A DNA stretch of 64,000 nt, from NCBI GenBank assembly GCA_051294905.1, contig CM119371.1, positions 36,520,001-36,584,000 of the forward strand. Direction: 5' to 3'. The notes under the pieces were generated by a model. That model was not told the DNA's origin, did no database searches, and saw only the letters and a program-made list of their open reading frames with translations. Source of the DNA: Botryllus schlosseri (taxonomy: Eukaryota). This document shows positions 1-64,000 of this stretch, in pieces. The translations under genes and the position numbers were made by a program. How positions within the stretch are numbered: the stretch's first letter is position 1; each line of letters starts with the position of its first letter.

Positions 1-150
1 TGCGCTGTCTGTGAACTTATCATTTGATAATTTACAGCCTGTAGCCTACTTTATAGGCCTGCCGTTGTCAGCTATCAACCTCTGCTGCTGAACGTTCTTT
101 CTCCATACTTGACAAGCTACTTAGTAAGAACAGACACTTTCTACCCGAGA

Positions 151-426
151 TACTGCAGTGGTATAATCCGGGGCTGCAACACCAATGGGTGTGGGTTCGA
201 TTCCGACCTAGGTCGACTTCATAATTCCGATAGCTAAGTGTTGGAGGTTTACCTAGGCTCCTCCTCGCCACCTCATCCGCGTAAGCGGTGTCTTACAAAA
301 AAGCCTAGAGGTGGGCCGTGCTATATGTTGGCAGTTACGGAAAATAATGAAGAATATCGGCCTGGCGTAAATAACCATAGTAGTTGACAAACACCATGAA
401 TACCACAAAACAAACAAACAAAACAA
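151..426 (+). mobile_element. tRNA-derived SINE, family A
   Basis: A box (cagtggta), B box (ggttcgattcc), (CAAA)n tail, 17-bp direct repeat acactttctacccgaga at 134-150 and 427-443; other copies listed below. Confidence 0.9.
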
Positions 427-2043
427 ACACTTTCTACCCGAGAATGTAGGAAAGTATCTTTCGTTGTACTACAACAAATTTTATTTATTCCATCATAATA
501 CGTAATGTAACTACTGCAATTCTTCATAGGGCCAGATTTCGTTAAAATACTAGTTTTTTCATGTAAAAATTTGTCAGTTTTTGAGCCAAAAACGTTTATT
601 CAGGCCAATCTACTTTGTAAGGACAGACAGTTCCAACCAGAAATGAAGATAAGTAGTACAATTTTAACATTATGTGCGAAAACACCTAATTTGCATGCGT
701 GAGGTCAAAATTTGGTCAAATTTCAGTTTTTTTAGGTCAAAAAAAGTCAAAATATAGATTTTTTAGGTGAAAATCTTCCGTTTTTAGGTCAAAAAAAAAT
801 CGCCCCAGTTATTATATAGGTGTGCGCACTGCGCAGCGTGCGAGAGTGGAGCTTACGCGTAAGTTCGTCGAAGCGAGAAGACTTGCTTGCATTATCGGCA
901 TTTACGATGTACTCTACCCTAATGAATTGAAATCTTGGTAAATTTTGGGTACCGGGCTTATCAATCGCTTTGAAATCTTAATTAAGGATTGCACCGTGAT
1001 AGTGATTTAGTTGATCAGAGAGAAGCAGACATGGCGGCACCTGTATGACAATGCTGTTTTCAAATCCACATTGCATTGTCATTATCGGCGAGAAATGGCT
1101 CTGAAGTGACGTATTGATGTCGATAAAACATATTCATTAAATACGATTTATTCCTTGTATATATGCGCGAATAATGTATCCTTTCAGCAATCCGGCCCGC
1201 CAAGTACTTAATTTCCCTATATCCTGCCCGCTGACTGGAGAAGTTGCGCGCCCCTGCTCCGTAAGAATATCATCGCATCGCATTTCCGGTACATTGGCAC
1301 GAGACACGTGCAAGTTTGAAGTAAATACTCGCCAAATCATCTATAATATAGGCGCACCCATAAAATATCCCAGCTACGGGCGATCAATACTGCAGCGATC
1401 TGAGTGATTATTAGTACAGTATTAGGTTGAGGTTAGCGTGGCGAGAATTTCAAACTATATCTACCCCACTTCCTGATCTATAATCCTAATGGGAGATCGT
1501 TTGAAATGTGACCAATAAGATATCTCGCTATGTAAATACTACAAATGTGCGGACAATATTTCAGAAGAAATGTAATTATCAATCACATTGAGTTATTAGT
1601 ACGTTGCGTCATGATTGCTTGTAAGCTGTCGTCACTCAAGGAATGAGGTAGTTGGAGTGGACCACATTACCAATTATTGCGTCACACGATAGCCTACAAT
1701 TTGCTCGGAGACGTCGTGTCTAGACTCAATAGAATATCGGATCAACATTACTGTTGTCATTATTACATCACAAAATCATGTCATTCCAAGTGCTCCTAAA
1801 ACCGTTGCACAAGCGTGTATTTGTTCCTACACAGCATTCAATAGTTCACGTTCACACATAACAAAAGCGACCGTATTCCGTGAACAGCGATCAACGTACG
1901 CTTCATGAAGCATGCACAGATCACGATAAAATGTATAAAACACCTAAGTATGGAAGTATGGAAATGTCGTTCCATACCATAGATTAAAATCTTCCATTCC
2001 ATACCATACTTGCATTGTTCCATATTCCATACCAAAATATCGA

Positions 2044-2205
2044 TCCATACCATACCATACTTCCATACCATACCATACCATACCATACCATACCATACCA
2101 TACCATACCATACCATACCATACCATACCATACCATACCATACCATACCATACCATACCATACCATACCATACCATACCATACCATACCATACCATACCA
2201 TACCA
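2044..2205. repeat. (CCATA)n pentanucleotide microsatellite, expanded at the end of a CCATA-rich element ending ...catgccctg
   Basis: About 30 near-perfect units; source of the MVWYG/HTIPY ORFs in the track. Confidence 0.97.
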
Positions 2206-3008
2206 TGCCCTGACAGTAGGTAGACGGTATTGTCTGATTTCGAAATATCGGCTCTCTCCTATTCACGCCCACTCACCGTAAACGCTAGTAATTCCACGTG
2301 GTTTATGATCTCTAGCCGAACAACGTTAATTAAGATCATACTTTTAGGGATCATTTCTATAGTATGTGTCTTGATCGTGATTGTTCTAAATTGCGAATCC
2401 GAGCCCCGCGATGAAGAGACAAAACCTCGCGGCCTGAGCAAGAAGCGAGCTCGAACTTAGACTTCGGTCTTCAGTTCGAGATTGATGACTGCGCCTTCTT
2501 TCCGGAGTTGGTTGGCTGCGAGGTCGTCTGAGCGGTTCAGCACTTTACGTTATTCACTCTACTATCCAACGGCATTCGATGTTAAATCAAGGTTAATCTC
2601 AAGCTATTTTCGTCGATTCGCATATACAAGGAGCCTATCAACGTCGATCCTCCCTCTGAATATTATTAGCCAAACATCACATGAATAGATTACCTCTGCT
2701 ACTACCGCTTTACTGGATCATGGCGTATTACATTTGTATGACTGTAAACTATTTCATGACAGCTATGACGGACCCAAGGCGATTTTAAACCATTGTAAGT
2801 GGACCTTTGCTGAAAATAGTTGACTAGCCTTGACATACGGTGTTAGCATAAACTGGATCGCGTGAAGTGGAAAATGGACATATATTTGCTTGATTGGGTT
2901 TTGAATATATGACCTTTGCTAAAACATAGTTTAGTAGCTCTGATATAAAGGATTCTCCAAAGTGCGCGACGGACATATACTAACTTAATCCAGTGTGTCG
3001 GGGCTCAC

Positions 3009-3147
3009 CATAAACTTGTGCAAAATCTCGCTCCTGTCCTCTCTAGTGGCCAGCCTTCCCTTGCGTCGGAATAACTCGTGAACCTCCGGGTACGTGAGGG
3101 TACCGTCTTTGTCTCTGTCTGCTTTTCGGAATATTTCCCAGAGAAAC
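3009..3147 (-). CDS. PLCD: PLC-delta-like gene, exon 4 (EF-hand: FLWEIFRKADRDKDGTLTYPEVHELF...HKFM)
   Basis: Begins after U12 acceptor ...CATAC|; EF loop DRDKDGTLTYPE resembles PLCD 'RKADKNKDNKMSFKE'; ends ATG|GTGAGC, phase 0. Confidence 0.88.
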
Positions 3148-3756
3148 GTATGGTCGCTAGTTAAGAAATGAGCGTCGTTTCGATTCAGGACAATGACTGA
3201 GATAAGCGAAACGATTTCTCACAGTTTGAAGATCTTTTCATGAACCAAGATTTCAGAGTTTCGTCAAAACTTAGACAGCTACGTCTGGCACAAAATATTT
3301 CTTCATGTAGGCTACTTCAAGAATGTACATCAAATTTAAAAAATCATCATCTCGTTTGAACTATTTGTATATTATTTACAGCGGCAAATGTATCTATCAT
3401 GTACAATGTACATTGTACGTACATCCATATTTGCTAATGCTCGACCGCTTGCAATCTACTCCACTTGCACTTTACGTTAGGACTATGCCAGGAAAAGCCT
3501 ATGCATTGCTGGTATTCTTTTGAGGATAAAACGCAATCGAAATTAAGCAAAAAAGGGAGAAGTTCCACTGTCACACATGAATGTAAGTAATTCTCTTCTA
3601 AGCGGTTGGATTTATGGAAACGATATGCAAGCGATGTACCCATTGATTTGGGTAGAATACGACAAATGGATGCGAATGCTGGATACAATCAATTGCAAAG
3701 AACTTATAATATATGTATACGCCACAAGGCGCATTTATTACGCTGTAAAAGGATAT
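3148..3756 (-). other. U12-type (minor spliceosome) AT-AC intron, 609 nt
   Basis: 5' ATATCCTTT at 3756-3748, branch site TTCTTAAC at 3167-3160, terminal AC at 3149-3148; splicing restores the frame (CT+G = Leu). Confidence 0.92.
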
Positions 3757-3961
3757 AGTTGTTGCGTGAGCCGTGGCGGTAACGTGCTCAGTTTCTTCTT
3801 GATGTAGTTCAAGCCCCTGAACCACGACTTGGCCGACTCTTCCGAACCCGCCATGAAATTCAAAGTTTTCCTCTTTCCGCTGAAAACGACTGAGAAACAG
3901 TGCGTCTCTGGTAAATTTCCTTGGGTGACGCGGCGCTCCAGTATTACGTCACGAATGTCGA
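3757..3961 (-). CDS. PLCD: PLC-delta-like gene, exon 3 (C-half of PH domain: DIRDV...PETHCFSVVFSGKRKTLNFMAGSEESAKSWFRGL)
   Basis: Acceptor tttttgcag; matches PLCD '[34 protein letters not shown]'; ends at U12 donor CT|ATATCCTTT. Confidence 0.9.
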
Positions 3962-4357
3962 CTGCAAAAAGAGATGACGTTATCGTCAAATTTCAAAGAT
4001 GATCAGTACAGATGTGCTCCTATGCTTTGTCGGGGTACTCAAATAGGGTTTGCCTACTTGCACGTGGTACACTCAAGTTGTTCGACTATTTTCATGCAAT
4101 TCTTATTGGATAGTTGACTGTTTTCGCTTTGGATTTTGAAACGCAGGAAGTAGTTTTGGGACTATTTTGGTTCATTTTTATGATTGAAATTGTCATAAAT
4201 CGTGAGACAAGGGAGTAATAAGCATCACTGACAACATCAAACCGGATCGCTCTGTCGCATAAAGAATTACGTGAAATGGCCCCAATCACAGATATAACAT
4301 ATTTTCGCCGATTCTCCCTATTGGTAGTCCTGGGCCTACGATGCTTAGTATCGTAAG

Positions 4358-4789
4358 TAGGGTTGCATTTAAAACAAATGGTTGTTCAAAACACTTTGTT
4401 TGAAACATGTTTTAGACAGTGTTTTAAACAGAGGCCTTTAAAAAATCGTGTTATTTTAAGTTGCTAAATTACGCTATAATTGTGTAAATACTTTCCAAAA
4501 AACATGTTGTATGAGCCTACGGACAATTACCGCCCGATATAACCGACGTATACGATATGGGACGGTTGGACCCTCATACTTTAATTTCGCCTCAACAGCT
4601 ACAGTACGTAGATATTTCGTCAAATGAGCTATATTTACCATATATTTTCAATTGTCAATGTCGATCCACTATCACGTCACAATTGAATATTTGTCATGAC
4701 TTTAAAAGACAATAAAAACATGTTTTAAACAAGGGTCTAGTTTTAAGCATGTTTGTTTGAAATGGATTTTTGCTTTAAATGCAACCCTA
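4358..4789. mobile_element. MITE with TAGGGTTGCATTTAAA termini in PLCD-like intron 2
   Basis: About 21-bp TIR with one mismatch; TSD degenerate. Confidence 0.75.
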
Positions 4790-4822
4790 CCCGTAGTCCC
4801 ATTATTCATGTTGGATAAGTCG

Positions 4823-5085
4823 CGAGAGAGAGAGAGAGGTATGATATTCTTTCTCGCCTGCACCATCGAGATGCTTTGGCGACGGAGTTGCGATACGGCC
4901 CCATGAGGTCATCTAGTCTGCGCCCCCGTTTTTTTTCTCCTCCATGCTATCCGTGATTGCTGAGCGCCTAGCAGGATAGCTGCGGATACCATTTTTCGAG
5001 TCTTTGGTATGACCCGGCCGGGGATCGAACCCACGACCTACCGCTCGAGAAGCCGGACGCATAACCATTACACTATCTCGCTCGG
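4823..5085 (-). mobile_element. tRNA-derived SINE with Meta-like central domain and (CT)n tail
   Basis: Head with A and B boxes (GGTTCGATCC), then GGGTCATACCAAAGACT..AAAAATGGTA...CTGCTAGGCGCTCAGCA; no TSD seen. Confidence 0.8.
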
Positions 5086-5380
5086 ATACATCAGGCAAGT
5101 TCGACAGTAGCTACATCCGTTTGACTGCTACAAGTATACGACCCTTCGACCTAATGTGTTTTTTGAAACTACTCCCTTGAGCCCTTTTTACTTTTCATTT
5201 TCCATTTACGCCTCTAGTGGTTGGTTAATGAGTAGAATGTTTCGCAGTTGCTTCTACTCCCAGTTGAGGTTCACTGCATTGATCAACTCTGTGACGTTAG
5301 GCGGAAAAGTATACCTCATGAGGACGAAATCAATGAGCTTGCTTTCTCGCGCTAGGCAGAAACAGCAGAAAATTACCCAC

Positions 5381-5560
5381 ACGATCCGGTCACTGATGAG
5401 GTATTCATATTCGGAAGCCAGCAGCGGCTACGCCTGTACGAAACCCGAATGAAATCGTCCTCCAGCCAGCAAAATGCGTTCACAGTTCTGGTGACCCAGC
5501 GCGCGTGACGAACCATCAGGAGCCCTTCGCCGTCTCGCATTAAGCCGAAGGTGTCATCGG
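5381..5560 (-). CDS. PLCD: PLC-delta-like gene, exon 2 (N-half of PH domain: ADDTFGLMRDGEGLLMVRHARWVTRTVNAFCWLEDDFIRVSYRRSRCW...)
   Basis: Acceptor ttcatttcag, donor T|GTGGGT; 180 nt, phase 1-1; aligns by eye with PLCD1 'LLKGSQLLKVKSSSW...LQEDCKTIW'. Confidence 0.8.
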
Positions 5561-5845
5561 CTGAAATGAAAGTAACACGTCACCTACTTTCACCAGAAAC
5601 AAAATGCGGTAAAAGGCGAACAGCTGTAGATTATTACAAATCTTCCATAACCATGGGATGTTGTGAGTAACGAAGTACACTTCAATTTTGCGACACTCAC
5701 GTAGGTTTTTCGTGTTGACGCTGCTTTCTCACGTGGCTATAGTTTTATACTACTTCTGGTTGAACGTTTTCAAGGAAAAAAATTATTACTTTTTACCTTT
5801 TGAAAAGCAGAAAGTACTTTGAGGCGGAGTTGGACACAGCTGCTC

Positions 5846-6232
5846 CAAATTAGACTAGAATCAGAATTATAGCTACACATTTTTTTTTTTGAATTATACT
5901 AGAATTGGAATTTTAGATACACATATTTTTTTTCAAATTAGATTAGAATTAGAATTACAGCTACATAATTTTTTTTCAAGAATAAACTTGAATAAGAATT
6001 ATACCTACACATTTTTTGTTAAAATTAGATTAGCATAGAATTATGGATACCTATTGTTTTCAAAATGAGACTAGAATAAGAAATATAGATACACAGTACT
6101 TTTTTAATTAGAATACGAATTGAGCTAGATTAGAATGGAATTATAGATACACATTTTTTTTAATTAGACTAGAATTAGAATTATAGCTACACGGTTTTTT
6201 TTCAAATTAGATTAGAATTAGAATTGAATTCG
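5846..6232. repeat. Minisatellite, about 9 copies of a ~42-bp unit AAATTAGATTAGAATTAGAATTATAGCTACACAT(T)n
   Basis: Visible tandem array inside a MITE copy. Confidence 0.85.
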
Positions 6233-6277
6233 CAATAACTCGGAAATTGAATCAAGCTCGGTTCACATCAAATCAGA

Positions 6278-6614
6278 GGGAAGCGAGTGGCGTAGTTGGT
6301 TAAGCGCCAGCGTCACCACAGCAAGGGCAGTGGTTCGAATCCCGGTTCGGACTAACTTCTACGTGTCGGAGGTTATATGGGATCCTCATCGCCGAAATCT
6401 TGAAAAGCCCAGTCACAGTGAGCCGAGCTATAAGTCGGCAGCAAAAAGAGACGATGAAGAAGCGAGCGTGACAGAGAGTGCCTGGGGGAGTGCAAGAGCG
6501 TTCAAGAGCCGAAGAAATGCATTCATTGTACTGTATAACTTGTAATGCCGTGGGACACAAAGCCTTAAACAGGCTATAAGCACCACTGATGTGAATCATA
6601 ATAATAATGATAAT
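6278..6614 (+). mobile_element. tRNA-derived SINE, family B
   Basis: A box tggcgtagttgg, B box ggttcgaatcc, (ATA)n tail, 11-bp TSD atcaaatcaga at 6267-6277 and 6615-6625; inserted in a MITE. Confidence 0.9.
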
Positions 6615-7459
6615 ATCAAATCAGAATGCATTCAAGTAAGCATAAGAATTGCAAATGTCTGTGCAGCCAGCTTGGGTCTTTTCGCACTATACGCTATACA
6701 ATTCTCCTGTTACATATTCATGAAAACTAAATATTAGATTGGAATTAGAGTTATAGGACAGAAACATTTCGCAACTTAGATTACCGGCAATAACTAGATT
6801 TATCCAATAGTCCGAGTCTACTTTGAGGACAAGTTTGCATCACGTTTGTGACTGAAATTGCCTTCAAAACCGCGTGAAATATCCACTGTATCACGGTATC
6901 AATGTATAAATAGTCGACGATTTCAATTATTTGTGGTGGCATTAATCATTTTGGGTAAACCGCGCAAATTCATCGTGCAATTTCCAATACAGTCATCCGT
7001 AGGGTCACAATAATTTGGGAACCGTGAAGGACGACACTTTTCACAGGCTGCAAAAGTTACCATAGCGGACGACAAAACGGATAATTTTGAAATTTATACA
7101 GCTAATTTCACTGGGTTGACTAAAAAAGGTCATCTTTTCGACTTGACTCGCGAAATACCCGTCGTCCGTGGGTTCGGCCCAACTTTTCCCAGAATTCATG
7201 GTCTTTTCATAGAGTTTAGGCTAAAAAGAAGGACATTTGGGCGAAGGGAGGATATTTCTTGAAAAGGAGGACAAATCCTTCTAAATGAGGACGTATGGTA
7301 ACCCTATATTAAGTATCCCAGGCCCAGTTTTGCGCAAAAGGCTGAACACTGCTAAGTAGAACTGGACCATTCAAGTAAATATAGTACAAGCGTGGGCAAA
7401 ACCTATTTGATAATGAGAAAAAGTAGAAGTACTTCGTTACTGACCACCGCAGGCCTTAC

Positions 7460-8060
7460 CTTCAGCTCTGTCGGAAAGCTCAATCTCCTTCAGAATCGAT
7501 TTAGGCAGAGCTGGTGGGCGTGTCCGTTTCGGTTGACTAAACACGCTGAATTTCAGCAAGGTCCTGGGGTTCGACCATGCGTGACGAACCGGTTCCGGAT
7601 CTTTCGCGACAATCTGCGGATCACATCCGGTTCCGTCTGTTACGTCTTCCGAGTTACCTCCACCGTGTAAGGTTATGATCGGAAAACCACCCGGGACGGG
7701 GCTTGTGACGTTATAGAGAACCTCATTGGAGCCCAGCTGTTTTGCGTGTCTGCTGAAAGAGGTTTCGGAAATTTCCGGAGCGTTTCGGACGTCTTTGGAT
7801 CGTTTCGCATGTTCGGAGAGTATTCTCCAACTGAAGTCTGCGATCAGTTTTTTATGTCCGTTTACGTCATCATTTGTGGCGTCACTGAGGTGCTTATCGT
7901 CCGCGTAATAGGAAGAGTCGGTGTTTGTGCCCTCAGCGTTTTTGATGTTGTTAGGCCTTCGATGTGAAGCCGATTCGCTGATTCGATTCGAGGTTAAGGA
8001 TTCGGGATTCGGAATTCTTCCACGCGAATCTTGGTTCGGGTATGATTCTTTGCTTTCCAT
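7460..8060 (-). CDS. PLCD: PLC-delta-like gene, first coding exon (low-complexity/disordered N-terminal extension, about 200 aa)
   Basis: 207-aa ORF from ATG 8060; donor GAAG|GTAAG at 7460/7459 (phase 1) joins in frame to the PH exon at 5560. Confidence 0.7.
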
Positions 8061-8204
8061 TACGTCATAGCGGCTGTTACTGTATGCGTTTTGCTACGAA
8101 TTCTAGACTGTTATAGATTCGTTGTGCTTATAGGTGTCATCCGTAGATACATAATATAGCGTTGTGCTGTCACTCCAATAAAAATGTACATGATATACAT
8201 ATAT

Positions 8205-8476
8205 ACACACACACACACACACAATCTGTGCATATGCATACCATATGTGCATGATGTAAATATGCCGCTGGACAAGGAGGGTGCCGAAGTAGCCTTGTAG
8301 GGCTTTCTAAGTCTTGCACCACCATCCATGCAATGCCGAATAGGCTGAGCACAAAGCGGGAAAGTCTTGGATACCAGTTTAACTGGTCAGGTCTTTGGTC
8401 GGACCCGGCCGATGAAGGAACCCACGGCCTACCGATCAAGAAGCCGCGCGCTCCACCATTACTCTATCTTGTCGGT
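8205..8476 (-). mobile_element. SINE with the same head and Meta-like domain as 4823-5085 but a different 3' tail, ending in (TG)n
   Basis: GAT AG.GTAATGGT...CGGTAGG.CGTGGGTTC...CGGCCGGGTC..ACCAAAGAC...TGGTATCC...GCTCAGC shared; downstream sequence unrelated. Confidence 0.75.
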
Positions 8477-8559
8477 AACTAACAACTACCGATAGGCTCG
8501 GGCACTCGTCGAGTATGAGACAAACAATTGTTTCGAGTTCTAAAATTATATTTCCCTTG

Positions 8560-8900
8560 ACACCCACAGCTACACTTTCAGATTTGTTGAATATTCAGGA
8601 CCTATCATTTGGAATGCATTACCACAATTCATCCGTGAATTGCCGTATGATAGATTTCAAAAAGACCTATTCGATCATCTCTTATCGTCATATCAACACT
8701 GCTGGCCTACCTCGCCCGGTCACTGCTTGTATAATTTGCTACTATCAGTTTTTTTCTACTTTATTTTTAACTAACATTCGTGACGGCGAGACCATGTATC
8801 TGTACACTGTACGTACAAGTACAGGCAGTGTACTTGTTTGAAGAGGACGTGATCAGACTATAGTTGACCTCCAAGGTCGTATCTATCATTTCTAACCAAT
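8560..8900 (+). mobile_element. 3' fragment of a CR1/L2-like LINE (ORF2 C-terminus remnant)
   Basis: Translates as ...YSGPIIWNALPQFIRELPYDRFQKDLFDHLL, a typical post-RT C-terminus; second copy at ~16430-16540 (TRSSSKGNIYL...GPIIWNALP). Confidence 0.65.
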
Positions 8901-11900
8901 ACAGAATGCTGCGCATGCCTACTTCTTCTGTATCATTATTGTTGCAGTCTGCCAGTTCTGTATGTTGATTGGATGAAAATAAAGACTCTCTCTCTCTCTC
9001 TCTCTCCTTCTTGTCTAAAGAGAATTACAGTTTCGATACTTTCTTCTCGCTTAGAAAGCTTTGAAACTATTCCAACATCCGAAACGTGTATAACAGGGCC
9101 ACGAACGAGGAAGCGACATTTCCGTGAAATATAGTGACCCGCAGTATTGTCATAAAATCGGAATGAAATAGATATTGCCAGAAAGTACCAAATCACATTC
9201 AATGCATTGTAGCTGGCATTATTTTATTGGCGGTCACGTGAAAGTTACGTATTAAATTCGTAAGTCATCGATACTGCGATGATTTCATAATGATTGGTAC
9301 TTGAACGCTTGACTCGACTTGCAGCCTAATACAGGATTCGAAATAAAATCACTCTAGTCGTCTTAACAAGCCCTAATGTGAATCCGGAGAGAATTTTGCT
9401 AGCGCAATACTGGCATGCGACCGTGATAGATAGAACTTGTTGTTCTGGCAACTGTGCTAGATCTGTATTGATATGGATTAGGTTGCGTCTAATGTGGTTT
9501 TCTTTACTTTCGCACGAAGACTGTTTCGCTCTACATTTCGTAAGGTAGAAAGTAGTTTGGAAGATGTTGGGATCACTTTTATGGGCGGAATTGTCATATT
9601 AACTGTGCGAAACAGCCACTGTATAACGGTAACTGGATAGAGTTTTAGAAAACACACTTATATTTCTAGTGTCACCAGTCGTAATGGCAGTCACAAAAAA
9701 ATACATCCTGGAATTTTGAAAGTAGCCACCCCCGATTAAACGCTAAAGGTATGATACCTCTCGACTTAATCTACTCTGCAAAACTTTTCAGGCTTTAGTA
9801 TTCTATTTCCAATAGTCCTGTAGTCGACACCTCACGCACCATAAAAAGAAATATCGGTCTGCGGTGTAAACGAACATAATAGTCGAAACGCAATGAATAA
9901 TACCAACAACAACAACTTCCACATGAGGTAGTTTTGTGAAAGTCTTGAAAATCCCTCCTATCTGTAGTTGAGTAGATATTCATGGCGTGACCGCTACTTC
10001 TACTTGAGAACTAATTCGACAATCTCTGAAGATATATTGACAACCTATTCAAGCCTTTACCTTCTGTTAAATGTCAATGCCCTGATTCTTCTTCTATTAT
10101 CGAGCGAGTAGAACAGCGTTATTGAGCGTTTTCACACATGTGTAAGAAGGAGAGAGGAATGTCCTCCCATCATTTTCATATTCTTGGAATAGTGACATAT
10201 TTTCCGTTTTTATATTTATGACGTCACTTTCGGGGAGTCTCGGATCTTCACGGGTCTCCCTGTAGGCATTTCCAGACCATGTGCCTGAGACAATGGAAAA
10301 CTATACGAAGAATTATCGAATCGATCCGCGCGGTCCTTTGTTATTTACCCTGCGTACGCGTTTGGCGCCGGTATACTTTCTTTGATCTACGTCACCATCG
10401 GATATGATTTATGGCGTAATTGCAAACATAATTTCCTGGGAAATGATTAATTCATAGACACGATCGTCGAGTAATACCCAATCGGTTATTGGCTAGGATT
10501 TTGTCCGACAATTTTTAGGAAATCCTTCCTGATAAAATACCCAGTAACAAGCAACATACATATCAAATTGAAATTTGAAAAAAAAATTCATTCTAAGACT
10601 GCAAGTCACGTAACAAAACGAGAAGAACGTTTATCGTACATCCATCTGCTATATACATCGAAGCTTAAATTATGTTTATAATCCAAGAGGTAATTACATC
10701 AGCGCCTTTCTACGTTACGGTGTCTTAATAACCTATATTTAACATCGACTACGTAATTGGGAATCGCAATTCAAATTACAAACGTTTTCACGACAGCGTG
10801 CTGTTACGACTATCCCACTTTAACGACATTTCGCTAAAGCCGGAGCTAAACTATATACGAATCTGACTCAACATGACTTCCCGATTCTAAAACCTTAATC
10901 ACTTCCAGTGCAATGCCTGAATAAAACAGTGAAATAAAACGCGAAATATAGCCCTGTACGGTGGTACAGCTTTGTACTACATCTGCCAAGCAGATGTATT
11001 CTCTATGTGAAAACACGCTTCATAAAGAGCACCACCAATCCTTCTCCCTATACGGTTTCCGAATAATAAAATTGTTACGAGGCGGCCTCAATCTCCCCCA
11101 ATCAGCAATATTGCTTAGCAGCACTATTTTCGAAGTCGCCGAATGTCCTAACAAAGAGTTTTGTCGATTTAGCGTAAATCAGATTTACCGCATTGAAACA
11201 TACGTGTTTGTGCGGTTGGAACGTAGGTTTCAGCAAAAGACCTGGCTTGAAAATCTTATCAAATCGCTGCCGCCGAAAACTTGAGCCACATAACAGTAGC
11301 AACTTTATACGATGATGGATTCTATGGAATCCGACTTGTGTAATACAACGAAACATATTGTAGCTGTTTGGAATTATTTCTGTACTGAGGCATATAGATG
11401 AACAATCATAACTCATGCCAGCGGACGTAATTAAATCGTTATTACGTTGGGAAGTTTTTTTAAATCATCTTACTGTCGATACTAGACGTTTCAGTGATGA
11501 TGTATACAGTGCCGGTGACGTAGTGGTCAGTTCTACACGGAAATAGCGTTCTAGAAGAAATTCGTTCCAACATATTGACAGGGGACACCTTTTAATGCGC
11601 CATAAAGAACGCATATCGCTGAGTAATCGTGCAATCCAGTGTTTCTTAACCTTGTTGCCAGCCCCCCAGGGCGGCGATTTGGATTTTGAAGGGGACGGTA
11701 ACGCTAAGGGGGCGATATGGGGAGCGGTGCAGTATATGCTACGCGCGAAATATACGTCGACAATGTTTATAACATGTTTCCATGATGCAGTGGTTTATTA
11801 AAATTGATCTAAAATGAATTGCGCGTACTTTAAGATCGCCAATTCCCCGTTAAAATACTACCATCACACTACCTCGGGTTATCATTCACAAACTATTTCG

Positions 11901-12997
11901 AACTAGGTATTTCATCCAGCAGCGAACATAGAGAGGCAATGTACCACTTTTGAGAGTGAGAGCCCTTTTTGTACATTAAAGATGCTTTGAAGCTTTTGGT
12001 CAAAATGATTAACTAAATATATTTGTATTTGAGAGCTACAACATTAAATCTTCAGAATATTGATTCATCGTATCATAAAGGATGAGGCTATTTAGTATTG
12101 GGACCCGCAACCTTACATGAACGCTATATAATATGGGTTGCTTTGTTTGGAATACATTCATGTTGAAGTTAATCGACGAGATGGTGTGAGCCCGTACCCG
12201 ATGGTTGTTATAACAACCTTGATTCGACCCCGAACACAGAACATACAGTTATCATAGCGGTAATTAGTCGAGTGGTCCTCGGGCGTGATTCAAGTTATTT
12301 CCAATAGTGAAGTTTCAACCCGAAAAGGCCGACCGGACTTCGATCTCTCATCCCTTGTTTTTACTACTGTCTTTAAAATATGGGGATGGGGAGGCGCCAG
12401 ACCTTGCCAAAACTTGTTATCTCACGGGCTAACACCAAGTAGACAGAAAATGATACTTGCTCGACCCATCACAGTCACTGTACATAGTAGTCATTCACAC
12501 CGCCAAATATTTATCCTCATTTTAAAAAGTCTTCGCATGATAAACTGTCATTGATTGAGCTGCCCAGAAAATTCAGCTTTCTTACGTTATTTTCAATGTC
12601 CGTCCTAATATTACAGAAAGCTTGCTATCCAATCCAACAAATACTGCCCTGGATATACATATCTACCAAGTCACTCATTAATCCACGCGCTTGATATTGT
12701 AGCACTCCGGCTGGTCGCAGCTGATCTGACAAAGCCCACGCAGTATCCAAAACTATTTATTCGGCGAAGTCTCGCTACGGCAAACAGCGCGTGCCTCGAA
12801 AAGTACACATAGAGTCGTTCGATTTACTTTGCTATGAGAGCGTCATGATCGAGATTGATGGCGCAGGTACGAACAAATGTTTGACCTGCTCCGTCAACCA
12901 AACGAAACAAAACCGCAGTGCTACTGAAATAATTTTAACCAGGGCCAGCATGATTGCGGGTAGCGATCTATCGCCACCAATCTATGTATTACCTCGT

Positions 12998-13256
12998 TTG
13001 TTTGTTTGTTTGTGGTATTCATGGTGTTTGTCCACTACAATAGCCATTTACACCAGCCCCATTTTCTTCATTTTTATTGCATATCTGCCGACTTGTAGCA
13101 CGACCCACTTCTAGACTCTTTGTAAGACACCGCGTATGCGGATAACATGGCGAGGAAGAGCCTAGATAAACCTTCAACACATTGGTAGGAATTCTGAAGT
13201 CGACCTCGAACCCGCAACCCATTGATGTTGCAGCCGTGGATCTCACCTCACCACAC
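12998..13256 (-). mobile_element. SINE family A, older copy with damaged head
   Basis: Homologous body and tail; 12-bp TSD gtattacctcgt at 12986-12997 and 13257-13268. Confidence 0.85.
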
Positions 13257-13947
13257 GTATTACCTCGTCTGCGATATATGTTTCTGTATAACAAAAACTC
13301 CCCGAGTCTATTGAAGAAGACCACCCGCCGAATGCCCTCCCAATGTGGCATATAACATTGTGCAAAGCAGATATAATTTCAATCCATATAATCGCAACAA
13401 AAACTCTGTCTGTATATATATATATTTCTTGGAGGACCCATGACACCAGGCTGTCGGGCCTAAAGCGGAAATATTTCCCCAGGGAAACCACCGAGACAAA
13501 TTAATGTATGGGGACAGAAGTGGTCAGCATCGAAATACTTCTAATGTTTCAGAGTACTCAAAAAGGTTTTGTTATACGTGAGCAACTTACTCAAGTGTTT
13601 ATATTTTAGAGTACTGTAACATCTATACTTAACAGTTATTTAGAAAAAACTACATAATTTCAGCAAATTTGATTTTAGTAGAATGTAGTTTTGGAGTGTG
13701 TTTTCATCATCTTTAGGAGTAAAATTCTCATGCCAACAGGGGGCTAACTAAATTTATTTTGGAAAACTGCACCTATATTTATAGTGATATTAATCATTTT
13801 GCGTTGGTCGCGAGGACGCACCCTGCAGTTTGCAAAGTAACAATCTCCGACCAACTCTTATTTTTGAAATTTTGAGTACTTTTCAGTCACGGGATAGGCT
13901 AAACATATATATACGCTTCTGTGTGATGACCGTTTATTAGTTATCAC

Positions 13948-14723
13948 TAGGGAAAGTTTTTGTTGCAGTCGAATTCGTGGAAAGTTGCATTTATTTTTCA
14001 CAAAAGTTGCAGTAAAAAGTTGCATGAATTTTTCGCAGAAATCGCAGTAAAAAGTTGCATTTATGGACAAGTTCCTTGAGATTATCGGGGTATGAGATAC
14101 TCGAGTCGATCCGTATGCAAGGCATCTGCAGCAAAACTCAGTGTTGGCGACAAAATCATTAGCCTGAAAAAATTGACCCAGTGAAAATATAATTTTCGGC
14201 GGTCTAGCCTGAAAGTATCTGAAATCAGAAAGGACCTCAAATTTAAACGACAGTGAAATAATCAAGGGATCTATTCACATATTGTCAAATATGACCAGAA
14301 AAAAGTTAGTTGCATGAAAATTGAAAAAAGTTGCATGAAAGCGGAAAAAAACTTACAAAAAGTTGCAATAAAAAATGGAAAAAGTTGAAAAATGTTGCAA
14401 TATAAGATTCCTCAATAGAGCTTAAGACTAGGGTTACCATACGTTCTCTTTTAAGAGGATTTGTCCTCGGAAGACGGTCAAATATCCTATTTTTTTTAGA
14501 TTTTGTCCTATTTTTTGAGAATTTTGGTTAAATATAGGTCAAAATACAGTAAATCGGCACTGAAGGAACGCTCCGGCGACTATTTCGGGAGCTGGGCCGG
14601 AAAGTTGACCTTTTTTAATTCAACCGACCGCAAAGGGCAAGTCTGAAAATTTTGAAAAAGGGTCCTCTTTTCACATTTCCAAAATATGATAAGCTGTAAA
14701 AAAAGTTGCAAAAACCTGCCCTA
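13948..14723. mobile_element. hAT-type MITE with AAAGTTGCA repeats, containing a nested TAGGGTTACCATACG MITE (~14429-14695)
   Basis: Perfect TSD gttatcac (13940-13947 and 14724-14731); the nested family also occurs near 7055-7305, 15095-15320 and 19400-19492. Confidence 0.8.
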
Positions 14724-14879
14724 GTTATCACTTAGCAGGTAGCTTTTTATCCATCAAACAGCCTTTTTTAGTCATCGGCTTTTAAAATTTTGGGGTAGGC
14801 CTACGCGCGACCCCCTATGAAACTTCAAGTGGTCCGCGATCAAAAAGTTTAAGAACCCCTGCTCTAAGTACGTATCTAC

Positions 14880-15539
14880 CAGACTTGGACAACTAGAGTC
14901 AAGTAGACAAATTTCAGAGAAATGAGGGTAACTCAATTCTAATCTAATTTGCGAATTGTTTCTTTTCCCTAATCCTAATTCTAATCTAATTTGTGAAATG
15001 TTTCTATGTGCTCTAATTTAATTCTAATCAAATTTCTGGCATTCCTGGAAATGCTACAGAACTGTATACCATATATTTTAGGGTAGTGTAGAATGATATG
15101 TCCTCTTTTTTTTGCAAATCGTCCTCCTTTACTGCTTTTACAGTTAGGAAAATGGACAGGACAGGTTCAACTGTAAATCGGCATCAATGACGTTCGAGCG
15201 GGTCATTCGGGCGTCAATGAAAGTGATTACCTTTTTTTACATTTACATTTTCGATCAACCAACTTTTGTGGTTTGGTAACAGTGTTCTTCTTTCCCGATT
15301 CCAAGATATGGTAACCCCAGTATAGTGCGAAACCAGCCAAGCTTGCTGTGCATTCATTTGTTACTCTCGTGCGGACGAGAGTGAACCATGATGTGATATG
15401 GACTGAATTTCATTCAATGTCCAAGTTATGGCGAATTAAGAAATTCAAATTCTAAATTAATTTGTAAAGAAATGTGTAGTTATAATTCTAGTTCTAATCT
15501 AATTTGGAAAGACCGTAAATTTTCTAGTTGTCCAAGTCG
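14880..15539. mobile_element. Representative of the most abundant MITE family (GACTTGGACAACTAGA termini, AATTAGATTAGAATTAG internal repeats)
   Basis: Related copies at about 5824-6820, 18870-19015, 26797-27072, 30107-30502, 40887-41060, 43600-43882, 46521-46869, 47604-47705, 50012-50490 and 63925-63985. Confidence 0.8.
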
Positions 15540-16211
15540 TACTACGCGTTAGCGGGAGCCTCGTGACCTATTCACAGATCCAATCTAGTCTATATAATCA
15601 ATTCAAGTCCACATCTGACCTATACCTGCATAAAAGCACTGTTATACGCTTATAGAGCAAAACCAACGGTGCAACAGCGTCGCTTTATATTTCATACACT
15701 CACTGTGACTCCATTGTGAAATACCTCTAACCAGACTAAGATTATACAAAGTCGCGCAACAATGCTGATGAAACCATTTGTGGCTAATTAGTGCCTAAAG
15801 AGCCGACGATGCACTTGACAAGCCTCAAGTGTCGTCAAAACACCATCACGTGATCCATGACGAAACGTGCGTAAATTGGTTCACTACAGCCGAATAGAGG
15901 TGTTATGAGCCTGCCCTTTGGAACGTAGCATTATCGAGATAACATCAGTCTGTCGAACATAGCATAATGGCCGTGTCCATAGAACACTTTGCAGCAGAAT
16001 TATACAGCGCCTGTACTTTCAGGACGACCTCGATAAGAGACATTACCTTTGGACTTCCTGTGTTTGAAATCAGCGTCGCACTGTTGTTGACAAATTGGTA
16101 ACTGCTACGTCAGAATACGAAGATGCGCTAGATGGGGCTAGTTAGCCATACCGCGATAGCTTTGATACCTAGCACTTGCAGGTAGGTCCGGAAGGGTGTC
16201 CGTCCGGTCAA

Positions 16212-16302
16212 TACCGAGAAAACCGTTACCGAGAATAGACACCACCCAGAATGGACAATACTGAGAATGGACACCACCGAAAATGGACACTACCCAGAAT
16301 GC
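16212..16302. repeat. Degenerate 15-16-bp tandem repeat (ACCGAGAATGGACAC), about 6 copies
   Basis: Directly visible. Confidence 0.75.
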
Positions 16303-16571
16303 AATGTAATTGCGAGTTGACGTACTATATTGCTTCGAAGTATCGAAAGTTATACACAAATACTTCTCCAATAGTTTGCCTCGTGTATTTGATGACTTTT
16401 TCGTACCTGCGAAAATGACCACTCCCATTACACGAGATCATCGTCAAAGGGAAATATCTACTTAACCCCTATCGACTGCTCAGGACCTATCATATGGAAT
16501 GCATTACCACAACATATCCGTGAATTGCCATATAATAGACTAGTAAAGCATTGCCCATCGACTGTATACAG

Positions 16572-17355
16572 CAGGGCCAATTGAGAAGCTGAAAATACGC
16601 TGGCGGGCCGAGTCAAAAATTTTAATTTTATTCTGCAACGTATTAATCTTATTTCTAAGTTAAAAGCGGTGAATTAAACTGCTAATAAATGTTATTTAGT
16701 GTTGATATTAGGGTACAGTAGCTTTTAATTATCAAAATATAATATTTATTTGTCGTCATATTTCGAAACAATTTTTAACATGATACATTCTGAACTCTCC
16801 TTAAACCTTTATCCGCGTTTTTCTATCAAGATATTAAAATGTATTTGGGATATTACACAGATTATTGTCTTGGTCGCTGCCTTCCGAGCAGTGTGTGTGC
16901 AGCTAGGTGAAACAGCTTTCTTGTTGAGCGATGCTTGCAGTTCTTCTAAAATTCGCGCATCCTTGACCGAGTGCATGCATTCGTGTTTTTCCATAAATAT
17001 GACTTTATTTATACTCCTTAAACAAGGCGATCTGCTCCGCAATAACTACTAAAAAGACAAATTTATCCCTGGCTCCAGTAAACAAATATTTAGTGCTCCA
17101 TACCTTCCTTGAATCTCAACTTTCGGCTTCTTTTTTATCATGCCTGCGCATCCTTTATGGGCGATGATAACTCATAGTAATCACTAGCACTGATTGACTT
17201 GTTTTTACGAATTAGGGATTTGGAAACGTATCACGTAGCAATTTGAAGCACAGACCGTGCTATGCGTAATGTGACAATGGCAACAAAGAAGTAATTGAGG
17301 CATATTTATCGAACAGGCCGCATTTGGCCCGCAGGCCCCACCTTGCCAAGGTCTG
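16572..17355 (-). mobile_element. Charlie/GTF2IRD2-like hAT remnant
   Basis: Perfect TSD gtatacag (16564-16571 and 17356-17363); right end ggcccgcaggcc...gccaaggtctg; minus-strand fragment ...LEELQASL...AATK resembles a Charlie transposase N-terminus; left TIR damaged. Confidence 0.65.
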
Positions 17356-18343
17356 GTATACAGGAATGAAGTGAAACATATGTCATGAATTGGGCCATAT
17401 GTAATGGTGATTGCTACTTGCTAGGGTCTGCTGTAGATTTCTTCGCGGGCCGGATGAAATCGTCCGTCGGGCCAGGCCTGGCCTGTCGGGATCGGGCTTG
17501 ACAGCCCTGCTATACTGTTAAGTCGGTGCGGATATTTGGTTGTGTGTTTTAACCAGGCTTGAAACAATATTTTTTCAGTCCCCTTCCGCCCCAAAAAGGC
17601 ACTGATCTTGGGCCCACCATACGGTAATCGATGTAACTTCTTGGGCACTTACTACCTGCATCTGGTTGATAAATTTTATGAATGAATTCTGTCAATAGTA
17701 TTAGTTTTTTCCATATATTAGGCTACTATAACATGCACCAGCAGGCTGCACATCCGATGATTTCCAACCTTTTATGGTTTTGACCTCATTTCCTACTTGA
17801 AAATGTTCCGTGGCCTAGCTCAAAACTTGATGAGATGATTACTAAAAACTTTCAGCTTGCCAAGACGTAGGCCTACTCACGGACTATTTTGGAAGCTGAT
17901 TACGACCAACGTCTTCGCGATCCCCAGATAAAGACAAACGACCTCAAGATTTGGAACCACTGTCTGTGACTGAAGCATCCAACCGGCCTTAACCAACTCT
18001 AGGAATATAACATTAGCTTATAATTGCGATTACAAATAGACTTATTTCAGGAAATGATGGTTATTTATATTTATTTTTGATTGCATTTGTTGCGAGGGCG
18101 GTGTCTGGTCCCCATACTAATATCAACATACGTTGCATTGACTAGCGCGCAGCGATAAAAAAAAATTTCGAATAGCACAAATCTGCTTACCTATTTCATG
18201 CCTTCAAAATTTCGGACATTTAGGCATATTTTAGAATTTCCTTCCGGACCAAGTTTTTTCAGTGAAATTCCGGACATGTCCGGGAAATTCTGGACGTTTG
18301 GAAACCCGTTTGGCAAGATATTTGCCATCCTCGTGCTTACGAG

Positions 18344-18860
18344 TAGGGCTGGGCAAAATCGAGTACCTGAGCGATTCGATTCTGAATCACGTAATATGCT
18401 TCGAGTCGAGTCGAGTAATCGAGTATCACTTATAATGACGTCATAACTGGATGTGATATGTGAAAGATCAAATATATACCTTTTACGCGACCACAAAGAA
18501 TATAATGCCCGTTATCCATCATATTATAGACACTTTGGTGTTTTTTCGACCATACCGATTTCATTGCACTTGGTGACAATGTTGTTGGATGATCATGACT
18601 TCGGAATGGTGCTATTTCCAGTAACGTTCGTAGCTTTGTACCGTATGTTTTGTATGCTACGATACGGCCATTCAAGGTTTCAAGGCTTCAGCATTGAAAA
18701 TTAGTATTGAAACTATAATTCTCGTTGATAAATTAACTTTCACTGGCGAGGAACGTGTAATTTCAGTACTCGAAAAAATCGTATTTTACAACTCGACTCG
18801 AATCATTAAAATTAATACTCGATTCAGATTCGAGTACTCGAATCATTGTGCCCAGCCCTA
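18344..18860. mobile_element. hAT-type MITE (TAGGGCTGGGCA termini, CTCGA-rich)
   Basis: TSD cttacgag/cttacgtg; degenerate relatives near 22560-22870, 25070-25450 and 48190-48590. Confidence 0.85.
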
Positions 18861-20822
18861 CTTACGTGAATGAGCTTCGATTTGATACGAAGTGAACTCG
18901 ATTTTTGTTGTATTTCTTTTTTATTACGAATGTAATTCAATATTCAAGTTTTTGCGAATTCGGTAATTCTAATCTAACTGTGAAAAGATGAAATTGTTTT
19001 AGCTGTCCAAGTCTGATAGCAGCCACATTGAAATTTGATTACCAGTATTTACTGCAAAATTCGTTGTCAGTATCGACGAGTAATGATCGTCCACGGCTAC
19101 AGCGAATCTTCGCACTCCTCGTCCGTCAAAAATTCTGAAGGATCTAGTAACGGCTAAGAAAACTGGTGAATTTGAGAATTTTCTACCAAAACTTCTGTGT
19201 TGACTAAAAAAAAATGTCATCACTTTGCTCTACTCCCGAAAAACCTGCATTTTTACGATACTTCTGTGGTGTTGACCAGAAATAAAAAAAAGGTCGTCAT
19301 TTTGATCGACTCCTGCATCGCTAACTTTTCTACAATTATGCCTACCAATTCCATCTAGAAGTCAACTTTTTCATGGCATTTTATTACTTTTTCTGAAAAA
19401 AAAAGAAGACATTTAGGCGTCCTCCGAGGACACTTTCAATTTTGTGAAAAAAGAGGGCAAATGCTCTTAAAAGAAGACAGATGGTAAGCCTAACAATAAC
19501 AGACTCATACACGTGATTGAAACATACCCAGTAAATTGCGTGGATATAACTATACTTGGGAGAGATTGTAAGACTAATTTACGAAAACTTAGAGTATAGG
19601 ATGTAGGTGGAATATTCCATGGAGTTAAATATATAGTAATTAGCGTTTTAATATTGGAACATGTAAATATAAGCATGAACGACACTGAATATAATACTTT
19701 TTGTGTCTGTAATAGAAATGTGAAATCACTGCAGATCTTTGAGCAGCATAACTCACGTAACTGCAAGGATCACGTGACGTAGGTGTCATCACGGCCGAAA
19801 CAGCACTTCGTCAGCACCCCCCCCTCCTTCCCGATAAAAAAACGTTGTTCTTGGGCCCCCATAAGGCGATCAACCAGACTTCTAGGGGGTTCTGATCCTC
19901 CAGAACTCCCGTTTCGCTGCTACTCGACTTCCAGAGATTATTAGTGTAGGCCGGCACGGTGTGTGCGTTTGCTAGTCGCGCCAAGCGCGAATAAATTTTC
20001 ATATTCATTATAAAGATTTTACGATAGTATCGTGATCAGATTAACCGGCAGAGCTGAACGAGGTGATGGTGCCTTCGACAATTTGGGGTATGTTAAAGAT
20101 ATGCGATCGTTAATCATACATCTATGTGGGCCTCTTGTTATTAATTACTTTATTGGATGTTGTTATTTCGTGACTTCCCACCTGCGATACAGCCAAAAAC
20201 TATTGAAATCGCCGAACAATGACTGAAAGAAAGACCTCTTTCATGAGACGCACAGGTTGACCTTTCTTGTATGATAATTTTCTCAGATTGCTTTTCAGGC
20301 ACAGATGCGCTTATATGAACATTTGAGTCTCATGTCGGCCAAAATATTTTATATGTCTCGGAGTGTCGTGGCGCGGTAATGACCGGCCCGAAGTGCCAAT
20401 TTCTTTAAATTAAATTCGATTTTTTTGGGGTGAGTTGGGGTATTCATATCAAAATCAAGACAAGTTGCGACATTAAATCGCGCGAAGAAAATTTGTTCAT
20501 TTACAAATTATTTTGGGCCCCCATTCGAGCTCGCCCCCCAATTAGGGGTTTGGGTGCGGCAGTTACGGTCCTGGATGTCATAATGTTATACAGCGCTGGC
20601 CGCTTGTATTTAAATTGTTATAGGTGAAATGTTGCATACACGAAGTTCACCTACGGTCTGCAATAAATGCATTATATGATGTTCGTAAAATCCAGATAAC
20701 ACAGCTGGTAAAAATAGCGGTAGCGAGCTTGAGCCAGTGGTGGTCAATAACGAAGTATTTCAACTGTTTTGAAGTAGCTTTTGCCGATTTTCGCCGCTTA
20801 CTAAAGACGGTATGACTGTAGG

Positions 20823-21274
20823 CAGTGGTGGCTTTTGGGGTGGCCGAGGTGAGCGGTCGCCCGGGCCCCCCCTGGTCGAAGGGCTCCCTATTTGGATGAT
20901 GCGCTTTTTTAAGGATAATAACTAATAAACATGTAAATCCGTGTACCAAGCAAGAATATGATTCCGTACAGATGTGTCAATCATCATCGAATCTCTGCAT
21001 TTGTTAGAAAAGTCCCGTATCCCGATAATCATCATGTCTCTACATGCGGTAGAATTACTTAGTTTTGATGTAGTCTATCCTTGCACACATGCAATAATAG
21101 ACATGGCCGAATCCAGCACCTGACCTCTCCTTACCGTGGTGAAAGATAGATAATAACAAGCGATGTGAAAGGGGGGTCTGGGGGCGGAGCCCCCCAGAAG
21201 TTACGGTTAGATGCTTATAGCCCCCCCCCCGGTAAGTCTCGCCCAGGGCCCCCCTGTTCGTAGGGCCACCACTG
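20823..21274. mobile_element. hAT-type MITE (CAGTGGTGGC termini, GGGCCC-rich)
   Basis: Perfect TSD actgtagg (20815-20822 and 21275-21282); internal ggggtctgggggcggagcccccag motif. Confidence 0.88.
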
Positions 21275-23105
21275 ACTGTAGGCTACTTTCTCTCTTACGT
21301 AACAGTTTTCAGGATTTGAAGGCAAATCGAGGCATATCTTTTTTCTATGTGTGCTCAAGTAGAAAATTACAATGTTATATCTACTTTTATTTGAGTACCA
21401 ACGATGTCTACTTTGACCATACCTCAGATGTGAGGTTCTTCCGATACTACTATCGTATTCGTCGGCGTATGAAATAAATCTAACAGTGCAAATGAGGAGC
21501 CCTTTTAGAGCGAAACTTCATTAAGTCGCCTTCTATATCCGACAATTACTTAATGTTACATAAATTCGTTTAATATACCGATCGAGAAATCGACGAAAAC
21601 GTGCTCAATAGTCGGCAATCGGTAATTCTGATCGAAACCGTATGAGCATCAATCAAGGTATCATCCTTATAATTGATGATCGACGTCCTTTATAGTTTGA
21701 TGTTACCTTCGTATAGAACCCTATTTTGTCACGAACTTCGTGTGACAGCTGACAATACTAAGTCTGAAAACTTGTCATCGTGCGAAAAGAGGACAACATA
21801 AGGCAGTATCAATATATATTTAATTGTGTATAAATTATAATCGACATGATTACACGAAATAGCGTCGATAGTTTGGAGTCAATCAAAGTCCATACGTTAT
21901 TCCATAAGCAACAGACCGCAGGGTGCAGAGACGTTGCAGACATCGTTGCTGTACTTATGCGTTGTTCGGCGGATATCTTGTTTTAATTGAGAGCAACCAA
22001 CCGGAACCGGAAGGGCAATGACGCAACGCAGTAGAAATTTCGGGCAAAATAGTTTCGTTATACGCGCTTATCAACAGCGGCATGCCTCGCGGTTCCGTAA
22101 GTTCAGTTCATGGTTTGGCTTTAACTTGTCGGGAAAGATTTCCGTCCGTTATTGCGTCTATTTAGAGAAAGCAGTGAAATGGCAAGGGTTTCAGCCTCCC
22201 GATGAGACTTTGCCTTGTTATGATCGTGTCGAAGCCAGAGCTGGACAAAATCCGAGTGCTAGAGTGATTCGATTCGATTATGAAGCAACAAAAGTATGGA
22301 TGTTGTGGCTGTGCAAATATGTACCGTTTATGCGACCGCTAAGAGAACAATGTAAGTTCTACCAATCTACACCACATAGATGTATTTTGTATTTTCCGAC
22401 CCTAACTATTTCAGTGTCAATATCAGTTTATTCATAATGTTATCATAAAAAAACACCACAAAACTGCGATGCAGTGCAAAGAATGGAATGTGTCGAAAGG
22501 GATTGGAGTAGTCTCTGAAATCAAACACCCATGTCAGATCGAGGTCTGGTAACCTTTATGGCTGTCTATTATTCGACTAGTTTCGTTGTACTTTGTTGTG
22601 GGTTTATCACGGCGTCACAGAAAAGTCGTTTTTCATAACGTGCGTAGCTTTGTATATATGTTTCGCAAGCTGTGATACGACCGATCGAGGTTTCAAGGCT
22701 TCCACGATGGAAAAAGTATCGACTCTACAATTCACGTTGGTAATATAACGTAACTCTTAGTGGAAGGGGCTATATAATTTGAGTACTCAAAAAATCGTTT
22801 ATCAATACTCGCCTCATAATCGTCACAATTAATGCTCGATTCGGGTTCGACGATTCGAATCATTTTACCTACCTTCAAATAATGCTCACTTTTGTCACAG
22901 GAAGTGGAAAGATTAAAAAGCTTTATCAAAGATATCGTAACCACGCTGGTCGTATGACGTAATTCATATCTTTACTCGGTCAAAGTTTCGAGATAATCGC
23001 TGACTCGAATTGCGTATGGGCTTATAAGCGGTTACAAATATCTTTAACATAAGCGTATTACGTTTCCGGCGAGCGAACGACAAGCAGCCGCACACACAGC
23101 GAATT

Positions 23106-23387
23106 GTTTGTTTTGTTTTGTGGTATTCATGGTGTTTGTCGACTACTATGGTCATTTACACCAGGCCGATATTCATCTTATTTTCCGTAACTGCCGACTC
23201 TAGGCACGGCCCACCTCTAGGCTTTTGTAAGACACCGCTGACGCGGATGAGGTGGCGAGGAGGAGCCTAGGTAAACCTCCAACACTTAGGTATCGGAATT
23301 CGGAAGTCGACCTCGGTCGGACTCGAACCCGCACCCATTGGTGTTGCAGCCGCGGATTATACCACTGCGCTATCTCGCCACATGTGT
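23106..23387 (-). mobile_element. SINE family A, full-length copy
   Basis: Head GGCGAGATAGCGCAGTGGTA...GGTTCGAGTCC; 14-bp TSD acacacagcgaatt at 23092-23105 and 23388-23401. Confidence 0.92.
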
Positions 23388-26300
23388 ACACACAGCGAAT
23401 TAATCTGTGTCGTAACGACCGCGCGTGTGATGGCCGGAAGTGATTACCAGCGTGCGACAACCGTTTTAAAACGCGCAAACTTTGAACGACGCGTTCCGGA
23501 ATCACCTCGATGTCGAACCCTCTCGACATCCGCCGCCATACGTGGCTTCCGATTGGCTAAAACCCGTGAACTCACGCTGGGTCACATCCGTCGTGGGTGC
23601 GCGTCGATTCCTAGCGCGCGCGTCGATGTATTCTCTTGTTGTCCTCGGCGCCAGACGATCGCGCATCGACGGATATAAAAAAGACAAACCGTAGCCTTCG
23701 TATACCGATAGATGGCCGACCAATCGAGTAAACCTGACGCTAATTCTCCCTTATGACGGGTCCAGCGTACTGAAGAGAGACCACGAACGCTATACTATAG
23801 CCAGAAGCATTCGCGGGTAGTCAGGCGTAGGCAAAGCCGTTGTGACTCACTGTGTTTGCACGTTTACGGATGTAGCCTGTCAACGGAAGTAGAATGCAGA
23901 CGGCACGTTGTGAGACAGACGGATTGCAAACGTTACAGGGTTACAAATTATGTGCTAGCTTACATTGCTTGTAGTGAAGATTAGATCTGCATCGCTTACT
24001 ATACAAATATGTCCAGTTGTCCACGGACTATTGTTGTGTATGGACACTGGACAATACACCGGTACTGCGTATTATGGACGTCGAGTGTTGTGAGTAACGG
24101 TATAGTGAAAATCCTTCATCGACAACGTGCGTTGCAATGTCTAGATTGCTATTCATTCATTCATACATACATGTTTGATGACTTGCTGGCTAAGCATCAG
24201 CACTGCGATAGGTAATATTTTTGATCTAATGTTTAGCTATGTATTCGGGTATTGTAGGAGTGTACATTGTACAAGTGTTTGGCTCCTATGCGTCTGCCTG
24301 ACATATTGCTGGTGGGAAACTAGGCAACGTGGTTGAAAATATGAATTGCACTGCACCGCTAAGTGGGGATAACTTCTTTGCGCGGTAGATAGCAAACCAT
24401 GACCTATTGCGTCGATTGTGAAGTCTCGCCCTGTGAAACTTGCGGCAAAGATAACGGCGAGTAGTACATGCTTTGATTTCGCGATTCATGTCCGACACGC
24501 CCTGGTGATGGCCCGCAACATCTACCGTGACCTTGTATGCGCATTGCGCAGTGTACCTTGCAAAACGGATTCCAAACCCCCCTTTTTTCTGTGTGCTGTT
24601 GAGTTGTACGGCAATTTCGTGTCCAATGCCTCCCGCGTTTTATCGCTACATAGCAATGTTCATTACCGTCCTATTTGATCACGGGTAAAGGATTAAATCG
24701 AGAACTGTCCCAAAACGTGTCTGGCCGCCTTCTCATAAATGCGCAAGTATAATGGGGTTAACATAAGTTGTTTATGCGCTGTGTTTTCAATCTATAATTT
24801 GTTTGTAATTTCGCGTCTTATCCACGAAACGACAATCACATTTCCCGCATTTCCTCTTCGCTGATAGTATTTTTCCAGGATTTTCTTCTGGATGCTTTAT
24901 TCCGCTTGTCTATTCGTGTTACGATCAACTTAAGACGGTATAGTCAGTTTCCGAGATTCCATTTTAATAGAATTGCAAGATGTAGGTAGTATAGCTCTGA
25001 ATCTGATAATTATAATATTAATATTGTCCTATTCTGAATATCATAGTGCGACTGTGATGAGTTGTAGATGCAGGATGCGAATCGAGTATTTGGCGTCGAG
25101 TCCAGTATTCTGGTATCACTAGTTATGACATCGTAACAGTATGGATAATGTGGACGGTTCAAATATTTGTCTTCTATGCGACTACAAAGAAAATACTGCC
25201 GGTTCCACGCCGCATTAAAGATAATTTTACATTTCGGCGACCATCACCTATGAGACAATGCAGTGGGTCGATCACAACATCACAGAAGAGTCTTTTCTAC
25301 TAACATAAGTCGATTTGGTCTGTTTGGATGCTGTGATGCGACCAATCGAGGCTGTAAGGCACCCAGGATGGGACAAAAAGTATTGAAAGTAAAAATAAAT
25401 TCATCTCTCGCTACTGCACAGTGCACACGAATCATTGTACCAAGCCATATCTATTACCAGAACAACGCAAACGCTTTAGGATATAATTTTCGGTGTAATT
25501 GCGATCAAAAACGATTCGATCGGAACTGAATCAGTCATCATGACGTTCCGTCTCAGTCTGTCAGTGACTTAACCCACAGATAAACCGCCTTCGGTTTTCT
25601 TGGCTGACAGTTCCGTATAGGAGATGTGTACGGGTGTGCGCCGTGTCTGGGCCGTGATTCATTTACGAAATATGCCTTTTTTCTCGTAGGGAAGGTTGGC
25701 GCGAAAACGAAGGGCGTCTGTCTTGGTTATGTCCTTTCCGTATTTTTACACATATGGTAGTTCGGTTGTACAGCTTCTGATCTCATTTTTATGCGGCTTC
25801 AGTAAGGCAGAACAAAGTCTCTTGAATATAGAACATGAAACAATTAGTTATTTACGAAAGAGTATATCATAATCGGATTACATTTAATATAATATAATGA
25901 TTAGAGTGAAATCATCACTCAGGCAAAGTATGAGCATCAATACGTTAGTTGTGACGAATGTGATGTGTGATTCTTTATTTGCTCTTGTGTTGTCCCCTTG
26001 CGTGTAGTGGTTTGCCCTCAAAGGTAGTTTCCTGAGTGACATTCGCAGTTGACAATGCTTTCATATGTGTAAAGAGACAGCAGTGGCTCCCAATGGGGCG
26101 ATATCCCACCCCTGGGGAAGATTTTGTGAAAGAAAGGGGCGAAAATGTTAGAACGTTCGATCAATTTTATTGATAGAAAAGCGACTCAATGCCTGACTCA
26201 TTCCAGCACGGGAAAGGGGATCAGGAAGGTTGGGAACCACCAAAGTTAGAGATGATAAGTCGTCAAAGCCCCAAGATTGTGATACTTCGAGAGTTTTATC

Positions 26301-29300
26301 AGTGTTAGTTAAAAAACGAATGATTAAATAAAGGTCTGCCAATCGCACGAATATTCCTTGAAAATTCAAATATCTCAGATATTACAACGCGGGTGATGGA
26401 CAAAATATAAATGGTCAAGTCGAGGGTCATATTCTCCGTCTACGTGACCGGGGTCAGGCGAATATGCGATTCCGGTAACGTGTACTCTGTAAATGATTTA
26501 TCATCGCCCATAAAGCCGGTAGACCATGACGGCGACAATTAGCTGAAGGTCAATTCGGGTTCGCCTTCCGGATTCTTCAAGGCCCGCCCACCGGCGGTTT
26601 CGGCAGTCACGTTACAAGTTCGCGATCGCTCTTAAGTGTTTAATCGATTTAAATGTCAAGTATCAATTAGAAAATCTACAGGAGGTATCACGTTACCGTT
26701 CTCGCGTGACCTCTGATAAAACTGGCGGGTTACGTAGCCGATAGCAACGTGACCTTGTAATTACGCGGTTATAATTCAACTGCCGGTTTCTGTAAACAGG
26801 GCTTGAACAACTAGAACATTTCAGATTTTCCAAATTAGATTAGAATTGGGAGGTTGTTTGCAAATTAGATACGGAAACTTGGAAATTTAATTGAATTGCG
26901 AATTAGGGAGAAACACAACAAAAATAAAGGTCACCGTAGCATTTTCAGGAAAATCAGAAGTTGGGTAAGAATAAAAATAAAAGCACAGAAACACTCCACA
27001 AATTAGATTAGAACGGGATTACATGCATTTCGCTCTAATTAGAGAACCAGAATTATCTAGTTGTCCAAATATTCCAGGTGAGTGATAGAGAAATGTAGGT
27101 ACCACGCTTCTCTTGGATATGCGCTTTTCTGCTACATTACACGGGCGTTTCTAAGCCGCTGTAGACAGTATATGCGGTCGCCGTAATTCTCGGAAAAGGC
27201 TCGCCCATCGTCGGTGGGCGTACGCATCGGAATTCCGGTGAATCAAGGGCGGACGTGTTATTCCGGTTCAAGGTTTGCGAATATCTATTTTCGGCACAGG
27301 TCCGCCCATCGCGTGATGGTATCTGGCTTTGCAGACTGAGAGAACTGTGCTGCGATTGTGAACTGGCGACAGGTTGGCGACCTCCGGTTAGCGCGGGAAT
27401 CGATCGCCATTACACGGTGCTTCCCGCGCCCGATCGATGGTTAGCGCTGTTTTTCTAAATTTTATAGAAATGAAGTGCGGTGAAGACAGTGTTGGCGACT
27501 ACATTTTAATCAGCGCGGTGTGACATGAGATCAAAGCCTATCACTATCAAGGTCACGTTACCTAAATTGAGATGTGGTCAAAGTAGTCCTCGTTGCTACT
27601 TGCTACTCACGTAGAAGTAAGGCCGTTAATTTTTACTCAATTTGAAGTAGAAATTTCGAAACTACTTCAAGTGGAAGTAAAAATGGAAGGTCTGTCAGTA
27701 CTTGAGTAGCTCCAAATCGTAGATTTAGTTGAGTGATCGCGTACTTTTAGCGGGTAATCAGAGGTGGCTATCTTCAAAACGGCATGATGTATCTTCGCGT
27801 GTACCGCAAAACGACTTTTGACCCTATTAGTAAGTCCAATAGTCGAAACTATATTCAATTGCCGTGATAGATGGGCTATTTCACGTTATTTTATGACAAT
27901 TTCGCTTGTAAAAATGACTACAACTGGTCACGAAACCCCTGCCTGATTAAAAAAAAAAGTATAGTTTCGCTTAAAAGTAGAAGTGGAATTAGTACGAAAC
28001 ACGACCACTCAAGTATATCAAGTAAGTGAAACCTACATGAATCTTCCGGAAAATATGCAAGTACTTCGTTACTGACCACCTCCAAAATGTCGTTCACAGA
28101 CCAACACACCAACTACGACAATGCTAAGCAATGACTTGAAGTCGTGGTTTAACCGGAAGGTGCAGAGTTTTATCTCGGCGCGATATCAGAAAGAGAGAAT
28201 GATTGTGCCACGTAAAAAAGGAAAGAGTTCCGGTCGAATGACCTAGTCACGAACTTCTTCTTCGCGCGTCCGTCGGCCACGCTTCCGGTAATTCGCCAGC
28301 ACGGGAAATGAGTTTTACGCAACGAATCATTGACGTCAAGAGCAGTCTTATCGTCTTACCTATCGTAAAGTTGGCGAGGGGGCGTGTTGGTATTTGCTTG
28401 AAACGTGTGGGCCTTCCTATGAAGTCGAATGTGCTATTTTAATCAGTTTCTAAGAGATATCCCCAAGGAGTTTACATTTGAATTGCACTTACAGTTATCT
28501 CATCATCGTGAGCCTTGGTGCAGTCACGTTTATATGAGTCAACGCTTCGTGAAACATGAAAAAATATCAGTTTTCTATTCGGTAAAGCGTGCGCTAACAA
28601 GTCACCACCTTGCTTAAAGGCACGATTCCGTGAAAGTGTTGCAAGTATGCTGCCGTCAATTCATAAAATCGATGTTTAGCAGTAGCTTTAGTTTTTGTAT
28701 TTCGTGGAATATCATCAAATAAATTCGCTGTGATGAGCACTTTAGCAGATATGTATACGGAAGAAATATGATAATAATTTATATCGGAGCACAAGGAAAG
28801 AGATAAAATGAGCTGGCACGTAAATCAGCCGTTTCCCAGCTCTACACTGTAAACTAAATTCGCGTATTTCACCGATTTCTACCATAACCAGAGTGTTAAC
28901 AGGTAAACGGCGCTTTCTGGTACAAAATTTCGCTTCCGCACTTATTCCAATGGGTGTAAACGAGTCAAATACACCAGTTCTCATCTAGATATAGGTATGA
29001 AGTGTGATATGTTCTCATGTACCACCCCAAGAAGGCACTCGAAGGTGGTACGTATCCTCACTGTCACCCTGGAATGTATCTTCATACGAATCGGTGCACT
29101 AACTATAGTTTTCACCCGTTGTTAAAGGCGTGGAAGCTGCATTTGGTATTAGAAAGTACCGATGTACCCTACGCTATGGAGGAAATCGGATTAATAATGC
29201 ACATGTTTTTTCCACCCGTGTTTTTACCGAGTAACTAGGTTGAGGTGTGCCAGCCGACATTGTCGGATGCTGATAGATGGCACTTCAACTTGTTCATTGT

Positions 29301-30925
29301 TTGATTCAAACTGTACCTTCCGTATATCATGGTGAACATGTCTCGTTAGCTGAATTCGCGGTCATTACTCTTCACGGTGAGTAAATTGACGTGATCGTCG
29401 TGCATGAATGCAAACAGAGCCCGGTTAGTCATGCTTGCAAAAGAAAGCGGAAGCCCACACGAGCTCGAGGGAATCGTCCAATCGATCACGTTGACGTAGT
29501 ATGAAAGGTGAAAGGGTATCTGTGTCATCGCGCGAAATTCCGAACGCTAGTTATACAGAGAAATAATAACTCCTGCGATAAAGATTCGATCTCGTAATTG
29601 TACGCGATTTCCTTGAAATATTTAATCGAAAAGGTATCGTTTCTTTACATCATTGCAGTCGTAAATTTTGTCCGAAAATCCATAAAGTACAAATCGGCCT
29701 ATATTTTCATTCTCTGAACTTGCGCTTTAAGGGTTTCCTAATGGATCAGTAGCCTGCATGCACTTGACATATTGTTATAAAGGCACAGCTTAATGAGTTA
29801 CGTAATATGGCAATAATCAAGACCACAGGGTCAGCACGATTAAAGGTCACGCTGAACTGAGCTGTTGCCTAAACCAAAACAAAATGACTCATCGCGTTAA
29901 AAATATGCCGCGACTCCACGAAACCGTGTCGAGTGACTCACGTCGAGTTCGTCATCTCCGGGTCGCCGGATATTCGGTCTTCTGTGCGACATGATGCTAA
30001 ACTGTATCCAGTTGAAAGTGATACGATAAAACCTGGATTCTATCTAAAAAATAATAATTTTACCTAAAGTTGGTTACGTTATGCGGTAACCTCAATGTAG
30101 TGCATGCAGACCTGGATCACCAGAAATTTTTGAGCTTGTTCATATTAGCTTAGAGTTAGAATTATAGCTGCATCGTTTTTCCCAAACAAGATCAGAATTA
30201 GAATTCCTGAATTCGCAAAAACTAGGAACTTGGATGAAATCTCCGATTATAAAGGAATCAAAATCCGTAATCCGTTTCAGTTCTTATCAAATCAGAGTTC
30301 ATTAGCATAAGTACAGAAATGGAAAATGTCTGTACTGTACAGTAAGCTCGATTCGTTGCGCACAATACAGTTCTCCGGTACCATTTGCAGGAAAACCAGC
30401 AATTAGATTGGGTTAAAACTAGATCGTAGAAATATTTCACAAATTAGATTACAGGCATTTCGGTCTGAATAGACAACTAGAATCCTATAGTTGTCCATGT
30501 CCAATTCCGATGCGTGAGCGTATGAGGCGAAATATATCAGCCTTGCCGATTACGTAACACGTGCGAGTTTGTTATTATTACGAATAAATGCATGGTGTCG
30601 CTAAATAGACAAACTGGCATTTTAATCTGATGTTCCATTCGTAAGTTAGCGTGACCTTGTGACATCGCCAGCTGCTTTACCTATGAGTTCAGGGCGGAAC
30701 TGTGTAGACGGATAGATTAGTTCTGGTGAAATCGTAACGATATCGAAATAAGTCTTTATCTTGCGATCAAAACGTAACCAAAAGCTGAAGCAGACTACTA
30801 TTAAAAAGTCCGAGATTTTCCTATATTCGGGTATCATTCCAAGCTGTTTTAAAAAGATAGTATCCGGCGAATGTCCGAAACTGGATAAACATGGTATCCT
30901 CATCCAGAAGCCTCTGGCGGACTAG

Positions 30926-31136
30926 TGAACTTTGAACGCTGACTGGATTTTTTGAGTCATCGCCAATGCATCCTGTTTTGAGAGCGCGTCGGGCGTGACG
31001 TGGGCGTCATCATTAAAAGGACGAACGTGTTCCGATTCGGTGCAAAGGTCACCGTTGCTGAGAGTGGCCGTTTTCGGATATAAATCGGCGATTTATCGAT
31101 CGATATGTCATTGCTGAACACTTATCAAGTAATCAG
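30926..31136 (+). promoter_or_regulatory. Putative Pol II core promoter and 27-nt non-coding first exon (probably of the sulfotransferase)
   Basis: DR1-like TGAACTTTGAACG 30926-30938, AP-1 TGAGTCA 30953, CCAAT ~30963, DR1/HNF4-like GGTGCAAAGGTCA 31039-31051, TATAAAT 31079-31085, Inr TCATT with A at 31110 (TATA at -31), donor CAG|GTAAGA at 31136/31137. Confidence 0.55.
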
Positions 31137-31241
31137 GTAAGAGACACTGATTATGATGTTCATAACTTTTGCGGTGTTTGATCGATGTGACTACAGTATT
31201 TTACGTTTAGTTCGATCTAACCCAGTGGGATCGGTGATAGC

Positions 31242-32276
31242 CAGGCCTGTTTATTTTTGGATATTGGGTTTTATTTTTGGAGATTCTCTAAAAATAAGAT
31301 TTGAAAACATCCAAAAATAAGATTTTTTTGGATGATGTTTTTTCAAGTTTTTCAGTGAAATAAACAAGTAAGAGCGATGCAAACAACCAGGAAACTCATC
31401 AAAACAGCATGTGTGTGAGGGAGGGGTCACCGAAACGCTAAAACTACTTCCACTCATTCCACTCCACGTTTCTGCTGACGTTGCCTTCCCGCCCCCTCAG
31501 TCTTTGCACTCCTGTAAGTTTCACAGTGCGACACGTAGAGAAGACGGGCAGGCAGCCTGCGTGAGGCAAAGGGAACGGCGAAATCAAATACCACCGCCTC
31601 TGTCACAATCAGTTCGTCTACACGATGACGGGACCTATTGGCTGCCTCAGACGGCAACACAACTTGATCCAGGAGATGGAAAGTACGTGTCCCAAGTTTG
31701 TTGACGCCCGTTGGTTGTCAATGAAGGTGGCCTCTTGGTTGACTGGACACCGTACCAAACTCCTTGGTGTATGGACGAGAAAAGTCCGGCCTGTACACCT
31801 TCGCTGCAGTAGTGGATCCAACTGATCGCATGGTCACAGAGTTGAGCACCACCGTCAGGAAGCTCCAGGGTCTTGGCGTTCTGATCGTGGCGCAGGAGCT
31901 CCAGCGCCTGGTCGAACGCCGTCGAGCTCTGTGTCCAGGCGAGGACTGGGACAACGACGCCCGCCACAAGGAAGGTTATCTGGTCAAAGGGTGTTGGGCT
32001 GTCAAGTTCAATGAGGCACGTATCTTCGTGGGGGATCTGAGGTTTCAAGCTCATTACTGTATTACTACGAGCGCTTGTCAGGAGCAAATGCACAGAAGTT
32101 TGAGGAGGTTGGAGAGTTTGCCACCCATCCGTTTTTGGACCTCTGGGCTCGACGTTTCCCACAATTGCGACGGTCGAGGCCGATATCTCGAAAGGGATAA
32201 GGGTCTCGGCCGGGTGTCTCTCCAAAACTAAGCTATTTTTGTTATTTTTGGAGAAATCCAAAAATAAACAGGCCTG
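31242..32276 (+). mobile_element. Internally deleted hAT DNA transposon with frameshifted transposase remnants
   Basis: Perfect 21-bp TIR caggcctgtttatttttggat, perfect 8-bp TSD gtgatagc (31234-31241 and 32277-32284); remnants LRRQHNLIQEMESTCPKFVDARWLSM, DEKSPACTPSLQ*WIQL and KLQGL lie in three frames. Confidence 0.9.
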
Positions 32277-32558
32277 GTGATAGCTGATAGACTAACGGTA
32301 TGTTGTGGATAATTTCATCGTGTGGACGTTGGTGGTTCGAGCGCCACTGTCGTAATCCATACTTACGTAGTTAATAGCTCACCTTCGACTTTATAGTAAC
32401 ACACGGCTATACCAGTCAGATAGCGTAGTGGTCGTTGGACAATGGACATACGATCACGCGACACAACAGCACGCGTCACTTCAGCATGTGGGTTAACTTT
32501 CGGGTTTGGAGATAGTATTAGGGTTTTGTCGTCAGATTCTTAACTGGCGTATGCTCAT

Positions 32559-33081
32559 TAGGGCTGTTCAAAAATAACTTTTTCTTCTGGATTCCAGCCA
32601 TTCAGGCATTAAATTGTCAGGTTACCCTGAAAAACGCTGCTCACCAAATTTGGTTCAATTCTATCAAGTATAAGGCTCCGCAGATCCAATTAAATTTTTT
32701 AATTTATAATGAAAAATTTGAAAAAAATTTTTCAAATTTTTCTGTCTATCCCACGAAATTGTTGAGCTGTCTTCAAAGACGATGCAAAACAAATTTGAGT
32801 CAATTCGAACTAGTAGAAGCTGAGTTATTGGAGTTTTTCGTTGATAATCCTCGGATTATCACCGATCAAGGATAATCCAACAATTTCGTGGGGTCGACAG
32901 AAAAATTTGAAAAAAAAAAATTATTTTTCATTATAAATTAAAATGTTTTATTGGATCTGCGGAGCCTTATGCTTGATAGAATTGAACCAAATTTGGTGAG
33001 CAGCGTTTTTCAGGGTAACCTGACAATTTAATTCCTGAATGGCTGGAATCCAGAAGAAAAAGTTATTTTTGAACAGCCCTA
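32559..33081. mobile_element. hAT-type MITE with ~205-bp inverted arms
   Basis: TAGGGCTGTTCAAAAATAACT termini; perfect 8-bp TSD atgctcat (32551-32558 and 33082-33089). Confidence 0.93.
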
Positions 33082-35490
33082 ATGCTCATCCGTCGTTTTT
33101 CGTTGTGTCGCATGCTCAAGTGTCAAGAACCAGCATCTTTTTCCACGCGAACCTGGCGTATGCAGCTTCTGTGCTAGGCTATCTATCCACACTCAGTGAT
33201 AGCGCGGAATCTGATGTGACGGTACCTAGATTGCATTGCGGTACTTTTGCGTCTCCATCGTCCAAGAATCTTGATGGTGCGGACGAAAATAACCTCTCTT
33301 ACGCATATTGGATGATGGCGGGTCCTTTCGTCATTGATGATGCTATCAGACATATATTCTTACTCAAACGTTGTCTGCAGATTTCACTTCGACACAAAGA
33401 GACACTCAAATGTCAAACGTTGAAAAATGAGCCTCTTTCAGTTACCATCACAGAACACAGCCAGCGCTGCCGTAATTGCTGTCATGAGTAATCACACAGA
33501 CAGTCGCACGCAGCATATTCGACCACCATAGAATGACTTTCCCGCCTAAAATAGACTCGAGTGGCGATGTGTCATTCAAGAAGCAGTTGTTTTCGGTACC
33601 AAACCTTGACATCATTCTTGCCTTTGGAGATTCTTTCACTTTGATATGTCGGCGATATCGCGTCCAAAGGTTTGGTAACGCGCAGTTCAAAATCAAAGTC
33701 TCGCCAGCTTCAGGTCAATTGAGAATATGAGACAGCTCAGTTATCTGCGCCAAACTGCGTGTCGTAGAAAAACTGACGAGAACGGAAATCCAGCAAGGTA
33801 GAGTAACAGTGAGGAAAGGCAGACCTAACGACCAACAGCAAGTGCAACCTTTTGCAGGGGAGGGTGGAGGGATTTATTATCGCAAATAATGTAAATATGG
33901 AATACAAAATATTAGAGAGAAGAAGATTGATTCTATGCAGTACGCATGTGGCTCATGAAACAACTATGATAAAAAGCGAATATTAGTGAGCTTAGCAGGG
34001 ATATATGCTTACTATATTGTTACAGTAATTGCGAGATGCAGCTGCAGCGCAGTGATCTTGTGATCGTCGAGTCCACTGCAGCTATTTATAGTAATTGATT
34101 TTCTATTGCGTAATATGAAGATATAACTTAATACAATGCGTATGCAAAGTTCGAGTCAACTATTGTAAAAAATATAATAATTGAATCTTGGTCAAAACGC
34201 AAATATAGGATGGTTGAAAGTACACAGAGCAGCGACTATTGACTAAATGTAAACGTGGTTTTATGTACAATAAGAAGAAATAGACTTTACTAATGAGTTA
34301 GATATTCATTGTAGGAGAATTGCAGCTTCTCAGCAAATGAGAATTAATTTATACACTACGTAGTTTTATATACTCGAATAAAAGTACAGTTGTCGATAAA
34401 TATATATTTAAAACCTTCCCACGCGGTGGTGCTATAGCCGTGCTTCGGTGTCGGCCGGAGTCACTTAAACGGACTAAACGGGACGGTAACTGAAAGATTA
34501 CTTTCCCCCTATTGCTCATGTTGCAAGTTGTTCTAGTACTGCTAAAACTCAACCATTAATGAGTGCTGAATGATTCCATATAGCTTCCGACCATTCCAAT
34601 CGCTTGCCATTCGTCGTAGCAAAAATGCGTGGCGAAAAAAAACTAGTTGCTTTGAATGTGGGGATAACTCTTTGCCACGTTTTGCAACCGATGAATGGCT
34701 TTTGTTTCGTGGTACAAGACGTCTAATACCTCTTGACATGAATACGTTTCCGGTATTGACTTCCTGATGCAGACACTCTGAGCAATGATCATTGATTCTT
34801 TCGCGACCGGTTCAAGCGAGGTCGCCCGGTGCGCACTGCGCAGCGTGTCTGTATTGCCAAGTCAGTTTATTGCGTCACTAATGCAGCATTGTGAAGTGAC
34901 AGGCCGCGCCGCCGGCAACGTTACACGTATCGATATGCATGCCACTCGTAACGCTAATTCGAGCGCTTAATGTTAGTAGTAGGTGTGCCGATTTGGAGGC
35001 AATGTAGCCATTAGTAAATTACTTAGCTTGTATGAAATCCAGGCAAGACATGGACTGTCGGATTCCAATAAATTGTACCATGAGGCAGAATGAATGCAAT
35101 TCTTATCCCCCCGATTAACTGTAGAAAGCTAATACTAAATATTCTAATTCGGAAATCGTATGTTATCAAGAATGACGGCCGAGAAATATCTATTGAGATT
35201 ATGCCGAGGGTAATTATTACGGGAGGGCCGTTGGGTCGTAGACTGGACGTCTAGAAACAAGCGGCCTGGTGTCTGTTTCAAATACATTGGTTGTCGGTAC
35301 AGCCAGGTTCTAAATTTGAATTATGCTCATTTCTGGTGATTCCTTTTCGGAATGTATTGCGTCCCACGTTTGACTAGACACGCAGCCAGACACAACGTCT
35401 CGTATGCGTTGTGTATACTGAAGGCGTCTGAAGTTAGCAGCCTATTTTAGCTCGCATGAAATCCGAAACTTAGGCGCGAATATCGCTCAC

Positions 35491-35550
35491 ACCGTGATAC
35501 ATCATGATGCCACTACGCCAACCGTGATACATCATGATGCCACTACGCCA
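35491..35550. repeat. Perfect 30-bp tandem duplication
   Basis: accgtgatacatcatgatgccactacgcca occurs twice. Confidence 0.95.
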
Positions 35551-38500
35551 ATGTCAAAGTGTAGTACCCGAAAGCTATCGCGTGAAGCCTCGAATTCGTA
35601 GCACGTGTCGTAGCCGCGGGAGTTTAATCACTGCAATCGGAAAGTACTTGAATCAGAGCGCTTCGAGCACTGCTACAATTCGTTTGAAATAGATTGACCT
35701 TCGATGCATTCATTTGACCTCGATCAGGCGCCGGACTTCTGTTTGATTCACACGCTATACATTGAAAAGTTGCTGCGAGATGACTTCGCGCGAGGAAGTA
35801 GTGAAGAAACGCCAGATTGCTGGTACGCGGGGAAGTGCAGAATAGAGTACCAGCCGTTCTTGAGTTGTTCCATCACTTTCACGTTATATTTGAGTACGAG
35901 GTTACTGTAATGCTCTCGGTATCCACGGACAATATTAGAGAGTCCATTTTATATTATTTTGTTCTTGTATTTATGTCATTTTACTGAAATTGCCTCATGA
36001 ATCTAATAGCGTTTTGGTGTCCACTGTCCATAGTTGATATCTTCGAAGGTAGCGCTAGAGAGTTAGCAGTTAGCACGTGAACCTTAGCAAGTGTGGCTTC
36101 GTGCGTAAAGGGCATGGGCTATTACATTGTCGGGGAAATTGCGTCTGACTTCAATTGCGGGAACCGAAGCAAAGTCCTCAAGTCTCGAAACCACAAACAT
36201 TGCCGAAAATGTCATTGATCATTGAAAATGGTGGTCAGCCTTGGAACAGCTACACTGCTGCAGCAACAGCGATTGAATAGTTCGAGGCGGTATTTTCGCG
36301 ACCAAAAGCGTACACCGGAGCATTCAAAACAGTCCGAGTTCGCCTGAACTCGGCCGTCCGTTGGTGGAACAACGGAAAATGGTAATCGAGACCGCCTGCG
36401 CCTCTCATGATAATAAGCCAGTATCGGACCGGTCGGAATCAGCGAGTGAATAGACACGGCTCTGCCTTTTTCTCTGTCACCCGCTCGTATTAATATGCAT
36501 TTGCTTATGCAGATTATCAAAGGCTTGTATAGCCACAATGCCACATGCATTACGCGTCTGCAGTCGATAGAGCTACCCAATTGCAATGTAGGTCAGCATT
36601 TGGGAATCTAGCCTTCAGTGAATGGCTGCAACTATATCGGGTATGACCGATCCCGTTCATGCGTATTTCCAGTGAAATCACATGGGCCAAGGACATAACT
36701 GAACTCCTATGCATAAATTCTCCAGAGTCATGACTCGTTCGGCTTTTATACGGGCCTGTCACGGGAGTAAAACGCGACGACCACATGCCTATCAGTAGAG
36801 AGTAAAACTATGGACATTGGACAGTTGGACAATGGACACGCATAGCCTACGCTTACCTGTATTTGAGTCAAGTCTTTACAGAACCCTGTTCAACTCCAAA
36901 TTGTCTGTCTTGGTATCATTCTTCACGATATGTTGACCCGAAAAACACCAGTATATCGCACCTAATCCCGTTGGGTCAGCACAAGGTTTCCGTATCTTCA
37001 ATGTAGTTAGCGGAAATATGAGGATCGTCGGGCCAGGCTCGGGGATGAAATAATATTCAAATCAATACACCGGTAGCAACGTAGCACAAGCCATATCCAC
37101 GGATTCATTATCTTTACGCCTTGGAGACCTTTGCAAATTTGGAATAAGCGAATAAGGGGATCTTGATAGATTCGAGCGTAATTGTTGTCCGTAAGGTGTC
37201 CGATGCTTGATGATGACGAATTCGGAGCAAGGTCTTGCTCGCAATGTAAGTTGCGAGTTTGGTGTTAAACGAGTTTACTTGCAGGAAGCCGACGCTAGTT
37301 GAAACGAGGTCGTATCAGGATGTTACTACTTTTATTCAAGCCTGCCGAACCTTGTCGCAAAACGCTTTGGAAGCAAAACGGATGCAAACTTTCTTTCAGG
37401 CTGATAGCTTGCCTCGCGACAATTTGGAATAATTTATGACCTAACAATGTCAAAAACGGCACGCCAGTTTACTTCAGCGTGACGCGACAAGGCCGTCGAT
37501 ATGTATGTCGCGCATGCAAGAGTTGCTGACTATACGCAATTGGGTTCCAAATTTCCTAATTTTATCACTTTTTCAAGCGGTTTGGCACCGGAACTTTAAC
37601 TATGTCGCTATGGCCCTATTTTTGCACTTTTTGGTTTGTTTGACTATCACAATCTGAACCTCTTGAGCACATTCTAGATTAGCAGGAAGTGCTTCTAGGG
37701 AAGTTGACTACGGCATTTGAGGTTCATCAGAGGAATTAAAGTTTATCCATCCTTTTAAAGTTCATTCGTGTGATGTTTCTGAGAAATGTGGAGTCTGACT
37801 GCTTCAACTAAACGACCTTAGGCAGCACAAAAATCGATATTCCCCCTCATGCCCGCGAGCGTTAGTAGCCTATGCTAGGCGTAATCGAACTGCTAGAACT
37901 CGTTCTTCATCATGTATCGTATGGTATACCAATAATTTGAATAAATAAATGATCAAATAATAACAGGAAGGTGGCGCTATATTTTTCAATATTCCACTAT
38001 TTTACGACAGATTTGGTACTCGGAGGTATCTAGTAGTGGGCAATTTTGGTGCAGGCAGTTTAATCGAAATTCATCCTTTCCATACGTCCAGAATATCTCC
38101 GTTTTGTCTTCTATTCACACTCAGCGATACCATCAGGAATGCAGAAAACGTCGCATGCGTCATCGCCACTTTGTTAATGTGCTCCAGAAATATTATCCAA
38201 CTGGTATTCATAGCTCGTTTGTAGCGAATCTTACAAATCGGCTTACAGTCGCGTCCGTCTGAGATGCTGACACAGGTTTTCGCGTCTTGAACGTGAATTG
38301 TGCGTAAAAAGGTAGCGCGGTGCATGTCGGTTTACGCGCGAACGCAATGTTTCTGCATATCCCCGGTTCACCTCTCGCGATTGCACGGACACGCGGCATT
38401 GTTGTCGAAAAACATGTAGCCTACTATATATGTTGCATCCGGCCGCAGACGTACAACGATGAATGCTGAAAGGCCTGCACCTTGCCGCTGATGCGCGGAC

Positions 38501-40542
38501 GAGTTCGCGTGAACTGGCGCCGCGAAGAATTTACCCGGAAGAGGTCTTCTGCGGCGATAGAGAATCCACTGTGTACGTTAAGAGTGTAATTTCAGACGGC
38601 GCATCGTTGATCGCTAAACGGCCTGTCGGGTTTTGTGTTACTTGCGGATTAGCGCCACGAAAATATCCGTGCCCGCGTTTTTGATTGATGCCGCCATGTC
38701 CGCTCGTTGACTTGAAAGCGGAGGCGTGTAGCAAAGAATGGCAGTGACACAGTCGCGAACTCGAGCAGGGTTGACCGTGCTTGCACGATTTTGATTTTAA
38801 GATCCGCATGTTCTTCAGAGGTAACGCCATAAGGCATGACTGAAGCACGGGTCAGTGCTGTTTTTACGAATTAATCCGTAACTTGATTCAAAATCCCATC
38901 TCATTGTGGAGCTAGTTTGCATTCGCGCGTTAGTACGGTCGTGGATATCGTTCTATAAAGCGAAATTAAAAGTAAGTCGTAGACCAATGTACTGTGTAAT
39001 GGCCGCATAGGATGCACAGTTGCACACGCATATAGTCTAAAGACACTAGTGTGTGCAGTTGGGCACTGTGCAGTGTTCAAGACGGTTATTTTGTGCCTCT
39101 GCTACCGTGGTTCTTAACTAGGGTTGATCGGGCCATTCCAGGGGATGCTGTATGCTGGAGGTCATGAAACACACTCAACTCACAGCAGAAGTCTTACCCG
39201 GAATTTAATATCGATATAAAATAGGCCACATAGTTTAGCAGTCGCGTTTTAAAACTTCACGTCACGTCACGAGCCGCGTGTTTGTAATCTCTGGTTTAGA
39301 ACCACTCACATCAGATTCAGTGCGCTCTGAAACAATCAAAATCTACCCAAATCGAAATGAAAGACTACGTCTCCTTGAGAAACGTTAGTGACTATACATG
39401 GTTAGTGTATCGACATGTGAAACGGCGTAATTAGAATTATTCGTCAGTTGTTATGTAACGAGATAATTTGAATTCCTTGCCGTGTCGCGATTGCTCTACG
39501 AAATGTAGGGATGAGGTACTAGGTAATGATCAACCGCAATTAACGGGGTCGTTGGGGTCGAATTGTGACGCAAAGTACTTTTGCAAATCGCCGTCCGAAC
39601 CACTGCGTTTCATTGTCGCTTAAAACGAAACCGGTAATTTAACATTTCTCAGATCAGATTATGACGCAGCATAGTCTGCGTTAGAGACGGTCGTAATGAT
39701 ACATTGCTACCGTGACACGCGAATTGCGATACTTCTTTAATTACCGCTTGGCGTGCCGCGAATACGGCAGCGTATACTGCTACGTATATAGTTCGCGGGC
39801 CCTCGCTGCAGTGAGAAGAAATCCGCTGATCGAAAACGAGAGAGAGATAGAGGGAAGAAATGCAAAGGAGAAAACGCTCCTTATCTATCCAGGGAGTGGA
39901 TAAAGCAGGGCAGGTGTTGACTCTTTTAGCATTCAACGGCTAAGTTCGTGCAGGTGGACAAATCCAGAGGTGGTTAAAGACGCCGTTTATACTCAAATAG
40001 AAGTAGAAGGAACGCCACAAATTTCCACTGGAAGTAGAGATTTTTCAAATATGTCAAAATTATACTTCGAGAGGAAGTGAAAAATGAAAGGTCTGCAATG
40101 TGCTTAAGTGAATAGTTTTATAGAAGACTTACGACGCTATGAATAAGCGCAATTTTCGAATATATCCATAGTTGACCATCATACAGGGCTATTCCGCACC
40201 GTTTTTACGACGATTTCACTCATAAAAGTAATAAGAATTTGTCTCAAAACTAATTTCTACTCTTTCAAAATCCAAATTGTACAAAGCGAGTGGTTTCGCG
40301 CAAAACACTGTCCAAGTTGAAGCGGCACTAGAATACGTATGGTATGGACAGGCAAAACCTGATTTGAATATCTTAAATTGGTACTGACCACATCTTCGTG
40401 AAACCGATTTATCACATTTTCCTTAATCGCCACGTTTGAATCATGGCGTACACCGTCGCTTAGTCCTCACGAAATTTAATAACACCTCCTCCTACGTTAT
40501 ATGTAGATCTCTAGACGTATTATAGCGTAACAATCACTTGCG

Positions 40543-40780
40543 ATGCCGGGAAAAACACACGATATGGAGGACGACTTCGAGGCCACGCTACCGCCGAGGC
40601 TGAGACCTGTCCTGGACGACATTGCCGAATTCGAGAAGAACTGGGCCGAGAACCGACAGATCACAGAGTGGAACGGGCACACGTTCACGCCGAACTTTTT
40701 CGCCGACACCGCGAAGTTCGCTTACGAAAATTGGTCGCCGCGGAAAGGAGATGTTTTCATCATGTCCTTCCCGAAAACTG
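40543..40780 (+). CDS. SULT: Cytosolic sulfotransferase exon 1 (MPGKTHD...DVFIMSFPKT-G; 5'-PSB loop)
   Basis: ATG 40543; SFPKTG motif; donor G|GTGAGA; 238 nt, phase 1. Confidence 0.92.
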
Positions 40781-42443
40781 GTGAGATATTCGACTTTCAG
40801 TTATTTTGTTATTCGAAACTTATTTCTGCTTCTCCTGAAAATGCTACAGTCAAGTCCAGTCAAGCACTTTTGCAATTCTTATACTTATGAGAATGAGCTC
40901 GAGAACTTGATTTATCATTTTTATTGTTTCTTTCTGATTCCGGATTTCATTCAATATTCAAGTTTTTTGCGAATTCGGTAATTCTCATCCTAATCTAATT
41001 GAAAAAACTCTCTAATACTAATCGTATTCGGAAAAGCTTAACTTTTTCTAGTCGTCCAACTGAGCTCGCTGGTTTTGAGACAGTGAAGCAACCGTGGTCG
41101 TACAGAATGGTGGCAGACGCACCAAGTAACGTGTTGTAGATGCAGAGTTCCTCCGAATTCACGACCACATGGGCCGTAATCACGAATAAACAAAATGGCG
41201 AACGATGAATTTCCTGTCGACCGCAAGCAGAATGCTTATGCAGCGCGTTCCTGCCGTTTGAAATTCGTTGATTCGACGCGTAGTAATTGTCGTGGTATTC
41301 CTAAGTCTCGTAAAACTCGGCTGAAACTTTTTTGATCGAAATAATTTTCAATGTCCAGCGTCGGGAATCTTTCCCTGTGTGAAGGGATCTTGTGTCATGA
41401 AAATCGGTTTTGGAATATGTTTTGAGCTTTTTTTGCTGATTTTTAAAACAGTTACGGAATACGGCTTCAAACATTTTCTCTATACTATGTTATGAAAAAA
41501 TGCATTCATGACAGAATTCTGTTAGTTAGGATACTATCTGGTGATCTGAGGATCTATCTCTTCAAGGGAAACCCGTTCTGGAAGAGTGTGATGTGACAAT
41601 GTAAGCGTGAGAATATTCCTAGGAAATTATGTGCGAGTGTAAACAATCCCTAGGAAGTTATGTGCGAGTGTAGACAGAGTAGATGCAAACTACTAAAAAT
41701 ATACTGCATGCATTACTCTTTATTTTGTCTCACTCGTCGTCTTTGCACAAATGCACAGTTACCAGCTCGGTATTCCCTTGTCCTTCAAAATTGCATCTTA
41801 TTCCGCCGAAATGGTTTTCTATTGGATCTTTGCACATATTTAAATACAACTAATTGTGATGTTTTCGAGTTGAAAAAGTTTGTAATCGGTGATATATTTT
41901 TGAAAACACAATATATACCAATTTTGCGCCACTAGCTAAAAAGCTATATACACCGTACGTGACGAAGTGTTGTGTGCGTATCGTTGGACAGCTTTTTCTC
42001 TGATTTTTATGACTTTCCTGAAGTGTCAATCCCCACCCCAATTCTATACAGGCCGTATAAGCTGGAGTAATCAACCTTACTTCATGCCTAGTTGCTACTA
42101 CCTCAATTGATGCACCTATACATTCACATGAATGTAAATAAAGACATAATCAACCATGCAATGTTTCCATTACCAGCGCAGCTGTAAACAACGCTCGGCA
42201 TCGGCATCGATTGCTCGGCTCAGTTGACAAAATCATCGCGACCATAACAATCGGTGCCTAGTCTGACTACACACAGCCAGATGTTTCGTTTCAATAATTC
42301 AAATTCCAGCCATTCTTTATCTGAATCCTAAAGATTGCGGACGACGGTTTTAATTGCTCATTGTGTCGTCACTGACAGTGATTGATAACATTGTATTACT
42401 CTTTACCGCCATCGTCCGTTTAATCTCCTCGTGATTTGTACAG

Positions 42444-42557
42444 GTACGCATTGGATCACGGAGATCGTAAAGCAAATCATATACAGGAAGGACCCTGTCA
42501 GTCTGCGGTACGGGAGAAAATGGCACGCGGAGTTGGCCATCATCGAGTTCGGGCCAG
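42444..42557 (+). CDS. SULT: Sulfotransferase exon 2 (GTHWITEIVKQII...IIEFGP)
   Basis: tacag| acceptor, G|GTACGC donor; completes PKTGTHW; 114 nt, phase 1-1. Confidence 0.92.
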
Positions 42558-45500
42558 GTACGCCATTTTGATTAACGTGAGCGCCAAAGCGCTGGTAAAA
42601 TACGTGCTGTACTGCTTGGGATTCGGGAGCTTTTTATTTTATTTTAGTTGGTACGCGCTTGTTGTAAAGTCTGTGAACTGTAAAAAGTAATATAGTAAGC
42701 TCCTCTTGGTCCGAAATGAGCGAAATAATATCGTCATTTTGAAATTAAGTTGTAACAACATAAATACCAATAGCACTTCAAAACGTTGGTGTCTAAAATG
42801 AGCGTATGCTGTGCATCCTTTATTGTATTGTATACGCCTGTATGCGACATCGTTTCAGGTTTTATGTGCTATTTGCGAGAGTGATAGATTGGAACAAGGG
42901 CATTTTCGCTTGAAAACTTTTCACTGAATGTGAAAATACAGACTATTCTCATTGATTCAAATGATCTGATTCGATATTCGAAAGACCGTATTCGTTTTGA
43001 AACGCCTGATTCCAATCGATTGGAAGTTGCTCACATTTCTGGAATTAATTACCGTATATGAAATCATGATCAACCCACAGCATTATTGGCTCAAGTGCAA
43101 TTGAATAAGCATGGTAAAAAAATTCTGAATTATTTGGTGTAGAACTGGCATTATGTTAGTTTGTTTGTGGTCGCATACTTGATCTTTTCAAATAATCCAC
43201 AATCTTGCCACGTCTCAATGGGTGATACTTTAATTCACTCCACTCGAATCGAAGGCTACTACAGGTGGTCGATATTGTCCTGGCCTGCGTGTGATCGAAG
43301 TCCACTTACAACCCGCTACGGCCAGTCATAATTATAATCCAGCCGAAAACAAGCGCAGGAAGGTTGTTTACTGCGATTTGAATGTCGACGGATTGCCAGC
43401 CTGTGACACAGCGCTAGGTTGATTCGAGGGCGGTGACGCACCGCAATCGACTGCGTCCACAGACGCTGCGTACGCGGGTGAACCATGGAGATGATTTAAT
43501 AACCAAAACATATCCGGGACTTTCCGGGCTATCTGTTGACGCGCTGAAAGCTTTACTACCTTGGAATTCGACCAGGGATTCCTTCCGAAGCGTCGGAGGC
43601 AGACTTGGACAACTAGATGATTCTACTTGTGTAATTAAACTAATATAGTGCGAAACGAGTCAAGCTTGGTGTATAGTTTGGCATTCGCGTGCTTTTGAGA
43701 ATGAACCACTAGATGAACTGAACTTTTGTTTTGTCTCTTTCCAATGTGAAATGTAATTCAATTGCTAAGGTTTTGCAAATTCAATAGCTCTGATTCTAAT
43801 CTAATTGAAAAAAACTGCAACTATAATCCTAACTCTAAATGTAATTTGGAAAAGTTGAAATTTTCCGAGTTGTCTGATTCTGCCTCCTTGGCATCCGGCC
43901 CGCGTAACCCGGGTCTTATAAAGCCTAGCATGAAATCCGGTAGTGCTGTAAGTCGTCAGCCAAGGAATAGCAGTAAAGAATATCGGTCTGGTGTGAAATG
44001 ACCATTGATCTGTGCAATCGAAAGCCGACACAACATGAATACTAGAAATAACGACTCAGATCCGAATGACCGGGACTGACCTTTTCGGCAACGAGCTTGC
44101 CTCTGTTATGCAATGGTGTTTAGACGACTATGCTTATTACGCAAGGATATTACCGCACTGTTCAGCAAAATACCACCCCATTAAGACATGACGTAACGGA
44201 AACATTTACGCGACCAACGTAGGAAATGTCACAATGTCAGACACAAAAATATGACTGGGCCTTGTGCGATACAACCCAATTTTCGCGATACGACTATGCT
44301 TTGAAGTGACTCTGACAATATCACGGATTAAAAGATGCGAATTTATCAACGCCAATTTTCTGATTTACTGCAACAGGTACTGGCCGTGAAATGCCGATTC
44401 CAGTCCGTTATCAGACTATGTAAACAAGCCCAGGTAGACGGCATTCCATCCCTGAACTTGCATTGACAGATAGCCTCGATTTGTTCGTCTCCGTATTTAC
44501 CTGTGTTGTGTACGTTGATGCGTGGCGCAGGCCAATTCAAAATGTCCGTCGGTGACTTTCTGTGGCTTCAGAATCACTAGGTGGTCCCCGTACGGGCGGG
44601 AAAACGAATCGTATTTGAACTTGTCGTTTCGTCTGGTATTTCGTAAATATTTTACGTTATTCTGCCTATAATATAAAAAAATCACAATAAATTGTATGGA
44701 ACGAATTGTATATTATAATCTGACTGGTTTTCGCCCCGTTCGCCTTCAAAATACTGTTTCATGTTTCCACTCACTTCTAAACTGTTCTTTAAACCCAATT
44801 TTATTCATTTTACAAGTTATATTATTTGTAGCATACCAATTTATGGAATTAATTATTTGGATCATCCTAAAATCCTGATAATGACCGTTACAGTAAAAGC
44901 CATGGAGTGCCGTTCCCAAGTCACGTACCGATTTCTCGAAATCGAAGTATCGCGTTGACGAGACAATGGCAGGCACAATTTAATTGTGACCAAACAATGA
45001 CTTACCCAGAAGATTTTCAAGGGCCTCATTAATATCTGTCAAGTTTGGTTCGGATAACAATCGTGTTCTATACACCTTGATTTCTTCGATAATATACACC
45101 CGTTTGTAGCCTACACCAGGGAACCACGACATATAAAAGACGCTTGATTGAATTTCCTAGATTGGTGTTCCACTACGCGACATGTGTACTAGGGACGTAA
45201 AAACTCTAAATCTGTTGCGGAAATGACCAGATTGTCCTAACGGCAAAAAGAATGGCGATTCGACCTCGGTTGAACTCTTCAGTCGGGTTTGTACTTTAAC
45301 ACCGCACAGGCACAACCCCGCACAGGCACAACACTTGCGACGTCATATCAAGTGATGCTCCACTCGACCCAAAGCCGAGTGCTTGTTTCATAATCGCTTT
45401 TGGCGAACCCTACTCGTTTGGATCACGGCAAGGTCCAAATGCTGAGCTTTTTAGAAGTCATTCGGGCACATTTGATGCGAATCAACGAAATTGTGGTCAA

Positions 45501-48500
45501 TTTCCATTCACAAACGCTATGCTCCAGCTGTATTTCAGCATTTGGTTGCTCGCTAGTAGCCTTTCCTATGTAGAATTGAAGTTAAGGTCAGTTGAGTTCG
45601 CCATTGCTTATCAAGTCGCGCTCACGCGCCCGACGACGGATACGCAGTTAGTATAAATGACGTCACAACGGGATAAAGTCCACCGTTATCCGAGACCACC
45701 TTACGGAGTTCGTTGACTGATAACAGTGATAACAAATAGCAGATGCTTTTCTGTATGTGGCTATTTACGTCATCGACAATGAAGCAGAAAAGAACTCTAG
45801 ACTTCGATATGAAATACGGATGTGGTTAGAACACACGCAATGCATATATACTTTTTAATCTGTTGAAACAAGCAAAAAAAAAGGATGGTATACGAGGATT
45901 ATATACATATGCAGACGCACAGGGGCACCGAGACGCAGTTACGCCTGGAAAGCGAAAGACATGGGAAGAATCTGACACGGTACGTGGGTTAGGCGAGGCT
46001 GAAGAATGAGGGTTGAAATACAATCTCGCTTTGCCTCGACTCTATTCGTTTCGGATATCATTTTCGGCAGAATCTGAGTTGAACTCGGTTGAGACGAAAT
46101 TTCATCATCTCGGGCCAAAGACTCTGCGCACCGCCGACAAGTTCATCACGGCAGCTGACAACTGATTAATGGATGTAAATAGATTAGGCTCGTTTGTTAA
46201 TGTTTACCGCAGTGTCGAGTGTCTGCAAGATGTTGGATCGGTTTGGTGCAATTCAGTTCAGTTCAGTTCGCTTTATTAATAACTCCATCGTTGCGAAACA
46301 CTGCGATATTTCGATAAAATGAAAAGATAGGAAGGAGTCGAAACGATTGCAGTAGTCTTTCATTCAATCACGCACCAACTTTGACCTAGAGTCCTAGAGC
46401 ATGCAAATGAAAGGCATATACTACCGTGCACTGCATCACGAGTAACAGGTGATAACATGAAAAGGGCATGCGAAGAAAATGAAGTGTTTCATCAGGCAAT
46501 TGTGGCATATCGCTATTAGTTTTGAGGACAACTAGAAAATCTTCAGATTTTCCGAATTAGATTAAAATTATAGCTACAGTTTTTTTCTCCAAAATGGGAT
46601 TGAAATTAGACTTACTGAATTCGCAACAACTTGAAAATCTAATAACATTCCGAAACAAACCAACATACTTCAAATTCAATTCGTATCAATTCAGATTTCA
46701 GTGTCATATAAGCAAAAGAATGGCAAATGTATATACGCCGAGCTTGGCTTGGTTCGCACTATACAGCTCTTCAGCATTTCAGGAAAACCAGATATTAGAT
46801 GAGAACATAGAAACTTTCCACCAAAACTAGTAACCTATATTTACACAAGTAGAAGACTGTCCATGTCTGACGTGTGGCCTTCAGAGTGAATTCGAGTCGC
46901 CCGAACATTGGGCTGCTAACTCGGGCGCTTACGTGGCGCATAGGAGTGAATAAAACAAAATCTTTGTCCTATAGAAATATGTTTCGTAATCAATTGAAAC
47001 AAACTCTATCTGTTTCCTCAGACGAACTCGCGCTACATTGTTCTTGGCCTAGTACAGCGCGCAGCGGATAAGGCGTTAAGCGCCAGATTGCATTGTGACC
47101 TGATGAAATCACATCCGAAACATCATTAATTAACGGCGCGCGTATCGGTAATCCTACGGCCTGCCGCGAACCCGCCTGACCTCAACTCTGCTCCGAATGT
47201 TTCTTGGAGATTATCACGAGGAGTTATTATGAGGTCACAAATCAACATGTGCATTGTGACGTGTCGAAAAGCTGTTTAGATCACAATGCCTCGTAGGCGA
47301 AGCCGTCTGCTGAACGCAGTTGAACCGGCTGCGCGCACTCGGTTGACCCCTGCCATCTCCGACAGACTCTCTTAATGACTGGTATCCAGTAATAATAACA
47401 GAGCTTTCACATTTTGATTAAAAATAGAGAGAAAAAATTATGCACAAACAGCCACTTAGCGCCCGCGCTTTAAATAATCAGTGGCATTTCACGGACGATT
47501 CTCTCGTGGCTGTATAAGGGTAGCGCGCAAGGAAGTAATATGTAAATGACTGCGTACGTAAACAGAGTTATCCGATGTCAGCGTTGTCCGGGCTGTATGA
47601 AGCAGACTTCAACAATTAGATAATTCTAGTTGTCGTTTAGAGTAGCGAAATGCTGGTAATCTAATTTGTGGGGTGTTTCTCTGCTATAATTCTAATTATA
47701 TTTATGTTATGTTTCTACGCAAGGTCTGCTGTCTTAGAGACGCGATTCTTGACCTTACATCGCCGAACGAGGCGAATAATATATTTCGGAACCGTTGCAA
47801 TACCCATTCTCTCTCACATATTCGGAACTTAAGTCTAATAGATTGTCGACTGGTGATAACGGTCCGGTATTCACTGGCTGATCAGCGTGACGAACTTGTT
47901 AATCAATCATTCATTAGAAGCGAGTGTTTCAAGCGACCATACAATCGTTGACATTTTTTCACTACCCCGGTAGAGCGCACGCTTTTTCTGTTCACGTCAA
48001 GCGACATTCCTTGCATATTTTCACTCATTGCAGTCAGCTCGCGTTTTTCGAATACGTGCGAGACCAGCGTGGTCGCCAAGGGCGGCGAACGATGCAAATA
48101 TCCCGTTCAAGGTTTCGATTTGAAAGTCGTGATATAGTTATTGCCCACTACGTCAAAACGAAGATTCCTGACGTCACGCCGTAATTACTGGGGCTGGATA
48201 CTATGATTTGAGTCGAGAATTCCGAGTCAGTTTTTTTTTAGTACTAAATTTTTAACTGTTTTTTGAAAATTCCAAATTATTACTCATCAAAGAATCTAAA
48301 TGCAGCATACGGCCAAACGTGTTCAACTGTTCAGCTGTTCACGAAAACGGCATTTCATTGGAGCAGTGATAAACCCGCGGCGTTTTCCCAATTCGTTATG
48401 CCATATTTATGGAAGATACATTAACGAAATTATTCCTGACTGACAATATCTTGTTTGTGGTCGAACGGAAGATACGTAATTCAGCTTGTCTAATGTATAA

Positions 48501-48693
48501 CGCCATAATACGTATTACTCGTAAACTAGAACTCAGCTTGAGAGTCGACTAGTAACAGAATCACCCATGTATTCGATTTTGCCCAGCCATAATTATCACG
48601 AACATTACGCCCTTTGAATTTTCAACATGGCCTGCGGTCCAGGCCGCGAGACTGGAGACTGTTATGTTTCATCTTGTGGTTGCCCTCTTTCAG

Positions 48694-48803
48694 CGTCCAA
48701 GTTCAAAGTAATCGACCGCCTGCCGGTGCCGCACCGCATATTTTCCTGCCATTTGCCCGCGCATCTCATGAACTTGGAGAAGATCAGAAAATGCGGAGCC
48801 AAG
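48694..48803 (+). CDS. SULT: Sulfotransferase exon 3 (ASKFKVIDRLPVPHRIFSCHLPAHLMN...GAK; catalytic His)
   Basis: ctttcag| acceptor, AAG|GTGGGT donor; RIFSCHLP corresponds to RLLKTHLP; 110 nt, phase 1-0. Confidence 0.9.
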
Positions 48804-49848
48804 GTGGGTGTCGCGCTTAACGGTTTCCAGTTCTGTTTTGAAACTGACTGAAATCTCATTTATTCACGGTCTCTCCCAATGATCTACAGTTTAATGCGAA
48901 AGGTCGCAGAGCTTACCTGAGTTCATTCGAAATTTTCGACTGTTGTTTCCGAGTATATCTGTGTCATTATAAAATATTATCAGTTTTGTTGTGGCCTCCA
49001 TAGTGACAACGGCATCACACAAGTATTGCTAGACACCTTACGATTGACGAACTGCGCAATGACTCGAATTCGAAATGTTACTACAGATGTGGTCACAGTA
49101 GCCCGCGGTAGCGGTGATGACGAAAACCTTCACTCAATTACAAGTAGAAATGGCTATTCACAAGATATGTTCACTATACGCTAACTCGCCTCATAATATA
49201 GTTATAGTTGACGGGCAAGTAACTGCTGCATTTTGAGTAGTTCACGTTCTAGTTCTAGTTGCGTACTGTGAAAACTGAAGTAGTTCTAGTTCTAGTACTA
49301 ATTGTGTATTTTGAAAAGCGATTAGTTCTAGTTCTAGTTACCTTCGTTCTGTTGTGTGATGATCGTCCAGCCATTAGTAGCCTACAGTCATCGCTACTAA
49401 CAGTGGCGTAGTCAGGGGGTGGGTTTTGGGTGTCGAAATCCCGCCCATTTCAAACTCGAAACCCCATCCTTCTGACATGCTCACATCTAATATTCCTTAG
49501 CACACTTGCGATTCCGTAATTCGTATCAGCCTTTCCAGCTGGTTGTGGTTTAGGTAATTGGTCGCGGATTTTTAAAGTTCGGCGGTTGTATCTCTAGTTT
49601 TTGTTTGTTCCAAGTGTGAAAGCACCTGCTGAATGATGAATATGTTTTTTCTGCCGCGTCAGGCATAAAAATTCATTACTTTTTCGTCACCACGCATACC
49701 TATTCCCGCTCCGGCCTCGCTTGACCCCCGAGGTCAAGATATCAGACACAACACGCTGTCGCGTCACGAGACAACGCAGACGACGCGTATAACGTTACGT
49801 AACTGCGTAACGTATCAGCCGCAAACGCGATTGTTAACCTCTGCGCAG

Positions 49849-49990
49849 ATAATCTACATCTACCGCAACCCGAAGGACCAGACCGTGTCGTGGTACCACT
49901 TCTCGCGGCGCATTCCCCACGCGCAGTCGCAGGAATTCAAGGACCTGTACTCGGACGATTGGGACAAATTCATCGACAACTATTTCAGCG
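49849..49990 (+). CDS. SULT: Sulfotransferase exon 4 (IIYIYRNPKDQTVSWYHF...; 3'-PB motif)
   Basis: gcgcag| acceptor, G|GTGAGT donor; RNPKD..VS motif; 142 nt. Confidence 0.95.
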
Positions 49991-50700
49991 GTGAGTTGCA
50001 GACATTGACATAATTCTAGTTGTCTGAATACGCTAATAGAAGAGAAATGCCGGTGACATAATTATATAGTCTAATTTGTGCAATGTTTTTATGCGCTCAT
50101 TTAAACTGTAATCTAATTTCTGGTCTTCCCGAAAAAGCCACAGTAGAACTGCATAGAGCGAAACGTGCCAAGCTTGCTGCGCAGACATTTGCTATTCTCG
50201 TGCCTATTAGAATGAAGTCTGGCTTGATATGAACCGGGCCTGATTTTTGTTGCCTTCATTTTGCGAATTCAATAATGGTCATTCCAAATCTAAATCAAAT
50301 TTGAGAAAAAGTAAGTAGCGATTATTCTAATCCAAAAAAGCTGAAAATTTTTTAGTTGTGTATGTGTGAATGATTTGAAATAAAGAATTTACCTCAATTT
50401 CCGAGTTTCTGCGAATTCAGTAGTTCAAATTCCAGTCTAACTTTGAAAAACTGTAGTTATAATTCGAAATCGAATCTAATTTGGAGCTGCTACCTCATTC
50501 GTAAACGCAAATTCGATTTGAAGTTCGGAAAACTAGATTCGACACGAAATACCCGGTTCGATTGGTACAGTTTCATAAATGATTCGGATCCGCGATACGT
50601 GTTATCCATCCTTGTTCTTTTGCGATGTTGGAATTGTGAATTGATGGCATCGTTCTTGGCTACGCTCAACGCCCGCGTCACGCCCACCTTGTAACCGCAG

Positions 50701-50816
50701 GGAAAATGCCAACTGAACAGCTCGACGGCGAGTGGTACCCCGATCACATGCTGAGCTGGTACCAGCACAAAAACGACGAGAATGTGAAGTTCGTTTGCTA
50801 CGAAGACCTCGCAAAG
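50701..50816 (+). CDS. SULT: Sulfotransferase exon 5 (GKMP...WYPDHMLSWYQHKNDENVKFVCYEDLAK)
   Basis: ccgcag| acceptor, AAG|GTAAGA donor; YEDL motif; 116 nt. Confidence 0.95.
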
Positions 50817-51018
50817 GTAAGAAGTAGTGAAACCAAATCCAAATCCTGGAATCGCAGCAGTTCCAAGTCCATGGCCAAACGGATCAAACTCGCCGAAAAG
50901 GCTCATAAAAATTGGAATTGAACTGGAATTCCATGTCTAAGTCCGAATACTATTAAAAACAGTATGAAAAAGTATTGAATTTCGCTTTTTTTTATCACGT
51001 CGTGTCTGTCTGTCGCAG

Positions 51019-51175
51019 GACATGTCCACGGAAATTCGCGACGTGGCCAAGTTCCTGGACATCGAGCTGACGGACGACGAGGTGGCTACTGTACAGCAGA
51101 AATGCACCTTCGATCACATGCGACAGTCCTCGTCCGGCACCCCGCTGCAAGACGTGTTCAAGCTGTTCAGAAAAG
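51019..51175 (+). CDS. SULT: Sulfotransferase exon 6 (DMSTEIRDVAKFLD...CTFDHM...LFRK-G)
   Basis: tcgcag| acceptor, G|GTGAGT donor; 157 nt. Confidence 0.95.
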
Positions 51176-51820
51176 GTGAGTTGTTTTCCAAACGAAAAGG
51201 GAAGGGAAAACAAACACTCTAGACGAGAGATGTGGCTCGAAGTAATAATAAGTAACGGCGTAGGACGTTTTCACCGGACCCAATCCATAATTGTTGATCT
51301 GCTGCTGCGAGTCGGCGTTTTTGCATTTCGCATGTGATATCTGTAAAGAATAAATCTCGCACCATCTCCACTGCCTTCGAATCGATCTCTCCCCACCTCA
51401 CAACCGACATTTAATGAACTAGCAAAAAAATAAAGACTGCCAGCTGTGACTAGCAGAACAATAAATGCATTTAGCTATCGATTTTTTTATAGTCATACCG
51501 TATGAAATTTCTATGACAGTAAATAATTTCATGAGGGTTATAAGTGACCTAAGCAATTTTTAAACTTTTTATAACTAAGTAAATACTGAGATAGATTAGA
51601 TTGGAGTGGTCCGCATTCGGACCGCGGACCGCCGTTTAAGCAGCCCTGGTGTAAGTCGATTTACAATCACGTCAAATCCATCCATTTATAATTACAATTC
51701 GATTGCAATAGCAAGCTGATTGCAATTGCTATTGCACCGACTCTGACAGCGGGATAATCAAATACTATTCCACCGTTGAACTGGACTTGGGACTGATTTA
51801 ATAGTGCCTCATTCGCCCAG

Positions 51821-51933
51821 GCAAGGTCGGCAACTGGAAAAAGTACTTTTCGGAAGAGCAGTCGCAACGGGTCGACAAAATCATGAAGGACAAACTCGGC
51901 GACACCGACCTCAAGTTCACATACGAGATATAA
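51821..51933 (+). CDS. SULT: Sulfotransferase exon 7 (GKVGNWKKYFSEEQ...KFTYEI*)
   Basis: gcccag| acceptor; RKGxxGxWK motif completed; stop TAA 51931-51933. The seven exons total 990 nt = 329 aa + stop. Confidence 0.95.
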
Positions 51934-54900
51934 AGTTCGCTGACACCATACGAGAAAGACACGGGACATTTTCATTGCATTTTTTCACTTCGTAAAAGGT
52001 GCACTGTTGCGTATGACGTAACAGACTTCGTCGCTAAATCTTTACAAGGTCCTAGCTCCACCTGGCGGTAGCGTAGGGCCGTAAAAATTGCACCGGTTCA
52101 ACTATTGATGAGCTCTGAGACGGTATCTTTCCTTTGCGTCAACAGATAATTCAAGACCCGTTTTACAACAAATTGCCCAGTGGTATAACAATATCTCTCT
52201 TGGTCTATTCGCTACGTCCGTTTTACACCATTCATATTATTATTTAAGTAACTTTTAATTTCGTTGTAAAGATTGTGCTACAAATACGTCTTAAAAGAGT
52301 TTCAAAAACTTATAATCAATTAACGAAATGATTTCAACGAATCGCGGGTGACTTTTTTTCAACTTACACGCTCGGTGCGTGGGGCGTCCAGCCCGAATAT
52401 ATGTATGATACGCCCATTTTATTTGACGTTTTCACTGTGTCAAATCTCACCGATCAAGCATCCACCAATAGTATATATATACCTCAGCAACTCGTGGGAT
52501 GTAGATAATGTAATATATCAGTCAAATTCGGGGCGTGTGATGGTTGAAATATGTACTGTACTTGTTCACACCATCTCGCTTAGGTGCTGGGTTAAACCTA
52601 GTTTACGCTAGAAACTCTTTAAGTGTGCTGCAAATTGCGATTCACTATTTATTCAAAATGGCCGACCTCAAATGACGTTTCTTGATCGCTATTTTAAACC
52701 GCTTCATATATTAGACACTAACACGCGATTAGCGCTTATGACATTACTAAACTGAAGTGATTTGTTACAGTTCCAATTGCTAGTTGTCATGTTTTGCAGT
52801 ACCAATCGAGATGAGACTGTTCGATATTTTCAAATCCGTATCCGGTCCCTGAGTTGGGTGTAGAATACGAATCCGGCCTTCACTCCGTATCTTGCCCAAA
52901 GCAAACTTAATTTCCGGGTCAATCTTATTAAAAAGTCGAAATAAGCCCCAATTCCGTTATTTTATACGAACCCGTCTAGGAAAATACTCAAATTCGACCC
53001 GGATCCGGTACAATTCCAGATATGGGGTCCAAGTCCAAATCTGTAAACCATAGTTTTCGTGCAGACATCTCAATTTCAAGTCCAAACATAGCTTCAGAAT
53101 TTCTGTCCAATCATGTCCAAATCCCAACTCGAATCTGATGATAAATGACATTCGCGCTACGCTCGCCATGAAAATTGAAATATACCGATAAAAATTCTAT
53201 CGAATCGGGTATTTTCAAATCAAACTTCAAGTCTGTGCTGATCTCTGTTGCAAACGAGGAAGGCTGTCCGAAATAGCAACACCGGGTTGTCTATTTTCCA
53301 TAACTCGTGACCACAGCCGTTTGAACCCTCTTGAAATCTGGTATATTGTATGTTTGTTTATCATGATAACTTACTTCCGTTCCTATTCCTATTCATCAAC
53401 CTTACCCACTGGAAGGTGACATCTTTGTGCCTGTCTGCGCCTTTTCATTTTTGTTATAGAGTGTTTAATTCCTTGTGCTCCAAGATTCAAACGAATCGCG
53501 CTTGACGCCAAAAATCAGATTAGCCACTGATACAGTTTCCCGCCTCAACCATGTTCCTACAGTTCCAATCGACGTGTTCTCCCTGCCTCGCGGGCTCTGC
53601 TAATCCGACCTCGAGCGTTAGCGCAGCCCCGTTCTGTAAGTTCCACAAAAATCTATTTTTGTGTCGAGTGTACAAATTATTTTCGGTGATATTTTACGAT
53701 TGTTTTAGTAATTCGCTTAGCTTTCATGTACGATTTTAATCGCCGTTTCGGGTCGCCCCGACGCGGCGGTAGACGATTGTTTCGTAATAAATCTAACGTT
53801 AGTGAAGTCGTCAGTGTTGTTGAAAGGCTTGCAGCGTAGTATATAGACAGGTCGTTCGCTTATTTAGACATCTTATCAGTTCAAATCAAATCATCGCAAG
53901 AGCCACATGATATCATTTTCCAGTTACAACTCCTCATACGGGCCAGAGTCATAAATTTTAGACGGGCGTTAGGTTAGAAATAGTGTTTGATTGAGGGTTA
54001 AGTTTGGGATTAAGGCCATCATATCGGCATACCGGAATATGGGGCAGAAAGATGTGCCTAAATCTCGATGCACATCACGGTCTTGATCTATCTGTTTTCA
54101 AGTCATCAAGCCTCTCGCGGGTCTGATCTGGTGCGCGATATTCGGGCCACATGAACCAAAATGACTACCCTGCTGTATTCCGTGGGAGAGAATTGGGAAT
54201 ACCAGCGTTTTGTCTAGTTAATCATATTCTAGATTGATAATATTCCTTCCGATACTACATATTTGGAGGCAGAGTAAACGGAAGGGGTGGATACAACGAT
54301 TCGGGGCTGAGCATCGATTGTGACGATTTGAATCGAGTATTGAGGCGGGGCCTACGATTGAGTTACCGTAGTTACGACTAAGTTATCGTAGGCCCCGATT
54401 GAGGGTTGCTATAGTTGCGAATGATCATCCCTAACACCAAGAGCAATATTTTATCGGCGAAGATTGTATAATCTCAATACTTGATTCCCAACGTTTGAAC
54501 GTCGTAAACATATACTGCACAAGAATATTCATGATACAATATCTATCAAGTAATTACCGACTCTCGCAATGGTCACAAAGCAACGCGGAATTTTTTGGTC
54601 CAGAAATACGAATTATTTTGAACGGCGCGTAACTGGCTTCATTTACTTGTGGCCGCAAAATAGATATGTAGGTATGAACTTTTCAGGTCATTCTTACTAG
54701 CATGACTTCTGATTACTTGGTATTCGGGTACTCGGACATGGAATCGAAGCAATCAGGTGTACTCGACTTTGCTCAGGTATACCATACGGCCATCATGCTG
54801 CTTTTTCGTAGGTAGAGCTGCTATAATATTACTAATTTACATTTGCAATGTAATTTCAATAGGTCTGACAAAGGGCGAGGGAGCCATCTGGCGGATATGC

Positions 54901-55409
54901 TTTTATGAATAACGCACTGATAAGAGAGACAGTGGAGAGCGAGAGCAAACAATGTCTACAACCCAATTCTAAATGAATCGGTCAAGTAATAGCCATCTTG
55001 CGTTCAGATCCTAAGTGCAGAGTGATAAACACCACAGTTGTTGTGGCTTAATTTTAATAATGAAACGATATAGCATGACGGTTGTCCGAATATCGGAGTC
55101 AATAGCGCACAAGTACAGCACTCGCGCGTCAACGAAGAACAACTACCATATGATCAGGACGGAATACAAGAAAACACATATGCCGGACCCCAATTGTGGA
55201 ACAGCATCTCGCCGGCTGTCGTCTAGCATGTCTGCATTCAAGTCGAAATACAAGCAATTTCGTCTAAATGAATACTAGACAGCCTTCAGGATTACCGGGC
55301 AATGACCTAACATCCACCTCGCCTTCCGCCACATGACACCTCATTTTGTCGCATGCGTATTATATTCTCTGCATTACTTTTCATTTAGCATGCATGCCTC
55401 TTCTTTACT

Positions 55410-55545
55410 TCACCTAGGCCAAGGTGGGTGTCTGATCTTAAAGACTACTCCAAGTTGTTTCGACACCTTCCTATCCTTTCATCGTATAGCAGTTTTGTGG
55501 TGTTTTGAAACGATGAAAATAATAATAAAATTGATTGACTGATTA
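55410..55545 (+). repeat. Dispersed retroposon 3'-tail family
   Basis: gactactccaa...tttcgaca...ctat..tttca core recurs on the minus strand at ~22420-22545, ~46250-46390 and ~57640-58490, each next to a short simple-repeat tail. Confidence 0.65.
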
Positions 55546-55577
55546 ACATCATTATTGTCATTAGTTTATTAGTAATT

Positions 55578-56525
55578 TAGAGGTGGTCAAAGTAGTCAAG
55601 AAAGCTACTCAAGTATAGAAGTAGAAGTAGTGACGAAAAAATCTACTCAAGTACGAGTAGAAGTACTTATTCTTCCATGAGCAACCTAAATCTACTTGAA
55701 GTAGAAGTAGAATTGACTGACTTTAAATCTACTCAAGTAAGTAAGTAGTTGTGAAAACGATCGTAATTCGTTCGCATTCATTCGTTGGAGGTTTATCTAG
55801 GCTCCTCCTTGCCATCTCATCCGTGCAAGCGGTGTCTTATAAAAATCCTAGACGTGGGTCGTGCTACAAGTCGGCAGTTACGGACTATAAATGAAGAATA
55901 CCGACTTTGTGTAAATGACCATAGTAGTCCACAATCACCATGAATATCACAAACAAACAACACTTGATTTTATAATTCAATATGTATGTTCTCAAGACAA
56001 AAGAACTGATACTAATTAAAACTCAAAGTATGATATTGAGAATTGAAAGTGAAATATGAATACTATTTCTAAAAGCAGAAAATGCATTTCCTGTGTTTAG
56101 TCCACAAAGTTTCAAAGGTGGTGTGCTAAAACAGGCCTAAAACTTTAAAAAAGTCAGAGTCCACTTTTCCAGATTAGGACACGCCATGGACTGCTAGATT
56201 ACGATATGATAAGTAAATGCTAGACTGCTAAACATCAGTTTCAAACGTTATGATGAGCCTACTGTGTTAAAATATTTCATATGGGCGACAATGCGGTGTT
56301 AACGGAACCACGCAACCCGATACCTAAGTTATATTCACAGATGCTTTCGTGAAATCATATTGGTCACTCCATATCCAATGTGCGCGACGAAAATTCTGGG
56401 CTTTACTCAAGTTTTATGAAAATTAAATGTTGATACTCCGTGAAATAGTAGCGAAAATCAGATCTACTTGAGTAAGTACCAGAAGTAGAGGGAAACTACT
56501 TGAGTACTTCGAAAAAGTAGAAGTA
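55578..56525. mobile_element. MITE family with AGAGGTGGTCAAAGTAG terminus and AAGTAG/CTACTC repeats
   Basis: Related copies at about 27568-28083, 39965-40395 and 7350-7450. Confidence 0.65.
55784..55960 (+). mobile_element. SINE family A, 5'-truncated copy nested in an AGTAGA-repeat MITE
   Basis: Body and tail homologous to 238-426. Confidence 0.85.
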
Positions 56526-57047
56526 CGTCGTCAATGATGATGATAGTACCTAATGCTAGATACATCATAATATCGCGAGATGCTTGGAATTATCTGAGAT
56601 TGTGAGATCTCACACCCACTACCTGTGAAGTCACCGGATCGGTCCTGCGTGTATAGCAACTCCCGTACTAAATTTACAACCCGAGATCTGCATCAGGGAA
56701 ACCTTTACGGCAGCGGAATTTCAATCTGGACGTGAATCTCAGATACAAGCAAAGATCTAATATTATAAAATCAAGTCCTGCTCCGAAATTTACATTCAAG
56801 TCCGAAAGCCAATAAATATCCAGAGTAATCCCCAGCATCGTATCAGAACCAAATCCAAGCCTATATGCCCGGAAACAAATGGAATTTGACTCAAGTGCCG
56901 TTGAATTTGTAAATAAAATTGTTATCCATCGAGCTCTAGAGGTGATAGAATATCCGTAATATTCCGCGAGGGTACGTGAGAGCATTTTGAAGTTGAAGAC
57001 TGAATAGGTCAGAAGATCTCTAGCCTTTTTAAGGAATTGATGCCAGG

Positions 57048-57630
57048 CAGGGTTGTAACCAAGTCACAAGGCATCGAGTCACAAGTCAATCTCTGTTTTA
57101 CAGTTTTGACTCGAGTCAAGTCGAGTCATTTTCAATTCACCACCGAGTCAAGTCCGAGTCCAAGTCAACGAAAATAGGCTCGAGTCCGAGTCACGGTACT
57201 ATGACTCGAGTCGAGTCCAAGTCATTGTGCTGACTGCTCAGATTCCTGTCAGATTCCTGTCAGATTCCTGTTTGATGATATAGAATGGTTCGCATTTATA
57301 ATAGACTAATTTTCGTCACTTTTATTAGTTCCTGGTCGCATTTTCAAGTACCAGTACCAATAGTCGAGATCCCAATTGCGTGGTAACTTTACTATTCTAC
57401 GAAAATACAATGAATTGTCGGTCTTTGAAGTCTGAGTCTCGAGTCATATGACTTGGTTAGAGTCATGCGCAATGACTCGAGTCCAAGTCGAGTCAATACA
57501 CAAATTGACTCGATTCGAGTCGAGTCATTTCTGGATTTTGCGAAAATTACTCGAGTCAAGTCGAGTCATCAGAAAATCGTGACTCGAGTCGGACTCGAGT
57601 CGAGTCATGACTCGAGTCATTACAACCCTG
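57048..57630. mobile_element. hAT-type MITE with many GACTCGAGTC subterminal palindromes
   Basis: CAGGGTTGTAA...TTACAACCCTG termini; TSD atgccagg/atgtcagg. Confidence 0.88.
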
Positions 57631-57763
57631 ATGTCAGGTCAATCAATCAGTCAGTCAGTCATCAATCAGGTTCATTAATATTTTCATCGTTCCAAAACAT
57701 CACAAGACTGCAATACAATGAAAGATAGGAATGTGTCGAAACAACTTGGAGTAGCCTTTAGAA

Positions 57764-58460
57764 CAGGGGTGGCCAACCTTTTCAGCCAAAAGGCCACATT
57801 TGATTGACGAACAATTGCGCGGGCCACTAGCCGCACCAAGCGCGAAAATTTTTCGAAGTTCATATAGGTCAATAATGTTTCCATTTGACTATATTGCGGG
57901 CCTGCTGTATATCGCTGGGCTCAGTTTGCAAGGACTGGACTATTCGGCGCCTGGACATATCGATATCGAAAGCTTCCACCAACATGCGTCAATCATTTTG
58001 TGCCTAGGTTTCGTGTTGTCGACGGTCTTTCCGCGAGCGCAAACGCAAGGTCGCATTATATTGAACGACACTTTGTCTCGTAATCGCGAATATAGTTAGA
58101 CTCAATCTGATACAGTAGGCGTTCTTTCATTTTCACAAAAGGGTAACAATATTAAAAGCAATAAATCTAGAGACAACATGTTGCGCAAAGCGTGTAGAAA
58201 ATTTTCACTTTTGATAAATCCATCGCAAATTCTTCTGCTTTATTGCAGTGTACGAAGATCTACCAAAATTTGACTGGCTCATGGATCTGCCAATGAGTCG
58301 GAACTGAAATTTTAGTCATCACATCTCAAGTGTTGCGGCCAGGCTAGCCTAATCGAATTTTTGGTTGGCCCTGCAAGTTCACAATATGCGCAATCCATTT
58401 TTCATAATAGGCCTATTACTAATTTCGGAAATCTCGCGGGCCACGGGTTGACCGGCCCTG
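57764..58460. mobile_element. Charlie-type hAT non-autonomous element splitting an older retroposon tail
   Basis: CAGGGGTGGCCAACC...GGTTGACCGGCCCTG termini; perfect TSD ctttagaa; the flanks rejoin to match the reverse complement of 55410-55545. Confidence 0.88.
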
Positions 58461-59339
58461 CTTTAGAATCAGACACCCACCTTAGGTCAGTAGTCAGATT
58501 CGGTGAAATTGTTTCGTTATGAAGCATATATTTATCGAAAAAACATTCAAGGTGATACAATATTGAAGATCGGACTAGCAGCAGTTTTTCGCTATGTAGT
58601 TGAAACCAACACTCTCTTAGTATCCTACTTTGAAGAACGAAATGTCTCGTGGGTAAGACTTGTATCAAGTCCTTTGTCTGGTAATTCTGAGCATCTGATT
58701 GATCTGTATATCAAGTACAATAATCAAAAGTTGATAACTAGCATGAAAAGAGTGCTTTATATAAGAAACAGAGCGTGAACCGAGTGACGCGAGTGCAATG
58801 CCAGTAATGCCACAGCTCGCATGTGTTCCATTGTATTGTGAAACCGATTAATTCTACTATTCGGCAACGCCCGCCGATACGCGACACGAGACAATAGAGA
58901 TAAATGGAAGTAATCCGTAGCTGCAGACGTGTTGACCCGTTTTCAATTTCAACACGGTACGACTTTTCGCACCATCACAGATCACAGTGATGCCGGTTGT
59001 GAAACACAAAATGCTCTAAATACTTGGAGTGTTGCGAATCCACAGGAATGCAATGGCGTTTCCCGCTCGATATTTTCATCATTCCTTTTACGTTTACTTC
59101 GTATACCATACACGACGCCTCCGGTCAGGCGACCAAAGTTACATAATCACATCGCGTGACGCGTATTCACTCGAGCGTCAACTCCAAACAAACCACAGAA
59201 GAGAGATTACTCTTTAGTCAGTCCAGTCGTATTCTGGTTGTCTGCGAAGTATATACCCTTATTTACTGGTGCTGCTTGCGTTGTCTGGTACTACATTGCT
59301 TGTTATTTATATTACTACCATAGTCCAGGATTTAAAAAG

Positions 59340-59384
59340 ATGTCTTCGCTTGACCAGAGGAACGTGAAATGGAAGATTAACCAG
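59340..59384 (+). CDS. PLEKHM1: PLEKHM1-like gene, first coding exon (MSSLDQRNVKWKINQ)
   Basis: aaagATG start, CAG|GTAAGA donor, phase 0, in frame with the next exon. Confidence 0.7.
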
Positions 59385-59902
59385 GTAAGAATTATATGAG
59401 ATACCATAGGCGGAACGAATTCGTTTTCTGCCTGTTGCTGAAGTGATAAGGGCTGGCCCTTTCATGTTTTTGAGGTATGCACACTAAATGAAAAGTCGCA
59501 CAGAATAACATAAAAGGATATGCAAGTGTAGCTATAACATAGAAGTATTGTCAATGTTCATTGTAATCTACCTTATATAATTTATTTGATTTGCAATGAT
59601 TAACAGACCTGCTCGAAATTTGCCGGTACGTCGCCGTCCATTGTTCACAGACTATGTCAATATATGATTGCGCATTTGTTAGCTTGCGATTGTCTTTCCA
59701 AGCATGCATGCATGGATGCAACGTAATTCTTGATATTTGCTTAGAGGGAACGTGGCCTGTGTTTCCTGCTGCAGCAACAGTTACTTGAAAACTATTATTT
59801 TCTGCTTGTGCTTGTATGATATAACGCACCCATTGTGGTATCGTCTTTCGAAGTTTATGGATATATTTTGTTAAATTTTTAAATAGGGCAATGATCGTTC
59901 AT

Positions 59903-60563
59903 TAGGGCTCTTCAAAAATAACTTTTTTTCTCGAATCGTACTGGCTACTTGATAAAATTGTTCGGTTACCTAATTTAAGCCTACACACAAAATTTGGTTC
60001 AATTCCAGCCAGTAACCGCTTTGCTGCAGGAGAAGAAAGTTTCTATTTATTATATAAAAATAAATAATAAAAAGTTTGAAAATTTTCTGTTAACCCCATC
60101 AAAGTGTTAGGCTGTCTTAGTCTATAGAAACGATGCTCACCAAGTTTGGTTCAATTCCAACCAGTGGTAGCGGAGTTATTGCCGTCGAAAAATTTGGATT
60201 TGAATAAAATAGTATTTACGTTGACCGATTCTTTGTTTATTTAATATAGTTGTGCTCACCGTAAATACTATTTTATTCAAATCCAAATTTTTCGACGGCA
60301 GTAACTCCGCATCCACTGGTTGTAATCGAACCAAATTTGGTGAGCATCGTTTCTATAGACAGCCTAACACTTTCATGGGTGAACAGAAAATTTTCTAGTA
60401 TTTATTTTTATATAATACATAGAAACTTAGTTCTCCTGTAGCAAAGTGGTTACTGGCTGGAATTGAACCAAATTTTGTGTGTAGGCTTAAATTAGGTAAC
60501 CTAACAATTTTATCAAGTTAGCCAGTACGATTTGAGAAAAAAAGTCATTTTTGAAGAGCCCTA
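59903..60563. mobile_element. hAT-type foldback MITE, almost entirely palindromic (~320-bp arms), in PLEKHM1 intron 1
   Basis: TAGGGCTCTTCAAAAATAACT termini related to the 32559 element; TSD tcgttcat/ttgttcat. Confidence 0.92.
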
Positions 60564-61175
60564 TTGTTCATATACAATGTTCTTTTATCACGATCACCCC
60601 CCCTGAATATCAGCTGACAATATTCGAGTTTACGTTGATGTGAGGGTACCATTCATTACTAAATCTATGAAATGATTCAATTCAAGTAATGCGGACCAAG
60701 AAAACTAACCAAAACACTGGATGCATCAATGGAATCTGATTTTTATTCATCGTCATCACGAAATGAAAGTCAATATCCCCAAAGTTTCATGAAATAGTTT
60801 TATCGTGCATGAAATCTGCATGGAGTTAACAGGACCATTTACTAATTTTCGCCACATTTATGCTCATTGAAATCCGTATTACGACTCTACATTAATGCTC
60901 AATTGCTCAGCACTTACAGAATGCATTTTAATTATTGTCCGGCTAAAACACACTTCCAAATTCCAAGGCATTGTGTCTGATAGTTGTGGTTGAACAGAGT
61001 CAAGATTTGAGTTCTGCCTTGAAATTTGGATACATTTGCTTTTTCTGCGCCATGGTGTTGCTTTCAGACATTTTGCAATTTAAAGTATGGTATGGCGTAT
61101 TTTCGTAAAAGTTGACTCCAAATATAGAATCAGCTCAGCGATTTTGGTCACCCTTAATCCTATCTGTGTTGGCAG

Positions 61176-61301
61176 AATCTTGCTCAGCTGGTCAAGGAAT
61201 TACAGAAGGAATATCCGTCCGGGTCTCCGGTGAATTCGGAATCGGTCGTCGCCCAATATCTATGTAACATCATTGAAGCCGCATTCATACACGGACTAAA
61301 G
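61176..61301 (+). CDS. PLEKHM1: PLEKHM1-like exon 2 (NLAQLVKELQKEY...LCNIIEAAFIHGLK; RUN domain start)
   Basis: Matches PLEKHM1 'VKALQKQY...MCSALEAVFIHGL'; ggcag| and AAG|GT boundaries; 126 nt. Confidence 0.88.
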
Positions 61302-61410
61302 GTATATTGGTAGAAGTCTCATAATCTTCAATTTGACTCAGACAATTTCGCAAATTAAAACTCTATGCTTGCGCGATGGTTTTTCTGATTAAAAGTCCGC
61401 CTTATTTCAG

Positions 61411-61515
61411 CCTTCTTACTTCGAGAAAGACCCCGGCCGCAGCAAGAAATCGCTCCCGAAGCCCCAGTTTTGGAATATCATCTGCAAAATCAGCCACACA
61501 GAAACCATAAAAAGG
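61411..61515 (+). CDS. PLEKHM1: PLEKHM1-like exon 3 (PSYFEKDPGRSKKSLPKPQFWNIICKISHTETIKR)
   Basis: tttcag| and AGG|GTAAG boundaries; matches 'LPQPVFWPLLKAVTH'; 105 nt. Confidence 0.88.
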
Positions 61516-62524
61516 GTAAGCATGAATATAAGTGACAAAAGTTTGGAATATGGTACTTGATATTTTCCAGGTTGAACAATATATTCATATCGGCTGATGG
61601 CTGATGAGCGTCAGCCGGACATAGCCTATTTGGGTCAATTTTAATATGAATATATTACTTCGTTGTATTATAGAGCTGTTCATTGCTATGATGACAGATT
61701 GTGTAAAAAGTTATAATAGGTCAATATTTTGAGGTCAAGTTTCGTATATGCGGCAAATTTATGCCACCATGATTTGCCTGTTGAATGATATAATCTATCT
61801 GCAGTATCTGGACTAAGATAACATTAACCTGTTTGACAGTGGAATAAATACATTATTTATATATCTGTAGGAGCATTTGAGAGCAGGCTTGTTGTTTATT
61901 CCTAATAGCCATGAAGACAACCTCTCTAGTGACCTTCTAATCAATAATGACCCAAATCTCACTAATCCATTTCTGGCAAGTCTGCTACACAGGATGTGTG
62001 TCATTACCAGCTTGCTGGTTTCAAATAGACCAGTGTTGTAAATCCAATGTTGTATTCTGTTAGCCAGACTCAATGTAGGCTACATGACTTCATTTTCTGC
62101 AAATGAGTAGTATATTCTATGGTTATGCTACCAATGTTTACCAATGGAATATTCAATATGAATATGTGGTATAGCTGGTTAACTGAAAATGATTGAAACA
62201 TGAATTCCTCCAACAAAATTTAGATTTCTAGATGCACTGCAAAGTCCTTTCCATCAAATTGATAGTAATCTCATAGGCTAATAATCTGGCAAGAGTATTG
62301 GGGCCAACCATATAGAAAAAGAATAATATTTCCTAAAAGAGCTTAAGGAAAAGGTAGGCTAACTAACATGATGTGCTGACTTTGTATTGTTGTTTGTAAC
62401 TGTATCAAAGACATGATAAGTTTGACGCATGTCATTTTGGAAAATGCCAGACGAATACAATCTATTCATATTAGCGCCTACCTTACTTTGCAACTCTGCA
62501 ACTAAACTATCTGCTTTCGTCTAG

Positions 62525-62698
62525 GTTGATGAATTGAAGTTTATCACGACGAGAATCGGAAAATGCCGAGCTTGGCTTCGCTTGACACTGAACGACAGCG
62601 CGATGACGTCATATTTATCAATGATTTTATCCAGAGAACATAAGTCCCTGCGAACGCAACACTACAGCAGCTATGGACTCTTTTTAGATGGGGAATTT
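62525..62698 (+). CDS. PLEKHM1: PLEKHM1-like exon 4 (VDELKFITTRIGKCRAWLRLTLND...LFLDGEF); gene continues beyond the window
   Basis: RUN hallmark GxCRAWLRLxLND; ctag| and TTT|GTAAGT boundaries; 174 nt. Confidence 0.92.
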
Positions 62699-64000
62699 GT
62701 AAGTTGCATTGTGGTGTGCATTTAATGGTCAGGGTCAGCAGTTCTGTAGTCAATGCATTGAAAGGGAGAGAAAGCTATTATCTGTTGTTATTTTCGAACA
62801 AGACCCGATGCAGTACTCGATGCAGTACTCGTAGTTTTAGCACGTTATGATGCTGAATTTTAAAACCCAGCTTGTGATGCAACCTGCAGTGATCAAATGT
62901 TAGTCGTTGATGTAAATTGAATTGCTGATGTAGTAGGCTACTCCTATAGTCCTATGTACACAATGTAACTGCCAAGTTGCTAGGTTATCTGGTGTGCGAA
63001 AGAAACGCGTCACTTCTTTCCGAGTCAAATTGACTGGTCGAGTATTCAAGATGTGTCGAGTAGACTATAGGTATTGATTTTTCACATATTCTCTGTGTTC
63101 CACCACTTTGATGCTAATTTTCAGTTAGCTCTCAGTTCAAACGCCTTTAACGAAAGTTTTTTAAACTCAAAACATCGATGAATGTTCAAGCTTTGATCAC
63201 CTCTGAAGACCCCTTCTTATCCCTTGCTAAGCCATACTTTTAATACAGCCATTGCCGCAGATTAAACTGCCATAATTCGAGTTCAAGTGGATATAATGAC
63301 TGGCTTATCTGCAACAGATACATACATACAGCAAAATATTGATCTGCATCTGCATCTGCATCTGAGTGCTTTATGTAATATCATATAGGCTCTAAAGATA
63401 AAGGCCTGGAATCCACTTTGTTTCAAATAGTACAATCTTGATCAGATGGGACTACCGTACGTTTTCATCTGTGTTAGTCCTACTTTTATGTCTTAATGTG
63501 TCTTTATGTCTTTCAAAAATGTCATTGAAAGAAATACTCAGACGGTTGGTTATTTCCAAATTCAGTATTTTAAATACCATTTGATTTACGATTTACCTTT
63601 GCATGCTAATGATCCGAAATTGTTGTTTGCTTGTTAAAATACTGTCCCAATTCTCTCTGTTTGTCGACACGTTGACCCGCTTTTATAGTTTCCCTTCGCA
63701 GTTTCTTTGTGGTACAATGTGCAGGATCTCCTGGTGGCATTTCTCCCTAATGAGAGTGTTAGCCAGGTAGCCTCACACAAGGTATGTTGTTCTTGGATAG
63801 CCTGAGAACTTTGATTTTAAATAGGACCAAACAAATTTGTTGACTGAAGGTAGTGAACGGCGTAGAGTTACATCGAAGTTTACTGCTTCAGTGGTAGTTG
63901 ATTCTTGGCGTCTAATTGGAACGAAATGCTGGTAATCTATCTAATCTTATTTGTGGAATGATTTTATGCTCTAATTTTGATTCCGATAGGGATGGTGTGA

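Follow-up and report, generated by a model that had tools for sequence, protein, structure and literature searches.

This locus raises the question of whether a phospholipase C (PLC) gene on the minus strand of the 64-kb window (the whole stretch of DNA that was analysed) is interrupted by an intron of the minor, U12-dependent class, and whether that intron is removed at the sites which its sequence suggests. A sequence-only reading had pointed to a U12-type donor, a branch site 12 nt before the intron end and an AC acceptor, and all of these were found at 3756-3148, as an AT-AC intron of 609 nt in phase 2 of a PLC-delta-type gene. The 5' end of the intron at 3756 reads ATATCCTTTT, in agreement with the pattern RTATCCTT, and inspection of the minor-class 5' splice site ATATCCTTT (3748-3756) shows C at +5. 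The branch-site motif TTTCTTAAC is located at 3160-3168, its last base standing 12 nt before the intron end, and has one mismatch to the U12 consensus. Within this site, TTCTTAAC begins 20 nt and stops 12 nt before the intron end, with two A residues at −15 and −14, and its distance fits that used for U12 branch sites (about 10-20 nt upstream of the 3' end). The 3' splice site TAC (3148-3150) is a YAC-type terminus, and the stretch from branch site to acceptor lacks a pyrimidine tract (pyrimidines at 6 of 12 positions). The donor begins exactly at the end of the PH homology and the AC terminus falls exactly at the start of the EF-hand homology. The cut splits a Leu codon between its second and third bases, and the joined frame runs open from PH to EF hand (QQL|FLW), as had been proposed, while reading through the donor leads in translation to a stop six codons downstream.

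Such motifs are not rare by themselves. Dinucleotide shuffles of the window (200 in all) contain 4.5 RTATCCTT sites on average, compared with four in the window itself, and 38% of them had an AT donor with a branch motif and YAC downstream at a distance of up to 3 kb; the chance of the donor is about 5e-5 per site. Motif rarity was therefore dropped as an argument for a U12 intron. What stands above chance is the placement at the PH/EF homology borders together with the joint found in contigs, so the case for a real intron rests on position and splicing and not on motifs alone. The remaining three RTATCCTT sites (1176 on the plus strand, 44150 and 59521 on the minus strand) were treated as chance occurrences, since no branch motif comes close behind them: within 3 kb there is none for two of the sites, and for the third one lies at 2.6 kb.

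Four exons of the host gene were delineated on the minus strand. Exon A (7460-8063) is the first coding exon found, with candidate ATG start codons near 8066 or 8060; it is an open frame for a long N-terminal extension of low conservation, which has blocks in common with a Styela clava protein annotated as PLC-delta-1-like (XP_039252876.2, here P0006), and it is joined to exon B in contigs of run X1. The GT-AG intron between them (5561-7459, 1899 nt) is thus defined by a contig joint. Exon B (5381-5560) encodes the divergent N-terminal half of the PH domain; it was located by tblastn of P0006 (52% identity, E 1e-12), and a Pfam search with this exon alone gave no match. The following GT-AG intron (3962-5380, 1419 nt) is rich in repeats and its joint is predicted, only nine contig letters preceding exon C. 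Exon C (3757-3961), present in X1, encodes the C-terminal half of the PH domain (Pfam PH, E 3e-5; best PDB match the PLC-delta1 PH structure 1mai, E 7e-6) and a linker, and ends two bases into the Leu codon. Exon D (3009-3147), found in contigs of X1 and X11, encodes the first EF hand (Pfam EF-hand_1, E 3e-7) and is followed by a GT donor. Positions 1-3008 form the start of the next intron, in which tblastn with five full-length relatives detected no exon; the exons for the catalytic X and Y regions and for C2 would lie beyond the window edge. Together the four exons yield a single open frame of 376 codons, and apart from the AT-AC pair the splice sites of the gene are three GT donors and two AG acceptors.

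P0006 is the closest full-length relative (E 3e-61). Its alignment takes in the blocks of the N-terminal extension and passes the exon C/D junction without a gap, with 34% identity over the aligned N-terminal part, low enough to point to a different species. It contains EF, X, Y and C2 domains, and among PDB structures it matches delta1 best (451 bits), followed by zeta (429), gamma (344), beta (330) and epsilon (282); the X box retains its catalytic His motifs in P0006 and its group, in exons of the relatives that correspond to sequence beyond the window. The nearest relatives of P0006 are proteins of Ciona (P0059, P0062), Phallusia (P0060) and Clavelina (P0061). A tree was built from 23 selected full-length proteins; it was rooted at the midpoint only and included neither an eta or zeta row nor the window sequence. 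In it six proteins form a tunicate group (group A, support 100/100), which is separate from another pair of tunicate proteins and from the echinoderm and vertebrate delta enzymes. The placement of the window gene in group A rests on the common N-terminal blocks and on identity, which over 174 PH-EF residues amounts to 83 with Styela and 63 with Ciona group A, against 37-54 for proteins that fall outside this group. These comparisons support the assignment of the host as an ascidian PLC-delta-type gene, probably of a tunicate-only paralogue group, and place the source organism among the ascidians, probably close to Styela; the PLC-delta-like identity originally suggested is borne out by the PH and EF domain matches and by P0006 as nearest relative. 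It was also observed that tunicates have two distinct PLC-delta-type paralogue groups (P0006 and P0059-P0063 versus P0067 and P0104), and that the public names within group A vary between delta-1, delta-4 and zeta-1-like.

To see how the intron is processed, four sequencing runs mapped onto positions 2600-8600 were used, two of them assembled contigs (X1, of a kind guessed as 'RNA?', and X11, whose kind is unrecorded, '?') and two raw reads (X19 and X23). A joint between 3147 and 3757, skipping 609 nt, was found in contigs of two of the four runs, X1 and X11, with zero positional ambiguity; its ends read GT..AT on the plus strand, which is AT..AC on the strand of the gene. In the X1 contig (record 1, 1217 nt, depth 8.7), exon C occupies letters 10-214 and exon D letters 215-355, giving 141 letters on the shorter side of the joint with one mismatched letter and no gaps, and the contig extends 862 nt beyond exon D. 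A second X1 contig (record 4) shows exon A spliced to exon B. The identical 3147-3757 joint is carried by an X11 contig of 240 nt (record 7, depth 7.7) with 30 letters on its shorter side. Beside this spliced form, X11 holds an unspliced contig that spans the minor donor (3297-3786) and another that spans the donor of exon A. X11 thus includes unspliced RNA or some DNA, and the 3297-3786 contig could represent retention of the intron. Depth is zero in the interior of the AT-AC intron in X1 (3203-3604) and in the unique intron bins 2801-3001 and 5615-5815 in X11; these gaps fit transcriptomes, though the filter can also leave holes. In the raw RNA runs X19 and X23, of which about 6% and 13% were read, depth was zero on exons C and D. 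The exact split predicted from the letters was therefore recovered in both sets of contigs, the two raw-read runs having no coverage of the gene, and the GT-AG junctions that would have spoken against it are absent from the joints listed.

Could nearby GT-AG sites nevertheless share in the splicing, the AT-AC form being one isoform among others? When 15 donors were combined with 14 acceptors, 17 GT-AG pairs kept the frame open, the best of them (donor 3741, acceptor 3157) adding eight residues, and the annotated Ciona savignyi model carries an insertion of a similar kind. Among the joints listed, however, the AT-AC joint is the sole one at the exon C/D junction, although contigs drop rare variants, so that minor GT-AG use could go unseen in X1 and X11. 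The AG at 3157 stands only 3 nt past the branch motif, presumably too close for use, and the junction is free of any insertion in the annotated orthologues of Styela, Ciona intestinalis, Phallusia and Clavelina. Partial GT-AG splicing is thus very improbable here. The same pairs bear on the earlier proposal that gene finders confined to GT-AG would miss or break this gene: they could mis-model it, as the insertion in the C. savignyi model (P0062) illustrates, but with 17 open GT-AG pairs they need not break it. A different objection is that the joined contigs derive from a processed, intron-less DNA copy, given that no record identifies X1 or X11 as RNA and that X11 contains joined and unjoined forms together. 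Exons A and B are joined in X1 too, and the empty intron interior of X1 and the empty intron bins of X11, the latter unlike a genomic run, speak against it, as far as holes left by the filter allow; moreover, a processed copy would itself record splicing at 3147/3757. We consider this origin of the joint hardly credible.

The remaining possibility concerns the machinery. An AT-AC intron of this gene might now be processed by the major, U2-type spliceosome, as in sodium-channel genes; U2-type AT-AC introns do exist (PMC2831892), and a Rfam search of the 64-kb window detected none of U11, U12, U4atac and U6atac, U3 being the sole match. However, U2-type AT-AC introns are described as having G at +5 (PMC2831892), and because the window intron has C at this position the U2-type reading is unlikely, indeed very much so when the full U12 donor and branch site and the missing pyrimidine tract are considered as well. 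In addition, ascidians are reported to retain the minor snRNAs, all four having been described in Didemnum (PMC5006418), and the minor-spliceosome loss reported within tunicates concerns larvaceans (PMC13326754). The sequence-only reading had taken the intron to imply that the organism retains these RNAs; such retention would be unsurprising and indeed expected in this lineage, because ascidians are reported to keep them.

Taken together, it is very likely that the interval 3148-3756 is an AT-AC intron of an ascidian PLC-delta-type gene, excised exactly in transcript-like contigs, situated at the codon of the vertebrate PLC-delta minor intron and removed by the U12-dependent spliceosome. The signals, the exact joint, the host family and the common position are the directly supported parts of this explanation, and the U12-type class first assigned from the letters is now backed by spliced contigs and orthology in addition to the signals. 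The steps by which U11, U12, U4atac/U6atac and U5 recognize AT-AC introns are established minor-spliceosome biology. In the present gene, U11 would pair with the donor ATATCCTT and U12 with TTCTTAAC at the branch site, bulging an A about 14-15 nt from the intron end; U4atac/U6atac and U5 would then complete catalysis, and the spacing from the branch, with no pyrimidine tract involved, would set the choice of the AC acceptor. Removal of the intron would link the PH domain to the EF hand, while retention would lead to a stop six codons on and probably to decay of the message.

The position of the intron was then followed among homologues. A U12 donor in phase 2 translates as X-Tyr-Pro, and gene callers that run through it leave this mark, which cannot separate AT from GT donors. 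The PH Trp served as anchor in 46 of 47 matches to exon C, and Tyr-Pro was found 23 residues after this Trp, exactly at the junction, in 27 of the 47 and at no other offset within 1-40; these 27 take in two close relatives (P0002 and P0004) and a named teleost fragment (P0013). Of the other anchored matches, four run on into the EF hand and 15 do neither, 14 of them being more than 400 residues long. Among 120 full-length proteins, Trp follows the junction residue in 108 and Phe, Ser or Thr in five, which belong to tunicate group A; three models show Tyr-Pro read-through (C. savignyi P0062, tilapia P0124 and P0139) and four are otherwise irregular. In P0062 the insertion comprises six residues and starts with Tyr-Pro. 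The public models P0062, P0124 and P0139 thus appear mis-spliced at a minor intron, P0087, P0091 and P0116 being irregular as well. Read-through of this kind makes the intron an annotation trap, and the Tyr-Pro signature offers a cheap way to map it in species without DNA at hand. At the DNA level, a scan for loci was made with a closer alignment (A3), A1 having been too diverse, and gave one locus from 56 candidates, contig L001. It reads CA|ATATCCT at the same codon, is 81% identical to a fish-like delta3 fragment, and ends before the acceptor. In both the window and L001 the junction comes 22 residues after the PH Trp, in phase 2. Same codon and same phase support orthology of the intron with the vertebrate PLC-delta PH/EF minor intron.

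A vertebrate minor intron at QH|WI had been suggested earlier, and read-through peptides, the contig L001 and catalogued donors now agree with it. In the catalogue of PMC6717393, human and mouse PLCD1, PLCD3, PLCD4, PLCH1, PLCH2, PLCZ1 and PLCB1-4 are entered as genes with a minor intron, and each delta, eta and zeta gene has a single such intron in the list; the donors are of AT type in PLCD3, PLCH1, PLCH2 and PLCZ1 and of GT type in PLCD1, PLCD4 and PLCB1-4, the table comprising donors and branch sites without acceptor ends. According to PMC6865273, 60% of phospholipase C genes have a minor intron. The last exon bases listed fit the junction codons, GCA of PLCD1 agreeing with Gln-His before Trp in rat delta1, and CCA or TCA of PLCD3 and PLCD4 with Asp-His and Asp-Gln in fish delta3 and delta4. 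For PLCZ1, the variant c.11+4T>C (PMC10919416) implies a phase-2 boundary in codon 4, the T at +4 is also present in the donor listed, and extrapolation puts the junction residue at 3-4 in the solved zeta chains. The proposed comparison with PLCD1, PLCD3 and PLCD4 is therefore supportive for the codon and not for the subtype throughout, as the donors of PLCD1 and PLCD4 are GT and not AT. It was also noted that the listed PLCD4 donor is degenerate (score 61-63 versus 92-100 for others) beside a strong branch site, which may reflect a conversion in progress. It is likely that the intron predates the tunicate-vertebrate split. AT would be the more parsimonious ancestral donor, later switched to GT in PLCD1 and PLCD4, because AT donors occur in the ascidian gene, the fish-like delta3 contig, PLCD3, PLCH1/2 and PLCZ1, though this reading draws on few DNA-level donors; switching from AT-AC to GT-AG is a described route (PMC2831892).

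A functional reading of the host was also considered. Three basic residues of the PLC-delta1 PH domain, K30, K32 and R40, bind PIP2 and are needed for membrane binding (PMC2132833). In alignment A2, Met, Arg and Ala occupy these columns in the window sequence, the pairwise match of exon B to vertebrate delta1 being not significant; the first PH strands (5381-5560, minus strand) thus seem to lack two of the three, a lead from a weak alignment. The host PH domain might accordingly have lost its PIP2-binding residues and be functionally zeta-like, slow removal of the AT-AC intron might serve as an on/off switch, given that a retained intron would stop the protein ahead of its catalytic core, and the gene might in that case be a candidate for the sperm factor behind the calcium waves of ascidian eggs. 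The tunicate-only clade (100/100) and the joined and unjoined forms in X11 can be cited for this proposal; at ascidian fertilisation it is PLC-gamma that is reported to act (PMC7574550), and the proposal is highly doubtful.

Other features were recognized in the same window. A full-length U3 snoRNA gene (2332-2536, plus strand; Rfam RF00012, 124.8 bits) lies antisense in the intron after exon D. Exons of sulfotransferase genes extend over about 40531-51932 on the plus strand (Pfam Sulfotransfer_1 at 49669-50010, E 8e-9), with further exons recognized by eye near 40.5 kb and 50.7-51.9 kb. A word-index search with a sulfotransferase exon (four candidates) found nothing, nor did one with exon C (seven candidates). 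Repeats at 2045-2206, 5846-6225 and 14935-15035 comprise a microsatellite with a 5-bp unit in about 33 copies and a dispersed AT-rich minisatellite of 43-44 bp. Short interspersed repeats at about 4980-5085, 6278-6395 and 8230-8460 look tRNA-like by eye, each of the two raw RNA runs has hundreds of reads on them, and ARAGORN called no tRNA for them. At 31647-32291, overlapping open frames of 214 aa (minus strand) and 162 aa (plus strand) have no Pfam match.

The minor spliceosome in ascidians is already published, and the intron described here, though genuine, is an unremarkable example of a class already known. U12DB lists 113 U12-type introns for Ciona intestinalis, and U12 introns persist in Ciona for 25 of 77 comparable human clusters (PMC2831892); AT-AC termini account for 23% of the U12-type introns of C. 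intestinalis (PMC7367187). Our literature search found no paper on this ascidian PLC intron, though online intron databases or preprint supplements may list it; the PMC2831892 supplement holds no PLC entry, and one supplement of PMC10639083 no ascidian row. Knowledge of how the minor spliceosome is distributed is unchanged by this intron. Its significance is modest, namely that a catalogued vertebrate minor intron is now extended to tunicates, where many minor introns have been lost or converted, and that AT is favoured as the older donor at the PH/EF position.

Compared with known systems, the intron belongs to the same class as the U12-type introns of Ciona intestinalis, which are found in the same subphylum. 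Styela P0006 and the other members of group A have the same junction, where Leu precedes the first EF helix, a likeness at the protein level, the C. savignyi donor being deduced from read-through. Among vertebrate genes, the PLCH1 donor of human and mouse is identical to that of the window over nine intron bases (PMC6717393, supplement 1). PLCD3 shares codon and phase with it, by way of the DNA contig L001, and PLCZ1 shares phase 2, its position being extrapolated. The introns of PLCD3, PLCH1, PLCH2 and PLCZ1 nevertheless belong to a different lineage and have an unrelated intron body, and those of PLCD1 and PLCD4 fit in their junction codons, yet are of the GT subtype.
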